Shown: piece after piece, positions 1 through 64,000 of the stretch | Position numbering within the stretch: position 1 is the first letter of the stretch | Layout of the letters: each line of letters begins with the position of its first letter | Notes under the pieces: generated by a model | Databases searched by the model: none | What the model was told of the DNA's origin: nothing | Seen by the model: the letters and a program-made list of their open reading frames with translations, nothing else | Source: Curvularia clavata | Lineage: Eukaryota | Assembly: GCA_023920165.1 (NCBI GenBank) | Contig: CP089277.1 | Location: forward strand, 4,340,001 to 4,404,000 | Direction: 5' to 3' | Length of the DNA stretch: 64,000 nt | Translations under genes and position numbers: made by a program

Positions 1-2
1 CT

Positions 3-3000
3 GAGACTGTTCGTACATGCACCAGCCCCGAACCCTCTGCCACAAGTCTTGCATACGTCATCTTCACATCCGGATCTACAGGCCTACCCAAGGGCGTCAA
101 GGTCGAGCACCGTGGTGTCGTACGTCTCGTCAAGCAGAGTAATGTGGTAGCAAAGATGCCTCAGGCAGCACGCGTTGCCCATCTATCAAACATCGCTTTC
201 GATGCTGCCACGTGGGAGATCTATGCTGCGCTCCTTAACGGCGGCTCTCTCATATGTATTGACTATTTCACTACATTGGATAGCAAGGAGCTTGAAGCCG
301 TGTTTGCACGAGAAAAAATCCAAGCGGCCATGCTTCCGCCGGCGCTGCTCAAGCAGTGTTTGGTCAATATCCCTGCGACTATCAGCGCCTTAGACGTGGT
401 ACTTGCAGCGGGCGACCGTTTCGACAGGCGCGACGCGGCGGCGACACAAGCGCTCGTCGGAGGCGGTGTCTACAACGCGTACGGCCCTACCGAGAACACG
501 ACTCTCAGTACCATCTACAATGTGGTCAAAGGCGACGCCAACGTCAACGGAGTTCCAATCGGTCGCCCTGTTAGCAACTCAGGTGCCTACATCATGGATC
601 CCAATCAACAGCTGGTCCCCATGGGTGTTATGGGAGAGCTTATCGTGGTAGGAGACGGAGTCGCTCGGGGATATACCGATTCAGCACTAGATGTCAATCG
701 TTTCATTGAGATCGCGATTGATGGTGATCAGGCGGTGCGCGCCTATCGAACAGGTGACCGCGCTCGTTACCGACCTAAAGACGGTCAAATCGAGTTCTTC
801 GGCCGCATGGACCAACAAATCAAGATTCGTGGCCATCGTATTGAGCCAGCCGAAGTGGAGCACGCCGTACTTGATAACAGTATGGTGCAAGATGCTGCCG
901 TAATTACTCGCAAGCAAGATCAGGAACTAGAGATGATCGCTTTTGTTACTACGCGTAGTGATGAGAAAATTGACAACGACGAAGCCAGCAACCAAGTCGA
1001 AGATTGGGGTAACCAGTTTGAGAGTAACATATATGCTGAGATCGAGGAGATCGACTCCTCTGCCGTTGGCAAAGACTTCATGGGCTGGACGTCCATGTAC
1101 GACGGTAGTGCTATCGACAAAGACGAAATGCAGGAGTGGCTAGACGACACTATGAGCACACTGCTCGACGGTCGACAACCAGGCCACGTACTCGAAATCG
1201 GTACTGGTACTGGCATGATCTTGTTCAACCTAGCTGAGAGGGTGGGATTGGAGAGCTACGTAGGCCTCGATCCCTCGGAGAAGGCAACCTCATTCGTTAA
1301 TCAGGTCATCAAGTCTCGCCCATCTCTGGCAGGCAAGGCTGAGGTTCACGTCGGCACAGCAACAGATGTGGCTCGAATGCGAGATCTTCACCCCGAAGTG
1401 GTGGTTGTCAATTCGGTAGCTCAATACTTCCCATCGCCTGAGTATCTGGCCGATGTCGTTCGCGCTTTGGTTCGCATTCCAGGCGTGAAACGACTCTTCT
1501 TCGGCGACATACGATCCTACGCTACTAATGATCATTTCCTTGCAGCCAGAGCCCTACACAAGCTAGGAGGAAAGGTTACTAGGGATACTGTGCGAAGCAA
1601 AATGACTGAGCTCGAAGACTACGAGGAGGAACTGCTTGTCGACCCAACATTCTTCACCAGTCTAACGGCCGAGCTTCAAGGCCAGGTCGAACACGTTGAG
1701 ATCCTACCTAAGCGTATGCAGGCCACCAACGAACTCAGCGCATACCGATACGCGGCTATAGTCTACATCCGTGATCCACAACGAGCGCAGACTGTGCAAA
1801 CGGTCAAATCGAACACCTGGATTGATTTCAGCACCTCTCAAATGGACCGCAGTGCGCTCGTCAGTCTCTTACAGAGCTCAGATGCTGAAGTTATCGCTGT
1901 CAGCAATATTCCCTACAGCAAGACGATCGTGGCGCGGCATATCGTTGAGTCACTCAGTGCAGAGGATTCACAAGAGATGCTGGACGGCCCTGCTTGGATC
2001 TCAGCAGTCCGATCCAGCGCTGAACAGTGCGCATCCTTGTCTGCGATCGACCTTGTACAGGTTGCTAAAGAGACCGGCTTCCGAGTGGAGCTCAGCTGCG
2101 CACGGCAGCGGTCTCATAATGGAGCGATTGATGCGGTATTCCATCATTACAAGCCTGCGCAAGAAGGTAGCCGTGTCTTGCTACAATTTCCGACCGACAA
2201 TCACATCCGGGCAGGCTCGCTTACGAACCGACCACTACAACGTCTCCAGAGTCGAAGGGTAGAGACAAAACTCAAGGAACACCTTTTTAGTGTGCTTCCA
2301 TTGTACATGATTCCATCACATATTGTGATGGTTGACCAGATGCCTCTGAATGCGAACGGCAAGGTTGACCGGAAAGCCCTGGCACAAAGAGCTGAAGCAG
2401 TTCTCAAGACCGAGAAACCAGCTTCTGAGAGAGTCATTGCACGGAACGAAGTGGAAGCTGTACTATGTGAAGAGTTCACCGATGTCCTTGGTGTGGAGGT
2501 CGGCATTACCGACAACTTCTTCGACCTGGGCGGACACTCGCTCATGGCCACCAAACTCGCTGCCCGTATCAGCAAGCACCTTGATGCTCGCGTCTCTGTC
2601 AAGGACGTTTTTGATTACCCTGTTGTTGCTGATCTAGCAGCGTCAATTGAACGAGACTCGACCCCTCATAACCCCATTCCCTCGACCAACTACTCTGGAC
2701 CCGTGGAGCAATCTTTCGCGCAAGGCCGACTTTGGTTCCTGGATCAGCTGAATATGGGCGTATCGGAATTATATCTCATGCCTCTTGCTCTACGCCTGCG
2801 CGGACCTCTGCGCGTTGACGCCTTCACAGCTGCAGTATCTGCTCTCGAGGCACGCCATGAAACTCTCCGAACAACCTTCGTGGATCACGACGGTGTAGGC
2901 ATGCAAGTCATTCTGCCCAGTAACAGCAAGAAACTGAGAGTCATTGACGCGTCCGAGAACGACTATACAGACATCCTGCGACAGGAACAGACAGCTCCAT

Positions 3001-6000
3001 TCTATCTCACGACCGAGCCAGGGTTTAGGATCGCCCTCTTGCAGCTGGGCCCAACCGACTTCATTCTGTCAATTGTCATGCACCATATCATCTATGACGG
3101 TTGGTCTGTTGATGTTCTATGCAGAGAGCTTGGCCGATTCTATAGTGCTGCACTACAGGGCCAGGATCCATTGGCGCAAGTGAGCCCTCTGCCTATCCAG
3201 TACCGAGATTTCTCTATCTGGCAAAAGCAGCCAGAGCAAGTGGCCGAGCACGAGCGCCAGCTACAATACTGGACCGAACAACTGGCAGATAGCTCTCCAG
3301 CTGAGCTTCTTACGGATCTACCCCGGCCATCGGTGCCAACCGGCAAGGCCGGTATCGTTCAACTCACGATCGAGGGCGCAGTCTACGAGCGCCTTCGAGC
3401 CTTTTGCCGTGTTCATCAAACGACCTCGTTCGCTGTACTCCTCGCAGCCTTCCGTGCGACCCACTACCGTCTCACGGGCGCTGACGATGCTACCATCGGC
3501 TCTCCAATTGCTAATCGTAACCGCCCAGAACTAGAAAATCTGATTGGCTTCTTTGTCAATACCCAGTGTATACGCGTGACAATCAGAGAGGACGATACCT
3601 TCGACAAATTGGTGCAGCAAGTCCGGGCAACGACAACAGCCGCGCAGGTCAACCAGGATGTCCCATTCGAACGCATCGTCTCAACCCTGATGCCTGGCTC
3701 AAGAGACACGTCCCGAAATCCACTAGTGCAGCTCAGCTTTGCTCTTCACTCACAGCATGACCTTGGAAGAATCGATCTCCAGGATCTGACAGGAGAAGCT
3801 CTTCCCACACCAGTGTCCACTAGACTGGATGTAGAGTTCCATCTTTTCCAGCAAGCTGAGAAGTTCAGTGGTAGCGTACTGTTTGCAACAGACTTGTTTG
3901 AGCCTGAGACTATTCAAGGACTGGTCTCCGTCTTCCAGGAGGTCTTACGCCGAGGGCTTGAGCAACCCCAAACGCCTATTGCAGTTCTGCCCCTTGACAA
4001 CGCGTCCGAGGATCTTCGGAGCATGGGTCTGCTTCAAATGGAGAGAACCAACTATCCACGGGACTCTAGTGTGGTTGATGTCTTCCGTGATCAAGTGGCA
4101 GCCAATCCTAGAGCAATAGCCGTCAAGGATTCAGTCTTAGAGCTGACCTACGCTCAGCTGGACGAGCAATCTGACCAGTTGGCTGCCTGGCTCTGCCAAC
4201 ATAACATTCCGGCAGAGACAATCGTCGGCGTTCTGGCTCCGAGATCTTGCGAGACAATTATTGCCTTCCTCGGAATCCTCAAGGCCAACCTCGCATACTT
4301 GCCATTAGACGATAATGTTCCAGCTGCTCGCATTGAGACTATATTGTCCGCAGTCCCTGGCCACACATTAGTCCTACTCGGCTCACATGTGGCTGCTCCA
4401 AGCATTGGATCAGCAGATGCTGAATTCGTCAAGATCAATCATACTTTAGGCCACAGTTTGCAGCTCAACAGCACATGCGCCAAGTTGCAGCCCTCCGCTA
4501 CAAGCCTTGCATATGTTATCTTTACATCTGGGTCGACAGGCAAGCCAAAGGGTGTTATGATTGAGCACAGAAGCATTGTGCGACTTGTCAAAAACAGCAA
4601 TACCCTCGCCAAGCTCCCACGAGCCGCTCGTGTCGCTCATCAATTCAACCTTGCCTTCGACGCAGCAAACTACGAGATCTATGGTACACTGCTGAATGGG
4701 GGTGCCCTGATCTGTGTCGATTACTCCACCCTCTTGGACACTGATGCTCTCGTGGCCATGTTCAAGCGAGAGAAAATCACCGCATCCTCATTGTCTCCTG
4801 GCTTGCTCAAGCAGTGTGTGAACAGTGCACCCGAGATGCTCAAGGCTTTACAGGTGATCTACACAGGTGGAGACCGACTCGATAGTCGCGATGCCATTGA
4901 GTTACAAGCACTTGTTCCCGGAGGCGTTTACAACATGTACGGACCTACCGAAAACACAGTCATCAGCACGCTTTACAATCTCAGCGACAAGCATTCGTAT
5001 GTGAATGGCGTTCCTATTGGAACAGCTGTCAGCAATTCGGGAGCCTACGTCATGGATGCCCTGCAACAGCTCGTCCCTGTCGGAGTAATGGGAGAGCTCG
5101 TCGTCACTGGGGATGGACTTGCTCGAGGGTACACTAATCCGGAACTAGACTGCAACCGATTCATCAAGGTCAATATCGATGGTCAGGTCGTCAGGGCGTA
5201 CCGAACAGGCGATCGCGTCCGCTACCGAAGAATAGACGGTCAATTGGAATTCTTCGGGCGCATGGATCAGCAAATTAAGATTCGAGGCTTCCGTATCGAG
5301 ACGGCGGAAGTTGAGAACGCCATGCTCAGTCACAGCGCAGTTCGCAATGCCGCTCTTGTCGTCCCTACCCAGGACATTCAAGAGATGGGAATGGTTGGTT
5401 TCGTGGTGATTGAGAACAATACACCCAAGAACGGGGAGAGCAAGGAAGAACACTTGCTACAAACTGAATTGGCGATCCTCAACCGGATGAAGAGCATCCT
5501 TCCTCCTTACATGCTCCCATCTCGCATCATCATCCTTGATCAGATGCCTTCGAATTCCAATGGAAAGGTCGATCGTAAAGAGCTTGATCGCATGGCCCAG
5601 AGCGTACATAGACAGAAGACTACGGCAGGGCGCATATTTCCCCGCAATGAACTGGAAGCTTCGCTCTGTAAGGAGTTCGCTGAAGTGCTCGGCATTGAGG
5701 TCGGCATCAGTGACAATTTCTTCGACCTCGGTGGGCACTCGCTACTAGCAACCAAGCTCGCAGCTCGCATTAGCCGCAGGCTGGATACTCGCGTGTCTGT
5801 TAAAGACGTATTCGATCAGCCTGTGCCCGCAGATCTAGCACTCAAGGTTTCGTCTTACATGTCCCAAGGTCATGCAATGGACAACGGAACCTTGTCGACA
5901 ACGAACAGCATCCCCTTCCAGCTACTACATTTTGAAGATTCGCAGAAATTTATCGACCGCGACATTGTCCCGCAACTTGCTCATCAGTCAGCTAAAATCG

Positions 6001-7283
6001 TGGATGTCTATCCTGTTACGTGGATACAGAGGCACTTCCTTGTTGATCCAGCAACAGGACTTCCACGTGCACCATCACTCTTCTTTGTGGATTTCCCAGC
6101 CAACGCTGACTGCGACAAGATATGCAATGCGAACCGGTCTCTCATTCAGCTTTTCGATATCTTCAGGACTGTATTTGTTCAGGCTGCCGGCAACTTTTAC
6201 CAAGTCGTTCTGGAAGAGCTTGACGTACCCATCTCGGTCATCGAAACCGAGGAAGACATCAGTACTGCAACTCGCGTCCTGAAGGAACAGGATCAACAAA
6301 ATCCGCTTCAATTCGGACAATCATTCTTACGCTTTGCAGTCGTGAAGACGAGGTCAGCTGTGCGCTTGGTACTTCGCATCTCTCATTGCTTGTACGATGG
6401 CTTGAGTTTCGAGCATGTTGTGCAATCACTTCATGCTTTGTATAATGGCGACCGCATCCCAACACAGCCCAAGTTTGTTCAGTATGTTCAGCATCTGACT
6501 GACAGCCGCAAAGAAGGTTACGATTTCTGGCTATCTGTCCTGGAGGAGTCCTCGATGACAGTCGTAGAGACTGGCCGTCGCGCTCAACAATTATCATCAC
6601 CTGAGGGTGCTTGGTTCGTCGAGAAGATCATCAAGGCTGTTATCCCAGCCAACTCAGATGGCATTACGCAGGCAACAGTATTTGTCACTGCTTCCACCAT
6701 CCTGCTTGCCAGAATGACCGGATCAAGCGACATCACCTTCAGCCGACTCGTATCTGGGCGTCAATCTTTGCCGATCAATGACCAACATATCGTCGGTCCT
6801 TGCACAAACATCGTCCCCGTTCGTATTCGCATGACTGATGACACTAATGCAAGAGAACTTCTCGGCATGGTGCAAGACCAATACATCGACAGCTTGCCGT
6901 TTGAAACGCTAGGGTTCGATGACATCAAGGAGAACTGCACTAAATGGCCAGCGTCGACTACAAACTACGGCTGCTGCAGCACATTCCAGAACTTCGAGAT
7001 GCAGCCTCAAAGTCAAGTCCAGGGCGAACGTGTTCGATTGGCTGGTTTGACAAGTTTCGAAGATGCAGAACTACTAAATGGCGCTACCGCTACAAACAAG
7101 AGAGTTCTAGATGACGCACCAATGCATGAGATTGATATGATTGGAATCCCTGAGCCGGATGGACTTCATGTACGAGTTGTCCTAACCGCTAGCAGGCAGA
7201 TTTTCGAGGAGGAGGTTGTGGACCGCATGCACGAAGAGTTCTGCGATATCATCCTGGGTTTGAACAAGATGTTGCAAAAATAG
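3..7283 (+). CDS. kk1B: Non-ribosomal peptide synthetase, 3' part (5'-truncated by the window): A-nMT-T-C-A-T-CT; probable KK-1-type cyclic depsipeptide synthetase, last two modules
   Basis: The frame is open from base 3 (…SLAYVIFTSGSTGLPKGV). It has two A domains (YGPTEN, YRTGD), an N-methyltransferase inserted in the first A domain (VLEIGTGTGM, NSVAQYFP), two T domains (FFDLGGHSL), a C domain (MHHIIYDGWS) and a terminal CT (SHCLYDGLS). The symbol rests on recalled KK-1 architecture (penultimate module with nMT, last without, adjacent OMT) and is not database-verified. Confidence 0.93.
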   Translation, partial: ETVRTCTSPEPSATSLAYVIFTSGSTGLPKGVKVEHRGVVRLVKQSNVVAKMPQAARVAHLSNIAFDAATWEIYAALLNGGSLICIDYFTTLDSKELEAVFAREKIQAAMLPPALLKQCLVNIPATISALDVVLAAGDRFDRRDAAATQALVGGGVYNAYGPTENTTLSTIYNVVKGDANVNGVPIGRPVSNSGAYIMDPNQQLVPMGVMGELIVVGDGVARGYTDSALDVNRFIEIAIDGDQAVRAYRTGDRARYRPKDGQIEFFGRMDQQIKIRGHRIEPAEVEHAVLDNSMVQDAAVITRKQDQELEMIAFVTTRSDEKIDNDEASNQVEDWGNQFESNIYAEIEEIDSSAVGKDFMGWTSMYDGSAIDKDEMQEWLDDTMSTLLDGRQPGHVLEIGTGTGMILFNLAERVGLESYVGLDPSEKATSFVNQVIKSRPSLAGKAEVHVGTATDVARMRDLHPEVVVVNSVAQYFPSPEYLADVVRALVRIPGVKRLFFGDIRSYATNDHFLAARALHKLGGKVTRDTVRSKMTELEDYEEELLVDPTFFTSLTAELQGQVEHVEILPKRMQATNELSAYRYAAIVYIRDPQRAQTVQTVKSNTWIDFSTSQMDRSALVSLLQSSDAEVIAVSNIPYSKTIVARHIVESLSAEDSQEMLDGPAWISAVRSSAEQCASLSAIDLVQVAKETGFRVELSCARQRSHNGAIDAVFHHYKPAQEGSRVLLQFPTDNHIRAGSLTNRPLQRLQSRRVETKLKEHLFSVLPLYMIPSHIVMVDQMPLNANGKVDRKALAQRAEAVLKTEKPASERVIARNEVEAVLCEEFTDVLGVEVGITDNFFDLGGHSLMATKLAARISKHLDARVSVKDVFDYPVVADLAASIERDSTPHNPIPSTNYSGPVEQSFAQGRLWFLDQLNMGVSELYLMPLALRLRGPLRVDAFTAAVSALEARHETLRTTFVDHDGVGMQVILPSNSKKLRVIDASENDYTDILRQEQTAPFYLTTEPGFRIALLQLGPTDFILSIVMHHIIYDGWSVDVLCRELGRFYSAALQGQDPLAQVSPLPIQYRDFSIWQKQPEQVAEHERQLQYWTEQLADSSPAELLTDLPRPSVPTGKAGIVQLTIEGAVYERLRAFCRVHQTTSFAVLLAAFRATHYRLTGADDATIGSPIANRNRPELENLIGFFVNTQCIRVTIREDDTFDKLVQQVRATTTAAQVNQDVPFERIVSTLMPGSRDTSRNPLVQLSFALHSQHDLGRIDLQDLTGEALPTPVSTRLDVEFHLFQQAEKFSGSVLFATDLFEPETIQGLVSVFQEVLRRGLEQPQTPIAVLPLDNASEDLRSMGLLQMERTNYPRDSSVVDVFRDQVAANPRAIAVKDSVLELTYAQLDEQSDQLAAWLCQHNIPAETIVGVLAPRSCETIIAFLGILKANLAYLPLDDNVPAARIETILSAVPGHTLVLLGSHVAAPSIGSADAEFVKINHTLGHSLQLNSTCAKLQPSATSLAYVIFTSGSTGKPKGVMIEHRSIVRLVKNSNTLAKLPRAARVAHQFNLAFDAANYEIYGTLLNGGALICVDYSTLLDTDALVAMFKREKITASSLSPGLLKQCVNSAPEMLKALQVIYTGGDRLDSRDAIELQALVPGGVYNMYGPTENTVISTLYNLSDKHSYVNGVPIGTAVSNSGAYVMDALQQLVPVGVMGELVVTGDGLARGYTNPELDCNRFIKVNIDGQVVRAYRTGDRVRYRRIDGQLEFFGRMDQQIKIRGFRIETAEVENAMLSHSAVRNAALVVPTQDIQEMGMVGFVVIENNTPKNGESKEEHLLQTELAILNRMKSILPPYMLPSRIIILDQMPSNSNGKVDRKELDRMAQSVHRQKTTAGRIFPRNELEASLCKEFAEVLGIEVGISDNFFDLGGHSLLATKLAARISRRLDTRVSVKDVFDQPVPADLALKVSSYMSQGHAMDNGTLSTTNSIPFQLLHFEDSQKFIDRDIVPQLAHQSAKIVDVYPVTWIQRHFLVDPATGLPRAPSLFFVDFPANADCDKICNANRSLIQLFDIFRTVFVQAAGNFYQVVLEELDVPISVIETEEDISTATRVLKEQDQQNPLQFGQSFLRFAVVKTRSAVRLVLRISHCLYDGLSFEHVVQSLHALYNGDRIPTQPKFVQYVQHLTDSRKEGYDFWLSVLEESSMTVVETGRRAQQLSSPEGAWFVEKIIKAVIPANSDGITQATVFVTASTILLARMTGSSDITFSRLVSGRQSLPINDQHIVGPCTNIVPVRIRMTDDTNARELLGMVQDQYIDSLPFETLGFDDIKENCTKWPASTTNYGCCSTFQNFEMQPQSQVQGERVRLAGLTSFEDAELLNGATATNKRVLDDAPMHEIDMIGIPEPDGLHVRVVLTASRQIFEEEVVDRMHEEFCDIILGLNKMLQK

Positions 7284-8129
7284 CTCATCAAGGAGATAGT
7301 CACATCATTTGGCATTTTATGGATCTTGACTAGGATTCCGTGGTCATTGAAAACCCACCCGAAAACTTTGCAGCTTGGATCTTGATTAGCTATCGTTATT
7401 ACCTTTGTTTTGTAATTTAAGGAGTAGGCGTTTTTTGCTTTTTGTTATATCAAGGTACATAGGCGAATATATGTTTTGTTTTTCGAAGAGTAACACTTTA
7501 TTAACTATGGTAGTTTTACATGATAAACGAAGTGCCCTTGATTGACAGAAATCAGTCAATGTCGTATATCTATTGACCCAAAGGAAAGACTATTAGCCTC
7601 CAGATTTCTATGAGACATTGGATGATTGTAGTGCTGTTGATATCCATGTGCTGAGCTCTTAGGCGTTTCATATTTCCCATCTTTTACTCGGCGTACTTTA
7701 TCTTACTGCTTGGTCGGATCTCTTCGATAGACGCTCAAGATCGATTTCACACATTGATTTCAGCGGCTGAACAATCTCGCTCCAGTGCTGGAGGCGAGTA
7801 ACTTTCTGCCTTGATGATTTACTAATTGGGTTGCGTTGCAGAAAATGCAAACTTTTGCATTTTCGTCTTGTTTCATCCCAGTCCATGTCTTTCATTAATT
7901 TACAATATTACAGAGACTGGATTTCAATTTGATTTATGTTTTGTGATTCAAATCAATAATCAATAATCAATGTCTTCACATAATGCACCATTGATACATA
8001 TACTGTCTATGGCTAAAGCAACCGGATCTTGAACATGAGAAGAAACTCCTCAAAAGTATTTATTCGCATACTAAAAGAACTCCCATGCACGCCACAGATC
8101 ACCCATAGTAGCGCTGACGAGGTCGTCAT

Positions 8130-8500
8130 CTACTTCCCCTTTGCGTCAAGCCGATCTGGCGAGGGACACCCACAGAAGTATTCTGCTTTGATGTCCATCT
8201 GGCAGGTTACTTCATTTTCTGGAAAGATTCCGTCCTTCATATACTTTATAACGAGGTCGAAGGCACATTTGGATGGGACTCGTTCATATCCATGGCCCAA
8301 ACCCTCGATGATGACAACGCCGGAGCCGGCAAAAAAAAAGCTGGCATGTCGCAGCAGCTATTACTCGTTATTACGTGATAACTGTCAGTATTGAAAAACG
8401 ATACAGTGGCGTCTGTCCTGATGGCCTGGAAGCTAGGAGTGATCTGACTCTCTACGGGCATGATTTTTTTACCGATAACTAGCGCTAATTCTGTAGACAT
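8130..8500 (-). pseudogene. Fragment resembling the C-terminus of a TAP-like alpha/beta-hydrolase (Abhydrolase_4)
   Basis: The minus strand reads …FAGSGVVIIEGLGHGYERVPSKCAFDLVIKYMKDGIFPENEVTCQMD, which fits the G-x-GH…S-x-C…G-x-x-P…C-x-x-D pattern. There is a frameshift at the A-run near 8331-8339. Confidence 0.35.
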
Positions 8501-9293
8501 ATGTCAGCCATGGATTTAGAGAAATTTTGGAGCAATTGACTGTCCCATCTGAGAGCGCATAGCTGCTCGTTCCATAAGGAAATGTGTTGGTTAATGTTTG
8601 TGCGACCGCATACAATTCCTCTTACAACTTCCAGGGGTATCATGCTGCGCTGTCGACAGCTAGGACTTGCATAGTGGCCGGTCATTTCTTATTGTTGGAT
8701 TCTTCTGGAACAGTACTCGCCATTACTAGAAGTGTTGTGTCATTTGCAATCGTCTCGAGGACAGTCGTGATCCAGCTTATCAGACTTTAATGATTTTTGA
8801 CCTATGTATTTTGTGATTTAGCTAGGGGAAAGTCCAAAGCATCAATGATTACACATTTCTAGTGGTCAAGCGTGTCTACAATATAATTCAACTGGTCTTC
8901 AATGTCGCATACAGATGTGGTATTGCAGGCGAGCAGACCAAGCTTCCCTCTGGCCCTAAAGCAAAGTTTAAGGTATAGTTATAGACCGTGTTTGAAATCA
9001 TCGTCCATGGTGGATGTCCAGCCCTAGTACTAGCCTAAGCTGTTGGCATTGCCACAGCGAAGTACGCGACGAAGGCAATGCAGGAACGTATCAACGAGCG
9101 TCTGACTTATGATAGTCCCGTACGAAATACTATAATAGTTAGTTAATGCTTTCTTAGGACCTTGACCTTAGTATTCTGCTTGCTACTCCGTGAAGTATAC
9201 TATGTTAAAGATATTCGCTAGTGTCCGAACATACTTAGCCGCCATAGTCTTCATAGTTATTACTATAGTGCAATTTAGCTATTGTTAGTTGCA

Positions 9294-9957
9294 ATAATAG
9301 GGGGATTCTTGTTAGCGTTCTTGAGAGTGTCTACGCCATACTTAAGTGCGCGCGCGTTAGCGCGCAGAACAGGACTAGGTAAGCTGCTACTACTGCCTAT
9401 ATATCTGTATAGGCTTGATACTACACCTCACAGCTACAGAAAATTCTAAGCTAACTATATATGTTAGAGGTGCTGTACAAGGTCTGTAAGTACAGGTTAA
9501 GGTGAGTTGAATACGCACCCATACATGTTTACTTTTTAATATCACAACAGCACTTTGTAACAAAATCTTAATCTACAAATACCAACGTATACTATTATTT
9601 GTTGCGTATCGCTAGGCACTGTAGGCCTTATATTACTGAATTACTTTTTGAGTGAAAAGAATTTGAAGAAAATCTATTAACTATCTATAGAGTATATTAC
9701 AAAAGCCTGTTGCAGCGTGCACTTGAAACTGCACGTACTCAAACCCTTTTACAGCTAACTATTACAATAGACGTAATTAGTTCAATGTTCCTTAAGCTGC
9801 CAGTCTAGTTTTAAGCTAAGTTTCTAATAAGTATGAAGCTAATACAGATAAATAGGCAGTAGTAGTAACTTACCCATGCTATTATGTGTGCCGACGCGCG
9901 CGCGCACTTGAGTGAAGTAGCGCATTTTAGAAATGCTGCAAAGATTTCCCTTATATT
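9294..9957. repeat. Degenerate inverted repeat pair (~130 bp arms), MITE/fold-back relic
   Basis: 9341 cttaagtgcgcgcgcg…ggtaagctgctactactgcctat matches the reverse complement of 9851-9912 (aataggcagtagtagtaacttacc…gcgcgcgcgcacttgag). The spacer is AT-rich. Confidence 0.6.
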
Positions 9958-10267
9958 AGATATCATGGTATGCCTGCAAAACGGGTCTTTCTCTTACCTG
10001 AGCTACTTTCTGCAAAGTATTATACTTGTTATTCTTAGAAGAAGAGATCTATGTTGACATTGAGGGCTATACCTACACCATGCCTAAATATCTAGTATAC
10101 AGACTGATACGAAGGTCTATTGCTAGCCTATGAGCCAAAATAGGACACAGACTGGGTCATAAGATGTAATGGCAGCCAACTGACCTACTCGATATTGTGA
10201 TGCATTTTCATTAAACCCAATGAGTCCTATTCGCTGGAAATCTAAGAGGGTGCTCATTCATCCTATC

Positions 10268-11640
10268 TTATGGTGTGGTGGGTTGCCATTCGAATTCTAG
10301 AACGGCAAGGAATGAGCCTGGTGGATTGACGATGCGATTTAGTTTGAACCGTCTGTCTGCAAGTCGGAACAGAGTTTCCCACTCGTGCACATCTCGCTCT
10401 TTCGAATTAAATTGTTGCTTCATTGAAAGATCGTACCCGCTGTTGTTATTAGTCTCTGTGGCAAGTGAAAACGACATGTGCAGAACCCACCGAATAAGCT
10501 GTGCCTCATATGCTGAGATGGCGTTTGGCTCCGGTAGACAGATTTCATTTATAATCACCTTGGATCCAGCCTCGAGAGCGGGGATCAGGTTCCGGATGAT
10601 TTGCAGGGCGTATCCATCTAACCAGTCGTGCAAAATTGACCTGAGCAAGTATACGTCGGCTTTTATAGGCTGCTCTTTGAACATGCTGTGGCTTACGAAC
10701 TCAAGACGACCCTTGAGATCCTTGGGCACGACGGCTTTGCTCAAGGTCTCTGGAAGGTCTTGAACGTAACATCGTAGTCGCGGGTGTCTTCGAAGTAAAG
10801 CTTCAGCAATGGAGCCTTGAGAACCGCCCACGTCCACCAAAACCATCTCACAGTCGATCTCCCAGTTCAACGAGGTAAACAGATGGTTGATGTCGAATGG
10901 CGGGAGTGTCCGCATGTACTCCATTCCGTGAGCAAAGCGCTGAGCTTTTTCAGGCTGCTTTTTAAGGACTTCCCATAGACTATCTCCCTTATGAAGCAGC
11001 GCAAACGCGGTCTCGTTAGGCTCTTCAGAGCTTGGCCATTTGTTCATGGCAGGAACAAGGAATGAACCCGCTGGTATGAACTCATCACAGCAAAGACTAA
11101 TCCATTGCCTCACAAGAAGGTTTTCAGCAATCAAGAATGAGCTGGCCGTGTGATTTACAAATCCGATATGAGACTCTTTGAAGATTCGGTACGAGATGGC
11201 TAATCGCATAATTCGCTTGACATCATCTACGTCCATTTTGCATCTTTTTGCGATCTCGCCAAATGAGATAGTCTCGTGTTTTGCAATTTTCCCTGCTATA
11301 TTGAAATGTACAATAGCTTGCAGGGCAGACGAGATATGAACCTGTGCACAGTCAAATCCAGCACGCGCTGCAAAACGCAAAGACGCAAACTCACTCGAGG
11401 GCTCATTATTCGCCCAACATGTGCCAGAGGGCCTTCCACTAAATCCTGCAGTTCCGTACAGGAGTCGAGGATAGAGGATTGCGCGAGCTGAACAGCTGCA
11501 TTGCGAGGCAACTCCTGATTGGCGTTTACAGAAAAAGAAGGCGTCGCAACTTTGAGACTGTCCAATAGTGACTGGAGTGTTTCCGTCTGCTTTTTGATGG
11601 CTATTGCCAGCTCCGTGATCCGTGACTGTCTCGGGTCCAT
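10268..11640 (-). CDS. kk1A: O-methyltransferase (Methyltransf_2 family), 3 exons: 11640-11395, 11341-10491, 10439-10268; 422 aa
   Basis: MDPRQSRITELA… start. GT-AG introns at 11342-11394 and 10440-10490 give a continuous frame. Motifs: LVDVGGSQG (SAM binding), VQDLP, LRSILHDW, KER…EW. It lies next to the NRPS. The symbol is from recall of the KK-1 Tyr O-methyltransferase. Confidence 0.88.
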
Positions 11641-13012
11641 GGTGCAGTATGGTGTTTAAAACGTAATTTTTTGCGAAGAGAGCTTTCTTTAGAGAAGATG
11701 AACAAGAAGATTTCATGTCAGACCCGAGTCTTAGTCTAAGCCTGGACCATCCGTGATAGAGAATGGGACGATGGTCTGTGCTCGAGACCGTTGACCGGGA
11801 CCGAGGCGAGCTTTGGTGGCATTGTGGGACTAGGATAGAGTGAGCTATCTTGCGCTGATTGAATGTCCAAGTAATGTCAGACACGCCTAGCCGTATTATT
11901 AGTGTCACTAACAACAACCGCTGCAGCGATGTGCACACCCAGAAGAACATCTGCAAGCACAAGAAAAGCGGAAACAAGACCTAGATCTCCTTCCGCCTGG
12001 TCATAACGTATGCGCAGCAGAGAAGCACGCCTTCCAGGTCATCCCCCTAACCGACATGCAGCATGTTTCCTGCCTCCTCAAACAGCCCGCCGGCGCGGAC
12101 GTTGACCTCTTCCACAAAACCGCCAGCGACATGCTCACCAAGGCACGCGCAGTTGATCACCCGGATGGCTGGCTGAACGTGGGTTCATTTTTGAGCTCAT
12201 GGGGATAGCACGGAGCCTGCTGCCCCGTCTCAGAAACTACCATGGGCGCACGTCAAGAACACTGCTGCAAACAACGTCCTCTTCCAGTACACATGGAACA
12301 TGTGAGACTGCTACGAAGACCAGCTCGCCTCGGCCATTATCAAGTACCGCTGGACCATGGCCCTGCTGGGTCATGTGTACGCCAACAAGATCATGCAGCC
12401 CGAGAATAACGATCGTGCTGCAGGCAGCGATAATTCCCGCAATCACTATGGTGAGGGCAAGATCCGCACAGTATCTAGCAACACCCCGTTTAAGAAGCAG
12501 AGACGTGCCAGCCACTGGTAAAAAGCAGCCGTGACGCTTGGCTGGGAATTCTCCATCTGTGCAAAACTATAACTTTAACAGCTTGGCTTCGGCCTTTTGT
12601 GTAATATTTTGTGAAACATTTTGTGAATTACATTTTGATTTCTGAACTAATAGTCACAACCCACCCAGCTCCGCAAAGCTAGATCGACATATCGTCAACT
12701 CCCTCCCTCGTGTCGGCGACATCAATGTCCTCCATCTCCACGTCCTCCATTTCCCCCACTTTCTTCAACTCTGCCCGGACGAAATACAACAACGCGCCCA
12801 TCCAAGACCGACTCGAGTCACCCCAAAGACGACCTCCGAAGGCCTGCTGCTCAGGTGTCGGCATATGAGCAGTAATGGTCTTTCGAATGTCAGCCATGTT
12901 ACTCTCCATCCATTCCACAGTCCTCGAGCTAGGCAGTAGTCCCATCCATCTAATTAACTCCTAGCCCAATTTCTTGGCGGAGTAGTAAGATCCTAATTTA
13001 TTTGATGGCTGT

Positions 13013-14900
13013 CTACTTATATTTACTCGGAAGATTGATTTTGCGGCCGCGCGTAGTGGTTTTGGTGGAGGGCTCGGGTGGCTGCGGTGCAGACGCACCA
13101 CCACTCTGATCATCCGCAACACCACGACGCTTAGCTGTTTTTAATATTTGACTTGATGAAGCTTTTCTTTTACCTTTATTCCCTCTATCTTGAAGTTTTT
13201 TTTGGTGTTGCAGCAACGCGTTCTTGTTGTTTTTGAGCTCGGGCAGCCGCAAGTTGCGCAGCCTTCGCCTCCCGCTCCTTTGCTCGTGCCTCCCGTGCCA
13301 ACTGTCGGGCTTCTTTTGCTTCTGCTGCAATCTTTTTTTTATAGGCAGTAGCAGCAGCTTTAATCTCTTTTTGCTCTTGTTTTCGGAGTTTTTCTACCTT
13401 AGCTTCTTGTTGTTTTGCGTATTCACGAGCCCAAGCTTCTTGTACTGAGTGAGGACTCCACACCACCACCAAACTTTGATACTCTTGGTGCTGCTGAAGA
13501 TCTAGAACTGGATTGTGCTTTTTCTTCTGTTTTTTGGCGTTGATTTCACTGCGTAACTCTTCGTTTTCATGGTGGAGCAGCGCATTTCTGACCTAAAGTG
13601 AATGGAGTGCCTATTTTAGCTCTTTGGCTTCAACTTTTGACTTATCTGGGACAGCAGCGTCGTATAACTTAGACAGCTGTCTCCAAGTATCCCCATCTCC
13701 ATACTATCTAACTCCTGTATCTATATCCTGTTGTGGTATTGAGATTTTGAAGCGTTGGAGTACAACTTCTGGATCGAGTGGATGAACTCTAGTAGCCGCA
13801 AAGCTGCTTGTAATATTCTTAAATGTGAAATTCGATGTATATGCCGCCCCAAATAAGCTTATAAAGTCACTTTTTTGCACGCGCAGTAACCCCTAACAGC
13901 GGCGGAGAAAGTCGGATAGTTCATTCGAGTAAGCTGTCGACAGAGGAGAATACAACACCACGTCGAGTGGCTGAAGACTGTGAGTCGCATGGGGGGGAAA
14001 GATCGCAATCAGGATTCGATGGGAGTCGCAGTGATCGATAAAGGATGGAGTAACGTGACTTCCATGGCCGTCGAGCAGAAGAAGTCTGTAGTCTCGTTTT
14101 GCTTTCCCCTTTGTCTTCCGGTCAAACACCTGTTCAACCCAAGCCTTTGCCAGCTCATTGTTACTCCAGCCAGACTCAGTTGTAGAGCAAAAAACCTTGT
14201 GTTTATCCACCTCCAAGTCTTGTATCCATCGCTCGCGAAGACCGACATTTCCTTCGAAGATAATCATAGGATCAATCCAGCTCCCATCAGCACAAATACA
14301 AGCCAAAACTGTTATCCACTTTCTACTACCATCTTGCAAGGCTGCTGTAACTTTCTTTTGGTCCCAAAGTTGTTTTGAAAACACTCTTTTAGACCTTTCT
14401 GCAACCCCAAGAAGGAACCCCTTCTCATCCATATTATAGATATTGTGTGGCTCTACGTTATACTGAGCGATCTTAGCACGAAGGAGTTCGAAATACGATC
14501 GGTAACTATCAATATTGTCAGCTTGGTGACGCTCCTGATCAATTCCAGTCACAAATTTAGTAGTAAGATGATCGCGGCGTCGACGAAGAAATCTGGAAAT
14601 CCAGCTGTCCGAAGGCTCCCATTCTGCAATAACTAATACGTAGTTTTTAATTATAGATCTAGTAGGTGGAAGAGCACGCTCATTTAAGTCCTGTATATAT
14701 CTTATAAGCTCGGATTCTTGTGGTGGACTGAGAAGTTAGCGTTGGTGTGTCGCGTCGTCACGCGACTAAGTTTTGTTTTGGTGTCTCCGCGCTAACGTAT
14801 TGCGGTCAACACCAAAGATTTTTGCAGCTTCACGGTACGAGATTTGTCCTTCTGAGCCTTGCAAATCGATTGCTGCAATCGCTTTTGAAATCGGATCCAT
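13013..14900 (-). pseudogene. pogo/Fot1 DDE_1 transposase pseudogene
   Basis: MDPISKAIAAID… HTH, then YNMDEKGF, LLLDGHGSH and HSLQPLDV. Several in-frame TAA/TAG stops are consistent with RIP. Confidence 0.85.
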
Positions 14901-14940
14901 GGTGGTGGAGTTATGTGGTGTTGAAGAGAATGGATTACTA

Positions 14941-16795
14941 ACGTGTTTTACAAGCGAGTCGCCCGTACAAGCGAGGCGCCCACCCCATCAACTTTGATCA
15001 CCTTTACCCCTTAAATTAGCAATGCCTCAACACTACCAAGCTCTATTGCACTCAAATGAAGCTAATATACAGCTTTCTATCTCATCTCTTAATAGGAATC
15101 AAATTAAGACTGTAAGAGCAGCTGCTCAGACGTTTGATGTCCCTCGTTCGACGCTACGTGACCGACGCGCTGGCAAGCTTGCCCGACGCGATTGCCAGCC
15201 CAACTCAAAGAAGCTTACCAAGCTAGAAGAGGAGGTGATAATCAGCCATATACTTGATCTCGATCTACGTGGATTTTCGCCTACCTACGCAGCTGTGCGC
15301 GATATGGCCGATAGACTCCTGGCTGCGCGCGGCGCTGGCACGGTTGGTATCCACTGGCCGCGCAACTTTGTCAAGCGTACAGACAGTCTTACGACGCGTT
15401 TCAATCGAGCGTACGATAGGCAAAGAGCCCTATGTGAAGATCCAGTCTTAATCAAGAGCTGGTTTGAGCTTATAGAGCAGACAAAAGCCAAGTACGGCAT
15501 CTGTGACGAGGACGTCTACAACTTCGACGAAGCTGGCTTTTTAATGGGCAAGATCACCACTCAGCTTGTCGTTACAGCATCAGAGAGAAGAGGTCGGCCA
15601 AAGGCTGTCCAGCCAGGCAATCGTGAGTGGGTGACGTTTATCGCTGCGGTTAACGCAGCTGGCTGGTCTATCCCACCGTTTCTGATCTTTACTGGCAAAT
15701 ATCACCTATCTGCCTGGTACGAGGAAGCAGAGATCCCACGCGACTGGGCAGTCGCAGTTAGCAAAAACGGCTGGACGACGAACGAGCTAGGAGTTGAGTG
15801 GCTAAAGCACTTTGTCAAGCATACAGAGGGCAAAGTAGTTGGAGCACGTCGCCTACTTATCCTTGACGGCCATGAGAGCCACCAGTCACTTGAGTTCCAA
15901 GAGCTCTGTAAAGATAACAATATCTACACGCTCTGTATGCCGCCCCACTCGTCTCACCTACTCCAGCCTCTTGACGTTGGCTGCTTCTCGCCATTAAAGC
16001 GTGCATATAGCCGTGAGGTGGAGAGTCTGATACGCAACCACATCAACCACATCACCAAGCTCGAGTTTCTACCAGCGTTTAAGGCAGCTTTCGATCAATC
16101 CTTTACGGCAGCCAATATCTGCTCAGCTTTCCGAGGCGCAGGCCTTATTCCTCTCCAGCCAGATACTGTTCTATCAAAGCTTGACGTACAGCTGCGTACG
16201 CCTACCCCTCCAGCTGCTCTCACAGAAGCACTCTGGCAGGCCTGTACACCAAGCAACGTACGCGAGCTTGAAGCTCAATCAACGCTAATAAGCAATCGTG
16301 TTCGGCGGCATAAAAGTTCATCACCAGCTTCGATTATTGCGGCGATTAGCCAGCTTAAGAAAGGAGCAGAGATAATGATGCTCTCAGCTGAGCTAATGCG
16401 CGATCGGATCGCCAGTCTTGAAAAGGCTAACGAAGCAGCTACAAAGCGTAGACAGCGAAAAAAAAAGCGGATACAGAAACAAGGAGTACTTACAAAGGGA
16501 GCTGGCGAGGATATAATTGCTCAACGCGAGGCTGATGAGCAGATTGCTTGTGAGGAGCGTCAGGGTGGAGAGCGATTAGGTATCAGCCGCCAGGCTCTGG
16601 CGCGCTGTAGTAGGTGTAGAGAGACCGGCCATAATTCGCGCACGTGTAAAAAAGACTTGTAATATAGTATATATTATAATGTATTTCTCTTTTTCTATTA
16701 TATTATGACGTTGTTGAGTTATACAACTTCGAAGGTGATTAAAGCTGGTGGGGTGGGCGCCTCGCTTGTATGGGCGACTCGCTTGTAAAACACGT
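14941..16795 (+). mobile_element. Intact pogo/Fot1 (Tc1/mariner superfamily) transposon A
   Basis: ~47 bp TIRs (acgtgttttacaagcgagtcgccc…). TA on both sides (14939-40, 16796-97). Full transposase ORF. Confidence 0.95.
15022..16662 (+). CDS. Fot1/pogo transposase (HTH_psq/CENP-B HTH, DDE_1, C-terminal CCHC)
   Basis: [38 protein letters not shown]; 546 aa uninterrupted. Confidence 0.95.
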   Translation: MPQHYQALLHSNEANIQLSISSLNRNQIKTVRAAAQTFDVPRSTLRDRRAGKLARRDCQPNSKKLTKLEEEVIISHILDLDLRGFSPTYAAVRDMADRLLAARGAGTVGIHWPRNFVKRTDSLTTRFNRAYDRQRALCEDPVLIKSWFELIEQTKAKYGICDEDVYNFDEAGFLMGKITTQLVVTASERRGRPKAVQPGNREWVTFIAAVNAAGWSIPPFLIFTGKYHLSAWYEEAEIPRDWAVAVSKNGWTTNELGVEWLKHFVKHTEGKVVGARRLLILDGHESHQSLEFQELCKDNNIYTLCMPPHSSHLLQPLDVGCFSPLKRAYSREVESLIRNHINHITKLEFLPAFKAAFDQSFTAANICSAFRGAGLIPLQPDTVLSKLDVQLRTPTPPAALTEALWQACTPSNVRELEAQSTLISNRVRRHKSSSPASIIAAISQLKKGAEIMMLSAELMRDRIASLEKANEAATKRRQRKKKRIQKQGVLTKGAGEDIIAQREADEQIACEERQGGERLGISRQALARCSRCRETGHNSRTCKKDL

Positions 16796-16910
16796 TATGC
16801 TACTTTTGGTGGGGTGGCTCATTGTCTGACCATGCTCACGCACTGACCATGCCCGATATACAATGCTACGTGAATCGACACCCGGTATATCTTAATTAGA
16901 TGATTGCGTA

Positions 16911-18771
16911 ACGTAGTTTACAAGCGAGTGACGCGTACAAGCGAGTGACGCACCCCACGAACTTTGCGCACCTCTCATCTCTTTACATACAATGGCTCAA
17001 CACCAGATTACTCAAACACATTCAGAAGAAGCAGATATCCAGCTTGCTATCTCATCTATTAATACTAAACAAATTCAAAGCAATCGCTCTGCTGCTGCAG
17101 TCTACAACGTGTCTGAAGCAACACTCCGCCGCCGACGCGCTGGCATGGCTGCCCGACGTGATTGCCAGCCTAATTCAAAGAAGCTTACAAAGCTAGAAGA
17201 GGAGGTGATAGTCAATCATATACTAGACCTTGATTTACGTGGATTTTCACCTACCTATGCAGCTGTGCGCGATATGGCTGACAGACTCCTGACTGCGCGC
17301 GGCGCTGGCCAGGTTGGCGTCCACTGGCCGCGCAACTTCGTCAAGCGTACAGACAGTCTTACGACGCGTTTTAATCGAGCGTACGATAGACAAAGAGCTC
17401 TATGTGAAGATCCAGCCCTAATCAAGAGCTGGTTTGAGCTTGTAGAGCAGACAAAGGCCAAGTACGGCATCTGTGACGAGGACGTCTACAACTTTGACGA
17501 AGCTGGCTTTTCAATGGGCAAGATTACTACTCAGCTTGTCGTTACAGCGTCAGAAAGAAGAGCTCGACCAAAGGCTATCCAGCCAGGTGGTCGCGAGTGG
17601 GTGACGTTTATCGCTGGGATTAACGCAGCTGGCTGGTCTATCCCACCATTTCTGATCTTTACTGGCAAGTATCACCTCTCTGCCTGGTATGAGGAGGCAG
17701 AGATCCCACGCGACTGGGCGATCGCAGTCAGCGATAACGGCTGGACGACCAACGAGCTAGGAGTTGAGTGGCTAAAGCACTTTATCAAGCATACAGATGG
17801 CAAGGTTGTTGGGGCACGCCGGCTGCTTATTCTTGACGGCCATGAGAGCCACCAGTCACTCGGGTTCCAAGAGCTCTGCAAGCAGAACAATATCTACACG
17901 CTCTGTATGCCGCCTCACTCGTCTCACCTGCTCCAGCCTCTTGACGTTGGCTGCTTCTCACCATTGAAGCGCGCGTACAGCCGTGAGGTAGAGAGTCTGA
18001 TACGCCACCATATCAACCACATCACTAAGCTCGAGTTTCTACCAGCGTTCAAGGCAGCTTTTGATCAATCATTCACGTCAGCCAATATCTGCTCAGCTTT
18101 CCGAGGCGCAGGCCTTGTTCCTCTCCAGCCAGACGCTGTTCTTTCAAAGCTTGACGTGCAGCTACGTACGCCAACTACGCCAACTCTACCAGCTCTCGCA
18201 GAAGCTCTCTGGCAGGCCTGTACACCAAGCAACGTACGCGAGCTTGAAGCTCAATCAACACTAATAAGTAATCGCGTTCGACGGCATAAAAGCTCATCAC
18301 CAGCGTCAATCATTGCAGCGATTAGCCAGCTTAAGAAGGGGGCAGAGATAATGATACTCTCGGCTGAGCTAATGCGCGATCGAATTGCTAGCCTTGAGAG
18401 AGCTAATACAGTAGTATCAGAGCGTAGAAAGCGTAAGAAAAAGCGGATACAGAAGCGTGGAGTCCTTATAAAGGGAGCTGGCGAGGATATTATCGCTCAA
18501 CGCGAGGCTAATGAGCAGATTGCTTATGAAGAGCGTCAGGGAGGAGAGCGATCAGATGTCAGCCGCCAGGCTCTGGCGCGCTGTAGTAGGTGTAGAGAGA
18601 CTGGCCATAACTCACGTACATGTAAGAAAGATGCTCTAGCTAGTACTTAATCTACTTTACTAGTTTCTATATATTATACTATTGCGTTGTTGAGTGATAT
18701 AGCTTTAGAGGTGCGCAAAGTTCGTGGGGTGCGTCACTCGCTTGTACGCGTCACTCGCTTGTAAACTACGT
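16911..18771 (+). mobile_element. Intact pogo/Fot1 transposon B
   Basis: 65 bp TIRs that look perfect by eye (acgtagtttacaagcgagtgacgcgtacaagcgagtgacgcacccc…). TA at 16909-10 and 18772-73. Confidence 0.95.
16992..18650 (+). CDS. Fot1/pogo transposase, paralogous to element A
   Basis: Same DDE_1 motifs and CCHC tail; 552 aa uninterrupted. Confidence 0.95.
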
Positions 18772-18911
18772 TACTCTGACTTAAAAACGCGCGTATACGA
18801 CCCAGATCAGACGATATTAATAATCCTTATCTATTATAGTCTAGCGCAAATTAGCCTCTTGGGATTTGCGTTTTAGTGCTAGCGTGAGCTTACATAAGTG
18901 AGATCATGCTA

Positions 18912-20537
18912 ACACCCCTGTGACAATAAAAGTGTCCGCCCCGAGCACGGGCCCCCAACCACCAAGCTAGCTTCTCCTGCCCACTACAGCTTTGCACCAC
19001 CACAACTCCATCAATATGTAATATTTTTAAGCGATTTTCTTCGTCACATGACTCCTAAGACTCGTAGCTGTCGTTCTTCAAAGCCGCATCTCAATACACC
19101 AAAGCGGGCGCGGTTTTTTGAAGCTGTAGATCGTGGCGGTGCAGAACCCCTAAGCTCCATATATGAACAGTTCAATATTAACGAGAGGACTGGCCGACGC
19201 TACCTTCGAGATCGCGATTTATATGGCTCTCTTGCTGACTTCTGATCTAAACTTCGAGTCTATAAGTAAGAAATTACTGGAAGCACTGGCTCTGGACGCC
19301 CAACAGTCGTGTCAGACGATTAGTTACATGCTATGCTTAAAGCTCTACTAGAAGTCCGATCTTCTAAACTCTTAGATCAGATATCGCGAGTAGGTATATT
19401 AGCGTCTAAGCGGACTGTCCAGCGCCGTCTCCGGAGGATGAATGCTAGAGTCTATCGAGCTGCTACGTCTAAAAGAATTACTCTAGCCTAAGCCACCCAG
19501 CGTCGTCATTACTGCGAGAAATATCGACTCAAGCCTATCCATGGCTTCTGGGATGGAGTAATGTTTACTGACGAAGCTTATATGTCGATGAGCGAGCTGC
19601 CGCAGCAGAATATTTTACGGATTCAAGGTGAAAGAAATATCCTAAAAAACATACTCTTAACTCCTTCAAGAATAGCTACGGACCTACACTTTGCTGTCTG
19701 GGTGAATTACTATGATAGACAAGCCGATCTAGTCTTTTATAATGATGAAATGGACGACGTTGAGATTAAAAAACCACCACCAAAACTACGACGTCGTCCG
19801 ACGACTGAGACTGATGATGTATATTAAGCCCGGGTGGCTGACTGGGAGGCTTAGAAAGCTCTTAATCTAATTATTTCTCGTCCGGGCAACTCTATGACGG
19901 CAGAATATTATACTAAAAACATCCTCCCAATCTATGGCGACGCCTACATCTCGCTAGTCTCTCAGAGTAACTCACTCCGCGCCCACATCCACCAAGATTA
20001 TCGGTATAACTGGTATCTTGTTGAAGACAACGACCCAAGTCATGGCACTAAGAATCCAGTCTCAGTGCCGTCGCGATATCGAGAAAATCACGGCATCAAG
20101 ACACTACGTCACCCAGCTAACTCACCAGACTTCAACCCAATTGAGAGTCTTTGGGAGCTAATTAAAGAACGAGTAAAACGAAATATTAGGAATATCAACA
20201 CTATAAGCGATCTTAAAGCTGCTCTATAAGCAGAGTGGAGAAATATTAGTCAAGACGACGTCCAGCGGCGGATTAGAGAGATGCCAAAGAGACTGCAGAA
20301 AGCTTATCAGCATCCAGAAGTTCGAGTCAAAACACGACTTTGGTAACTCAACACCAAAAAACTAGGTTATACTACTATTAATATACAAATATTTGGCTTC
20401 AAAAACGCTCTAAAACCAGCCTTCAAGTGTTGCGATAGTGATACACACAATCAATATGTTGGGTTGTATGAGGTTGTCACCCAAAACAGCATAGCGTCGG
20501 AGTGTCGGAACGGACATTTTTTTTGTCACAGGGGTGC
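18912..20537 (+). mobile_element. Decayed Tc1-like transposon
   Basis: TIRs cacccctgtgacaa…tgtccg / cggacat…ttgtcacaggggtg, with TA flanks (18910-11, 20538-39). Confidence 0.85.
19048..20346 (+). pseudogene. Tc1-like (DDE_3) transposase pseudogene, D-D38-E spacing
   Basis: MFTDEA, VEDNDPSHG and HPANSPDFNPIESLW motifs, with multiple in-frame stops. Confidence 0.85.
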
Positions 20538-20567
20538 TAACGTGGCAACACAAAATAGTTAATGTGA

Positions 20568-21356
20568 GTGCGTATATTTACTAGCACACGCAATTCGCAA
20601 ATACTGGTTATTACGACAACTATGCCTACTGATACTAGCCTGGCAGGAGGCGTTACCATTGCTTCGAACTGGAGGGATGGAGGTGTACGGGTATCAGTAA
20701 CGAGGACGTACGAGCCGGAGGCGATTGATGAGGCTACCTTGGAATGGGTGAAGGGCCAAAACTGGTATTGCTTTGATACGACATGCAAGGCGACGCTATC
20801 ACACTTTACGTTATGGCCAAAAGCGATACTCTCGTCTATAAAACACGTTACGCTTACACGGACGATGATGGCTTCAGATGATCTCGACAACTACGCATAC
20901 GCAAATGATCTTGGGCGAAAACTACGAGAGGAAGTCATACTTGATAGTGTTACACTCGCAGTTCCACATGATAAGGGGTTGCTTAATATAAAATCAGATG
21001 AGTATGAGTGGTGGATGTGGACACTACATAAGGGGACGATTGATGGTTTTAAGGAAAGGCGTATTGCAACAGTTCGGTTTTTATTCCAGAGGCGTTTTAC
21101 GGCAGTCAAGGACGCAAAGAGTTTTCAATTGTATGGAGAGATTCAGGATCTAGTACTTCAACAGGAACATGAGGATTGGTTGCATGAGTGTATCAGAGCA
21201 AGAGATGAAGGATGGTATGACGATACTGTGATGGAAAAGACGAGAGAGGAGTATTTCAGGCATTTGTGGGAGCAATTGGAATATGTTATTGATATAGATA
21301 AGGAGCGAGAGGGTGAAAATGGTACTGTACTTATTCTACGACATAAACAGAGCTAG
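20568..21356 (+). CDS. Hypothetical protein, possibly the 3' part of a gene truncated by the Tc1 insertion
   Basis: 262-codon open frame starting just after the Tc1 TIR; first ATG at 20622. No recognisable motif. Confidence 0.35.
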   Translation: MRIFTSTRNSQILVITTTMPTDTSLAGGVTIASNWRDGGVRVSVTRTYEPEAIDEATLEWVKGQNWYCFDTTCKATLSHFTLWPKAILSSIKHVTLTRTMMASDDLDNYAYANDLGRKLREEVILDSVTLAVPHDKGLLNIKSDEYEWWMWTLHKGTIDGFKERRIATVRFLFQRRFTAVKDAKSFQLYGEIQDLVLQQEHEDWLHECIRARDEGWYDDTVMEKTREEYFRHLWEQLEYVIDIDKEREGENGTVLILRHKQS

Positions 21357-21778
21357 CTATAAGACCTAGACCTGAATGGCTAAGGGTATTAGGGTAAACA
21401 ATAGTTAGAGCTTCCCGCATAGACCTAAAGTTAATATGCACTATCCTCGATCCTATAATATCTTTGTCTTTTAATTATATATCTACACTATATATTAGAA
21501 ACTGAGGTACTATATAATTAGTATCTAAAACCTAGTCTATACGATTGAGTAGTCTGATAATATTATTATCTAATTCTATTATACATGTGGTAGGAAATAC
21601 AGTATTATGCTCAAATATGATTGCTTTTCTTTATCTGTTTTCGCGTTAGTGTAATGTTCTTGCTTTGTCTAATTTTAGTCTCGTACAGATTCTCTTTGTC
21701 AAAACCATCAGTATTGATGGTAGTATTTACTTTGTCTGTGGGCTGGGCTGAACTTTTGTTTTGATCCTGGGCTATATA

Positions 21779-24700
21779 ATGACAATCCTCGCGTGCCGGG
21801 ACGCCCGGTGTAACGGGACACTTTTTCTTCCGGACGTCCGGCATGCTCACACGATATATGTAAATTGGCCGGTTCAATGTGCATGTATACTCTAGCACTA
21901 GTCCTCCTACTGCATCCCCATCCGACATCAGAGAACGCGTTGCTAACTGTGCTGTCGCTCTTTTTATTAGTGCTGTCGACCAATCCTCTCTAAGAACTCC
22001 CCTGCTCGTTTGCGGCTACGTACATTCGCCAAGAGCTCGGCAGGTCAGAGAGCGAACTGAGAAGGCGAAGATGAAGACTCTCGCCCCAGAAAGTCAATTA
22101 AGGCATGGAGTGTGCAGTCCGGCAGTTTCTCCGCGCGAAAGGTAGAATCGTCACAATGTAGCTGCCCGGCCATGCGTCTTAAGCGAGCTTTCAGCTACAG
22201 TAGCGTGCTGAGACATCTGCAACTCTTACTGCGCACTGTGGCTGGGGGTTGTAGCGCTAGAAGTGATATTTCGGGCTGCTATTATTCCCGACGCTACAAG
22301 TAATCATAGCATAATCTTGAGTTCCCAATCTCCAGTACGCGCAACCCTTATTATGCGAAGTTACTAAGTACTTTAGTATAATAATATACTCTAACTAAAA
22401 CAAACTTGCCATGCTGCTAAATACACTAATAAGGTAAAAGAGGAAGGCAGGTTTACTTGCCCTTGCACAAAGCTATGCATCTAGCTAGATAATTACTTAA
22501 ATACTAGTCGCTTGGCTTCTCCTATGCTTCGGCCTCTCCATCTGAAACTTACTAGTCAAGACTACTTACAAGACAAAAGCACTTCGCTACGGTGTTGGCG
22601 ACATGCTCGGGTAGTAGGGTGGTGCTCTCCAAGGACAAAGCTGTACCCGTCACACGCCCTATTGTACAGATTGAGAGATTCCTTGTAGTCACAGAGCGTC
22701 GCAAGCAGGTGAGCAAGGCAGTACACGCTTTCTAGCGTGTTGAGGTGCTCGGGCCCAAGCACCTTCTCGTATCCTTCCAGCGCTCGTCGATATATCGCTT
22801 CTGCCTCCTCGTACTTGCCCTGGCTCGATAGTACCAACCCAAGGTTGTTGACGCTAGTGAGCGTGTCGGGGTGCTCGCGCCCAAGCACCTTCTCGTATCC
22901 TTCCAGCGCTCGTCGATGCATCGCTTCTGCCTCCTCGTACTTGCCCTGGCTCGATAGCACCGACCCAAGGTTGTTGACGCTGGTGAGCGTGTCGGGGTGC
23001 TTGCTACCTAGTACTCTCCTTCTCGACTCTATCACTTGCATATAGAGCTCTTCAGCTCTCTTGTATTGTCCATCACTCTGCAGAGCTCTAGCGCAATCTT
23101 CTGCAAGATTTGTTCTCTCCTCGTCATCATTCTTCTCACTATGCGACAGTGCATATTGAGCGTGCGGCAGTAGTCGCCTCCATTTACTTCTATTACTGTG
23201 ATCGCTGTTTAGAAACACCTGAAGCAGCTGCGTGACTGCGCGTTGAGTGCATTCATAAAGTCGTCCCTGTATCTGCAGCTGCTCTCGTAAGGATTGGTGC
23301 ACCAATCGATGCACGTCAAATGCTGACTCAGCAGGTCGCCTTGTGACGAGCGCATACTTGTCAAGTATCATGATCGCATCTATACGGGCCTGCGGCGAAG
23401 CTGCCTCGAGCAGATCGAGCGGAATGTCCTTTCGGTCTACGCACGCAGCAAAGTAAAGCTGCTCTATAGCAATAGCGTTGCTCTGCCGGACTTGATCTAT
23501 AGAAAGAGATAGTGTAGCAGCTACAGCCTTTCTTAGACCAGACTCTCCATGCTCGCCTTCACGCAAGTCATTGCTGTACTTGAGAGCTGCTTGGTCGTGG
23601 TCGTTTAGTCGTGCTTGGTACTACTGCACTGTTATATTGCTTGCATTTATGCACGCTGCCGCTTGCGACACTGCTAGAGGCAGGTACGATAGTTCTCTTA
23701 GCAAGTGTATGGCTCCCAGCTGCTCAGCATCGGAGAGCGGCGTTGTTAAACGAGATTGTAACATCCTCAGCGCCGTGTCTGACGCCAGCTCACCTAGCGC
23801 TACTACATCTTGTGGAGCAAGCGTCTTAACCGTGTCGCTTTCTGTAGTTGTGAAGATAACAGAACATAGCTTAGAGTGCGGCAGAAAGTCCGCTAAGCCT
23901 GTAGCTTCTGCTGTTGGCGAGCCACCATGCTGGACAGTTGTGCCCTCGACGTTGTCGAAGATTAGCAAACACTGCTGCGTACTTAGCTTTGCTATGCAAC
24001 GTTTCACAATCTGCTCTATGTCTGCCTGGTCACCATCACAACCAGGAACGCCGAGCTTCTGTGCAACACTAATATAGGACTGATCGAGACTGTCTTTGCC
24101 GCTCGCATCGATCCAGAAGACTGAACAATCCTTATATTTCTCTAGCGTTCTGTGTGCAACCTCGAGCGCGAGCTGCGATTTACCTATTCCGCCAGACCCG
24201 ACTATTGCAAGCGTTAAGGTAGTCTGTGTGTTGCTGAAGAGCTTCGCTTCTAGTTCCGCGAGCTGTATTTCGCGACCCACAAAAGACTTGTTGCGCGCGA
24301 ACGGAATGATCGACGGTGCGCGGCCGGCTCTCTCCACTTCAGCCTGCAGTCTTTCTAACGCACTCTCCCTTCCTTCGCCATAGGTTGCAGGCATAGAGAC
24401 GCCAAGAAGTCCCAGCAGGCAGTATACTATATCTTCTGTCTCGGTCGTTTCGCGACCGCTAACCCATCGCATGCGCTCAGATGTGCTGAACTGGTTGAGA
24501 GGATGGTTGCGCAGCGCTGCAAGCGGAATCCCGGTAATGCTGTGCAGTAGTCGGTTGAGAGAGGCTTTGTCGCCTATATGTTGCCCTTCGCACGAGGAGA
24601 ACTCCACAGATGCTGGCGCTATCAGCTCCTGCAGCGTCCATCCGCGAGTGAACCACTTGCTCTGCCGAAAGGATACATTCCGGTCACTGCATAAGACAGA

Positions 24701-25934
24701 CTCTGCCGAGGTCGAGGTCGACGCCGACACATCTGACAAGAAAACGTAGCATCGTGCCGCATTCTTGTACCACTGGAACATCGAGTTGATCGCCTTAGAG
24801 CGCTCACTGTTATTCCATCTATCGATACAGCATGTGTCAATCCAGAAGTACTGCAGCCCGTCCTGAGCTGCTTGTTCGGCACAGAACCGTAGCTTCTGGT
24901 AGCCTTCCTCTTTCTTTTTGTAGTTTCCATTAAATATGTCTTCAATAAGAATCTCAGAGTCGCCCCATCGGTGCGATAGAATAGCGTAGGGCGGGATCGG
25001 CTTGTCGCGAAAGTCTGTCAGGATCAGTCTGCCCGGTGCGTCTAAATGGAGGAGCCGCATGGCGCTTGCAGCTCGGACTTTAGTCTAAAGAACTAGAGGC
25101 ATGAACAACTTTTGTGGTAGATGAGTGAGAGCAGAATGTTAGCAGGAGTAGAATGGCATCTTTACGATAAAGCAGAGAAGGCAGTCTGGTGAGGCAGTGC
25201 ACACAGCCGGGCTGAAGATGCTGCTGGCTGCATTAAGCGCCCAGCGTCCTGCACTGCCTCCACTCACCATTTACACTAAGGCAGTGTTTGCCTTGCAAAC
25301 TCATGGCAGAAGAGTGTATATATAGGTAAGGTGCTAGTAACATAGCTAACTAATCTATAAAGGTTATCGTTATAGCGTCTCGCTTGGCTCTATGCGACGG
25401 GGGCGGCTGCCTACACGGCCCGGGAATAAGAGCTGTCTAAGGTCAGGCGATGAGTGAGAGCCGCAGCTCTCAGCCACAGCGCGCAACCCCTCGCAGATAT
25501 CTCAGCACGCTACCGCTGCCAAACGCCGCTAAAGTCGCACGGCCGGCTTGTCGCGTTTTGACGATGTTGTCGCCAGCGCGGAGAAACTGCCGGGATTCAC
25601 ACTCCTTACGTTAAGTCGATTCTTTAAGTGTGCAGTCTTGATCTTTGCCATCTTAGCTTTCTTTCTAGTCTACCGAACTATGTAGAATTTTATGCTGTCG
25701 CGAATAAACAAGGGTGTATTAGAGGTGAGTCGATAAACGGCACTGACAGAACGAGCGACAGCATAGCCAACAACACGCTTTTTGGCGTCGGAGGGTGATA
25801 CGCTGGGAGAGCAAGAGCTGTAAAATTGATACGAATTGTGTTTGTCTATTTTTGAGTACGTTACACGCAACCCGAGCATCCGGAAGAAAAGGTGTCCCGT
25901 CACACCGTGCGTCCCGGCACGCGAGGATTGACAT
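21779..25934. mobile_element. Non-autonomous long-TIR element 1 carrying a HET-NB-ARC-TPR gene
   Basis: Left end atgacaatcctcgcgtgccgggacgcccggtgtaacgggacac matches the reverse complement of the right end (gtgtcccgtcacaccgtgcgtcccggcacgcgaggattgacat). Similarity runs ~500 bp inward (21779-22290 vs 25420-25934). TA on both sides. No transposase inside. Confidence 0.8.
22562..25060 (-). pseudogene. NLR-like HET-NB-ARC-TPR gene with a single premature stop (TAG at 23621-23623)
   Basis: HET domain (YAILSHRW, YFWIDTCCID, WFTRGWTLQELIAP), Walker A GSGGIGKS, Walker B LLIFDNV and 42-aa TPR repeats (LGxEHPDTLTSVNNL). The two track ORFs are in the same frame across one TAG. Confidence 0.9.
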
Positions 25935-26091
25935 TAGTATAGTAAATAATATATAGTTATTATTCTCGCTTTATCTATCGTTGCATACGTAGTTATTAAT
26001 AAAACTTAGATTCTAGTGAAAGCTGAACCCTGCACTTGAGCACTCAATTTACAGTCTATACACGATGATACAAACAATCATTCAGCCCTCT

Positions 26092-26950
26092 TTAAAATTT
26101 AAAGCTTCTAATGACAATCTTGACAAGTCTACGTGACAGTCTTGAGATCTTTTTCGAAATCGGTCCTGCAAGCTGCTGTTCTTGTAACGCACACATATTA
26201 GTGTAATGCTGGCAACAAGCTAGGGTAGTAGGATGCCCTTCTCTAAGAATGAGGTTGTATCCAGTAGACGCCCTCTGATATAGACGTAAAGGCTCATCTA
26301 TACAATGCTGCTCAGCAAGGGAATAGGCAAGATAATAGACGCTAGTCAGCGTGTCTAAATGCTCAGGCCCTAATACCTTCTCTCGCAGCGCCAGCGTCTG
26401 CCGGTTTATCACTTCAGCCTCTTTATGCTTTTTCTGGCTACTTAACACCTATGCTAAGTTGCTTATACTAGTTAGCGTGTCCGGATGCTTAGGCCCTAGC
26501 ACCTTCTCTCGCAGCACTAGCGTTTGCCAGTTTACTTCCTCTACCTCCTTGCACTTTCCCTGACTATTTAAAATCTAAGCTAAGTTATGCATGCATGTTA
26601 GCGTAGATGGATGCTCACTTCCTAGCACCTTCTTATATTAGGCAAGTGTCTGCTCATTTATGGCCTTAGCCTCCTTATACTTTTTCTGGCTATTCAGTAC
26701 TAACGCTAAGTTATACATACTTGCTAGCGTAAACGGATGCTCAGACCCTAGTATCTCTGTACTTAACAGCGATGCTTTTCGGTGCGCCGTCTCCGCTAAT
26801 CTGTGTTGTCCTAAATTTTCCCAAAATTGGCCTTTTTGTTTAGATAGTAAAGCCCACTTCTCCTACTCGCTATATCTATCCGACCAACCATCAAACGCTA
26901 TATGCACTGCTTGTTGCATTTCTAGAAGCCTCTCAGTTATGAAACTTGGC
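26092..26950 (-). pseudogene. RIP-degraded TPR-repeat (NLR C-terminus-like) gene remnant
   Basis: Repeats of LGxEHxxTLTS/ASM with in-frame stops (e.g. …EQTLA*YKKVLG) and an HPTTLACCQHY tail. Confidence 0.7.
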
Positions 26951-27348
26951 GGTCTTCTGTGGCTCTTCAAAGATGTGTATCCAGTTATTGTCGTACAAAT
27001 CTTGACTACCTAGGCATAGTAGATCCTAAGTAGAACGTCGGAAATCCAGCTATCGTAAGTTGCAAAACCGCCCTCACCCTTTGTGCAAGCGACGATTTGA
27101 AACGACCCCTGTCAGCCTAGGGTCTCCCTTGCTAGTCTCCGCTAATCATAGACAGATAAGAGATACTAGCCCTAAGATAGCTAGCTCGTGACTATCGCCC
27201 ACGCTTACATGTAAAATAGGTCTATTGCAATACGTTAAGCAAGATACACAGCATAACGCTGGACTACAATATAGACCGACAGTTCTACGATTTATCCTTA
27301 TTAGGTAGTTAGCAAGTCGTTCAGCACGTACGGCAGATCAACACTAAG

Positions 27349-30300
27349 CTACTCAGCTTCCCACTGTTCTAGGGCAGCTAAAGAAGACTGAGCATCAGGG
27401 TGGCTGGCTTTCAGCACTCGCTGACGCTGCTGTACGCACTGGCTCATTAAGCCTACAGCATCTTCTGTCCGACCCTGTGCTTTCCATGTAAATGCCAGGT
27501 TGTGCATGCTGCTCAGCGTGTGTGGATGGTCTGCTCCAAGCTTCGTCTCGCGAGTCTCCATCACCTGCACGTCCAGCGTCTCGGCCTCGTCCCACCGGCC
27601 TTGCTTTCTGTATGTCGACGCCAGGTTGTGCATGCTAGTTAGCGTGTCTGGGTGGTCTGCTCCAAGCTTTATCTTGCGAGTCTTTATCACCTGTATAAAC
27701 AGCGCCTCAGCCTCGTTCCATCGGCCTTGGTTCCAGTATGTCGACGCCAGGTTGTGCATACTGCTTAGCGTAGAGGGATGGTCTGCTCTAAGCTTCGTCT
27801 TGCGAGTCTCCATCACCTGCATGTCTAGCGCCTCGGCCTCGTCCCACCGGCCTTGGTTCCTATATGTCGACGCCAGATTGTGCATGCTAGTTAGCGTATC
27901 TGGGTGGTCTGCTCCAAGCTTCGTCTTATAAGTCTCCATCACCTGTACGTCCAGCGCCTCGGCCTCGTTCCATCGGCCTTGGTTCCTGTATATCGACGCC
28001 AGATTGTGCATGCTGCTCAGCGTAGAGGGATGGTCTGCTCCAAGCTTCGTCTTGCGAGTCTCCATCACCTGCACGTCCAGCGCCTTAGCATCGTCCCACC
28101 GGCCTTGGTTCGTGTATGTCAACGCCAGGTTGTGCATACTAGTTAGCGTGTCTGGGTGGTCTGCTCCGAGCTTTATCTTGCGAGTCTCCATCACCTGCAC
28201 AAATAGCGCCTCAGCCTCGTCCCACCAGCCTTGGTTCCAGTATGTCGACGCCAGGTTGTGCATGCTAGTCAGCGTGTCTGGGTGGTCTGCTCCAAGCTTC
28301 GTCTTGTAAGTCTCCATCACCTGCACTTCCAGCGTCTTGGCCTCGTCCCACCGGCCTTGCTTTCTGTATGTCGACGCCAGATTGGCTATACTAGTTAGCG
28401 TGTCTGGATGGTCTGCTCCAAGCTTCGTCTTATAAGTCTCCATCACCTGTACGTCCAGCGCCTCGGCCTCGTTCCATCGGCCTTGGTTCCTGTATATCGA
28501 CGCCAGATTGTGCATGCTGCTCAGCGTAGAGGGATGGTCTGCTCCAAGCTTTGTCTTGCTTGTCTCCATCACCTGCACGTCCAGCGCCTTAGCATCGTCC
28601 CACCGGCCTTGGTTCGTGTATGTCAACGCCAGGTTGTGCATGCTGCTCAGCGTGTGTGGATGGTCTGCTCCAAGCTTCGTCTTGTAAGTCTCCATCACCT
28701 GCACAAACAGCGTCTCGGCCTCGTCCCACCGGCCTTGCTTTCTGTATATCGACGCTAGGTTGTGCATGCTAGTCAGTGTGTCTGGGTGGTCTGCTCTAAG
28801 CTTCATCTTGCGAGTCTCCATCACCTGCACGTCCAGCGCCTCGGCCTCGTTCCATCGGCCTTGGTTCGTGTATGTCGACGCCAGGTTGCCTATGCTAGTC
28901 AGTGTATCTGGGTGGTCTGCTCCAAGCTTCGTCTTGCAAGTCTCTATCGCCTGTACTTCTAGCACCTCGGCCTCGTCCCACCGGCCTTGCTTTCTATATG
29001 TTGACGCCAGGTTGGCTATGCTAGTCAGCGTAGAGGGATGGTCTGCTCCGAGCTTTATCTTGCGAGTCTCCATCACCTGCACAAACAGCGTCTCAGCCTC
29101 GTCCCATCGGCCTTGGTTCCAGTATGTCGACGCTAGGTTGGCCATGCTGGTCAGCGTAAAGAGATGGTCTGCTCCAAGCTTTATCTTGCGAGTCTCCATC
29201 ACCTGCACTTCCAGCGTCTCAGCCTCATCCCACCGGCCTTGCTTTCTATATGTCGACGCCAGGTTAGCTATACTGGTTAGTGTAGAAGGATGGTCTGCTC
29301 CGAGCTTTGTCTTGCTCGTCTCCATCACCTGCACAAACAGCGTCTCAGCCTCATCCCACCGGCCTTGGCTCGTGTATGCCGACGCCAGGTTGGCCATGCT
29401 AGTTAGCGTAAAGAGATGGTCCGCTCTAAGCTTCGTCTTGTAAGTCTCCATCACCTGCACAAACAGCGCCTCAGCCTCGTCCCATCGGCCTTGGTTCCAG
29501 TATGTCGACGCCAGGTTGGCCATGCTGGTCAGCGTGTGTGGATGGTCTGCTCCGAACTTCGTCTTGCTCGTCTCCATCACCTGCACCTCTAGCATCTCCG
29601 CATTAGACCATAGCCCTCCAAGTTTGTATGCTAATCCGACCATAGCTATGCTCTGTAGAGTCTCCATATGCTCTTCACCTAGCACTCTCTTCCGCGCCTC
29701 CATTGCCTTTATAGCGAGCATTTTAGCATCAGTAACATTTCCTATCCTCTCTGCAAACCACGCCGCACGGTAGAGTACCATCGCCCAATCTACTGTTGAA
29801 GATTCGTCTTTAGGTTGCTGTTCTACGGCGGCCTTGGCATGCGCATAGAGTGCTCGACAAACTGCCCAGTTCTCGTACTCTCCTGTTGGAAACGCTGCGT
29901 GTAGATTGCTAATAAACTGCTGCTTCCACCGCTCGAGCTTGTTATTATCCTCGAGCCATTTCCGCATTGCTAGTTGCACTAGCGCATGCATCTCAAAGCT
30001 CGTGCCAGTAGTATCGACATAAATGAAGCAGAAGTTTCGCAGCACTGCTACGGCGTCTTCGAATTCGTCGTCACCTGCACCAGACTGGGAAGTATCGCTA
30101 TCTGACTCATCGTCACTGTCTGCCTTTATCTGGCCCGTCTGGGCTTCTCCTCGCTCAGCGTGAGGCTGAAGCAGGGCTGCTGGAATACCTTGTCGGTCAA
30201 AGAAGCTCATCAGCGAGAGCAGGTCTGCTGCGGCTGGCTGCGTCTGTCGTATATACTCAAATGAGATTAGCCATGTAACAGCAATCGCACTCTTCGCTTC

Positions 30301-31324
30301 CCAGTCGCGCCGGAGCTGGCTGGCATCGTGGGCAAGGAGACGTAGCCGCTTGCGGTCGCTCTTCCTAAACTCTTCGAGGTACTTTGCCACCGAGTATAGC
30401 GGTGCTCTTCGTGAGATGTACGCTGCAGCTTGCACAATAGCGAGCGGTATATACTCGAGCTCCACTGCGAGCTCAGCGACATTGCTTTTGTCACTCTGCG
30501 CTCCCAGCTTCTTGCTAAATAGCGCTAACGCCTGCACCTCGTCCATCGGCTCTACATCAAGCACGTCGCGTCCTTCAACTAGCTTCAGCGCCGCGTCCTT
30601 ATTCCGCGTCGTTATGAGGATCGAGCCGTGCTCGCAGTGGGGGAGGTACTCGCGCAGTAGTCTGCCAGCGCCTGTTGCGTTAGCAGCCTGGCCGCCTCTA
30701 TCAGCTCGAACATCAAGAAGGCGAGCGTCGTCAACGTTGTCTAGCACAAGCAGCCACCGCTGCTTGCAGTCGCATAGCCAGTCGTGCACCAGCTTGAAGA
30801 TATTCGCCTGCGGGTCTCGCCGCCCAGCGATCTTAGCCCGGTCGGCGATATCGCGGAAGCTCTGCTCGAACCGGGCCGCGTTGCTGGCGTGCATCCAGAA
30901 CACCCAAGTCTCGGGCGACCGCTCGCGTATGCGGTATGCATATTCGATGGCGAGCTGCGACTTGCTTCTCTGCTATTAGCGTGTGATACTAGATGAGCAA
31001 GCGTTTGCCTACCCTACGCCGCCGAGGCCGACGAGTGCAGCACGCGCGCCCGGCACAGCGCATATCTGGTCAACCTTGTCGAGTGTGGTGCCGCGCTCGA
31101 CGAAGTCGGTATCGCGGGCGAACGGTATAAGGATAGATGGGAGTGGTGGAGTCTCGCGTCGTTCTAAGGCGAGAGTGTGGTTAGTGCGTGTTCGGGCGCT
31201 GAGTCTCCGTAGGGTAGTCCCGCAACTTACCAGGTGGTAGGTAGAACGTAGCGCTCGCCGGGCCGTTGATAATACCAGCCTGGAAGCCGGCGTTCGAGTC
31301 GCTAAACGAGATGGCGGAGGCCAT
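27349..31324 (-). CDS. NLR with N-terminal PP (pseudo-palindromic, RHIM-like) amyloid motif, NB-ARC domain and ~18 TPR repeats (PNT1-like); exons 31324-31231, 31163-31013, 30964-27349
   Basis: The spliced N-terminus is MASAISFSDSNAGFQAGIINGPASATFYLPPERRETPPLPS…ALVGLGGVGKSQLAIEY. GT-AG introns at 31164-31230 and 30965-31012, the second splitting Walker A. Walker B WLLVLDNVDD, IPLAIVQAAAYI, FEMHALVQ, then 42-aa TPRs. Confidence 0.9.
27400..29690 (-). repeat. Highly conserved 126-bp tandem repeat array encoding TPRs
   Basis: About 18 units of …LGADHPxTLxSMxNLAxTYxNQGRWDEAExLxVQVMETxKTK, near-identical at DNA level. Confidence 0.9.
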
Positions 31325-31571
31325 GATACTTTAGCAGAAGTGTGGTGTACATACAGTGGCGTCTGCTGCGAGGTCTCAGCTGGGCTTCAGCCGGGCTACC
31401 TGCGCCGCTGGCTTGCAGGACTCTCGGCCCCTACTTTGCAACTTTATAGCTACAGAGCCTCTTTGCTTTACGCCTCAGCTAAGCACACATCTTCTTTAAT
31501 CTCCTTATTTATACTGTTAACTCTACAGTCGCCTCTCCACTCTTTTTTCTTTAATTACTACCAAACACGAG

Positions 31572-32230
31572 ATGACAGATCCTCTCAGCATTACTGCCAG
31601 CGTTATAAGTATTACCGTACTAGCCTTGCACGGCATACGCTTGCTCATAGAAGACCTGCAGCTGCTCAAGGAGGCCCCTAAAACTGTCAAGCGCCTTTTA
31701 GAAGACGTAAAGTCTGTCGAAACATCGGTCAGATTACTTCAAAGTGTCGGAGAGAGAGAATAGAATCTTCTTGGTGCAAGACCAAATTCGGAGCAGACCA
31801 TTCACGAACGCTAACCAGCATGAACAACCCATCAGTTACCTACAAGCATCAAGGTCTGTGGGATGACGCCGAGATGCTAGATATGCAGGTAATGGAGACG
31901 AGCAAGGCCAAGCTCGGAGCAGATCATCCAGATACGCTGACCAGCATGTCCAACCTGGCGTCGGCATACTGGGGCCAAGGCCGGTGGGACGAGGCTGAGA
32001 CGCTGTTTGTGTAGGTGATGGAGACGAGCAAGACGAAGCTCGGAGCAGACTATCTAGACACGCTGGCCAGCATGTACAACTTGGCATTTGCATGGAAAGC
32101 ACAAGGTCGGATAGCAGATGCTGTAGGCTTAATGAGCCGGTGTTTACAGGGCCGTCGGCAAGTACTAAAAGCTAGCCATACGGACGTTCAGTCTTCGTTG
32201 ATGGTTTTAGAATAGTGGAAGGCAGGATAG
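31572..32230 (+). pseudogene. Truncated HeLo-like (HELL/HELLP-type) effector joined out of frame to a TPR fragment
   Basis: MTDPLSITASVISITVLALHGIRLLIEDLQLLKEAPKTVKRLLEDVKSVE…ERE*NLLGA is a HeLo-like N-terminus. From ~31778 the sequence switches to TPR units and a C-terminus similar to the neighbouring NLR (AFAWKAQGRIADAVGLMS), with stops. Confidence 0.75.
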
Positions 32231-34337
32231 GTTGGTGTTAGTTTACTACATAAGCTGAAGCAGTCGCTGCCTAGTCAGCGTAGAACGCAGACCTGGCAAT
32301 TTATTGTATCCGTGCCGAGGCTTAGCTGACGTAGCTTAGTAATAAGTTATGCTTTGGCACGGATAGCTTTTTGTTTTGCGTGTAGATCAATGTATTGTCA
32401 TGATTAGACCTGTTTTGCATACCAGAGTGGTCTCTGGTACCGAGCTAGCTGTCTTAGGGTTAGTATATTTTAGATCTCTGTGATTGGCGGAGCTAAGCAA
32501 GGGGTACCCTAGGTCTGCAGGGGTCTTTCCAAATCGTCGCTTGCGCAAAGGGTGAGGGCGGTTTTGCAACTTACTGTATAGCAAGGTAACGACAGCATGA
32601 ATAAAGATCCTAGAACAAAGAGAGTTGAGATGAAGACGGAAAGCTATTACACAGAAGAAATCTTATATGCTGAATATAAATCGGGTGCTGTCTTATTCTA
32701 TCACATAATCAGACAACTATTCATAATACTTGACTATCTATGGTTAATACACATCAGTAAGCTGCACACATCACAATCTACATCCTGGTTGTTTGACGCA
32801 GGCCTGCAAGGGATCGTCCATACCGAAGCCGCAGTAATTAGACGATCATAACAACAGACCATGAAAGTCCTTCCGCCCTTCGTTCTGTACAATTGCATCG
32901 ACTTATAGCTTTCCTCTAGGCATCGAAATACCCGTCTTCCAACACCCCCGCTTAATGATAGCTTGAAACCTGACGCGTGGCAGTAGACTTGCTATAGGTA
33001 TCATATGTAGTTGCTGCTACAAAATAATAGCCTATCTTACGGTGGGCTAATGCAGTTTTTACCAGAGGGTCTTGCTTCTTGGCTGGTGACCACTGCTTTA
33101 TCTTTGACACAACTCCATCTGGCCTAGCGTAACAAGCAGGAACACTTTGAAGTGTGATGCTTGTTACGCTAGTCTCTCTCTGGTTAGGAGAGAATCTTGC
33201 CACTTAGAACTTACAAACGAGTAACGTCCGTCCCTGTGGGTCAAATATCCCTGCGCAACGAATCACCAACATTCCCCAAGCATCTTACGCCCAAGCCGCA
33301 GAGGCGCTTAGACATAATCACACGTTTATAAACTTTCTAAGCCTACTTCTATCTATTACAGGCCTTGAATAGCAAAATTACAGCAATTTAGGGTGTGTAT
33401 ACGAATCTTTCTTGTTAAGCGTAAAAGGCGCGATAACGATACACCCCTGTTCAGTCCTCTATAGAAGCAGATCTAGCTTATTCGGAAAGTTTATATTATG
33501 TATAATATGTCGAAGACGCTATGTGTGTTATATCAAGACATGCAGCATCTGTTCAGATGCACTCCGAGTTTGTCCGACTTGATATGCCAGTTCTCCGCGT
33601 TTAGCGAGAGGATTTAGAACGCTTACATAGCAGGATTGAGAACGCTTAGCGGCCTACGATGTACACCTGCGCTATGCCAAAACTGCTGAAGCTGTGGCGC
33701 AAAGCTCTAGAAGCTTCTACCCTGTACTGCGCAAGCGCGCAGCTAACGCATGCGCCGGTGTTTGCATGGAGAGCGCCTGTAGCTAGGATATACTAGATCA
33801 CTTTCTCTAGCTCTGTACAATGGGGTCTCGCGGCGTTGAGTATGATAGATAGAAAGGCGAATACAAATCGAGTTCAAATCTAGATGTTATCCACAAGTGT
33901 TGCATTTGCGCGACTGCTTTCTTATCTTGTTCTGCGTCGTAACGGGCAAGCTTTGAGTGCGTCGGTGCTTAGACCTCTACTAACAGCGCCAAGGGCCTCA
34001 TTACTCCAGCTCTCGATGCAGACGCGTTTCAGCCTTGCGAGCAGTGCACGGAGCATGCATGGCATGCCTTACCCCGCCTGCGGGTTCACACAGCCTTCAC
34101 CACCAAGTCAAGGATACAGCGAAAGCCGGCAGCCTCAGCTCGCGACATATTGACACATCACAGGATCCTGCTGGTACCTGAGCTAATGCACCTGCTCGTC
34201 GTCCTCTCTGTATGCTTACTATCTATCGGTAGCAGGAAAGCAGCTAACAAGCAAGCGCCCGCACTATCAGGCTACTAAGTTCAGCCTTTCGAGTCCTGTT
34301 CTTATCGCATATATCTACCATACACCCACACGAATCT

Positions 34338-37300
34338 ATGCGGCTCTTACAGTACAGTGAAAGCGGGGAGCTTAGCATCCATAGCTTCGACGATGGCGAC
34401 ATACCTCCCTACGCAATACTTTCACACACCTGGGGTGCAGATGGCGACGAGGTGACCTTTGCAGACCTCCAGACGGGCGGTGGCAAGATAAAGCTGGGCT
34501 ATGAGAAGATCCTCTTCTGTGGAAAACAAGCGCGGCGCGACAACCTCCAGTACTTCTGGATCGACACGTGCTGCATCGACAAGGCCAATAAGGCTGAACT
34601 CGCTTTCTCTATCCGATCGATGTTTCGCTGGTACCGCGATGCAGCTCGGTGTTATGTATACCTGTCGGATGTCTCTACTCAACCTCTACTAGCTACCCAA
34701 GACCACCGTGATTCACAATGGCTTTTCTGGATCTGGATACTCTCTATCCTCTATACTATGTCAAGATGGTACGGCAGCACGATACAGCGCTACTTCTATT
34801 CGCGCTATGTTCCATGCACTCCAGTTGGTAACGATCTTGTGCGCAGCACGCAGATGCCTAAGTTCACGCTTAAAAAAAGCAGATGGTTCACCCGCGGATG
34901 GACACTACAGGAGCTTCTTGCACCATCTATAGTAGAGTTCTTCTCTAAGGAAGGGACCAAACTTGGCGATAAGTTATTGCTGGCAAAAGAAGTACGTGAA
35001 GTCACAGGTATCCCTAGTTCAGCGCTGCAGGGTGAACCGTTGTCCAATTTTGATGTTTACGAACGCGTCACGTGGATTGAGCATCGCACTACAACAATTC
35101 CAGCAGATCGCGCATATTCTCTAATGGGTATTCTTGGTGTCAGCTTGTCCCCAATCGATGGCGAGAATCTAGCTGAAGCAATGAAACGGGTTCTAGATGA
35201 GGTTGATAAGCAGAATAAGTGCCTCCAAGACTTGCGTCCTAGCAACCCGCGCGATGATAAGAAGCGGATTGAGGAGACTAAGGGCGGGCTGCTTGCAGGC
35301 GCTTACCGTTGGGTTCTTGACAACGACACCTTTCAGCAGTGGCAGCAAGATCCAGAGAGCCGACTATTATGGGTAAAAGGTGATCCTGGCAAAGGCAAGA
35401 CGATGCTGCTGTGCGGCATTATCGACGAACTACAAAACCTTACGCCGAAACCTACCCTTGTTTCATACTTTTTTTGCCAGGCGACCGACTCGCGTATTAA
35501 TAGTGCCTCAGCTGTGCTGCGGGGATTGTTGTATATGCTCGTGGACCAGCAACCATCACTTACAGTTCATATTCGCAAGAAGCACGATCGCGTAGGCAAA
35601 AGTTTATTTGAGGACGCGAATGCCTGGGTTGCTCTAATAGAGATCTTCGCCGACGTGCTGCGAGACACAGGCTTGATCACAACGTACCTAATTATTGATG
35701 CGCTCGATGAATGCATGACTGATCAGGTAAAGCTACTTAGCTTTATTGCAGAGCAGTCATCTGCGTGCTCTCACGTTAAGTGGATCGTGTCTAGCCGCAA
35801 CTGGCCAACTATCGAGGAACAACTAAAACGTGCAGAACGCAAAACGCCACTAAGCCTTGAGCTGAACGCTGAGTCAGTTGCAGCAGCAGTCAGGGTCTTC
35901 ATCCAGCAGAAGTCGTGTCAGCTAGCGCAAGAGAAGCGCTACACGCCAGAGGTACACGACGCAGTGCTCCAGCACTTGACATCAAACGCGAACGACACCT
36001 TCCTCTGGGTTGCGTTGGTATGCCAAGACCTCAAAGCAACGCCGAAGTGGGACGTGCTCGAAAAGCTAGCCCAGTTCCCGCCTAGTTTAGACTTACTTTA
36101 CAGGCAGATGCTAGATCAGATACGCAAGTCTAGTAGTGCTCGAAGATGTCTGCGGGTGCTCGCAGTGACTACCGTCCTATATCGACCCGTCGCAGTCGCT
36201 GAGCTAGTTGTGCTTACTAAGCAACTTGCTGACCTTGTTGATGACCTAGAGTCGGTGCGAGAGATTATTGGTCTTTGCGGATCGTTCCTTACGCTGCGCG
36301 ACGACACAGTCTATTTCGTACATCAGTCAGCTAAGGACTTCCTTATCACACAAGCGTCAAATGAGGTCTTTCCTAACGGTGCAGAGTGTGTGCATCAAGA
36401 TATCTTTGCGAAGTCACTTACCGTTCTGCAAAAGACACTCGATAGAGATTTGTATAACCTTCAAGCGCCTGGATATCCTATAGAAGACGTTAGGCTGCCT
36501 CTTCTTGATCCTTTAGCCGTGTCGCGCTATCCATGTATCTACTGGATCGACCACTTCTACGACTCGAAACATATGACACAAGCACATAGTGCTGCTAATC
36601 AAGAAGATACTAGGACTATAGAGACATTCTTTAGGCAGAGATACCTCTACTGGCTAGAAGCGCTCAGCTTGTGCAGAAGCATAGCGACAGGGGTAGTCTC
36701 GATAACAAAGCTTTGGGATCTAGTCCAAGTACGGCTCACGTGATCGTATATGCCTGCAGTCTTTTCAACGCAGTTGCTGACATGCACAGGGGCTTAAGGA
36801 CACAGATGCATTAACTGAGACTGTCTATGATGCACGAAGATTCGTTATGTATCACAAAGAAGCGATTGAGAACTATCCTCTACAAGCGTATGCATCTGCT
36901 CTGCTGTTTAGTCCAGCAGATAGTCTAACAAGAAGGCTATTTCGGCATGAAGAGCCGGCCGGCATAGGAGTCAAGCCAGCAATGAGCAGCAGCTGGAGCG
37001 CCTGTCTGCAGACGCTCGAGGGCCATAGCAGTCCTGTGAGCTTGGTAGCATTCTCACACGACTCAAGCCAGCTCGCGTCAGCGTCATACGACTGCACTAT
37101 CAAGATATGGGACACAAGCAGCGGGACATGCCTACAGACACTTAAAGGTCATATCAATAATGTTATGTCCGTGGCCTTCTCGCACGACTCGAGCCGGCTA
37201 GCGTCAGCATCAAGCGACAAGACTATCAAGATCTGGGACCTAAGCAGTAAAACGTGTCTGCATACACTTAAGGGCCACAGTAGTACTATTAGCTCAGTAG

Positions 37301-38952
37301 CCTTCTCGCACGACTCAAGCCAGCTCGCGTCAGCGTCCAGCGACAAGACTGTCAAGATCTGGGACGCGAGCAGTGGAACACGCCTGCGCACATTTAAGGG
37401 CCATAGCAGTACTATCAGCTTAGTAGCCTTCTCACACGACTCGAACCAGCTAGCGTCAGCATCATACGATAGAACTATTAAGATCTGGAACACGAGCAGT
37501 AGCATTTGTCTGCAGACGCTCAAGGGCCATAGTAATTGGGTTAACTCATTAGCCTTCTCGCACGATTCGAGCCGGCTAGCGTCAGCTTCAAGTGATAGAA
37601 CTGCCAAAATCTGGGACACAAGCAGCGGGACATGCCTACAGACACTCAAAGGTCATATCAATAATATTATGTCTGTGGCCTTCTCGCACGACTCGAGCCG
37701 GCTAGCGTCAGCATCAAGCGACAAGACTATCAAGATCTGGGACCTAAGCAGTAAAACGTGTCTGCATACACTTAAGGGCCACAGTAGTACTATTAGCTCA
37801 GTAGCCTTCTCGCACGACTCAAGCCAGCTCGCGTCAGCGTCCAGCGACAAGACTGTCAAGATCTGGGACGCGAGCAGCGGGACACGCCTGAACACAATCG
37901 ATGGCCATAGCGATGCTGTTACGTTACTAGGCTTCTCACACGACTCGACCCGGCTAGCTTCAGCGTCATATGACAGGACTGTTAAGATATGGGATACGAG
38001 CAGCGGGACATGTCTGCAGACGCTTGAAGGCCATGGAGATGATATTAGCTCCGTAGGCTTCTCGCATGACTCGACCCAGCTTGCGTCAGCATCATACGAT
38101 AGCTTGGTTAGGATATGGAACGCGAGCAGCGGGATATGTCTGCACACACTTAAAGGGCATAAAGATTATGTTAGCTCAGTAGCCTTCTCACACAATTCGA
38201 GCCAGCTCGCGTCAGCGTCTAGTGACAAGACTGTCAAGATCTGGGACGTAAGTAGCGGGATATGTCTGCACACACTCGATGGCCATAGCGACGCTATTAG
38301 GTTAGTAGTCTTCTCACACGACTCAATCTGGCTAGCATCAGCGTCCAGCGACAAGACTGTCAAAATCTGGGACACAAGCAGCGGGACGTGTCTGCACACA
38401 CTTGATGGCCATAGCGATGCTATTAGGTCAGTAGCCTTCTCACACGATTCGATCCGGCTAGCTTCAGCGTCAAGCGATAGAACTATTAAGATATGGGACG
38501 TGAGTAGCGGGATATATCTATATACGCTTAAGGGGCATAAAAGTTATATTAGCTCAGTAGCCTTCTCGCGCAACTCGAGCCGGCTAGCGTCAGCTTCAAA
38601 GGACGAGACTGTCAAGATCTGGGGCGTGAGCAGCGGAACGTGTCTGCACACCCTTAACATCAGCATGAGTCTTTCGAGGCTTTCTTTTGGCTCCACTGAT
38701 ACCGTCCTCCACACAGAAATAGGCACTGTCATTATCCCATCTTCCCAGGTTTCTAGCAGCGCAGACGTTGCAGTATCAAAACCACAGTACCAGAATGTCA
38801 GTCTAAGTCCAGATGGCGTCTGGGTGATGCGCGCTGGAGTCAAAAGATTAAGGATACCGTCTGAGTATCGGCCGTCATGCTCAGCCGTGAGTGGAGCTCT
38901 GGTAGGTATGGGAGTAGGCTCAGGAAAGGTTTGGCTTTGTCAGGCGATTTAG
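34338..38952 (+). CDS. HET-NACHT-WD40 NLR (HNWD / HET-E-like); exons 34338-36728 and 36790-38952, 1517 aa
   Basis: HET motifs (YAILSHTW, FWIDTCCID, WFTRGWTLQELLAP), NACHT Walker A GDPGKGKT, Walker B LIIDALDEC and FVHQSAKDFL. A GT-AG intron at 36729-36789 joins the two ORFs in frame. 13 WD40 repeats. Confidence 0.93.
37000..38655 (+). repeat. 126-bp tandem repeats encoding 13 highly conserved WD40 units
   Basis: Units of GH…VAFSHDSxxLASASxDxTxKIWDxSSGTCLxTL; repeats 2-3 are nearly identical to repeats 6-7. Confidence 0.9.
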
Positions 38953-41358
38953 GCAAGCAACAGTAGATAAATAGAAGACCTCTCTAAGCCCTTGTGTCTC
39001 TATACTTATTGAGAATGTGGGGGCTATACGATCCTCATTATGTATGTATATAATAGGAACCTGGAGAAGTCTATATGTACTCAATCGGTTTCTAAGAATA
39101 GGCAGCAACCGACTGCGCGCGTAAGCGGTGGCCAGACGAAGCAATCTTTGCGCCACAGCTCGATCTGTTTTGGTATAGCGTACGTGTACATTGCAGGCCG
39201 CTAACCTTTCAGTACTGGTTGTGTCAGCACGCTAAGTCTTCTCGGTTTATGCGATGGACTAGCACATCACACCAGAACAACTCGGAGAGCACCTGGAAAG
39301 TAGCTGCACATATCGTAAGAGTGGTACCGTATTTTTTAGCTAATTAAATATTTCTTAGGGGCTCTGAAGAATCAAGCGATAGTGCTATATGTAAAATAGC
39401 AGGGGTATTTTGCTGTTATAGCTTCTATGCAAAAGAAAAGAGGCTTAAGAACATAAGCTACAACGCTTTAATATTATTATATTGAGCCTAAGGTAAATAG
39501 AGATAGACACAAAGAATATCAGCTCATTGACCTAACTCTACATAATTGAGAAGAGTGGGCATAACATAGTTAATCAATGTTCGTGGTTCGTTGCGGGGGG
39601 ATGTTCGACCCACACGGACGGACGTTATTCAATTTTTTGAAATAATCGTCTCAAAGGACTGGAAACACACCCGCCAATGGCCGCAACGGTCTCATCTCTC
39701 AAGTGAACCACCCCAGAAACGCCCGGCATGCTACAATTGGCGCTACTACATACTTATAGATTACTAAACAGCCTTGGCCACTACAGCGCTTGCCAGAATC
39801 TTGGATAAATTGCGTCCTTCTATGCGGAGAATAATATTAGATAGTGAATCTATGATACACTTTTGCTAAGAATACTAGAATTTATACAATAACCGCCCTT
39901 CGTTTATATATCTACTAATTTGGTTCTATGTCTTTTATATTGCTTGAACTGTGTCTGCTTTTAAGCCCTCTAGACTTTCGACGCAGGACGCTCCCCTCGT
40001 TTCAGGTTTTTCTATTATTGCATTCTCTCGCTCTGCTAATTTTAACAATAGCTGCCTTTACACTTCTAAGCTTCCCTCAATTTCATGTATATTATGCTGA
40101 TTGTTCCCAACAATCCGTTGCCTGACATGACCTTTGTTGTTAAATACTCTGCCTTAGTACCTCTCCTGCTCTTTCTCGCGACAATAGCTATTGTTTTTGA
40201 TGAAATCGTAGAAAGTCTTCTCTGTTCTCCAAGCAGTAGGCATATTTGGATACCTCTAATTAGGTCGGTATAAGATATCTCTAAATACCCTAAGCTTTAG
40301 ACGTAAGTCTTTGCAAATTGCGCCAATTTTACCTTTTACTCTAACGTACGCATATTTATAGGCGTGAAGTCATGATATGACTCATGTAAGAATCGATCTA
40401 ACGACATATAGCTTGATTTTTTATTGTCGGTCTGAGCACCAGGGGTAGCAAGCAAGTAAGTCGCAGCACTCATCTATGCCCCTTTGCGGAAGTTCAAAAG
40501 AACCTAAACTGTTGTACGCAGCTTGCATATAATTATATCATGCTATGTAAAACTGGCTACATTAAAACGCATAAAATAGCACTAAAGAATTTATAAGTTC
40601 CCCTTGACAAAGGCCAACTTAATCTCAAAACAACTCTTTTCCATAACGATTTTTCTTCTCTATAGCCCGCAATTTGCTACCTATCTCTTCACAATATATA
40701 TACCGTTGTATCTGCCTTTTCACCTCTAGCACGCATAGATATCCCAATAGATTCTCTAACTCAGTACTTACTTATACTTTGAAAATTGAGAAGCAGAAGA
40801 CAGTGCGTAACAGACTCCACGAAAAGACTTAAATCAAAGAGTAATTAGGAATGGCATTTTGGGTCGACAATCGCCCTATATAACTTCTAAGCACGATAAG
40901 GTGTTGATAACTTTTAGTTTCTTTTGAGAGTACGTTGGACCGCGAAACCTCTAAACACCCTTTCCTAGTTGGTGGAAACCCTGGTAAGCTGGAACTAGAC
41001 AATCAAATACAGCATCGTGCCAGAATTTTTGATGACCCTGCGCTTCTATGAGTTGATTCCGGCCCACTAAGATTTTTGCTGCAAACGGAGATAACTTACA
41101 TGCATCTTAGTGCTAAAAGATTTTAGTTCTTTTGACAGTACATTGGACCGTGAAAATCCCTACATATTCCTGGTGGTATGCTATATTATGATACTTACTT
41201 CTAGCTGTCTTAGAATTATGGCGCATTAGAGCTATTAAGTGTGTCTAGCTAAGCATACGATCTAACACTAAAGTCAACTTTCTGATCTTTGTAAGTAGTT
41301 CTGTGCTAATATCGTATATTTATACCATAAATTAGAAGACTGTTACCCTAAAACACTA

Positions 41359-42800
41359 TGCGCGCTATATATCTCGTGAGTTAAATAATGATAGTAATTC
41401 TCCGTCTAACAAGAGACAGAAGTTTGCTGCTAATAAGCCGCTTCTGGATCAGACACAAGCTGAAATAAGAGAAGAAGAGGTATGGTGTGTAGCTTAACTA
41501 AGATTCTGCTAACTCCTAGCAGCTTATCTCGATAGCAAAAGCTTTTCTGTACCGACTTGCAAGGGCGGAACCCGAATATCTAGAATACATTTGGCCAAAG
41601 CTTCTACTATACAGACTGTCTTTTAGTAGCCGCTTGGATTTCTCTATACAAGCAGCGGATTGTGAGCACTTATTGCATCTAACCGTTTTTGATACCTGAT
41701 TGTCCTCTGATTCCCTTCCTACTGGCCGCTCTCAACTTGATATAGATAGAAATTAGGAGATAGGTGCTTCAGTAACCCACGACTTCTATGCCCAATTAAG
41801 GGCTTCTGCATGCGCTCCAAGTCCGTCCTTTTTACCTTCCTACATAAGTTCTGCTTCGATATCGCCGTCACCACCGGCATCCTCCCTTAGCCTAATACCA
41901 GAACATGAGCCTATATAGCGGGAGGGATCCCCGAAGTCCCTTTACGCTCGACGCATGCAGCGACTAGATAATCGTCACCCTAAAGTTCAGAACTATATAG
42001 CAAGCATTATTTGGCTCGGTGATCACTTTCTTCAGGAAGATATAGGGAAGTTCTTGAGACTATTCTGCCGCAGATGGAGTTAGACAGACTTTGGCTATCT
42101 TCCCGTTCCAAAGAGTATAGCTGGCGAAGATTTAAGAATTCAAAGCTTATTCAGAAGGTATCACCATGCCGAAACCTTCAGGCGTCGTTCGGGTATAGAC
42201 TGTTTAAAATTTCGATTCTTGAGAATCTTACTTTATCACGATTTCGAAGAACTTTGCATTACTATTAAGAATAATCTAGAAAGATACAGACCACTCTCCC
42301 GTAGTCAGGATGCAGCCACTATTGCTACTGATAAATTTATCGAAGGGCTTGGTAAAGCTTCTGGCGATGTTATTATACGAACAGAATATCAGCTGCGAGA
42401 GAGCTTTCGAAAGCACAAGGCGATCGGCAGAAGGTGGTCTATAATAGCATCACACTTTGGCCTTAGTATCCTATTAACGTGCAGCCATGAGTTGGAGGCT
42501 AAAATGTATAATATCTATAAGTCTTAGGTATTGTTTTATCTAATATATCTAGCAATGATTATAACTTTCCCGAACGAAGGTTCCCAGCCTTGCTTACATA
42601 CATAACCAATACATATCCTAGAGGAAGTGAGTTGAGTCGGAAACTCGACCCTTTCGTTTGCTCGATAATCAAAGGAGTTTCGCCACCTTTATAGCTAACA
42701 GCAGCATCTTTGAACGTTCTTAGCTGCTATAGGCAAGAGAACGAGATTAAAGATATTAATCTTTGTAAGGAGTGGCTACGGGTAGAACTGCATAACGGGT
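41359..42800 (+). pseudogene. Heavily RIP-degraded multi-exon gene of unknown family
   Basis: Protein-like fragments (…RESFRKHKAIGRRWSIIASHFGLSILLTCS…), intron-like gt…ctaa…ag segments and many TAA/TAG stops. Confidence 0.3.
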
Positions 42801-43365
42801 TTTATTGTATTTTGTAGTGCACATAGAATATATATCGATCAACTCAATCTGGTTTATAAGAGGAGATATATTGAAAATATTTATAAAATTATAAGAGACT
42901 ATTTGCTGAGGGTCAATAATCAATAATGCTGTCTCTATTGTTGCTACAATGCCTGTTCGACTCCCAAATTTTGCTAATTATGGCGATAAAGATGAGTAGA
43001 AGAAGTCGAAGACGCGCGAACGAAAGTCCAATAAGGATAGTTGCGCTATTTTTGATCCTATGAAATACTAGATAACTACTCACGTCCTTTCTATACCTAT
43101 GTTGTGCTACGAGTGCGAGTGCATATTTAGTGAATTCAGCGACATCCTGGAGCTAACGTTGGAATTGCCACTACGAATCTAATTGATATTGACGCTATAC
43201 GTAGATGCTCCTATAAGATCAGAGCAACAAGAATAAGTACTATAATTAGTTGGTTCTTCTACAGAGAACCGAACAGATTAGGTTTTTGGCTAATTCGGCT
43301 TATTAGTGCCTCGTTCAAATCTTAAGCTAAGCAGAAGATCATGATTTTTAAATTGTTCATTATTA

Positions 43366-43750
43366 CTAGAAACGCTCTGCCCCTGGAAGCACCTTATTTC
43401 TAAAACGCTCCGCTGCTAAAAATGCTCCACTCCTAAAAACGATCTGCTCCTAAAACACTCTGCTGCTAGAAACGCTCTGCTGCTAGAAACGCTCTGCTGC
43501 TAGAAACGCTCTGCTGCTAGAAACGCTCTGCTGCTAGAAACGCTCTGCTGCTAGAAGCACTCCATTCTTAGAAACGCTCTGCTGCTAGAAACGCTCTGCT
43601 TCTAGAAGCACTCCGCTCCTAAAAATGCTCCACTCCTAAAAACGATCTGCTCCTAAAACACTCTGCTGCTAGAAGCACTCCGCTCTTAAAAACGCTCTGC
43701 TGCTAGAAACGCTCTGCTGCTAGAAACGCTCTGCTGCTAGAAACACTCTC
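43366..43750. repeat. 17-bp minisatellite (ctagaaacgctctgctg)n, ~22 degenerate copies
   Basis: Direct reading; perfect copies at ~43466-43555 and variants on either side. Confidence 0.9.
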
Positions 43751-45545
43751 TATTTTAGCTCTTAGGAAGTTACCGATTTCTCAGTATCACTGGAGGTCCC
43801 GACGGAGGCTATGCAGCTACATATACGGTATCACACTCCTGACTTGTAGACACCTGCCATCACGAATACTCCTAGGCCCTATCTTCCTGCCCTAAAAGGC
43901 CTAATACTGCAAGATTATGCATTTTTCCATGCTTACAGCTGCCTAGACTTGCTCTCTCGTAGTATGACTCTACTTAAGCTCTACTATACGGAATCGGCTT
44001 ACGACCTAGAGCAGGTATAAAAGGCACGAGCCCTCCATATTTCGCGCTGCACCAATTCTTGTCACTATGACACACTTTATATTAATCAGTCTTGCGATAT
44101 GTTTTTCAGTTAGACCCATACTAAACAGTACGCTCACTTACCTCAACATTAGGAATTTGTTCCGAGCAGAACCTAGGGTTTTTGAGTACGACTATCTCTA
44201 GAAGAAGATTGCAAGAATTATCTTCAATACTATTGCAACAGGCCTAGAGATTACTGGACTCGTCGCAATCGCGACTGCACCCTATTCAACAGAGAAGTAC
44301 TCCTGGCTTGACGCAGTCATTATATGCAATCTCCAACTTCTTACTAGCAACAACGTGAGGCACTCTGCTCACATCAATAGCTTAAATCGACTAATAGCAA
44401 CTTCAGCTTGCCCAAATGCTTCAGATCTTCATCTCTCCCCCCTGGATGATATGGGCGGTACATCTAGTAGCGGTCTTGACTATACTAGACATTACTTCCG
44501 CTATTACGTAGGTGAACTGAATTAGTATCTAAGGTTTTCTTATTTAAAACAGTAGCAAAATAGTATCTTCAGCTTACGAGTCGGCACTGCTAACTCGTTT
44601 TGCTACTACATCGCTTTTCTCTTTAGCACTGTCACACAAGCAATTAGAGATCTACAAGAACTCAGGATCTGAGCACAGAGATAAAGAATACTTGAGATTG
44701 TTGCATACTTTCGTCTTTACGAACGCTGCTGCAGCATCCAGCCAATTTTCTAGCGCGTCCTTCATCTCTAGTTTCTTACTTGCCAATAGAAGCACTTCCC
44801 CTAAACTACGACAAGGCATCTTTATAGTACGTCTCTGCGAAACTCTTTCTCATTAACTAATTTTTACTAGGCATGTACTCTTGCATAGCTATCATATCAT
44901 CTCCCTTTCTATACTAGTTAGATATAGCGTCGAATAATCCTCCTAATAAGCGATTAGATAAGAAGTCTGCGCCACTCAGTCGCCTGCAGGTTGGCGGATG
45001 AGAGTAATTTTTAATTAATTTAAGGTAGAAGAAGGAAGATTCTAAGGGAAAACTCTAGTTACGTGCTATATATAGATTCGTATATAATGTTACACGGGGT
45101 CCTACTGGTTAGTTGGGAATATACTTACCTAGCCTAGATTCCGGGTTAGGGCGAGGCCAGTTTCTATGAAGTATACCGTGAGGTAGTTGTCTGGCGATTC
45201 GGTGGTAGGGATTAACGGAAGATAGACAAAACCAATCCTATTGGAAGATAGAATAACTAGTATCAATCTGAGTATGAAAGGTAACTATGAAAGATACTTT
45301 GCTGAGTTGACCACAACGAGTGTAATAATGAAATCCAACACATTCTTATACCCATTGCTTCCGGTCCTGTCCTCACTGTCCTCACGGAATAACCCCTGTG
45401 TTCTCTGAAGTCCCTGAAGTCACTTTGGTCACGTGTGAGCGTGTCCTCACATACTAGCGTGGTTTCCCGGTCTTGGCCTGAGGCCAGTCATGTGATCGCC
45501 CTTCCGCGGGGATCATTACCTTCTGACGTGTCGCCCAATGGTCTC

Positions 45546-48500
45546 CTACCTGCGGCCATCGTCAAGGAGAGATCCTTCTTTGTTACTTGTAACATTATCC
45601 CCCCTCTTAGGGTTATCGTCCCGATACCCTGGATTATCGTTTTCCCGTGCGTCGCTTGGCGCTGGTGGCTTGGATAAGTATCGAGGTATGCCCGTTGTGT
45701 CGTAGGCGCTTCTTCCTCCATGCCTTCCTAACCATGCCCAAGGTTCAACCAACTCGTCGTGTCCGTAACCAGAATTCGACTCTTCAGCGTCGGGCCCGCG
45801 CTGACCGTATAAGGGAACAAGGCCGCGAGATGACTTTTCGGTGTAAACGTTGTGAAGAGAAGAATCTTCGTTGTTTCGTGGACACAGCATCTGGTCGCTG
45901 CGCTGGTTGTATTTCGGTTTCCGCTGAGTGTAGCCTTTTTGTTTCTGAGGAAGAGTGGGAGAAGGTCGAGGCTGAGAAGCGGCAAAAGCGTCTCGAGATT
46001 GCTCGTGCTGAGGAGCGCCAGCTTCAGGCTGCGATGGAGACTGCGCGACTTCGGCGCGAGCTCCTAGAGGTTGAGGCGCGAGAGCGAGAATTTGCTGATC
46101 GAGATCATGCCATCTTGAGCCTTCAGGATCGTGCGCAAGAGCAGGCCGAGGGGAGCTCCGCCCCTGGTACGGACCATCCGACAACCGAACCATCGCTACC
46201 CGGACTGTCGACTGACTTGGGCTGGTTACAGGCTGACGTTTCTTACGACCCTTTTTCACTTGATTATTTCCTTTCCCTCGAGGGTCCGTCCCTCGCTTCC
46301 GTGGATGTTTCCGATGGTACTCGCGTACCAGTGACCTGCAGTTCGTCAAGTTTCCTTCAGGTTCCCAAGTGTTGTGGCTATCTGGCCATCCTTCCCACCT
46401 GACCAAGTACTTCCACTGACCGCCTATTTTCTGTAGGTCCTTGATTTCTTCGACCGTATATTCGTCGTCCTCGAGCTCGATATCGTCCATTAGCTCGGCT
46501 TCTGGGGGTGCAGGTTCTAGCAGTTTCTTGTGAAAAACGTTGTGTATGCGCATGCCTGGTGGTAGCCGTAGTTTATAGTTTACGGGTCCCATTTTCTCTA
46601 GGATTTCGAATGGTCCTAATCGGAGATTGTCCAATTTCTTGCTTGGTCGTTTAGTTTTCAAGTTTTGTCGTGACAAGAAAACTCTGTCCCCCTTTTTAAA
46701 GGTTGGTCCCTCAATCCTTAGCTTATTCGCAGCTTTGGACGTCGTGAGGTTCCTATGAGCGATGTTCCTGCTCAATTCTTTATGCAATTCGCGCATTAGT
46801 CGGGCTTTATCGTCTGCTCCGACTGCGATACTTTCAATATCCTTTGGATCTCGATGAGCAACCGGCTCATATCCGTAGTTCGCGTAGTGTGGCGAGTACT
46901 TCGTTGTCGCCGATCTTGAACTATTGTAAGCCAATTGTGCTGTCGGCAAGAGTTCAACCCAGTTGTCCTGCAGCTTGTTGGCGTAAAATCGCAGATACTG
47001 TTCTAGCGTTTGGTTTGTTCGTTCCGTTTGTCCGTCGGTTTCTGGGTGGAAGCTAGTCGATAGCTTCTTCTTAACTCCCAGTTTTGCTAAGAACGTTGAC
47101 CAGTATTTCGATGTGAACAGCTTATCTCTGTCCGTTATGAATTCTTCGGGCATCCCGTGCTCTGATATTAGTGCTTTGGAAACTTCGTACGCGCATTCCT
47201 CTGCCGTAATTGTTTCTTCTGTGGGCACAAACTTTGCCCCTTTGGTCTGTCGACACATTATGACCAAAATGGTGTCGCAGAGTCGAGCCGATCCTGGCTC
47301 TAACGATTTCGGGAGCTTCACTATGAAGTCCATCGTTACGCTGCTCCATGGTCGCGTTGGTGGCGGTAAGGGTTGTAACAGGCCATAGGGCTTATGTCTT
47401 TTGGGCTTGTTCTGGTGACATGCCACACAGTTGCCTACAACTTCCTGCACCTGCGCCCTCAAGCGCGGCATATAAAACGCCTTATTCAGTCGCCTGACCA
47501 TTTCGTCGATGCTTGCATGTCCGTATTCTCGTGACTCATGCAGTTCTTTGATGAGATCTTTTCTCATGTGCGTGGGTACGTAGGGTCGACTCTCGTTCCG
47601 CGGCTCACCTTTGTTCTGTAGCCCGTTGAGTTCCTTTTGTCCGTCCAATGGTACCCATTCATTCGCTTTTTGTTGCCATTGCTGTTGCAACGTTTCCACT
47701 TGCTCGGCTATCTTGGCTAATCTAGCCAGATCCGGCTGGTTGTACCTCAAGCTGCCGTCGGGCATTCTCTTGAGTACTGCGTCGTGTGGCTCTTTGTGGC
47801 CTTTTCCGCGTAAATCGGATCTTCGGCTCAGAGCATCCGCGGCTCCGTTGAGCGATCCTGCTCGATGCGTGATTTTGAAGTCAAACTGAGCTAACATCTC
47901 AGCATATCGGACTTGTCTTCGGTTGAGTTTCTTCGTTGTCATAAAACTCGTGAGGTTCTGATGATCGGTAAAAACCTCGATCGTGTGTGGAAGTCCTAAC
48001 AGGTATACTTCCCATTGTTCAAAGGCATCGACTACTCCAAGTAGTTCCTTATCGTGAACATCGTAGTTCAACTCTGCTTCGTCGAACTTTCTGGAATGGT
48101 AGAACACGGGTCTCCATTTCCCATCTGGGCACTGCTGTGACAATACAGCTCCGAGTGCGTAATCAGACGCGTCAGTCTCGAGTCTGGTTGGTCGTTGAGG
48201 ATCGTACATCTCTAGTACGGGTGCCTCTAGGAACGTCTGCTTGAGCTTGTCGAAAGCTTTCTGTTGTTCCTGTTTCCATCTGAAACCTACTTCCTTCTTC
48301 GTGATCTCCGTAAGGGGTGCTGTGATCTTCGAATAATCTTTTATGAACTTCCGGTAGTAGTTCGCTAGCCCTAGGAAGGACTGAACATCCTTAACTGTTT
48401 TGGGCGTTTTCCAATCCCGTACAGCCTGTACCTTTTTTGGGTTCATTTTCACTCCTTCGGTCGAGATGATGAATCCGAGGAATTCCGTTTCCTGCGTGTG

Positions 48501-49856
48501 GAATTCGCATTTCCCTGGCTGCAGATATAGCTTGTATTCCTTGAGCTTTCTGAGCACTTTCTTGACATGTTCGATGTGTTCTTCGAGCGTTCCCTTGGAG
48601 TACACTAGTACATCGTCCAAGTAAGCTGTTGCGAAGACACCAAGGTATTCGTGGAGAGCGTTGTTGATGACTGATTGAAAGGTCGCCGGCGCATTCGTTA
48701 GGCCGAACGGCATGACCGTATACTCGAACAGTCCATACTTCGTCTTGAACGCTGTTTTCCATTCGTCTCCTTCCTTGATCCTGATCCGATAAAATCCTTC
48801 TCGGACATCGAACTTCGTGAACCACTTGGCTCCCTGGAGTCGATCCATGAGCTCTGTTATGAGTGGTAGTGGGTACCGATTCTTTCGGGTTACCGCGTTC
48901 AACCTTCGGTAATCGACACATAGTCGCCATTTTCCGTTAGGTTTCTTTACGAACAATATGGGTGAGGCCATCGGGCCTGACCCCGGTCTGATGAATCCTT
49001 TCTTAAGATTCTTCCGGAGGTATTCCTTGAGCTCGGCGTCGTGCTCGGGCGATATAGGATACATGCCTCCTGGCGTCAACTTTGCTCCATCCTCGAGGAT
49101 GATCTCGTGATCCCAATCCTGATGTTCTGCTAAGTCTGTTGCCTCGTTTTCTTCGAATAGTTCCTTGAACTCATTCGTTCTGTATTCTTTAGGAATGTCC
49201 AACAATACGTCTTTGGGCTTTTCCTGGGGTAAGGGTCTGTCCTTCTTGGGCACGACTCGTCTTAACCAAATGACTCCTACTTGCTGAGGGTCCTTCGCAT
49301 AGATTCTCGCGATCTTATGCGGTGAGATCTTGCCGAATCTCCCATCCCGGGTTGTGCACTGATTCGTCGGGCGTATCTCATGTCGTACTCCAGCAACCCT
49401 TTTCGCAGGTTCTCGGCTGAGTATCGTTCTGTTTCGCCAGTCGATGGCGGGGTTATGGGCATCCAGCCAGTCATAACCGATCAATAGATCCGTTTCTCCT
49501 AGATCCATAATGCTAATGCTCATTTGACTCTTGGTATCGGACACCTCCAGTGTCACCAGTTCTGTCTCGAGCCTTATCGTGCCTTTGCCGTATGCTACGG
49601 GCGTTTCTTCGGCCGATATTACCTGTAGCGGACGCTTCTTGCTCCGGTATGGTATTTCGTACTTCTCTACCACTCGGGGTGAGATCATTGTTCGTGCGGC
49701 ACCGCTGTCTACGATTGCCTGTAATTTGTGTCCCTGTACATACACGGTCGTTACCAATTCCTTTGGGCGATCATCGGTGTAATGTACTCGTCTTAGGGTC
49801 GTTTTAGGACTGCCTTTACCAGCGTGACCCTGTCCCTGGTGGCATCCTAGTTTTTT
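45546..49856 (-). CDS. Pol polyprotein (PR-RT-RNaseH-IN-chromodomain plus long C-terminal extension), expressed by -1 frameshift
   Basis: VDSGA, YLDD, ETDASD, HPETDGQTER and chromodomain YLVRWEGWPDSHNTWEP. A slippery A AAA AAC at 49850-49856 sits just before the gag stop. Confidence 0.93.
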   Translation of the reverse strand, partial: KKLGCHQGQGHAGKGSPKTTLRRVHYTDDRPKELVTTVYVQGHKLQAIVDSGAARTMISPRVVEKYEIPYRSKKRPLQVISAEETPVAYGKGTIRLETELVTLEVSDTKSQMSISIMDLGETDLLIGYDWLDAHNPAIDWRNRTILSREPAKRVAGVRHEIRPTNQCTTRDGRFGKISPHKIARIYAKDPQQVGVIWLRRVVPKKDRPLPQEKPKDVLLDIPKEYRTNEFKELFEENEATDLAEHQDWDHEIILEDGAKLTPGGMYPISPEHDAELKEYLRKNLKKGFIRPGSGPMASPILFVKKPNGKWRLCVDYRRLNAVTRKNRYPLPLITELMDRLQGAKWFTKFDVREGFYRIRIKEGDEWKTAFKTKYGLFEYTVMPFGLTNAPATFQSVINNALHEYLGVFATAYLDDVLVYSKGTLEEHIEHVKKVLRKLKEYKLYLQPGKCEFHTQETEFLGFIISTEGVKMNPKKVQAVRDWKTPKTVKDVQSFLGLANYYRKFIKDYSKITAPLTEITKKEVGFRWKQEQQKAFDKLKQTFLEAPVLEMYDPQRPTRLETDASDYALGAVLSQQCPDGKWRPVFYHSRKFDEAELNYDVHDKELLGVVDAFEQWEVYLLGLPHTIEVFTDHQNLTSFMTTKKLNRRQVRYAEMLAQFDFKITHRAGSLNGAADALSRRSDLRGKGHKEPHDAVLKRMPDGSLRYNQPDLARLAKIAEQVETLQQQWQQKANEWVPLDGQKELNGLQNKGEPRNESRPYVPTHMRKDLIKELHESREYGHASIDEMVRRLNKAFYMPRLRAQVQEVVGNCVACHQNKPKRHKPYGLLQPLPPPTRPWSSVTMDFIVKLPKSLEPGSARLCDTILVIMCRQTKGAKFVPTEETITAEECAYEVSKALISEHGMPEEFITDRDKLFTSKYWSTFLAKLGVKKKLSTSFHPETDGQTERTNQTLEQYLRFYANKLQDNWVELLPTAQLAYNSSRSATTKYSPHYANYGYEPVAHRDPKDIESIAVGADDKARLMRELHKELSRNIAHRNLTTSKAANKLRIEGPTFKKGDRVFLSRQNLKTKRPSKKLDNLRLGPFEILEKMGPVNYKLRLPPGMRIHNVFHKKLLEPAPPEAELMDDIELEDDEYTVEEIKDLQKIGGQWKYLVRWEGWPDSHNTWEPEGNLTNCRSLVREYHRKHPRKRGTDPRGKGNNQVKKGRKKRQPVTSPSQSTVRVAMVRLSDGPYQGRSSPRPALAHDPEGSRWHDLDQQILALAPQPLGARAEVAQSPSQPEAGAPQHEQSRDAFAASQPRPSPTLPQKQKGYTQRKPKYNQRSDQMLCPRNNEDSSLHNVYTEKSSRGLVPLYGQRGPDAEESNSGYGHDELVEPWAWLGRHGGRSAYDTTGIPRYLSKPPAPSDARENDNPGYRDDNPKRGDNVTSNKEGSLLDDGRR
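45734..46402 (+). CDS. Antisense accessory ORF in LTR element 1: Zn(II)2Cys6-like cluster plus coiled coil
   Basis: ATG at 45734. CKRCEEKNLRCFVDTASGRCAGCISVSAEC gives C-x2-C-x6-C-x8-C-x2-C-x6-C, followed by an E/R-rich heptad region. Confidence 0.7.
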   Translation: MPKVQPTRRVRNQNSTLQRRARADRIREQGREMTFRCKRCEEKNLRCFVDTASGRCAGCISVSAECSLFVSEEEWEKVEAEKRQKRLEIARAEERQLQAAMETARLRRELLEVEAREREFADRDHAILSLQDRAQEQAEGSSAPGTDHPTTEPSLPGLSTDLGWLQADVSYDPFSLDYFLSLEGPSLASVDVSDGTRVPVTCSSSSFLQVPKCCGYLAILPT

Positions 49857-51937
49857 GACGGTCCCCTGGACCCAAGCTTCTTTCCCTTTCTTTTCCGCGG
49901 AAAGTAGCCATGGTTCTGTTTTGCGTCCAGGTGGATTCTGCAGTTGTCGTCTGTGCAGAAGGTCCAGTGTTCGTTTGGGTGGGGGATCATTTCTTCCAGC
50001 GTCTCTGGCAGGTTGATCTCCTTTGTCCCGTGCATCCTGCACTTGATCGTCCGGCATTCCTTAGCCGCGATCGTGCCGTGCAGATGGTGATCTGCATGTC
50101 TTGCCGCGATTCTCTGTTCTCGGTGGAATCGGCATTTCTCTATGCAGTTGATCCAGCAGAGCTGCTCGTGAGCTCGTTGATGTTCTTCCTTGTGGATGTG
50201 GCAATCCAGCATGGGGCAGTCGTTTGCCCATAGATGCTTGTGATTAGGATCATGCTCGTCCAACTTGCATTGTTCTTTAGCATCTGAGTGGAACATACAA
50301 AACCTCCTTTTGCATTCGTTCCAGGCGATCATTTCGTGATCGTCGTGTTGCTTCCATGGTGCGTGGATGGTGCAATCCAATACCTTGCATGCTTCACTTC
50401 TTAAGTGTGCGTGGCAACATTCTTCTGCGTCGTACTGGGACAGTCTCGATTCTTCGGCATGGAACTCGCAGTAGTCTATACTGTCGCATTCGATCCAGTG
50501 CAGCTTTCTATGTTCGTCTTCGCGGTCGTTTTCTGGTTCCGGTAGCTCGTCCTTAAAGTACGGTTGTTCCTGGGCTGCCTGGGCAAGTACTTCCCTGGCC
50601 ATCGGCCCTGTGACTGCAATTCTTCTTCCTCGAAGTGGGCAGCCATTGCCGTGGTGTGCTGGGTCTCCGCACATCCAGCATAAGTTTTGTGCGATCCGAC
50701 GCTGGGCATCTGTGTCCTTCACGATCCAGTCGGATGGCTGTGGTGGTTCCCATTTCATGTGTTTGTCCGCTCTGACGAGCTCCGGGACAATCACATAATC
50801 CGTGTTCTCAGCTAGACGTGCTTCGTCGTAGAGGTCTAGATCGCTGAGGTCGTCGTCGGAGGGTAGTGTAGATGGCTGTGACTTCAGCATCCTGATCTTT
50901 ACTACTGCCTGCTTGACTTCGTTCTTCGGGCAGTCTCTGCGGAAGTGTCCTACTTCGCCGCATCGGAGACATGCTTTGTTGTCATAACGCTTCTGGCGTT
51001 CTTCCTTGGAAAGGCCGTCCTGGCCCTTTCCTCGGGGTTTCTTGTCTCTGGTCTTTTCTTGTACTTTTCCCGTCATGATTGTATCGCCGTCCTTGTCTCG
51101 GTTGTTGCGTTGTTTCTTGGTGTTAGCCATGTTGGGTCGAAATTGCCGTTTCTTTTGTTCGTTTCGTTCCCAGATCCTATTGTCGATTCGCGTGGCCAGC
51201 TCAATCAGAGCTTGTAACGTTTCTGGCTTATCATGGTGTACTAGACCGTCTTTGACAATTTCCTTCAGACCGTCTTCGAATACCGTTCGAAGAGCTGCGT
51301 CGTCCCAATCAATTCGCGCTTGTAGCTGCTTAAACTCAGCTGTGTAAGCCGAAACGGACGTGGTCTGCTTCAGGCGTGTGATCGCTTTCTCTGCTTGGTT
51401 CTTGGCGTCGACCTCTCCGAAGACACGTCCCATTTCATCCTTGAAGTTGTTCCAACTTGCGAATAGGGCCTTGGTTTCTTCCTTGGTCCCTTTGGTCTTT
51501 ATTGACGATAGGTAGTCCTCCACATATGGTTGGACCCAGTTAGCCGCTTTTCCTTTCATATGCGTACTGGCCATGAGGATCTTTTCCTGATCACTAGGTA
51601 CCTCGTTGAATTCGCAGTATAGGTCGATGGTGGTGAGGAACGTTCGTAGGTCGTTACGGTTTCCGTCATACTTTTCGGGAGTTGCCATCTTAGGTTTCTT
51701 GACAACCTTTTCGTTTGGCGTAGCCATCAGCTGACTCATAAGCTGATTAACCATATTCTGCATTTCGATCATCTGCTGTGCCTGAGCCTGGTGCTCGCGT
51801 CTGAGATTGGCAAGTTCCCACTCAGGAGTCCCTGGGGCATGCTCGTTGCCCACTCCCTGGGTGCTTCCGGCCATGTTGATGTCCTGTGCGGGAGCCGGTC
51901 CCTGGACGTTGACATACTCGTTGGAGTTGCGTGACAT
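49847..51937 (-). CDS. Gag with CCHC knuckles and a His/Cys repeat tail
   Basis: Retrotrans_gag-like core (LKQTTSVSAYTAEF), CLRCGEVGHFRRDC, CWMCGDPAHHGNGC, then repeated H-x7-C-x3-5-C-x2-H. Confidence 0.92.
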   Translation of the reverse strand: MSRNSNEYVNVQGPAPAQDINMAGSTQGVGNEHAPGTPEWELANLRREHQAQAQQMIEMQNMVNQLMSQLMATPNEKVVKKPKMATPEKYDGNRNDLRTFLTTIDLYCEFNEVPSDQEKILMASTHMKGKAANWVQPYVEDYLSSIKTKGTKEETKALFASWNNFKDEMGRVFGEVDAKNQAEKAITRLKQTTSVSAYTAEFKQLQARIDWDDAALRTVFEDGLKEIVKDGLVHHDKPETLQALIELATRIDNRIWERNEQKKRQFRPNMANTKKQRNNRDKDGDTIMTGKVQEKTRDKKPRGKGQDGLSKEERQKRYDNKACLRCGEVGHFRRDCPKNEVKQAVVKIRMLKSQPSTLPSDDDLSDLDLYDEARLAENTDYVIVPELVRADKHMKWEPPQPSDWIVKDTDAQRRIAQNLCWMCGDPAHHGNGCPLRGRRIAVTGPMAREVLAQAAQEQPYFKDELPEPENDREDEHRKLHWIECDSIDYCEFHAEESRLSQYDAEECCHAHLRSEACKVLDCTIHAPWKQHDDHEMIAWNECKRRFCMFHSDAKEQCKLDEHDPNHKHLWANDCPMLDCHIHKEEHQRAHEQLCWINCIEKCRFHREQRIAARHADHHLHGTIAAKECRTIKCRMHGTKEINLPETLEEMIPHPNEHWTFCTDDNCRIHLDAKQNHGYFPRKRKGKKLGSRGPSKN

Positions 51938-53027
51938 GGTGATATCTCAATCGGACGCTTGGTGTTAAACCGCTTACCGAATCCGTGGGTGGTCAAAGTG
52001 TTACACGGGGTCCTACTGGTTAGTTGGGAATATACTTACCTAGCCTAGATTCCGGGTTAGGGCGAGGCCAGTTTCTATGAAGTATACCGTGAGGTAGTTG
52101 TCTGGCGATTCGGTGGTAGGGATTAACGGAAGATAGACAAAACCAATCCTATTGGAAGATAGAATAACTAGTATCAATCTGAGTATGAAAGGTAACTATG
52201 AAAGATACTTTGCTGAGTTGACCACAACGAGTGTAATAATGAAATCCAACACATTCTTATACCCATTGCTTCCGGTCCTGTCCTCACTGTCCTCACGGAA
52301 TAACCCCTGTGTTCTCTGAAGTCCCTGAAGTCACTTTGGTCACGTGTGAGCGTGTCCTCACATACTAGCGTGGTTTCCCGGTCTTGGCCTGAGGCCAGTC
52401 ATGTGATCGCCCTTCCGCGGGGATCATTACCTTCTGACGTGTCGCCCAATGGTCTCCTACCTGCGGCCATCGTCAAGGAGAGATCCTTCTTTGTTACTTG
52501 TAACATATAAGTCTAGCTAGAGATACGCTAGTTATAGGCGTTATTATATGTTCTGCGCCGAACTTTTAGGATAATTACTATATAACAATGCGACAAGAAT
52601 ATAGGACTGTTTAAAGGATGAAGTTTTAATAGAATATATCCTATTCGTCTAGCTAGTTAGTATAGTTACTTTTATTAGATAATGGATTCATTGGCTAACT
52701 AAGATAGACAGGGAAGAGTACATATATGTTAGCTATCCGGGTGGCTGGGCCCAGCCACCTGAGTTTTTCCCTTATACATCTTTTAATAACTTTGATAATC
52801 CCACGTCGTGGCTGAGGGCGACTGTGGCTGTGGCGATACAATAAGCCAAGTGAAAACGCTTTTTAAGCCCCTTCTAGAGCTGCAAGGCTAAATAAGTTGT
52901 CTATCCTACTTTATAGCTTATATAGTTTTAATATGAGTAGCTCTTTCAATACAAATAACGTTAGTTTTACTTTATAGTCACTCTTTATTAAAATATGGCT
53001 TTGTAATAGCTCTTCCAAATCTGCTTA

Positions 53028-53700
53028 CTAGGCATGCCTGTTTAACAACCACTTCACAAGCTTAGCTATCGGCCCGCCGTTTAGCCTCTATTCGCAAGAC
53101 CTACTACCCGCGTGCTGGAAGAGTCCTGAAAGCTTCGAAAACGTAGTGTCGCATTCTGGACACCTAAATAGATAAACCGCGCTATCGTACTCTTCCTCCA
53201 AATTATAATAGCGAAGGAGGTCGTCACGGTACTCCTCGTCGAGGAACTTCTGCCACTAATAGCACATTGCAGCTGACTCGTTCAAGTCAAGAACATCAAT
53301 ACCAGACGTACACGTCCCAGACTCTAGATGAATTATCATCCCAAAATAAGTAGTAAAGGATCGAGTATAACTATAGCATTCGACAGAACGCTCTAGGTGC
53401 ACCAGCTTGTGCTACTAACTATTCGTTAGAGCAAGGAATGAATCAGGGTACGTACAGAACGTTCAAAAACAGTAATACCTACATGTCGCAGATTGCTGAG
53501 GCTATCAAAGTGACGCTCGCATATCGTACACACATTATCATCCCTTAAATGGTCCTTGTACGCTTGGCTATCCGGTATCCACCACCCACTATCGTTACAA
53601 CCGTCGCACATAACCCTATCATATATCCCCAGCGGAACTAGGGTCAAAATCGACCCAAGTTCCCAATTTCTTGGCGAGTTTACTGATGCTAGTTCTGCAG
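53028..53700 (-). pseudogene. C2H2 zinc-finger protein pseudogene
   Basis: CTICERHFDSLSNLRH | HKLVH…MIIHLESGTC…FRCPECDTTFSKLSGLFQHAGSRSC, with an intron and in-frame TAG stops. The 5' end is uncertain. Confidence 0.65.
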
Positions 53701-54700
53701 AATCAAGAGTGAGTGCAGAACTAGCATCGGAACAGTATTCAAAATATATGCAACTTCTATCACAGATGCAAAAAACCCGTGCCAGTTCAACAAACTACTT
53801 TTCATGATTATAAGATAACTGTAGCGCGAGATATTTGATGAAATGTGATGAAGAGTTGGTGTTCGCTGATGTGGCCCGTGCCCTAGGGTAGGGTAGGGTT
53901 AGGGCTTAACCCCAAGTTAACCCCAACCCCAGAATTAGGGTTTTTGTAACGGCGCGAGCAAGACTAGTCGAATCGGTTCCGGTGGGAAGTGTCACTCAAA
54001 TGCATATGGAAGTGCGTGGGACAGCAGAAACACCTTGGATTCGGTAGACACTCATAGGCCTGGTACGAAAGGATATCAAAAATCTACCGAACATCTATGG
54101 AAGGTACCTGGTACTTATACCTGGGTGCGGGTCTTCATCGGGTCTGACCCGGCTCTCAATCGGATCTTGATAAGCTGCCCTGGCTGGGGTATGTTTTGGT
54201 CTATGCATGGTTACATTACCCCCCCTCCCGGTAGACAGCTGGTCCCACAGCTGTCTGTTCCGGTTGTCATTCTTCTTCCCTGCACCATGGGGTCCCTCGT
54301 TCCTGATTTCCCCCAGATTTTCCCCACACTGCGCCACTTCGGGCAATAGGATGCTCCGGTTCCGGTGTGGCTCCCGTGGCCGTGCATGTCCTTCACTTGA
54401 GCCTCTGTGCCTGAGCCTCAGTGACCATTCCGGTACTCACGTGGCGCTGCTGCCTTGCTGCCTGGCCGCTAGGCCGTTTGCCTTCACCTGCCAGACAGGC
54501 CTGGACGCTTCGATCGGAGCTCCGAGTCGCCGGCGATTCGTTTGTAGTCAGGGTCCAACGGCTATCCAGGTCACGTGTGCCAAGACTGTTTGCTCCCCCA
54601 GTGTGTATATCAACAACAACACAGTGTCGCCGCCGAGTTTTCTCCTCCACGCTTCTCAATCAAAACAAGTCAATTACAACTCAACGCACTCGTTTTCGCT

Positions 54701-55368
54701 ATGCCTCTTCGTTGTCCGCCCGGTGCGCTGCCGGATGCGTATCGCTTCATCTGTCTGCGAGCTGTCCGCGCCTTGGCGCGCCGTCAGTTCGACATTGCTT
54801 ACGCCTACCCGTCCGATTCCTCCAAGAAGTGTCTTTATTGCACCCAGCAGAAGGAGAAGTGCGATCCTGTAAGTTTGCTTCTCTTTTCCTTCACTGTTTG
54901 CAGCTTGGCTAACCCGGATAGGTTCCCGAGTACGTCTTCGAGGAGTTTCACGATTTGATCGATGCCATCGAGTTGTGTGCCATCGCTCGGTATGGCCCTG
55001 CAGTTGATGCCGATACGGAGGTATTGCTTGATCGAATCGCTGCCGCCGCTTTGGACATCGCCCGCAAGGTCCAAGTTGTCAGGTCCCAGGAGAAGGAGCT
55101 TTCAGTCAATCAGCTCCTCGTCGCCCAGAACCAGGTCCTGAGGGACATCCGAGACAGCATCTCGGAGTTGGTCGATACAGTCAATGGCATGGAAAGGCGC
55201 CTTTCGCGTCTTGAGGCCAGGTCGGCTCGGGGTGGCGCCCGGGTCGGCCCTCGGGTCGAGGAGTCGGAGGAATGGTCTGGTTTGTCCTCCTCCTCAGAGG
55301 AGGACAAGGGTGCGGTTGACCAGGAGATGGCCGACGCTGAGCAGGAGCGCTCTGATGTTGAACTTTGA
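54701..55368 (+). CDS. Antisense, intron-containing accessory gene in LTR element 2 (partial Cys cluster plus coiled coil); exons 54701-54868, 54922-55368
   Basis: MPLRCPPG…ICLRA…KKCLYCTQQKEKCDP|VPEYVFEEF…. A canonical intron (GTAAGT…GCTAAC…TAG, 54869-54921) joins the frames to give 204 aa. Confidence 0.7.
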
Positions 55369-55466
55369 GTGAGGTGACATTTTGGGGGTTTGTTGGTGGT
55401 TGTGGGGTTCGGGTCCGAGTTTCCTTTGTTACTGATACCCAATGAAGTTTCTGTTTTTCCTTTTCT

Positions 55467-58400
55467 TTAAATTTTGTCATCCTGCAGTGAAGTCATATCC
55501 TCTGTGCCTTGTTCCCATGCCGTGATCCACTTGCCAAGGGAACGTGGGGGTCCCGGTTTGGTGGGATGTTGTTCATGGAAGAGTTTGAGCTTGTGTGGGG
55601 CTCCCATGAAGTTTGAGGCTGGGTACCAGGTAGGATCCGGGTCATGTCCGACCCACCGTACTTGGTATTTTAGGTTTGAGCGGTACAACTTGCTTGCTAG
55701 GATTTCTTCTACCTCCCATTCTTCCACGCCTTGGATGGGAGTTGCTGGGGGCTTTGGAGGTTCTTGTCCTGGGAGGGGGTCTTGAGGATCTTTGCATAAT
55801 AGATCCGGGGCGAAGACATCATGGATCCGGGACCTTTTCGGAAGGTCCAAGCGGTATGAATGTCCTACCTTCTCAAGTACCCTGAAGGGTCCCTCCCATT
55901 TGGAGGATAGCTTCCTACTCGGACGGTCTGACGCGAGGTTCCGGGTACTTAGGAAGACCATGTCTCCCACATCCCAGTCAACAGAACGACGATGGCGGTT
56001 GACTGTGGTTCGCATCCTGTCCTGGGCTTTCTCCATTTGTTCCTTAGCTACCTTCCATGCGTCGTGCATGCGGGTAGCCATTTCCAATGCATCCTTATGG
56101 TTGAGTTTGTCAGTGGGGGTGAGAAGGCTGGTGGAATGTTTCCAGTCCCAACTCTGCCGGGGTTCGGAACCATATAGGATGTGGTACGGGGACATGCCAA
56201 TGGAAGAATGTGGTAGGGAAATTTGAGCACGATCGATCAAAGGTAGAAGTCCACTCCAGTTGTCTTGGTAGTAGGATACGAATGGGCGCAACCTCTGATC
56301 GATGTACTTATTCATAATCTCTGTCTGACCATCCGTTTCTTTGTGGTAGGCGGTTGACAGCTTGACCTTAACGCCTAGGATTCGGCAGAATTCCGACCAG
56401 AAGCTTGAAATGAACTGTGGTCCTCGGTCAGAGACTATGGTTTCAGGTGTGTGGCCAAATCGGTACACCCATTGAACGAATAGGTCGGCCATTCCCCTTG
56501 CATCAATAGTCTTGTGGCAGGGGATGGAGATGGCCTGCTTAGATAACCGGTCGATCACGACCATGATCATGTCGTAACCGGATCGGTCTCGGGGAAATTC
56601 CTTAAAGTCGATGCACAGGTGCTGCATCGGCCGGTCAGGAATTGGCAAAGGATGAATCATCCCTGGAATTCGGGTCTGTCTAGGATGGGCCTTCCTACAG
56701 GCTATGCAATTCCGCACATACCTTTTACAGGTGGATTCCATACCCTTCCAGTGGTACTTCTGGGACAGTAGTTGGTAGGTCTTCTTTGCACTGGGGTGCG
56801 CTGAGGATACCTGGTCGTGTACTTCCCGAATGAGGCGAGTCACAAGGGTAGAGGTGGAAGGAATGCATAGGCGGTTGGAATAGAGCAGGAGTCCGTTTTC
56901 GATCCGGTATCTGTCCGGAAGGGACCTTCGCTCTGCCCCAAACGAGGCTCGGTTCTCTTGTAGGATAGACTCGATCAGCTCCAGCGAATCGAGGGACATC
57001 GGCTCCGATATGGGCTCAACTACAAGTAAGGAGAAAGATTCCGCTTGGAGTTGGGCTACATAGGTCTTAGCAAGTTCGGAGTTGATTCGGTTGTCAAGTC
57101 GGTGCGGTCCCAGGAGGACCCGCGAACGGTTGTCAATTTGGGCTGTCTTCAGATTCCCCACATCTTGCTCCCGTCGGGAGAGGATGTCAGCACGAGCATT
57201 ATCCTTTCCGGGGGTGTATCGGATGTGGAAATTGAAGGATGCCAACTCTTCCGCCCATCGCACCTGGCGGGCATTCAGAACTTTGGTAGTCATGAAGTAT
57301 TCAAGGGAACGGTGGTCTGAGTACACGTCGACACGAGAGCGTACCGACAGCAGTTCAGGTCGCCACTTGCTAAACGCCGTTACGATGGCGAATAGTTCTT
57401 TGTCGTGTATTTCCCAGTTCAGCTCAGACCCGGATAGGACCTTGCTGAAGAATGCTACAGGACACCAATTTCCATTTGGCTGCTTTTGGGAAAGAACGCC
57501 TGCCACAACGCCATCGGACGCGTCGGTCTCCACCTTGGTATCATACTCTGGATGGTAGTGGTACAAGGTGGGAATTGCCAGCAGTGCAGATTTTAACCTT
57601 TCAAAGGCTTGGTCGCACTCCGAATCCCATACGAATGGTCTTGAGGGGCTCTGGAGGGCGAGGAGAGGTTTCGCAATTCGCGAGTATTCAGGAACGAACT
57701 GCCTGTAGAACCCAGTGAACCCTAGGAACGACTTCACACCAGTAACGGTGGTAGGTCGGACCCAATCTTGAAGGGCTTCCACCTTGTCAGGGTCCACCTC
57801 TAGACCTTGGTTGGTCAAAATGTACCCTAGGTATTTGGTCCGAGTGACATGGAATTCGCTTTTCTTGATGTCAACTTGGAGACCGGCTTGCCTAAGCCTT
57901 TCCAAGACCTGTTGTACGTGGCGGGGGTGGTCCGGTTCCGATTCGGAGTAGATCAAAATGTCGTCTAGGTAGACTATGCAGAAGCTGTCTAGATAATCAA
58001 TCAACACATCATTCATGTAGCGTTGATATGTTGCAGGGCCGTTGCATAATCCAAAAGGCAACACTTTGGACTTGTAGGTTCCGTATCTAGTGCGGAACGT
58101 GGTGTACTCCTCCGAGTCGGGGTGCATTCGGATCTTGTTGAATGCCGCACGTATGTCGAGCTTGGTGAAGATTTTCGCCTTGTGGGTGCGGGCTAGAAGC
58201 TCGTCAATGCGTGGTATCGGATACGCATCCTTTCTGGTGATTGCGTTGAGTCGGCGGTAATCTACACAGATGCGAATGTCTCCGTTTGGCTTCCGAACAC
58301 AAAGGACTGGGGAGGCGAAGGGGCAGTGGCTTGGGTCAATGTGTCCTTTCCTAAGGTTTTCCATTACGAACGTCTTGGTGGCTTCGAGTTCTTCAGTGCT

Positions 58401-59402
58401 CTGCTTGTACAGAGGACTGAATTGATTCGGAAGAGGTTCGGTCAGCACAATCTTATGATCGTATGGGCGATGTTCGGGCAGTAGCTCTGCCGCTGTCTTG
58501 CTGAAGACATCGCGGTACGAATGGTAAGCGGATGGAAGTCGGTCCCGAACAAGTTTGGCGTTTTCGGGATCGTCTGGCTTCATGCGCTCTTCTAAGATGC
58601 GATCGATCTCATAGATACTTGTCGTGAAGAACTCGTTTTCCTTACGCTTCATAGAATAATGGAAAGCATTTGCCGAAATGATGGCGATACGGGGTGAAGA
58701 TGTTGGTCGGATAGGGTCCGGAGTAGGGTCGGGAACAGGTAGTGGTAGACGAACCTTGGGAAGTTTGAGGCATCCTCTAATTCTTCGCATGAGAGCTTTG
58801 CGAGGACTGTTTTGCCTACGGTAGTTGTCCTTTTCCCATAGTGCGTCTCGCCTCTGTATGTCCCGTTCCACATCAGCATCGATGGAAGGTTGTTTCAACT
58901 GTACAAGGATAGGTGGCGCGGGATCATATGTTGGAGGGTACTTGGCCGGCCATACGATCCGGTTCCGGCTCGTATCAAGCCTAAGCTGGAAACGTCTTAA
59001 CCACTTGATTCCAATTATGCAGTCCTGTGTCCCTAGATCCATGATCACGAAGGGACAGTTGTAAATCTTTCTTCCATCGATTCGGATATGTAACCGAATA
59101 TATTTGTCTACCCTAGTTTGGACTTGGTCCTGAAATCCTTTGACTGTGATCTTGAAGGGAAGTCTTCGGATGGGGACCTGAAGGGAGCCGGAGAGGGTAC
59201 GAGCAATAGCAGAATTTAAGAATAAAAAGCCTTGGGCTCCAGTGTCAACTAAGGAGTGCAAGCTGACACCAAACCCTTTCGAACAAAGAACGGTGGGTAC
59301 TAGGAAGTGTTTTCCTCCGAACAAGTGGGATAAATCAATTTTAGCTAGATCGTACTTGTTCATGCCTAGGGCGGAGAGTTTTCCTAGGCCTGGTGGTTTC
59401 CC
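55467..59402 (-). CDS. Pol polyprotein (PR-RT-RNaseH-IN-chromodomain), -1 frameshift
   Basis: LVDTGA, YLDD, ETDASD, HKETDGQTE and chromodomain WEVEEILA…YQVRWVG. Slippery G GGA AAC at 59396-59402. Confidence 0.93.
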   Translation of the reverse strand, partial: GKPPGLGKLSALGMNKYDLAKIDLSHLFGGKHFLVPTVLCSKGFGVSLHSLVDTGAQGFLFLNSAIARTLSGSLQVPIRRLPFKITVKGFQDQVQTRVDKYIRLHIRIDGRKIYNCPFVIMDLGTQDCIIGIKWLRRFQLRLDTSRNRIVWPAKYPPTYDPAPPILVQLKQPSIDADVERDIQRRDALWEKDNYRRQNSPRKALMRRIRGCLKLPKVRLPLPVPDPTPDPIRPTSSPRIAIISANAFHYSMKRKENEFFTTSIYEIDRILEERMKPDDPENAKLVRDRLPSAYHSYRDVFSKTAAELLPEHRPYDHKIVLTEPLPNQFSPLYKQSTEELEATKTFVMENLRKGHIDPSHCPFASPVLCVRKPNGDIRICVDYRRLNAITRKDAYPIPRIDELLARTHKAKIFTKLDIRAAFNKIRMHPDSEEYTTFRTRYGTYKSKVLPFGLCNGPATYQRYMNDVLIDYLDSFCIVYLDDILIYSESEPDHPRHVQQVLERLRQAGLQVDIKKSEFHVTRTKYLGYILTNQGLEVDPDKVEALQDWVRPTTVTGVKSFLGFTGFYRQFVPEYSRIAKPLLALQSPSRPFVWDSECDQAFERLKSALLAIPTLYHYHPEYDTKVETDASDGVVAGVLSQKQPNGNWCPVAFFSKVLSGSELNWEIHDKELFAIVTAFSKWRPELLSVRSRVDVYSDHRSLEYFMTTKVLNARQVRWAEELASFNFHIRYTPGKDNARADILSRREQDVGNLKTAQIDNRSRVLLGPHRLDNRINSELAKTYVAQLQAESFSLLVVEPISEPMSLDSLELIESILQENRASFGAERRSLPDRYRIENGLLLYSNRLCIPSTSTLVTRLIREVHDQVSSAHPSAKKTYQLLSQKYHWKGMESTCKRYVRNCIACRKAHPRQTRIPGMIHPLPIPDRPMQHLCIDFKEFPRDRSGYDMIMVVIDRLSKQAISIPCHKTIDARGMADLFVQWVYRFGHTPETIVSDRGPQFISSFWSEFCRILGVKVKLSTAYHKETDGQTEIMNKYIDQRLRPFVSYYQDNWSGLLPLIDRAQISLPHSSIGMSPYHILYGSEPRQSWDWKHSTSLLTPTDKLNHKDALEMATRMHDAWKVAKEQMEKAQDRMRTTVNRHRRSVDWDVGDMVFLSTRNLASDRPSRKLSSKWEGPFRVLEKVGHSYRLDLPKRSRIHDVFAPDLLCKDPQDPLPGQEPPKPPATPIQGVEEWEVEEILASKLYRSNLKYQVRWVGHDPDPTWYPASNFMGAPHKLKLFHEQHPTKPGPPRSLGKWITAWEQGTEDMTSLQDDKI

Positions 59403-60574
59403 GCCCGGTCCTCCTCCGATAAGTATTCGTGTGCTTCTTCGAATTCTTCCTTCTCTGCTTCGATTTCTCGAACCCGAGGAATGGGGCACTCATTCGCATA
59501 ATGTCCAGGTTTTCCGCAGTTATAGCAATTGCTAGTAGTCGGTTTGCTATCCAGTGCGGGGGTCTTTGAAGGGAACCTGGGGGTATTAGAATGAGCGCGA
59601 GATTGGGTCGGAGCTGGTTCGGATCGGACTCCATAAGTGTTTGGGCGGTAGTCCCGGTATTGACTGACGCGGGGCTTCGTTGGTGGAGTACGAGAATTAT
59701 TGGAAGTGGGTTCCGAACCGTGTCCGAAAGGAGTGTTCCTTCTTTCGGTATCGAAGGCAGTAAGGTGTTGTATCATCTTGTCAAAGGAGTTGTTCCACTG
59801 GTGTTTAAATCCCAAGTTTGGAACACGCAAGGCGGGGGTAATTTTTTCCCATAAGTAGAAAAACCACTCCGACTTCGATACGGATCCTTTGACGGCAGCA
59901 CTTATAAATTTTGCCTTAAATTCAGCGAAGGTTTCCTTTTTGTCCATGAGCAAGCGGTGGAAAGCAGCGCGGCTTTCCGCTTGCTCGTTGCCGGATACGA
60001 AGTATGATTTTAGAGTAGCTATCATATCTTCGGCGTTTTGGAACCGGTCCTCCACCGAATCGGCTAGGTACTGTGGTTCCAGGTATCCCTTGGCGATACC
60101 TGTAGTATGTCCCCAGACTAGAGCCATGCGTGCGCGTTCACTCCGATAATGGTCCGCGTTGATTGTTAAGCGGTCCTCTATTGACGCTTGCCATTGGCGG
60201 AACGTAGGTTCTGTTCCATCACTAAGGTTATCAATGGAAGGGGTACGTTCTGTGAGTTTGACACGTAGCAGGTCCGGGGTTGCTGACTGGTACCTTCCGA
60301 ATTGAGTTTCGGTTGGTTCAGCGATAGTCGGTGGTGATTCGGTGGAGGGGAGAGGTTGATCTGGGGCTGCGGTGTTTTGGCGGGACAGCCGTGCGATTTG
60401 TTCGTTTAGCCTGTCGATCTCTGCCCGAAGGAGGCTAGTCTCATCCTCTTCCGAATCCTCTTCCTCTTCGACGGCTGGCGGTTTGCCAGGCGTCTTCTCT
60501 CTTGACTTCGAATCTTGGAAGCGCGGCGACTTCCTGGAAAGCTCTCCTGAGCCGGATGGGGTTCGGTCAGCCAT
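59384..60574 (-). CDS. Gag with CCHC knuckle
   Basis: CYNCGKPGHYANEC; located directly upstream of pol inside the LTRs. Confidence 0.92.
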   Translation of the reverse strand: MADRTPSGSGELSRKSPRFQDSKSREKTPGKPPAVEEEEDSEEDETSLLRAEIDRLNEQIARLSRQNTAAPDQPLPSTESPPTIAEPTETQFGRYQSATPDLLRVKLTERTPSIDNLSDGTEPTFRQWQASIEDRLTINADHYRSERARMALVWGHTTGIAKGYLEPQYLADSVEDRFQNAEDMIATLKSYFVSGNEQAESRAAFHRLLMDKKETFAEFKAKFISAAVKGSVSKSEWFFYLWEKITPALRVPNLGFKHQWNNSFDKMIQHLTAFDTERRNTPFGHGSEPTSNNSRTPPTKPRVSQYRDYRPNTYGVRSEPAPTQSRAHSNTPRFPSKTPALDSKPTTSNCYNCGKPGHYANECPIPRVREIEAEKEEFEEAHEYLSEEDRAGNHQA

Positions 60575-61301
60575 CGACGGTTGTCTTCGTGGCTGATGGG
60601 TTTTTGGTAGTCTCCGAGTCTCTACCTTGGCGCAATCTACGCGACTTCTCCGAAGTTAACCTGACTGCAATCAGTACAGGAGGTCCAAACCCAAAGGCTT
60701 CGGTCGGCGGGAGATCGAAGGGATCCCGCCTGTGTGTGAATGTGGGACGTAACGGTGTGAAGTATCCGGAGCGGTTCCGGAGGGACTTGGGCTTGGGCGC
60801 GGTCTCAACAAACAAGCTGCGATATTGTTTTGAAGGCCGTCACCGGCTGGGACGAGATTTTTGATATAATGTAACGGCGCGAGCAAGACTAGTCGAATCG
60901 GTTCCGGTGGGAAGTGTCACTCAAATGCATATGGAAGTGCGTGGGACAGCAGAAACACCTTGGATTCGGTAGACACTCATAGGCCTGGTACGAAAGGATA
61001 TCAAAAATCTACCGAACATCTATGGAAGGTACCTGGTACTTATACCTGGGTGCGGGTCTTCATCGGGTCTGACCCGGCTCTCAATCGGATCTTGATAAGC
61101 TGCCCTGGCTGGGGTATGTTTTGGTCTATGCATGGTTACAGTTTTGTGCACTAGGGCAACGTCGTACGACTAGATTCGTGTCGGCAGAGCAACCAAAATA
61201 AGTAGAAATGTAAACAGCGATCTATTTACTGCTACGTAGCAGCAATATATAAGAGGCTTAGTGGATAGACGTAAATATATTAATGCTGGTCAGAATAAGC
61301 T

Positions 61302-61605
61302 AAAGGCCCCTTTTTGGACTCAGTCAAAACCTATCAAACCTAGCCAAAGACACCTTTTTGGACTCAGTCAAACCAGTCAAACCAGTTAAATCAGTCAAAG
61401 TCAGTCAAAAGCCCCTTTTTGGACTCAGTCAAACCAGTCAAACCAGTTAAATCAGTCAAAGTCAGTCAAAAGCCCCTTTTTGGACTCAGTCAAACCAGTC
61501 AAACCAGCCAAACCAGCCAAACCAGTCAAACCAGTTAAACCAGTCAAACCAGTTAAACCAGTCAAACCAGTCAAACCAGTCAAAGGCCCCTTCTGATGGA
61601 CTTAG
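61302..61605. repeat. Compound minisatellite: 9-bp (cagtcaaac)n nested in ~61-bp units headed by gcccctttttggact
   Basis: Direct reading. Confidence 0.9.
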
Positions 61606-63266
61606 TGAAAATAAGCGTTTAAGGTGAGAGAAAGTGAGAGACGTTTAGCTGCTCATATCACGTCAAAATGAGCGTTTGAAATGGGAAAAGCTGGCCTGTA
61701 ATATATGTATTAAATCTCTAAGGATAATGTAATATTCTAAATCTGATAGTTCTATATATTTCAAAACATTCTCCAAATTCCCATCAATCAAGCCTGCCGA
61801 CCTACTCTCAAAACTCGACTTGAGAGCTTCGCTTCAATCCACGACTGCGACAAAAAAAAAGCGACTGGCAAAAAAAGAAAGTCTGGCCAAGCGCTATCTG
61901 TAATCCCTTACCCCCCTACTCTTAGACTGGCTACTAACTTCTACTTAGACACGATTCTACCATGGCTACTTCTGATCGTGGCTATCTCCTTCTAAGCTGG
62001 TTCAATCATAAAGAGCGTCGGGACTACTATTACAAGGCGTACAGCTCAACTCCAGACGCTCTTGACATTGTCATTCACGCTGCTGTAGTAAGTTGCTCTC
62101 CTATACCAAAAAGAATAGTATACTAACAGTTCTCTAGTTCCAAGAGGCTATCCACCGACTTCCAGACATTCCCGCCATCAATCTAGTAGAGAATGGTGGT
62201 GATACTGAGATAGCTGGAGATGTCTACAAAATCCATCTGAAGAAGGCTATTTCCTTTCCAGCTGCTTTCCAGCTTAATGGCTATGTCGACTTTCTTGAAT
62301 ATCTATCTTCTTTACATTTCCTCTCTTAAAAAGTCAAAATTAATCTCAAGTTAGGTCGCCTAGGGACGTACAGAATGGCTGTACTAAGACTTCGCCAACT
62401 ACCTATCTCAAGTACTGTCGGATCTAGATTGATGATGAGGGTTGCTGTCAGGAGGGAGATTGTCTTGCGCACTATCTTGATTCTCAGCTGTTCTTTCTTC
62501 TAAGTCCGCCATGGCTAGTACTTCCACATATGGTTCCTGAGGTGGCTCAAGAGTTTCTAGGCTAGAAACTCAATGACTAGCTAAGGCGGATGCAAGAGGG
62601 GGAATAAGGGGTTACTAATGTACAACAGTTTCTAAAAGGAGTTAAAGGACTTGCTTTTTACTTACTTTTTTACTTACTTATCTTAAGGTTTTTCTAATCA
62701 AGAGTTGGTTTTTGGATTACTGTGATAAAAGACTGTGATAATTAATAGTAGGGAAAATCGTATTAATTGTTCTGTCTTCTAGCAGCACGTAGGCGCGCTG
62801 CCTTATAAGCGCTATCGCTATTACTTTTTATATTAGGTAGATGGCTGAGTATTAATCTCGCCTAGAAGTAGGTCTTGGCGCTTAGAATCCGGGTATGATC
62901 GAGCACCTGGATTCTGTAGCGTACTCAACAGCGCGACCCCCTACTAGGGATGTTAGTGTTAGGGCAACTGTTGCTCTCTCCCGACTCTCCCCACCACATT
63001 ACTTTCTCCTCAATAGCAGTGCAATAGGATCTAACAACGACGCCAGATGGGGGTATTGTAGAAAGTTTTCTAGCTACCCCCCAGGTATCTTTCTTCTACT
63101 AGTCGTTGTGTGAGATTTAGATAAGAGCTTGACCCCAGCAACGCTGTTGCTAAGAGAACCGGGGTAACGTCGGACAACTAACCGAAACAAACAGAAATGT
63201 AAATAGCCAACAATTCACTACTACGCAGCACCCACAACGTTGCTTATACTGTGATTACTGACTACT

Positions 63267-64000
63267 ATGGATCTATTTAGAGAGATTTTTGTATATTTGC
63301 CTACACATTGCATAGCGATATGCAAGAGCCATAAGCAAGGCGTCGTAAAGTCGCAGCTGCGCACCCACTTAGACACTAAGCACCAGGAGCTGGCCCCCCA
63401 TACACGGCGCAGCATGGTGCAAGCCACTAGCCAGGAGCCATGGCTGCGCAACTGGGCCGAGAGTGCAGACCAGGTCATGTTTCCACGTCCAGATGCTGCG
63501 CCGCTGCCCCATATGCCCGTGTACACAGACGGCTTGAAGTGCTGGGAGTGTGGATATATTTGCCGGCACGTGAAGAAGATGCAGGAGCATGGCCGGAACC
63601 ACCACAACTGGACTGGCAGCAACACACGCAGAGTCGGCCGTCCAGCAGCTATACAGCAGAGGTGGACAGACAGCGTCATATGCCAGAAGTTTCAGAACAC
63701 CGGTACGCTGGGCCGGCTGTTTGAAGTCCAGAGCGCTGCACCCGCTGAGCCAGCAGATAGCGATGACGGGGAGACACAGCTAAGACGCGCATTTACTACT
63801 GCCATTACACAGATCGACCAAGTGATAGAGAGCAAAAAGGCTAGTAATGTCGTTGAAGAAGACGGCAGCCGGTGGGGATTCGAGGACTGGCTGGAACGAG
63901 CTGGCTGGGTACGGCACTTGAAGGGGCTGGACCGGCTGTGGCTGCTGGACATGGCACTAACACCCAGTTACCACGAACGGGCACTGCAGGACGTGTGCTG
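63267..64000 (+). CDS. DUF3505/OrsD-type Zn-finger N-terminus, as found in fungal telomere-linked/RecQ-like helicase genes (3'-truncated by the window)
   Basis: ATG at 63267, open to the window end and so absent from the track: MDLFREIFVYLPTHCIAICKSHKQGV…LRTHLDTKH…PLPHMPVYTDGLKCWECGYIC…MQEHGRNHH…VICQKF…LFEV…WLERAGWVRHLKG. Confidence 0.65.
   Translation, partial: MDLFREIFVYLPTHCIAICKSHKQGVVKSQLRTHLDTKHQELAPHTRRSMVQATSQEPWLRNWAESADQVMFPRPDAAPLPHMPVYTDGLKCWECGYICRHVKKMQEHGRNHHNWTGSNTRRVGRPAAIQQRWTDSVICQKFQNTGTLGRLFEVQSAAPAEPADSDDGETQLRRAFTTAITQIDQVIESKKASNVVEEDGSRWGFEDWLERAGWVRHLKGLDRLWLLDMALTPSYHERALQDVC

Follow-up and report, generated by a model that had tools for sequence, protein, structure and literature searches.

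The three neighbouring units at the centre of a stretch of Curvularia clavata DNA are, taken as a whole, best explained as non-autonomous cut-and-paste DNA transposons, and each of them probably carries a complete NLR gene between its terminal inverted repeats (TIRs). The stretch that was analysed, referred to as the window, is 64,000 nt long (GCA_023920165.1 CP089277.1:4340001-4404000). Inverted repeats were searched by BLAST self-comparison and domains by a Pfam scan, and the units were compared with contigs of two runs of the source species (X1 and X2), with X23 contigs, and with metagenome loci (L numbers), 58 of which were self-screened by BLAST for bracketing inverted repeats. Copy numbers were taken from contig depth and are only rough (the baseline of X1 is about 100). 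The exon-intron model of the unit 2 gene is a prediction from reading frames and GT...AG signals. The coordinates of the features are collected in Table 1.

Table 1. Position, strand and supporting evidence of the features of the window
Feature	Position	Strand	Evidence
Two tandem autonomous pogo/Fot1-type elements (context)	14939..18773	+	DDE_1 ORFs of 554 and 572 aa; 68-nt TIRs; TA-ACGT ends
Unit 1, putative transposase-less pogo-type element (TA + TIR ... TIR + TA) carrying a HET-NB-ARC-TPR NLR	21777..25936	-	Inverted arms, depth, relatives
Unit 1 left arm, 3' side of NLR (~70-nt terminal TIR and conserved inner block)	21777..22244	+	
Unit 1 NLR gene (HET, NB-ARC, TPR)	22562..25042	-	Pfam, translation
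Unit 1 right arm, 5' side of NLR	25471..25936	-	72-73% identity to arms of L001, L003 and L005, from the terminus on
Isolated TPR fragment (C-terminal) from a unit-1-type NLR, in the interval separating units 1 and 2	26173..26856	-	tblastn, Pfam TPR_10/TPR_12
Unit 2, putative TA-CAGT-type TIR element (NB-ARC-TPR NLR with short N-terminal amyloid-like motif, truncated second gene)	27051..32578	-	Arms, X1 copy, L009
Unit 2 NLR gene (5' end approximate)	27352..31330	-	MASAISF... start, two predicted introns, then 1207-aa ORF
Unit 2 remnant (~60 aa HeLo-like N-terminus, 3 degenerate TPRs and C-terminal tail, with stops)	31521..32273	+	Pfam (PigL_N)
Unit 3, putative transposase-less pogo-type element carrying a HET-NACHT-WD40 NLR	33222..39627	+	Arms; terminus in other loci
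Unit 3 NLR gene (HET, NACHT, ~13 WD40)	34338..38949	+	Pfam; canonical intron ~36740-36780; variable stretch 34672-34882

NLR genes between inverted repeats

The self-comparison of the window, proposed as a check in the original prediction, gave real inverted repeats at all three units, with similarity far above chance level, as they occur at both ends of Tc1-mariner and pogo elements. In unit 1, positions 21772-22244 matched 25471-25942 in inverted orientation (481 nt, 69% identity, E 2e-34), and the two arms are 87% alike over the terminal 70 nt. The arms of unit 2 (27055-27224 vs. 32405-32574) are 81-82% identical over 170 nt (E 8e-40); since a weaker similarity runs inward past this block and spans the TPR-coding 3' end (27340-27803 vs. 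31776-32239), their length can be put at about 750-800 nt. Unit 3 has terminal repeats at 33219-33273 and 39576-39630 (85%, E 2e-10) and an inner block at 33541-33704 and 39146-39308 (73%, E 4e-18). TA was found directly outside all six ends, and Pfam detected no transposase domain inside units 1, 2 or 3, so that TIRs, TA at both ends and the lack of a transposase were rightly predicted for each of them. What lies between the TIRs of these transposase-less elements is gene sequence, as in Pack-type elements. An NLR is the main content of all three, but the expectation that it would be almost the only cargo had to be amended for unit 2, which also holds a truncated second gene.

The three architectures differ, as had been anticipated: Pfam gave HET-NB-ARC-TPR for unit 1, NB-ARC-TPR with a short N-terminal motif for unit 2 and HET-NACHT-WD40 for unit 3. 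This combination of NB-ARC or NACHT with repeats and an N-terminal domain or motif is that of fungal NLR (STAND) receptors. Given the predicted introns, the NLR genes of units 2 and 3 look intact. That of unit 1 is interrupted by a single in-frame TAG (23621-23623), where relatives have Q; Exserohilum turcicum proteins match it with 92% identity over 826 aa and likewise have Q at the position of the stop. The stray TPR fragment next to it was detected by tblastn with residues 655-827 of P0001 (50% identity). The island in which the units lie is rich in transposons, with pogo elements, a DDE_3 fragment and two young LTR elements.

On the minus strand, unit 2 encodes an NB-ARC domain and 17 TPR_10 repeats, preceded by a short motif with a G-x-Q-x-G core, which was compared with the PP motif by eye. 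The remnant on its right side is an inverted partial copy of 27306-27803. This arrangement resembles PNT1/HELLP, an amyloid signalling gene pair (PMC7885112), in that an NB-ARC-TPR receptor with a short N-terminal motif adjoins the start of a divergent HeLo-like gene. However, the HeLo-like gene of unit 2 is cut after about 60 aa and therefore has no C-terminal motif left. The unit 2 receptor would travel with the remains of a gene that is likely its partner.

Copies at other loci and a reconstructed insertion

In the source species, unit 1 is present in about three to five copies, as roughly estimated from a depth of 3-5x (287-496 in the unit-1 bins of X1 vs. a baseline of about 100), and the flanks of the other copies differ beyond the terminus. 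In fact, loose ends were found at two positions: at 25921, five X1, two X2 and two X23 contigs continue with ...GGGACGGACGTTA and then run into differing flanks, and at 25936 four X23 contigs diverge exactly at the end of the unit. The depth of X23 was 0 at the outside flanks (20500-21163 and 39756-40400), while the units themselves were covered. The HET-NACHT bins of unit 3 had a depth of 230-301 in X1, against the same baseline, and unit 2 was about single-copy by depth. All three units are present in both X1 and X2, which possibly stem from one strain or from nearly identical ones; neither of these two runs showed an empty site at this locus, and no joint skips a whole unit.

The unit-1 arm of about 480 nt was found upstream of an NLR in all five informative close relatives (L001, L002, L003, L005 and L006), that is, in those with at least about 750 nt of upstream sequence; L004, L007 and L008, with less than 350 nt, were uninformative. 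In the close relatives the terminus is exactly where homology begins, and no two flanks are alike. Seven of the eight aligned type-A ends have TA, the one in L002 being TG. Both arms are present in L003, while L005 and L002 have the 5' arm or TIR only. Blocks of the left arm are invariant among L001, L003, L005 and L060, and the order and spacing of arm and NLR are kept in L001, L003, L005 and L006 across a divergence of about 27%.

In L003, the unit interrupts a pogo transposase frame. When positions 217-4273 (4.06 kb) were excised in silico and one TA was kept, the frame was restored and the collinear match to pogo transposases grew from 70 to 102 aa without any indel; the frame was broken if neither or both TAs were kept. 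The host frame is continuous across the unit with a single TA, and therefore the unit was inserted as one piece. As reconstructed from its sequence, L003 is a precise insertion of a unit-1-type element with TA duplication. For the unit-1 family the duplication is thus provided by this locus, and the window copies show TA at their ends.

The terminus of unit 3 is common to L048, L050, L059 and L062, all of which also contain HET NLRs. In L048, L050 and L062 it lies 0.7-1.1 kb upstream of HET-NACHT-WD40 genes, and L050 and L062 are 90-95% alike from exactly TA-ACGT on, with unrelated flanks. The three TIR sequences had been described as unrelated to one another. This does not hold for units 1 and 3, which share the terminus type TA-A[C/T]GTC..., and unit-1 paralogues of the source species end in the 13 nt of unit 3; the arms of unit 3 gave no significant alignment with those of unit 1. 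As to unit 2, a 6551-nt X1 contig contains a second TIR of this type with a TPR 3' end, and its homology stops exactly at 27055. The TIR found in L009 is 94% identical to that of unit 2 over 47 nt, is flanked by TA, and lies about 0.9 kb upstream of a HET-NB-ARC-TPR gene.

Homology that ends at the termini, with unrelated flanks, was observed in L001, L002, L003, L005, L050, L060 and L062, as expected of multi-copy elements. The predicted mobility of the units is thus largely supported by sequence comparison at the level of the families, which are multi-copy and have termini joined to different flanks. The window's own copies may be dead, because their arms have diverged (69-86%) and the unit-1 NLR is broken. 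The self-screen showed bracketing inverted repeats to be uncommon around related NLR genes, with 4 of the 58 metagenome loci having them (L003, L010, L019 and L028); of the 20 loci whose sequence extended far enough to either side, L010, L019 and L028 were bracketed, and L059 was added separately. A recognisable TIR was present in only 9 of 49 related HET-NLR loci with at least 1200 nt of upstream sequence. The link between TIR and NLR is lineage-specific, not general.

Transposases associated with NLR genes

The assignment to the pogo/Tc1-mariner group fits the structure of L060, in which a unit-1-type TIR and a full-length homologous arm are followed by a 630-aa DDE_1 ORF and then by a HET-NACHT ORF 59% identical to that of unit 3. 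No inverted repeat was found between the transposase and the NLR of this locus, which is truncated by the contig end, so that its left end alone is visible. In their sources, homologues of its transposase bear the names 'transposase tan1' and 'HTH CENPB-type domain-containing protein'. No transposase matching the ends of unit 2 was found among the sequences compared. L059 is a complete 5.9-kb element whose TIR pair encloses both a decayed C-terminal transposase remnant and a HET-NB-ARC-TPR gene. Furthermore, all three long homologues in named fungi (Cladosporium, Pseudogymnoascus and Phaeosphaeriaceae) are fused gene models, with the transposase first and the NLR after it. Relatives of the L060 transposase also lie beside HET NLRs in L064, which yielded no TIRs and has its transposase divergent from the NLR, and in L019, where it is outside the TIR pair. 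Members of the transposase clade are abundant, and most of them occur on NLR-free contigs of about 2.1-2.5 kb; in P0176 a NACHT fragment precedes the transposase. None of ten long distant pogo relatives contained NLR domains.

Independent gene capture by non-autonomous elements, as originally proposed, does not agree with the pairing of a transposase or its remnant with an NLR in L060, L059 and the three fused models. These cases point instead to the loss of the transposase from elements already carrying an NLR, and the units look like deletion derivatives of transposase-plus-NLR transposons. Units 1 and 3 would belong to a Fot1/Tan1/pogo-type lineage with TA target duplication, termini of the type TA-A[C/T]GTC... 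and arms of about 480 nt in which a terminal and an inner block are conserved. In fuller members a DDE_1 transposase is followed by an NLR gene in the same orientation; the window copies would have lost the former and retained both arms and the NLR, and we infer that they could move only with a related transposase supplied in trans. Unit 2 has a different end type, TA-CAGT, also found beside NLR genes elsewhere, and besides its NB-ARC-TPR receptor it contains the truncated start of a HeLo-like gene.

It is extremely improbable that the units are composites, in which resident NLR genes that never moved were flanked by independently inserted solo MITEs with their own target duplications. Such an origin would suit a transposon-rich region (pogo, DDE_3 fragment, two young LTR elements) and the single arms of L002 and L005, but the depth of the arms equals that of the NLR and is not higher, BLAST found no solo arms elsewhere within the window, and the spacing and order of arm and gene are conserved in four loci at about 27% divergence. 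A solo-MITE pair around a resident gene was rejected on the equal depth of arm and gene and on L003, where the 4.06-kb unit was inserted whole, with a single TA and a continuous host frame. The latter insertion, precise and TA-flanked, also speaks against a mere preference of the pogo lineage for sites beside NLRs, or an accumulation of both in junk, with the NLR-only units being conserved genes with conserved inverted regulatory flanks that spread by ordinary duplication. The abundance of the transposase clade on short contigs without an NLR would agree with such neighbourhood, as would L019 and L064, whose transposase is not demonstrably within the TIR pair of the NLR, and P0176, whose NACHT fragment ahead of the transposase is what an insertion into an NLR would produce. 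However, a single TIR pair in L059 encloses transposase remnant and NLR, no TIR separates the two in L060, the arm before the L060 transposase is the same one that flanks NLR-only units on both sides, and orientation and order are identical in the three fused models. We consider this explanation very unlikely.

For unit 2 the choice is less one-sided. It may not be one transposon, its 'TIRs' then being the outermost parts of a rearranged segment. Such a segment could have arisen by inverted segmental duplication of the NLR 3' end or as a head-to-head chimera of two members after an internal deletion. The inverted similarity covers about 750-800 nt, from the end via the 3' flank to TPR-coding sequence, the HeLo-like N-terminus on the right side is abruptly fused to three TPRs with stops, and the unit is about single-copy in the source species. 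On the other hand, the outer boundary at 27053-27055 recurs in three copies that are independent of one another, namely both arms and the X1 contig, and the TIR of L009 starts at this same boundary, also with TA-CAGT; a boundary shared in this way looks like a transposon terminus. The chimera, moreover, would still be built of NLR-carrying TIR elements. A rearrangement is an unlikely, though not a negligible, origin of unit 2.

Known elements, NLR turnover and selection

Units of the proposed transposon type share with Fot1, Tan1 and pogo the TA duplication, TIRs starting with TA-ACGT as in the two ordinary pogo elements of the window, and the DDE_1 domain found in L060. Ordinary members, in contrast, are about 1.9-2.5 kb long and contain a transposase only, whereas the window units measure 4.2-6.4 kb, lack the transposase, and combine a full NLR gene with arms of about 480 nt that contain a conserved inner block. 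Transduplication has been described in Pyrenophora tritici-repentis, of the same fungal order, for hAT elements with a histone H3-like gene and a Tc1/Mariner element containing an additional ORF (Manning et al., 2013; PMC3538342). There too, a non-transposase ORF between TIRs was multiplied and occurs in autonomous and shortened forms, but the cargo is a histone-like gene or a coiled-coil ORF (PMC3538342); the main text of that source contains none of the terms NLR, HET or NACHT. The cargo of Starship giant transposons often includes NLR, HET or NACHT genes (PMC9156397), and these transposons are defined by a DUF3435 tyrosine-recombinase 'captain', one element being 294 kb long (PMC9594970). 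They are like the window units in being mobile elements with fungal NLR-type genes, but the latter are far smaller (4.2-6.4 kb), with DDE-type TIR ends and TA duplication. By Pfam, DUF3435 was absent from ORFs of at least 70 aa at 12-45 kb and from the 11 ORFs scanned among the 40 of at least 110 aa elsewhere in the window. Starship identity, which implies such a recombinase at one end and a length of tens to hundreds of kb, was rejected on this absence and on unit size, as judged within the window, beyond which a larger element could reach. Full-text literature searches retrieved no NLR genes in Fot1/pogo-type TIR elements, although DDE_1-NLR fusions could be listed in the supplements of the fusion screen PMC10799480. 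In the literature searched, the only reported NLR carriers were Starships.

The meaning of such units lies in the variability of NLR sets. The repertoires of fungi are large, vary strongly from strain to strain and turn over fast, which is mostly credited to repeat shuffling and ordinary duplication. NLR units moving whole could help explain these strain differences, and small cut-and-paste transposons with complete, selected NLRs would offer a direct route by which immune or allorecognition receptors are copied, moved and possibly exchanged. Only tentatively, and with more doubt than confidence, we propose that a Fot1/pogo lineage of Dothideomycetes and Leotiomycetes keeps an NLR death-receptor as the element's own selected gene and spreads NLRs within and between species, that the NLR serves the element, and that a sizeable part of NLR turnover is transposition. 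If so, the receptor might act, for instance, by killing cells that lose the element or encounter non-self, or by protecting the element from mycoviruses or from its rivals among mobile elements; any benefit to host or element is putative. The system is testable, as transposase clade, ends and cargo are all defined.

Plant Pack-MULE and other Pack-type elements are non-autonomous TIR elements with a host-gene interior, mostly made of fragments and chimeras. The units are like them in being non-autonomous and in having host-gene sequence inside. Unlike them, they contain full-length genes under purifying selection, and in their relatives L059 and L060 the NLR is accompanied by a transposase or its remnant; acquisition of the cargo by a non-autonomous element, typically as fragments or chimeras, was rejected on these grounds. 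In fact, dN/dS was 0.09-0.26 in all eight NLR pairs, and the arms of unit 1 and L001 are 73% identical where dS = 1.09. As estimated from these values, purifying selection is shown to act on both the NLR genes and the arms.

Inverted repeats and genes of the three units

The paired terminal inverted repeats (TIRs) that had been claimed for the three NLR units are real (BLAST E-values from 2e-10 to 8e-40), with coordinates correct to within a few bases, and the claimed TA is present immediately outside all six ends. The arms of unit 1 align over 481 nt at 69% identity (87% in the terminal 70 nt) and the inverted repeats of unit 2 over 170 nt at 81-82%, while those of unit 3 comprise the terminal 55-75 nt (79-86%) and an inner block of 165 nt (73%). 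In agreement with the original prediction, Pfam found no transposase inside the units, and no transposase remnant was detected within them at E-values up to 5.

The differing NLR architectures were also recovered with Pfam. The gene of unit 1 contains HET, NB-ARC and TPR domains and a single TAG, at a position occupied by Q in three Exserohilum turcicum proteins (87-92% identical, 826 aa). The gene of unit 2 contains NB-ARC and 17 TPR_10 repeats, preceded by a short N-terminal G-x-Q-x-G motif, and its model requires two predicted introns, one of which lies within the P-loop. The gene of unit 3 contains HET, NACHT and WD40 domains, with a canonical intron ahead of the WD40 part; in its HET region, a stretch of ~210 nt (34672-34882), which adds 44 residues if read through and corresponds to 66-101 nt in relatives, may represent an insertion or the expansion of an intron. 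The claim that an NLR is essentially the only cargo stands in so far as each unit contains one; unit 2, however, also holds on the opposite strand a HeLo-like N-terminal domain of ~60 aa fused to three decayed TPRs. This remnant is a partial inverted copy of the 3' end of the unit-2 gene itself, and unit 2 may be a chimera or the bearer of an inverted duplication.

When arms were compared among the three units, only 10-11-mers were shared (E-values of 0.18-0.74), and unit-3 arms gave Smith-Waterman z values of 0.6-1.3 against the arms of unit 1 or of L060, a metagenome contig carrying a unit-1-type TIR. Two family-invariant motifs are found in unit 3 at like offsets (~+218 and ~+400), and this is only suggestive of a tie between its arms and the unit-1 family.

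Features of the window and of metagenome contig L001 (a hyphen after TA marks the start of an element)
Feature	Position	Strand	Characteristics
NRPS ORF	3-7280	+	open at the window's left edge; two condensation, AMP-binding, PP-binding sets and a methyltransferase domain
Small element, ~570 nt	9340-9913		83-nt inverted ends (79%), without ORF match
O-methyltransferase gene	10271-11980	-	
Pogo/Fot1-type fragment	13737-14987		inverted
Full-length pogo/Fot1-type element, first of tandem	14939-16797		DDE_1 ORF, 68-nt TIRs, TA-ACGT ends
Full-length pogo/Fot1-type element, second of tandem	16909-18773		DDE_1 ORF, 68-nt TIRs, TA-ACGT ends
Unit 1	21777-25936	-	
Orphan C-terminal TPR fragment, unit-1-type NLR	26173-26856	-	in the gap separating units 1 and 2; matches the end of an E. 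turcicum protein at 50% identity
Unit 2	27051-32578	-	
Unit 3	33222-39627	+	
Ty3-type LTR retrotransposon	45088-52506		LTRs 508 nt, 100% identical; intact gag-pol ORFs; 5-bp duplication TATAA
Ty3-type LTR retrotransposon	53945-61140		LTRs 271 nt, 100% identical; intact gag-pol ORFs; 5-bp duplication GTTTT
DDE_3 ORF (in L001)	625-1491	-	Tc1-like transposase adjoining a unit-1-type element

Copies and insertions

Mobility was assessed with contigs from sequencing runs and from metagenomes. Of the sampled words, X1 contained 0.86 and X2 contained 0.85; both are runs of the source species. Runs of other organisms contained 0.11-0.22 (0.11-0.20 in X3-X22), and contigs of X1, X2 and two of these other runs (X23 and X3) were mapped onto positions 20500-40400. 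In X1, where the baseline depth is ~100, unit-1 bins reached 287-496 and the HET-NACHT bins of unit 3 reached 230-301; unit 2 was at ~1x, and its bins in X23 showed 4-15 times the single-contig depth. Five X1, two X2 and two X23 contigs depart from the window at 25921, fifteen bases inside the right end of unit 1, and continue with ...GGGACGGACGTTA, followed by differing flanks. This terminus is the reverse complement of the first 13 nt of unit 3; copies of unit 1 thus end in the unit-3 terminus, and the view that the three TIR sequences are unrelated is not supported for units 1 and 3. Four X23 contigs diverge exactly at the end of unit 1 (25936). An X1 contig of 6551 nt contains a second unit-2-type TIR (87%) and TPR 3' end, equally spaced, and its homology stops exactly at 27055. 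In single contigs, the only parts joined to one another are the conserved arm blocks of units 1 and 3 (25077>25421, 25492>25717, 25782>25883 and 39205>39558); these contigs are diverged copies with a like layout. In X23, cover is absent over the flanks outside the units; between differently labelled organisms the units are 97-99% alike and the flanks are not shared. Since no joint in X1, X2, X23 or X3 skips a whole unit, no empty site was seen at the window locus, and none could be rebuilt for the window's own units.

The unit-1 NLR has 1877 homologues (E-values up to 1e-3, among 8000 candidates scored), with identities of 94% in E. turcicum, 86-88% in Bipolaris maydis and ~70% across Pleosporales. 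The metagenome scan comprised 80 loci, 58 of which were self-screened for bracketing inverted repeats (22 short loci were left out); only four had them (L003, L010, L019 and L028). Among the eight closest relatives (71-74% protein identity), a unit-1 arm or TIR lies upstream of the gene in all five with at least ~750 nt of upstream sequence (L001, L002, L003, L005 and L006), the remaining three being too short upstream to judge. In these five, homology starts exactly at the terminus and all flanks differ; TA stands outside seven of the eight type-A ends aligned among relatives. A recognisable 3' arm is absent from L002 and L005. L003 is a complete element of 4.06 kb with both arms (561 nt, 78%), and its left flank codes for part of a pogo-type transposase. 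When positions 217-4273 were removed and one TA was kept, the collinear protein match grew from 70 to 102 residues with an indel-free junction, and reconstructions with zero or two TAs broke the frame. Therefore, a transposase-less element of unit-1 type inserted here in its entirety and duplicated the 2-bp TA. In L001, whose contig stops short of the other flank, such an element seems to interrupt the DDE_3 ORF near its N-terminus.

Unit-3-type ends were found elsewhere as well. In L048, L050 and L062, HET-NACHT-WD40 genes are preceded at a distance of 0.7-1.1 kb by the terminus TA-ACGTCCGTCCC, and L050 and L062 are 90-95% alike starting exactly at TA-ACGTCCGTCCC, with unrelated flanks. The TIR of unit 2 recurs in L009 (94% over 47 nt, after TA), ~0.9 kb ahead of a HET-NB-ARC-TPR gene whose NB-ARC part is only distantly related to that of unit 2, and L019 contains a 6.7-kb unit with TA-CAGT ends around a HET gene. 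Unit 2 is interpreted as an NLR-carrying element of a different, TA-CAGT end type. Among the 49 loci that have 1200 nt or more of upstream sequence, 9 showed a recognised TIR in it, as did three loci with shorter upstream sequence; the link between TIR and NLR is therefore lineage-specific.

Association with pogo-type transposases

In L060 the unit-1-type TIR is at 2666, and the arm aligns over its full length with those of unit 1, L001, L003 and L005 (alignment A4). It is followed by a 630-aa DDE_1 ORF and, ~400 nt further on, by a HET-NACHT ORF, 59% identical to that of unit 3, which runs to the contig end; no inverted repeat was found between the transposase and NLR genes. A short-word screen of L060, L064, L019 and L059 added no bracketing repeats, and a later repeat search found no pair in L064 and a 31-nt inverted pair in L059. 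The latter is a complete element of 5.9 kb; within its paired unit-3-type TIRs lie a decayed remnant of the C-terminal third of an L060-type transposase and then a HET-NB-ARC-TPR gene. Transposase relatives also adjoin HET NLRs in L064, where the orientation is divergent and TIRs were not found, and in L019, where the transposase lies outside the TIR pair. On the side of the decayed L064 transposase opposite to the HET-NACHT-WD40 gene, ~1.7 kb away, there is a second NLR with NACHT and ankyrin domains (515-2962, minus strand), and NLRs therefore cluster around this transposase. In L019, an OTT_1508-like deaminase ORF (3189-4160, minus strand) separates the pogo transposase from the TIR-bounded HET unit.

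A search for longer proteins gave three matches, all of them gene models with a transposase, or a piece of it, ahead of NLR domains (from Cladosporium fusiforme, Pseudogymnoascus australis and a Phaeosphaeriaceae species); as a control, none of ten long distant pogo relatives (28-34% identity) contained NLR domains. The best 150 matches of the L060 transposase are transposases and fragments, and among 13 scanned by Pfam an NLR piece was present in one protein only (P0176, 56%, with a NACHT piece ahead of DDE_1). The clade is a common Fot1/Tan1-type family (881 matches at E-values up to 1e-40), and many members lie on contigs that match ordinary elements in size (~2.1-2.5 kb).

The original prediction had regarded the units as independent gene captures by non-autonomous elements. 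L060 and L059, in which a transposase or its remnant accompanies the NLR, speak against this, as do the three fused gene models, in which the order is the same. We interpret units 1 and 3 as probably derived, by deletion, from a Fot1/pogo-type lineage in which an NLR lies 3' of the transposase, the transposase having presumably been lost afterwards. Units 1-3 would be mobilised in trans, and the NLR might serve the host or the element. In the same fungal order, other genes are reported to be transduplicated by hAT and Tc1/Mariner elements (PMC3538342). In the full-text literature searched, the only NLR carriers found were Starships, and no account of an NLR inside a Fot1/pogo-type TIR element was found.

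Selection, and the surroundings of the units

In all eight NLR pairs dN/dS was 0.09-0.26, including the young pair L050/L062 (dS 0.13), and many copies retain the NLR cargo as a functional protein. Several copies are broken (unit 1, L003, L005 and L059), and the elements in the window may themselves be dead. Between unit 1 and L001 the arms are 73% identical at near saturation of synonymous sites (dS 1.09), which argues for constraint on the arms.

The presence of the NRPS (internal modules 33-866 and 4491-5321 ~67% alike) and O-methyltransferase genes at the left edge indicates that the NLR units adjoin a secondary-metabolite cluster. The small element at 9340-9913 may be a MITE, and a clear target duplication is absent at the coordinates used. 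The left-edge genes are followed by a transposon-rich stretch with pogo copies, a DDE_3 fragment, the three units, AT-rich DNA and two Ty3-type LTR elements. Three pogo/Fot1-type copies stand in series at 13737-18773; the two tandem ones are 85% alike and have an 11-mer direct repeat within each TIR. The GC content of the units is normal (0.50-0.57), whereas that of the AT-rich spacers between them is 0.40-0.46. A search for NLR pieces outside the units, as marks of a gene interrupted by insertion, matched solely the orphan TPR fragment, which probably represents the remains of a fourth element. Both LTR elements are very recent insertions, suggesting weak repeat-induced point mutation in this genome. 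Tandem-repeat arrays are located in AT-rich DNA at 43366-43749 and 61289-61610, with internal direct repeats 74-89% alike.

What the first reader, a model, noticed from the sequence alone, without database searches (positions are those of the whole stretch)
30965..31780. PP-amyloid signalling cassette (PNT1-like NLR head-to-head with a HELLP-like effector) missed by the ORF track
Seen: two short introns hide the true N-terminus, MASAISFSDSNAGFQAGIINGPASATFY, and a divergent gene 247 bp away starts with a HeLo-like domain. Known: the PP motif (about N-x-G-h-Q-h-G-x-N, RHIM-like) links the NLR PNT1 to the adjacent cell-death effector HELLP by amyloid templating in Chaetomium. Inference: a complete amyloid signalling module was captured inside TIR element 2.
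Basis: partly seen in the sequence, partly recalled or inferred. Interest (0 to 1): 0.75.

Follow-up and report, generated by a model that had tools for sequence, protein, structure and literature searches.

The report
Fungal immune cassettes inside DNA transposons
This fungal immune receptor gene with an amyloid signalling tag is real, but the cell-death partner beside it is broken; the pair sits inside a family of transposon-like elements that also enclose intact receptor-partner pairs, which suggests a way for fungi to move and reshuffle whole immune modules.

Summary
The gene model is right, but 'complete module' is wrong. Gene A (minus strand, ATG 31324) splices through both proposed introns into an open 1286-aa PP-motif/NB-ARC/TPR NLR. 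RNA contigs of homologues from another organism skip both introns at these positions. Gene B (ATG 31572, 247 bp away) is HELLP-type: 35 of 43 homologues end in NxGxQxG and none is an NLR. This copy is dead, though. It has a stop at codon 64, and near codon 69 it is joined to the TPR tail of a second NLR, so no effector-side PP motif exists in the window. The surprise is the frame. The same ~37-bp TA|CAGT ends enclose two further PP cassettes in this genome (NLR+HELLP on C1; NLR+PNP_UDP on C3). They also enclose a metagenome element with two PP-NLRs, HELLP and an Ant1-like DD34E Tc1 transposase. Two other end families in this genome enclose HET-domain or TPR NLRs. Best reading: a deletion derivative of a Tc1/mariner family that carries NLR signalling cassettes as cargo. 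No empty site or recent jump was shown. Amyloid cassettes are known; my ten paper searches found no report of their carriage by small TIR elements.

The parts
27051..27087 (+). Left end of the element: TA plus ~35-bp terminal repeat; reads TA|TCGTAAG where 13 of 14 family ends read TA|CAG
27349..30964 (-). Gene A exon 3: NB-ARC-type domain, then 42-aa TPR repeats (19 TPR_10 stretches; mean pairwise DNA identity 0.84, max 0.99); frame open
30965..31012 (-). Gene A intron 2 (48 nt), inside the Walker A codons
   Evidence: net 48-nt skip in an RNA contig of a homologue; same position in the C1 paralogue
31013..31163 (-). Gene A exon 2 (linker and start of the P-loop)
31164..31230 (-). Gene A intron 1 (67 nt)
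   Evidence: RNA contig of a homologue joins exon 2 to exon-1-like sequence here
31231..31324 (-). Gene A exon 1 with the PP-type amyloid motif (residues 7-22, FSDSNAGFQAGIINGP, 31259-31306)
31325..31571 (.). 247-bp divergent intergenic region, alignable to the C1 cassette's intergenic region
31572..31779 (+). Gene B: 5' remnant of a HELLP-type gene (about 69 codons, 75% aa identity to C1 HELLP), stop at codon 64 (31761-31763)
31775..32230 (+). TPR tail of a second, outward-facing NLR, joined out of frame to gene B at a shared GCAAG; two internal stops (32012, 32213)
   Evidence: junction spanned by contigs of runs X1 and X3
32309..32363 (.). 55-bp hairpin between two TA dinucleotides; remnant of the ends of an unrelated multicopy ~2-kb element
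32542..32578 (-). Right end of the element: ~35-bp terminal repeat plus TA (TA|CAGTAAGTTGCAAAACCGCCCTCACCC)

Best explanation
27051-32578 is a non-autonomous, internally deleted member of a family of Tc1/mariner-type (Ant1-like, DD34E) DNA elements whose cargo is NLR signalling cassettes. Shown in sequence: gene A encodes an intact PP/NB-ARC/TPR receptor; gene B is a HELLP pseudogene; the ends are family terminal repeats. Inferred from the Podospora and Chaetomium work: ligand binding to the TPR array oligomerises the NLR, its N-terminal PP motif folds into an amyloid, and this templates the C-terminal PP motif of an effector, releasing a membrane-damaging HeLo-like domain. Here the adjacent effector is gone, so if gene A signals at all it must do so in trans. 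The likely partners are the C1 HELLP or the C3 PNP_UDP protein, whose tails carry the same motif variant. Inferred history: a parent with two outward-facing NLRs around HELLP (the layout seen in L034) lost the 3' three quarters of HELLP, the middle, and the 5' part of the second NLR in one deletion at a 5-nt microhomology. CAG/TGG-to-TAG stops of the RIP type followed.
For: Open spliced frame and splicing in homologues. Effector-tail profile scores gene A's N-terminus at E=1.1e-8, and the N-termini of the C1, C3, L034-A and L034-B NLRs at 1.7e-6 to 1.7e-9. Intact head-to-head NLR+HELLP on C1 and NLR+PNP_UDP-PP on C3, each between the same ends. A pattern made from three ends found C1-left and C3-right, plus one unrelated site. 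The final pattern has 6 matches in 32 Mb at up to 3 mismatches, forming three inverted pairs, control 0 (made from those ends, so only the absence of further hits is informative). Over 14 ends (91 pairs), identity is 25% in the 30 nt outside TA and 74% at positions 27-37, which were not in the pattern. Eight metagenome loci (7 distinct) carry the end; 4 of the 7 have NLR sequence just inside it. L034 is end - PP-NLR - DDE_3 transposase (E=2.7e-33; D138, D222, E257) - HELLP with PP tail - PP-NLR - end, and no separate inverted repeats were found around the transposase. The end abuts different cargo: NLR 3' ends, a HELLP 3' end (C1 right), an NLR 5' end (L033), a HET-NLR 5' end (L032). The right-arm TPR is 76%, 73% and 75% identical to the tails of gene A, C1 and C3, with third-position bias (37/24/50 against gene A), as expected of a separately evolved paralogue.
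Against: No empty site was found: the left flank is a decayed TPR gene, but its homologues did not match the right flank (best E=0.77). The three G000 elements are only about 55-61% identical in the NB domain, so there is no recent copying. The window's left end has lost the terminal CA. The L034 transposase lacks its first two codons where it meets the NLR promoter, and L034 NLR-A is split over two frames. The best G000 transposase relative (66% aa, C7:2829726) has a different end beyond the first 13 nt, and only one such end was found. Gene A is closer to L034 NLR-A (71%) than to NLR-B (65%), although B is the one facing HELLP, so the window is not a simple derivative of L034 itself. Three of 7 distinct metagenome loci show no NLR inside the end (L029 holds only 296 bp there), and 7 of the 8 loci come from three closely numbered metagenomes. 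No RNA from this organism was seen over gene A.
Confidence: 0.7

Rival explanations
1. One reading: a complete, working PNT1/HELLP pair lies at this locus.
For: Head-to-head layout, PP-type motif on the NLR, HeLo-like start, and homologues with PP tails.
Against: Stop at codon 64, loss of HELLP homology at about 31780, TPR in another frame, and no PP tail anywhere in the window. The junction is spanned by a 0-difference contig of run X1 (may be the source of the assembly) and by a 796-nt contig with 30 differences from another organism label, X3, so it is not an assembly error.
Confidence: 0.02
2. The 'TIRs' are not transposon ends but a conserved 3' flank of this NLR family; inverted pairs arise only because two NLR copies lie back to back after inverted duplication or ectopic recombination. 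The transposase in L034 is a chance insertion.
For: Most ends lie a few hundred bases behind an NLR stop, and similarity often runs through the 3' flank into the TPR. No empty site was found. The L034 transposase is 5'-clipped.
Against: Similarity stops sharply at TA in all 14 ends. TA|CAGT is the recalled Tc1/mariner signature. The end also abuts HELLP, NLR 5' ends and non-NLR DNA. The G000 transposase relative has a TA|CAGTACCGTTC end matching the first 13 nt of C3-left. Two other end families enclose HET-NACHT-WD40 or TPR NLRs in the same way.
Confidence: 0.15
3. The element is real, but the right arm is an old foldback copy of gene A's own tail, made by template switching during gap repair, rather than the remnant of a second NLR.
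For: The arms are inverted homologues, about 76% identical over 770 nt and 81-82% near the ends. Foldback derivatives of TIR elements are recalled from general knowledge.
Against: The arm is no closer to gene A than to the C1 or C3 NLR tails, differences favour third codon positions, the frame is intact except for two CAG-to-TAG stops, and there is no excess of transitions over the window-versus-C1 comparison (110 of 184 against 112 of 182). L034 and C3 show NLR sequence at both ends.
Confidence: 0.1
4. Gene A is itself a decaying orphan: open by recent chance, unexpressed, with no partner.
For: Its neighbour is dead, the left flank is a decayed TPR gene, and no RNA run of this organism was laid.
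Against: 1286 codons are open across highly similar repeats that should attract RIP, the TpA/ApT index of the TPR part is 0.93, and compatible PP-tailed effectors exist on C1 and C3. This rival concerns function only and is compatible with the element model.
Confidence: 0.3

Closest known systems
pnt1-hellp of Podospora anserina and hellp-sbp-pnt1 of Chaetomium globosum (PMC7885112, passages; PMC5485727, passages)
   Same: Adjacent NB-ARC/TPR NLR with an N-terminal PP motif and HeLo-like (PF17111) gene; G-h-Q-h-G core; homologues of about 270-280 aa with a C-terminal motif.
   Different: The motif is NxGxQxGx(I/V)xG rather than NxGxQxGxN; the effector in this copy is destroyed; the cassette lies between TIR-like ends.
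PP/NLR07 and NLR39 motif classes (PMC9815663, passages and sections 21, 23, 27)
   Same: Motif begins within the first ten residues; PP is reported with both pore-forming and enzymatic effectors, as on C1 (HELLP) and C3 (PNP_UDP); signalling between non-adjacent genes is suspected there.
   Different: I could not score against the published NLR07 or NLR39 profiles, so the subclass is open. The passages read do not mention transposons.
Ant1-like Tc1/mariner elements of Aspergillus (PMC3111232, one passage; PMC13562431, passages on tnpA beside amyB/C)
   Same: The L034 transposase is 69% identical to a 326-aa A. oryzae putative transposase (P0113), matching in length the 981-bp Ant1-like ORF reported next to the duplicated amylase genes; DD34E spacing. 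That Ant1 has short TIRs, a TA target and carried amyA sequence is recalled, not read.
   Different: The cargo here is whole multi-gene immune cassettes with introns. The window's element has no transposase.
Starships, ToxhAT, Pack-MULEs and Helitrons as gene carriers (PMC13449251, passages; PMC12506042, search listing; PMC6431247, passages)
   Same: Mobile DNA carrying host genes; NLRs are reported as Starship cargo, and high-internal-conservation NLRs are enriched near TEs.
   Different: These are 4-9 kb elements with TA|CAGT ends, not 15-700 kb tyrosine-recombinase elements. PMC6431247 calls capture of full-length genes by Pack-MULEs and Helitrons exceptionally rare, whereas the C1 and C3 cassettes read as whole genes.

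Membership tests
PNT1-type PP-NLR (gene A) | Short N-terminus, then NB-ARC/NACHT, then TPR repeats, with no folded effector domain | tested here: met
   Spliced frame with GLGGVGKS at about residue 78; weak NB-ARC and NACHT hits, DUF7779, TPR_10
PNT1-type PP-NLR (gene A) | G-h-Q-h-G core with upstream N (NxGxQxG), homologous to the effector's C-terminus | tested here: met
   NAGFQAG; effector-tail profile E=1.1e-8
PNT1-type PP-NLR (gene A) | Strict pseudopalindrome NxGxQxGxN | tested here: not met
   Ninth position is I, with N one further on; only 1 of 43 effector homologues has the strict form either; Ses_B 18.2 bits, under cut-off
PNT1-type PP-NLR (gene A) | N-terminus forms amyloid or prion and activates the effector | not testable with these tools
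   Needs the Podospora prion assay of PMC7885112
HELLP (gene B) | N-terminal HeLo-like domain PF17111 | tested here: met
   E=2.7e-7 over profile positions 1-58 of 209 only; C1 paralogue E=8.4e-17
HELLP (gene B) | Open frame of about 270-280 aa ending in a PP motif | tested here: not met
   Stop at codon 64, deletion junction near codon 69; met by the C1 and L034 copies
HELLP (gene B) | MLKL-like four-helix bundle fold | tested here: inconclusive
   Model of homologue P0003 is all-helical with a disordered tail; fold searches returned generic helical bundles
Tc1/mariner (Ant1-like) element | Short terminal inverted repeats bounded by TA on both sides | tested here: met
   TA at all 14 ends, conservation over about 37 nt, 25% identity outside; the window's left end has two changed terminal bases
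Tc1/mariner (Ant1-like) element | DD34E transposase between the ends | tested here: not met
   Absent in the window, C1 and C3 elements; present, 5'-clipped, in family member L034
Tc1/mariner (Ant1-like) element | Empty site with a single TA, or observed transposition | tested here: inconclusive
   Flanks could not be linked by homologues; four runs with the same species label held next to none of the region's words, which is no proof of absence

The most novel reading that the evidence does not exclude
Ascomycetes carry a class of small cut-and-paste 'immune-cassette' transposons: Ant1-like Tc1 elements, and at least two other TIR families, that pick up whole NLR genes and NLR/amyloid-effector pairs. 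They move them around and between genomes and act as the workshop where receptors and effectors with a compatible PP tag are swapped (HELLP, PNP_UDP, one or two NLRs). This would explain how NLR repertoires turn over quickly despite RIP.
Probability: 0.5. Interest if true: 0.78.

Novelty: new variant of a known kind. Interest (0 to 1): 0.6.

Why it matters
How fungal NLRs spread and reshuffle under RIP is an open question. PMC13449251 reports only that TEs are enriched near such genes and 'might be involved' in their movement, and cites Starships as carriers. Defined 37-bp ends plus a matching transposase family make the question testable: scan fungal genomes for the ends, look for empty sites, and run an excision assay. 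The locus also offers a natural test of in-trans amyloid signalling, since an intact PP-NLR has lost its neighbour while effectors with the same motif variant remain on other chromosomes. The PP cassette alone is a further member of a described system and would score low.

Tried and rejected
Assembly artefact at the HELLP::TPR junction: rejected. Gene B as a HELL-NOD-TPR NLR with a hidden intron: rejected; the longest of 43 homologues is 336 aa and the junction is out of frame. Empty-site test by reading the two flanks as one interrupted gene: left-flank homologues gave nothing on the right flank. The end pattern gave 0 matches in viral contigs and 0 in prokaryote genomes. A search for the second end of the C7 transposase element found only one. 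PDB sequence search with the HELLP alignment: nothing below E=0.2. Fold searches were uninformative; MLKL was not among the rows listed, which does not exclude it. Run X8 covered the junction with under 31 letters on one side and was not counted. Sixteen small-share runs and four zero-share runs were not used as evidence; I laid 4 of 24 runs. Dinucleotide RIP indices over the element were unremarkable. Earlier-findings look-ups returned nothing. My note calling the C5 and C7 cassettes SesB lipases was wrong: they are HeLo-PP. Six single ends of the two other TIR families were fetched (L084-L089), but their content was not examined. No phylogenetic tree was built.

Full report
1. Observation. 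The window is G000:C4:4340001-4404000 of a 32.4-Mb, 8-contig genome. The best named homologues are from Pleosporales fungi. Removing 31164-31230 and 30965-31012 joins ATG 31324 to the long minus-strand frame and gives 1286 open codons, beginning MASAISFSDSNAGFQAGIINGPASATFYLPP, with the Walker A spanning intron 2. The body is NB-ARC-like followed by 42-aa TPRs, whose DNA identity averages 0.84 and reaches 0.99 (15 repeats compared). Both introns sit at the same positions in the C1 paralogue. I laid 4 of 24 listed runs. The one on record as RNA (X17) holds only related genes, but one contig skips a net 48 nt at intron 2 and another passes from exon 2 directly into exon-1-like sequence at intron 1. 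No RNA of this organism was seen.

2. The motif. Gene A's N-terminus hits Ses_B (PF17046) at E=0.0023, under the cut-off. PMC9815663 (passages) gives the PP core as NxGxQxGxN; gene A has NxGxQxG followed by I-I-N. The effector family has the same variant: 35 of 43 homologues have NxGxQxG in their last 45 residues and 1 of 43 has the strict form. A profile from those 35 tails, run over 4773 six-frame peptides of the window and five other loci, finds gene A's N-terminus at E=1.1e-8, with the next window hit at 5.9. Figure alignments are not held, and I did not open the supplements of PMC9815663, so NLR07 versus NLR39 is unresolved.

3. Gene B is a HELLP pseudogene. It starts 247 bp from gene A and matches PF17111, which PMC9815663 names HeLo-like. 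The search with the C1 paralogue's first exon, limited to proteins of 252-2000 aa, returned 43 proteins of 254-336 aa and no NLR. In the window, codon 64 is TAG. Near codon 69 the sequence switches, at a shared GCAAG, into about three TPR repeats, a C-terminal cap and a 3' flank of an NLR on the plus strand. The junction is spanned by a contig of X1 (0 differences; possibly the assembly's source) and by one of X3, another organism label (796 nt, 30 differences). The 'complete module' claim therefore fails for this copy.

4. Intact relatives in the same genome. C1:482604-486753 holds an NLR (MASTVSFRDKNYGIQGGIING) head-to-head with a two-exon HELLP ending FGDGNSGLQTGVLHGGVHGAVFGQK. C3:1983579-1990406 holds a PP-NLR and a PNP_UDP-domain frame ending FGSQNSGQQAGVINGGVHGAVFGRR, plus a decayed TPR tail at its left end. 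Two more cassettes, HeLo with a canonical PP tail facing a TPR NLR, lie at C7:953143 and C5:868986 and lack these ends.

5. The frame. A pattern made from three ends found 6 sites, five of them family ends, including C1-left and C3-right, and one unrelated. The refined pattern has exactly 6 matches at up to 3 mismatches, as three inverted pairs, control 0; since it was made from those ends, only the lack of extra hits counts. In metagenomes it found 8 loci, two of them the same place. Four of the 7 distinct loci have NLR sequence just inside the end; L029, L030 and L035 do not. Seven of the 8 come from three closely numbered metagenomes and may be one organism. Over 14 ends, all begin with TA, positions outside the pattern stay 74% alike, and the DNA outside is at 25%. 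L034 is a whole element of 8.66 kb: end, PP-NLR-A (split over two frames), a DDE_3 transposase with D138-D222-E257, HELLP with PP tail, PP-NLR-B, end. No separate inverted repeats were found around the transposase. It belongs to a large family of ~325-aa fungal Tc1-like proteins (3354 hits among 4592 candidates), is 69% identical to an A. oryzae putative transposase, and its best PDB sequence hit is Sleeping Beauty transposase (E=0.0003). It lacks the first two codons of its relatives, where it joins NLR promoter sequence. G000 has a 66% identical transposase on C7, facing a NACHT fragment, with one end TA|CAGTACCGTTC.

6. A wider pattern. The window's neighbours are also bounded by inverted repeats: 21777-25936 (HET-NB-ARC-TPR) and 33219-39630 (HET-NACHT-WD40). 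The second family's end occurs at 11 sites (control 1). Six of these form three inverted pairs, and both pairs outside the window enclose HET-NACHT-WD40 genes. The first family's end occurs at 9 sites (control 0), four of them in two pairs; the pair on C5 encloses a 1046-codon TPR frame. The unpaired ends were not examined.

7. Mechanism. Shown: gene structures, broken effector, shared ends. From the literature (PMC7885112 and PMC5485727, passages): an NLR's N-terminal PP motif templates the effector's C-terminal motif and triggers HeLo-like cell death, and PP motifs of two species cross-seed, though less efficiently than within a cluster. Inferred: gene A, if expressed, acts in trans on the C1 or C3 effector (PMC9815663 section 27 suspects non-adjacent signalling). 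Also inferred: the element arose from a two-NLR parent by one deletion. The right arm is as far from gene A (76%) as from the C1 and C3 tails (73%, 75%), with third-position bias and only CAG-to-TAG stops, which fits a separate paralogue better than a decayed foldback. Against a direct descent from L034: gene A is closer to NLR-A than to NLR-B.

8. What is missing. No empty site, no near-identical copies, a damaged left end, and a single transposase-bearing example, itself clipped. The elements look old. Mobility is inferred from anatomy.

9. Novelty. PP cassettes with HELLP or enzymatic effectors are known. NLRs are known as Starship cargo and as enriched near TEs (PMC13449251, passages). An Ant1-like transposase is reported beside duplicated amylase genes (PMC3111232, one passage; PMC13562431, passages). 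PMC12258605 and PMC13004909 (passages) do not describe NLRs inside TIR elements. Searches listed no paper whose title or abstract start describes NLR or amyloid cassettes between TIRs; most listed papers were seen as listings only. The library lacks most subscription papers, Daskalov 2016 (PNAS) was not read, and no supplements were opened. That TA|CAGT marks Tc1/mariner ends and that Ant1 carried amyA DNA is recalled.

10. Verdict. The NLR and its introns are right, the partner is dead, and the TIR capture is the real finding. New variant of a known kind; interest 0.6.

Noticed in passing
window 33219-39630; G000:C2:3774572-3780208; G000:C1:4885215-4891482: A second TIR family (ends TA|ACGTCCGTCC) whose three paired copies each enclose a HET-NACHT-WD40 gene.
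   Followed up: partly
window 21777-25936; G000:C5:946896-951597: A third inverted-repeat family (ends near TAATGTCAATCCTCGCGTGCCGGG) enclosing HET-NB-ARC-TPR in the window and a long TPR frame on C5; five unpaired ends elsewhere.
   Followed up: partly
G000:C7:953143 and G000:C5:868986 (L048, L049): Two head-to-head cassettes of HeLo (PF14479) with a canonical PP tail and a TPR NLR: a second PP variant in the same genome, possibly a separate pathway.
   Followed up: partly
G000:C7:2827900-2830784 (L058, L059): Open DD34E transposase head-to-head with a broken NACHT gene whose upstream frame looks like a sigma-type motif (recalled, not tested); only one end found; an LTR-like repeat cuts in nearby.
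   Followed up: partly
window 32309-32363: 55-bp hairpin at a TA; its sequence matches 12 other genome sites, ten of them as five inverted pairs 2.0-2.5 kb apart.
   Followed up: partly
window 26180-27050: Decayed TPR gene on the minus strand just outside the element, 73% identical to a Bipolaris maydis protein (P0048), with several TAG stops.
   Followed up: partly
window 13893-18774: Three DDE_1 (pogo/Fot1-like) transposase frames in a row, two with near-perfect 66-68 bp inverted ends (14939-16797, 16908-18774).
   Followed up: no
window 45546-51946 and 55467-60655: Two Ty3/gypsy-type retrotransposons with chromodomain integrases and open gag and pol frames.
   Followed up: no
window 10268-11980: O-methyltransferase frame (PF00891) next to the transposon and NLR cluster.
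   Followed up: no
L024:4250-4810 (G000:C3:1985750-1986310): Fragments with a hydrophobic two-helix end between the PNP_UDP gene and the NLR inside the C3 element; no Pfam hit.
   Followed up: partly
L035:7984-8500: Same end in a different organism with a weak isochorismatase-like frame inside, so cargo may not be limited to NLRs.
   Followed up: no

What the first reader, a model, noticed from the sequence alone, without database searches (positions are those of the whole stretch)
33224..39625. Intact HNWD (HET-E-like) gene inside ~520-bp inverted arms with Fot1-like ACGT termini
Seen: ta|acgtccgtcc…ggacggacgt|ta ends, plus a second inverted block at 33580-33745 / 39110-39270. The terminal ~50 bp look better conserved than the inner arms, and the 1517-aa gene is uninterrupted. 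The intact Fot1 elements in this window also begin TA|ACGT. Inference: the ends are still constrained for transposase recognition, the cargo is under selection, and a pogo-family transposase may be the mobiliser.
Basis: partly seen in the sequence, partly recalled or inferred. Interest (0 to 1): 0.8.

Follow-up and report, generated by a model that had tools for sequence, protein, structure and literature searches.

The report
Immune-receptor gene inside a pogo-type transposon
A complete fungal cell-death immune receptor (NLR) gene sits inside a cut-and-paste transposon that has lost its own transposase, which suggests that fungi can copy and move such receptors on small jumping genes.

Summary
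Window 33224-39625 (6,402 bp) is bounded by TA|ACGTCCGTCC...GGACGGACGT|TA and by ~520-bp inverted arms. It carries an intact 1517-codon HET-NACHT-WD40 gene with one 61-nt intron.

- **Constrained ends:** the tips are 79-91% conserved against 52-62% in mid-arm. A second conserved block lies ~425-495 nt from each tip.
- **Autonomous relative:** metagenome contig L003 has the same tip and arm, followed by a 562-aa pogo/Fot1-type transposase (DDE_1 + Tc5 HTH).
- **Transposase scar:** just inside its left arm, the window element keeps the last 9-14 codons and stop of such a transposase (…WRAPVARIY*). It is a transposase-deleted derivative, with the NLR downstream of the lost gene.
- **Movement as a unit:** a second organism (run X3) holds the unit at ~98% identity. 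The match stops at the tip and both flanks are missing there.
- **Recurrence:** two neighbouring NLR genes are also TA-flanked between inverted arms, and one has a related tip. Both long public proteins that match this transposase type (2 of 2) fuse it to an NLR.

Selection on the cargo, an empty site and current activity are not shown. The scan noted similar NLR-carrying shells in other genomes. I found no paper describing them.

The parts
33222..33223 (.). TA flanking the left end (target-site duplication, left copy)
   Evidence: Read. The organism-B contig also matches through this TA and then diverges.
33224..33276 (+). Left terminal inverted repeat tip (ACGTCCGTCCCTGTGGGTC...)
   Evidence: It is 81% identical to the right tip and 79% to the L003 tip.
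33224..33745 (+). Left arm (~520 bp), homologous to the right arm and to the arm upstream of the L003 transposase
33541..33704 (+). Inner conserved block of the left arm (core 33640-33704). In L003 it lies ~100 nt upstream of the transposase ATG.
   Evidence: 72.7% over 165 nt. One search gives 85.7% over 77 nt to L003. One search gives 76-84%.
33752..33817 (+). Transposase scar: the last ~14 codons and stop (…APVFAWRAPVARIY*, stop at 33794-33796) plus ~21 nt downstream. The rest of the transposase ORF is deleted.
   Evidence: 46 of 52 nt identical to L003 3495-3546; the motif ends this transposase clade; it is the only such motif in six frames of the window.
33818..34337 (+). Upstream region of the NLR gene (start of the cargo; presumed promoter and 5' UTR)
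   Evidence: Similarity to L003 ends at 33817. No ORF or family match was seen. The promoter role is inferred.
34338..36728 (+). NLR exon 1 (797 codons): HET, NACHT/NPHP3_N and winged-helix region
   Evidence: It is 100% identical to public protein P0122 over 99% of its length.
36729..36789 (+). Intron, 61 nt, GTACGG...CACAG, phase 0
   Evidence: The splice is also used in the public model P0122.
36790..38952 (+). NLR exon 2 (720 codons plus stop): WD40 beta-propeller repeats (126-bp units, array ~37003-38691)
   Evidence: 12 copies in register at 126-nt spacing, 72-90% identical; 13 WD40 stretches.
39100..39625 (-). Right arm (~520 bp) with inner block 39146-39308 and tip 39573-39625
   Evidence: It is 68.7% identical to the L003 arm over 486 nt.
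39626..39627 (.). TA flanking the right end (target-site duplication, right copy)
21779..25934 (-). Neighbour element A: TA-flanked, ~470-bp inverted arms, HET-NB-ARC-TPR gene with one in-frame stop. Its tip is distantly related to the tip of this element.
   Evidence: 68.6% over 481 nt; loose end at 25921.
27058..32571 (-). Neighbour element B: TA-flanked 170-nt inverted ends of another sequence type. It encloses an NB-ARC-TPR NLR and a truncated NLR remnant, head to head.

Best explanation
Window 33224-39625 is a non-autonomous member of a long-armed clade of pogo/Fot1-type (Tc1/mariner superfamily) DNA transposons. Its cargo is a complete HET-NACHT-WD40 NLR gene.

Shown:
- It has TA flanks and ~53-bp conserved tips inside ~520-bp diverged inverted arms.
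- An autonomous relative (L003) carries the same tip and arm, followed by a DDE_1/Tc5-HTH transposase.
- The element retains the last codons and stop of such a transposase just inside its left arm. The transposase ORF was therefore deleted, and the NLR lies downstream of where it stood, on the same strand.
- The whole unit occurs at ~98% identity in another organism without either flank.

Inferred:
- A transposase of the same clade, encoded elsewhere, binds the conserved tips (and perhaps the inner block), cuts the element out and pastes it into a TA.
- The ancestor was a two-gene element of the form TIR-transposase-NLR-TIR.
- By homology with Podospora HET-E/D/R, the NLR works as a cell-death receptor: WD40 sensor, NACHT switch, HET death domain. 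Riding a transposon gives it copy-number change, new positions and possibly transfer between lineages.
For: Ends and arms are documented. Tips are 79-91% conserved against 52-62% mid-arm (p 9e-6 to 1e-4).

Autonomous relative. One search returned 3 loci for the tip pattern. One (L001) is a chance match in bacterial context, and two (L002, L003) share the arm. L003 has a host BCS1-like gene, then TA, the tip, an arm 68.7% identical over 486 nt, and a 562-aa ORF with DDE_1 (E 3e-30) and HTH_Tnp_Tc5 (E 2e-6).

Scar. Window 33766-33817 matches L003 3495-3546 at 46 of 52 nt and encodes WRAPVARIY*. By a strict pattern, 69 of 121 clade members checked end in W[RKQ]AP[VIL]A..MY. The motif occurs once in six frames of the window.

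Movement as a unit. In one search, a 9,266-nt contig of run X3 (organism B) matches 34836 down to 33221 with 28 differences in ~1,618 nt, then continues 7.6 kb unlike the stretch. Further X3 contigs cover 34813-37023 (30 differences in 2,211) and 37856-39260 (25 in 1,405). X3 depth is 0 for 39876-41199 and 5 for 32539-33205, against 21-54 inside the element. Depth at the right tip is 281 in X2 against 35-60 nearby, so the tip is multi-copy.

Recurrence. Elements A and B are also TA-flanked NLR units. A's tip matches this tip at 20-22 of 45 anchored positions against ~12 expected (10-111 of 20,000 shuffles reach it). An X2 paralogue of A's arm ends in the intact tip ...GGACGGACGT|TA. Both long proteins that match the transposase (2 of 2) are gene models joining it to an NLR, with the transposase first.

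The gene is intact with all three domains.
Against: - No empty site was seen. No joint bridging 33223 to 39626 is among the 15 joints listed, and 97 more were not shown.
- No autonomous copy with these exact tips was found in the window's own organism, because no genome was held.
- L003 is only 69% identical in the arm, so it is a relative and not the cognate element.
- The left tip differs from the consensus of the other three tips at several positions, which could impair recognition.
- In a second sample of the same organism (X2) the element sits at the same site with identical junction sequence, so no polymorphism within the species was seen.
- Divergence from the X3 copy is similar in arms (11/522) and coding sequence (30/2211), so purifying selection on the cargo is not shown.
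- The TA next to the tips in L002 and L003 was part of my search pattern and does not count as independent evidence.
- The fused gene models show adjacency of transposase and NLR, not shared TIRs.
Confidence: 0.8

Rival explanations
1. Fossil element. The structure is a pogo-type shell with an NLR inside, but it has long been immobile. The 98% copy in organism B reached its different context by introgression, horizontal transfer of a larger segment, or rearrangement of the flanks, not by transposition of this unit.
For: The arms are old: the left and right arms are as far from each other as from L003 (private changes 106, 70 and 69). The left tip carries changes that the other tips lack. The element sits at the same site in the second sample of the same organism. 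No empty site was seen.
Against: The X3 match ends exactly at the TA and tip, and both flanks are missing in X3. That is what movement of the unit itself predicts, and a larger segment would have carried flanks along. The tip is multi-copy in X2 and X3. The tips remain under constraint across arms.
Confidence: 0.12
2. Accidental composite. A resident NLR gene happens to lie between two independent, oppositely oriented insertions or fragments of a pogo-type element, so the unit is not one element.
For: The region is a nest of transposons and NLR genes. The arms are only 53-81% alike.
Against: Each arm has only an outer tip. The tip 21-mer occurs twice in the window, not four times. The transposase scar is on one side only, oriented as in a single element. 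The same arms-plus-gene unit recurs in organism B. Two neighbouring NLR genes show the same layout, and transposase-NLR adjacency recurs in two other fungi.
Confidence: 0.05
3. The inverted arms arose by inverted segmental duplication around an NLR gene (head-to-head NLR duplication followed by decay), not from a transposon.
For: Element B does contain a head-to-head NLR remnant. Its arms extend into an inverted copy of the gene's 3' TPR repeats (31776-32239 against 27340-27803, 76% over 464 nt).
Against: For 33224-39625 the arms contain no coding sequence of the NLR. They are homologous to the arm of a transposase-bearing element in unrelated flanks (L003, L002), and they hold a transposase scar.
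Confidence: 0.03

Closest known systems
Fot1/pogo-family transposons of filamentous fungi and their non-autonomous derivatives (family names such as Fot1, Pot2 and Tan1/Vader are recalled, not checked in a call)
   Same: TA flanks, ACGT-starting inverted ends, and an autonomous relative encoding a DDE_1 transposase with a Tc5/CENP-B-type HTH. This copy has lost its transposase.
   Different: The arms are ~520 bp with two conserved blocks, whereas the window's own Fot1 copies have ~66-bp TIRs. The interior is not empty or shrunken as in a MITE. It holds a complete 4.6-kb host-type gene with its own upstream region. The tips are unrelated to the window's Fot1 tips beyond ACGT.
Starship giant transposons carrying NLR genes (PMC9156397; passages read)
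   Same: Fungal mobile elements whose conserved cargo includes NLRs with HET and NACHT domains.
   Different: Starships are giant elements moved by a DUF3435 tyrosine recombinase 'captain'. This element is 6.4 kb, carries one gene, and has TA flanks, TIRs and DDE-transposase relatives. No DUF3435 match appeared in the 18 ORFs of 200 aa or more that I scanned.
ToxhAT, the TIR-bounded element carrying the ToxA effector in Pleosporales (PMC6737239; seen only in search listings)
   Same: A transposase-less, TIR-bounded DNA element of Dothideomycetes that carries a complete functional host-interaction gene and is shared between species.
   Different: According to its name and abstract, ToxhAT is hAT-like, ~14 kb and carries an effector. 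This element is pogo-type, has TA flanks and carries an immune-receptor gene. An autonomous relative and a transposase scar are identified here.
Pack-MULE / Pack-TYPE transduplicating elements of plants (recalled; also named in scan note e1-7705137)
   Same: Non-autonomous TIR shells with long arms that enclose host-derived sequence.
   Different: As I recall, Pack elements mostly carry gene fragments and belong to Mutator or CACTA, with 9-bp or 3-bp duplications. Here the cargo is a whole intact gene, the superfamily is pogo, and the flank is TA.
Podospora anserina HNWD genes het-e, het-d and het-r (relatives named by their sources; PMC13449251 passages)
   Same: The same HET-NACHT-WD40 architecture with tandem 42-residue WD40 units. 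Hits named HNWD/HET-E/HET-D/HET-R are 41-50% identical.
   Different: No allorecognition function is shown here. The repeat units are 72-90% identical, so high internal conservation is unclear. [quoted passage not shown]

Membership tests
pogo/Fot1-type non-autonomous DNA transposon (Tc1/mariner superfamily) | TA target-site duplication at both ends | tested here: met
   TA at 33222-33223 and 39626-39627. The organism-B copy matches through the TA and then diverges. An X2 paralogue tip is also followed by TA.
pogo/Fot1-type non-autonomous DNA transposon (Tc1/mariner superfamily) | Terminal inverted repeats conserved above background | tested here: met
   Tip 43/53 against middle 193/365, p 5e-5. 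The 21-mer occurs only at the two ends, in none of 100 shuffles.
pogo/Fot1-type non-autonomous DNA transposon (Tc1/mariner superfamily) | An autonomous relative with the same ends that encodes a DDE_1 transposase with a CENP-B/Tc5 HTH | tested here: met
   In L003 the tip is 91% identical (48/53) to the right tip and the arm 68.7% over 486 nt. DDE_1 scores E 3e-30 and HTH_Tnp_Tc5 E 2e-6. Only one end of L003 is on the contig, and it comes from another organism.
pogo/Fot1-type non-autonomous DNA transposon (Tc1/mariner superfamily) | Derivation by loss of the transposase gene | tested here: met
   The last ~14 codons and stop of a clade-typical transposase are retained at 33752-33796. tblastn finds no other transposase similarity inside the element.
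pogo/Fot1-type non-autonomous DNA transposon (Tc1/mariner superfamily) | Copies at different genomic sites | tested here: met
   Organism B holds the unit at ~98% identity with unlike flanks. L002 and L003 arms lie in unrelated flanks. The tip is multi-copy by depth.
pogo/Fot1-type non-autonomous DNA transposon (Tc1/mariner superfamily) | Precise empty site in a genome lacking the insertion | tested here: inconclusive
   No bridging joint is among the 15 joints listed, and 97 were not shown. X2 has the insertion at the same site.
pogo/Fot1-type non-autonomous DNA transposon (Tc1/mariner superfamily) | Excision and reinsertion by a cognate transposase | not testable with these tools
   This needs an excision assay.
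HNWD NLR (HET-NACHT-WD40; het-e/het-d/het-r type) | N-terminal HET domain | tested here: met
   PF06985 E 2.5e-16, residues 25-192. A 39-49-residue hydrophobic insert is shared with P0123.
HNWD NLR (HET-NACHT-WD40; het-e/het-d/het-r type) | Central NACHT NTPase | tested here: met
   NPHP3_N E 3.6e-38 and NACHT E 5.1e-15.
HNWD NLR (HET-NACHT-WD40; het-e/het-d/het-r type) | C-terminal tandem WD40 repeats | tested here: met
   13 WD40 stretches. The 126-bp units give 12 copies in register.
HNWD NLR (HET-NACHT-WD40; het-e/het-d/het-r type) | High internal conservation of the repeats | tested here: inconclusive
   300-nt repeat windows are 72-90% identical to the reference copy. No threshold was checked against the literature.
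HNWD NLR (HET-NACHT-WD40; het-e/het-d/het-r type) | Allorecognition or cell-death activity | not testable with these tools
   This needs genetics.
Starship | DUF3435 tyrosine-recombinase captain and giant size | tested here: not met
   The element is 6.4 kb. None of the 18 ORFs of 200 aa or more scanned in the window matches DUF3435. The window could still lie inside a larger element whose captain is outside it.

The most novel reading that the evidence does not exclude
A clade of pogo/Fot1-type transposons, spread over at least Dothideomycetes and Leotiomycetes, carries an NLR gene as a regular second gene downstream of its transposase (TIR-transposase-NLR-TIR). Elements like this one are its transposase-deleted offspring. 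In this reading the NLR is part of the element's own equipment and not random cargo. For example, it could control heterokaryon formation or cell death in ways that favour the element's spread or exclude competitors. This transposon clade would then be a main engine of the patchy, fast-turning NLR repertoires of fungi.
Probability: 0.3. Interest if true: 0.85.

Novelty: new variant of a known kind. Interest (0 to 1): 0.7.

Why it matters
Fungal NLR repertoires are large, patchy between species and linked to transposon-rich regions, but how the genes move is largely unknown. Published work points to giant Starships (PMC9156397). [quoted passage not shown]

A single-gene, 4-6 kb pogo-type vehicle with an identified transposase clade gives a concrete, testable mechanism for duplication, relocation and possibly transfer of cell-death receptors between lineages.

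It also flags an annotation problem. Such units produce chimeric gene models: P0122 fuses two elements, and P0242 and P0243 fuse a transposase to an NLR. These can mislead domain-architecture surveys of NLRs.

Tried and rejected
- **Whole genome of the window:** not held, so copy number and autonomous copies in the same genome could not be surveyed.
- **Scan notes for this genome, or by sequence (arm, element A's protein, the transposase):** nothing found.
- **First tip-similarity test:** gapped alignment with free ends was uninformative by design. I replaced it with an anchored ungapped test.
- **Tip relatedness:** the element B tip against this tip, A's tip or the Fot1 tips, and this tip against the window's Fot1 tips, are not above shuffles (9-15 of 45). 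I do not claim that B or the window's Fot1 copies belong to the same TIR family.
- **RIP as the cause of arm divergence:** no clear bias. Private C>T+G>A against T>C+A>G changes are 30 against 27 in the left arm, 27 against 15 in the right arm and 17 against 21 in L003.
- **A second, in-frame 117-nt intron in the HET domain (34708-34824):** rejected. The inserted residues are conserved in P0123 (68% identical protein), and the public model P0122 reads through.
- **IR/DR-like repeat of CTGTGGSKCRAA in the tip and the inner block:** 9 of 12 matches, about what chance gives for the number of comparisons by my own estimate. I keep it as an idea only.
- **L001 from the metagenome scan:** a chance match in bacterial integrase-like context.
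- **Literature searches:** none of the listed papers describes pogo/Fot1 or other TIR elements carrying NLR genes. The tip sequence as a text term gave only primer coincidences. PMC6034849 reports only proximity of 42 HET genes to repeats (passages). The ToxB preprint concerns a Helitron-like element (abstract).
- **dN/dS:** not computed, because the organism-B sequence is not given by read laying and no DNA of protein homologues was available.
- **Parts without cover in runs X4 and X7:** not interpreted.
Full report
**1. The observation**

The element runs from 33224 to 39625 (6,402 bp). It begins ACGTCCGTCC and ends GGACGGACGT, with TA outside each end. The 21-mer TAACGTCCGTCCSTGTGGGTC, with up to three mismatches allowed, occurs only at these two places in the 64-kb window, in inverted orientation. 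None of 100 shuffles gave two matches.

The arms align for about 500-525 nt. The repeat finder reports 75 nt at 79% at the tips and 65 nt at 83% further in. blastn reports 55 nt at 85.5% and 165 nt at 72.7% (33541-33704 against 39146-39308).

| Arm segment (left against right) | Identical positions |
|---|---|
| Tip | 43/53 (81%) |
| Middle | 193/365 (53%) |
| Inner block (~421-495 from the tip) | 57/75 (76%) |
| Beyond the arms | 42/100 (42%) |

**2. The gene**

Two ORFs (34338..36743 and 36847..38952) are joined by a 61-nt phase-0 intron, GTACGG…CACAG, at 36729-36789. Pfam finds HET (E 2.5e-16), NPHP3_N/NACHT (3.6e-38 and 5.1e-15) and 13 WD40 stretches. The WD40 units form a 126-bp tandem array whose 300-nt windows are 72-90% identical.

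A 39-49-residue hydrophobic insert in the HET domain is shared with the 68%-identical protein P0123. It is therefore coding sequence and not an intron.

The best public match, P0122, is 100% identical over 99% of exon 1. Its source names it as a Curvularia clavata protein. That 1639-residue model is chimeric. Its first ~127 residues come from the truncated NLR remnant of the neighbouring element, and the rest is this gene. The next-best relatives are 68% identical or less. Hits named HET-E, HET-D, HET-R or HNWD are 41-50% identical.

**3. What the arms are**

A scan of metagenome contigs for the tip pattern returned three loci.

- **L001** is a chance match in a bacterial, integrase-like context.
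- **L002** carries 190 nt of arm (73% identical to the right arm) in unrelated flanks.
- **L003** is the key. It has a host BCS1-like AAA gene and a TA, followed by the tip (48/53 identical to the right tip here). Next comes an arm 68.7% identical over 486 nt to the right arm and 86% identical to the left arm in the inner block. The arm is followed by a 562-codon ORF with DDE_1 (E 3e-30) and HTH_Tnp_Tc5 (E 2e-6).

This transposase has 1,074 relatives at E ≤ 1e-3 among 7,999 candidates scored. The named ones are mostly from Pleosporales. It is only 27-31% identical to the window's own Fot1-like transposases.

The three arms (left, right, L003) are about equally distant from one another, with 106, 70 and 69 private changes and no clear RIP bias. 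Even so, all three keep the tip (79-91%) and the inner block (69-84%) above the middle (52-62%). This pattern points to functional constraint on the ends and not to recent common descent. In L003 the inner block lies about 100 nt upstream of the transposase start. It may be a promoter or leader, or a second binding site. That role is inferred.

**4. The transposase scar**

Window 33766-33817 matches L003 3495-3546 at 46 of 52 nt. These are the last codons of the transposase, its stop and ~21 nt beyond. The window reads …APVFAWRAPVARIY*.

Of the 121 clade proteins checked (the L003 transposase plus 120 relatives), 69 end in W[RKQ]AP[VIL]A..MY by a strict pattern, and most of the rest end in close variants. 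The motif occurs once in all six frames of the window, at 33767-33796. tblastn finds no other transposase similarity inside the element.

The element therefore descends from a transposase-bearing element by a ~1.75-kb internal deletion. The NLR, with 520 nt of upstream sequence, starts right after the scar on the same strand and fills the space up to the right arm (~33818-39100).

The simplest history is a two-gene ancestor of the form TIR-transposase-NLR-TIR. This is inference.

**5. Evidence that the unit moves**

Public runs were found with 32575-42574. Four were laid on 21200-41199 at a threshold of 88% identity.

- **X2 (same organism label, another sample):** identical contigs cross the left junction (32093-34297, 0 differences) and cover the right flank. 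The site is therefore the same.
- **X3 (another organism label):** a 9,266-nt contig matches 34836 down to 33221 with 28 differences in ~1,618 nt, plus a ~49-nt extra piece at 33741/33742. It then runs on for 7.6 kb that match nothing in the stretch. Other X3 contigs cover 34813-37023 (30 differences in 2,211 nt) and 37856-39260 (25 in 1,405 nt). X3 depth is 21-54 inside the element, 5 in the left flank bin and 0 from 39876 on.

That organism therefore has the whole unit at ~98% identity but neither flank, and the break falls exactly at the TA and tip.

Depth at the right tip is 281 in X2 against 35-60 nearby, and 76 in X3 against ~25. The tip is multi-copy. No empty site was seen among the 15 joints listed (97 were not shown). 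Divergence is about even in the arm (11/522) and the coding sequence (30/2211), so selection on the cargo is not shown.

**6. The neighbourhood**

A whole-window scan for inverted repeats showed that the two NLR genes to the left are packaged in the same way.

- **Element A (21779-25934).** It has TA flanks and ~470-bp arms (68.6% over 481 nt). It carries a HET-NB-ARC-TPR gene with one in-frame stop at 23621-23623. Its tip matches the tip of this element at 20-22 of 45 anchored positions against ~12 expected (10-111 of 20,000 shuffles reach that). In X2, a paralogue of A's right arm ends in the intact …GGACGGACGT|TA (loose end at 25921). A and this element therefore belong to one broad TIR family but carry different NLR architectures. 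Their HET domains are 39% identical.
- **Element B (27058-32571).** It has TA flanks and 170-nt ends (82%) of an unrelated sequence. It encloses an NB-ARC-TPR gene and a truncated NLR remnant, head to head.

**7. Recurrence elsewhere**

I searched for long proteins with similarity to the L003 transposase. Two had E ≤ 1e-3 among 8,000 candidates scored, and both are gene models that join this transposase type to an NLR, with the transposase first.

- **P0242** (named Cladosporium fusiforme) has a near-full transposase (45% identical, residues 70-573) followed by NB-ARC, DUF7779 and TPR domains. Its NLR part is 44% identical over 515 residues to element B's NLR.
- **P0243** (named Pseudogymnoascus australis) has a transposase whose catalytic core is deleted, followed by NACHT_N, NACHT and 14 WD40 repeats.

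These models show adjacency in the same orientation, as deduced for the ancestor here. They do not show shared TIRs. The tool also warns that finding few long hits is weak evidence.

**8. Comparison with what is known**

The element meets the structural criteria of a non-autonomous pogo/Fot1-type transposon, as listed in the membership rows. It differs from ordinary members in two ways: its half-kilobase arms with two conserved blocks, and its cargo of a whole host-type gene.

NLRs are known as conserved cargo of Starships, which are giant and moved by a tyrosine recombinase (PMC9156397, passages). [quoted passage not shown] It cites only Starships as carriers (PMC13449251, passages). A 2018 genome paper notes that 42 HET genes lie near repeats (PMC6034849, passages).

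Six full-text searches listed no paper describing a pogo/Fot1 or other small TIR element with an NLR inside. The library lacks most subscription journals, so this is not proof of absence.

The scan itself has noted the same kind of thing on other genomes: e1-7705137, e1-7573930 and e1-7579365. The last one calls it a pogo-like shell and mentions one relative with its own transposase. Those are unchecked notes. I reached the transposase link before reading the last one.

**9. Verdict**

The element is best read as a transposase-deleted pogo-clade transposon that carries an intact HET-NACHT-WD40 receptor gene and has moved as a unit at least once (confidence 0.8).

Four things remain open:
- whether the element is still mobile;
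- which transposase moves it in this genome;
- whether the two-gene ancestor exists with shared TIRs;
- whether the NLR serves the host, the element or neither.

Noticed in passing
window 21779-25934: Element A is a HET-NB-ARC-TPR gene on the minus strand between ~470-bp inverted arms with TA flanks. The gene has a single in-frame stop at 23621-23623. Its tip is a diverged version of the ACGTCCGTCC tip. An X2 contig joins 21835 to 25895 (one contig, 23 letters on the short side), which hints at a short deletion derivative.
   Followed up: partly
window 27058-32571: Element B has 170-nt inverted ends (82%) with TA flanks and an unrelated tip sequence (AGTTGCAAAACC…). Inside are an NB-ARC-TPR gene, whose Walker A exon (31009-31386) is out of frame with the main ORF (27349-30972), and a head-to-head truncated NLR remnant (~31568-32215). 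The arms therefore include an inverted copy of the TPR 3' end.
   Followed up: partly
window 31568-38949 (public protein P0122): The public 1639-residue gene model is chimeric. It joins the truncated NLR remnant of element B to the HET-NACHT-WD40 gene across two transposon ends.
   Followed up: yes
window 14941-16795 and 16911-18771; remnant 13755-14900: Two intact Fot1-like elements lie almost in tandem, with transposases of 546 and 552 aa. Their TIRs are 66 nt (94%) and 68 nt (100%), each with an internal direct repeat (TACAAGCGAG…), and both have TA flanks. A degraded third copy lies beside them. The 100%-identical TIRs suggest recent activity.
   Followed up: partly
window 34692-34840: The HET domain carries a 39-49-residue hydrophobic insert (…WLFWIWILSILYT…). 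It is absent from most homologues but conserved in P0123 and partly in P0134. It may be a membrane-associating segment in a death domain.
   Followed up: partly
window 33741/33742 (run X3): The organism-B copy has about 49 extra nucleotides exactly at the transposase-deletion junction, so the two copies may carry different deletion end points. The letters were not available.
   Followed up: no
window 33234-33245 and 33688-33701 (and the right-arm counterparts): A motif CTGTGGSKCRAA occurs both in the tip and in the most conserved part of the inner block, in the same orientation. This recalls the IR/DR layout of some Tc1-like elements. It is not statistically significant by my estimate.
   Followed up: partly
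window 45546-51937 and 55467-60574: Two Ty3/gypsy-type retrotransposons have long open gag and pol frames with protease, RT, RNase H, integrase and chromodomain.
   Followed up: no
window 3-7283, 10268-11950, 63267-63998: The window also holds a large NRPS fragment with an embedded methyltransferase domain, an O-methyltransferase gene and an OrsD-like gene. The NLR-transposon cluster therefore sits among secondary-metabolism genes.
   Followed up: no
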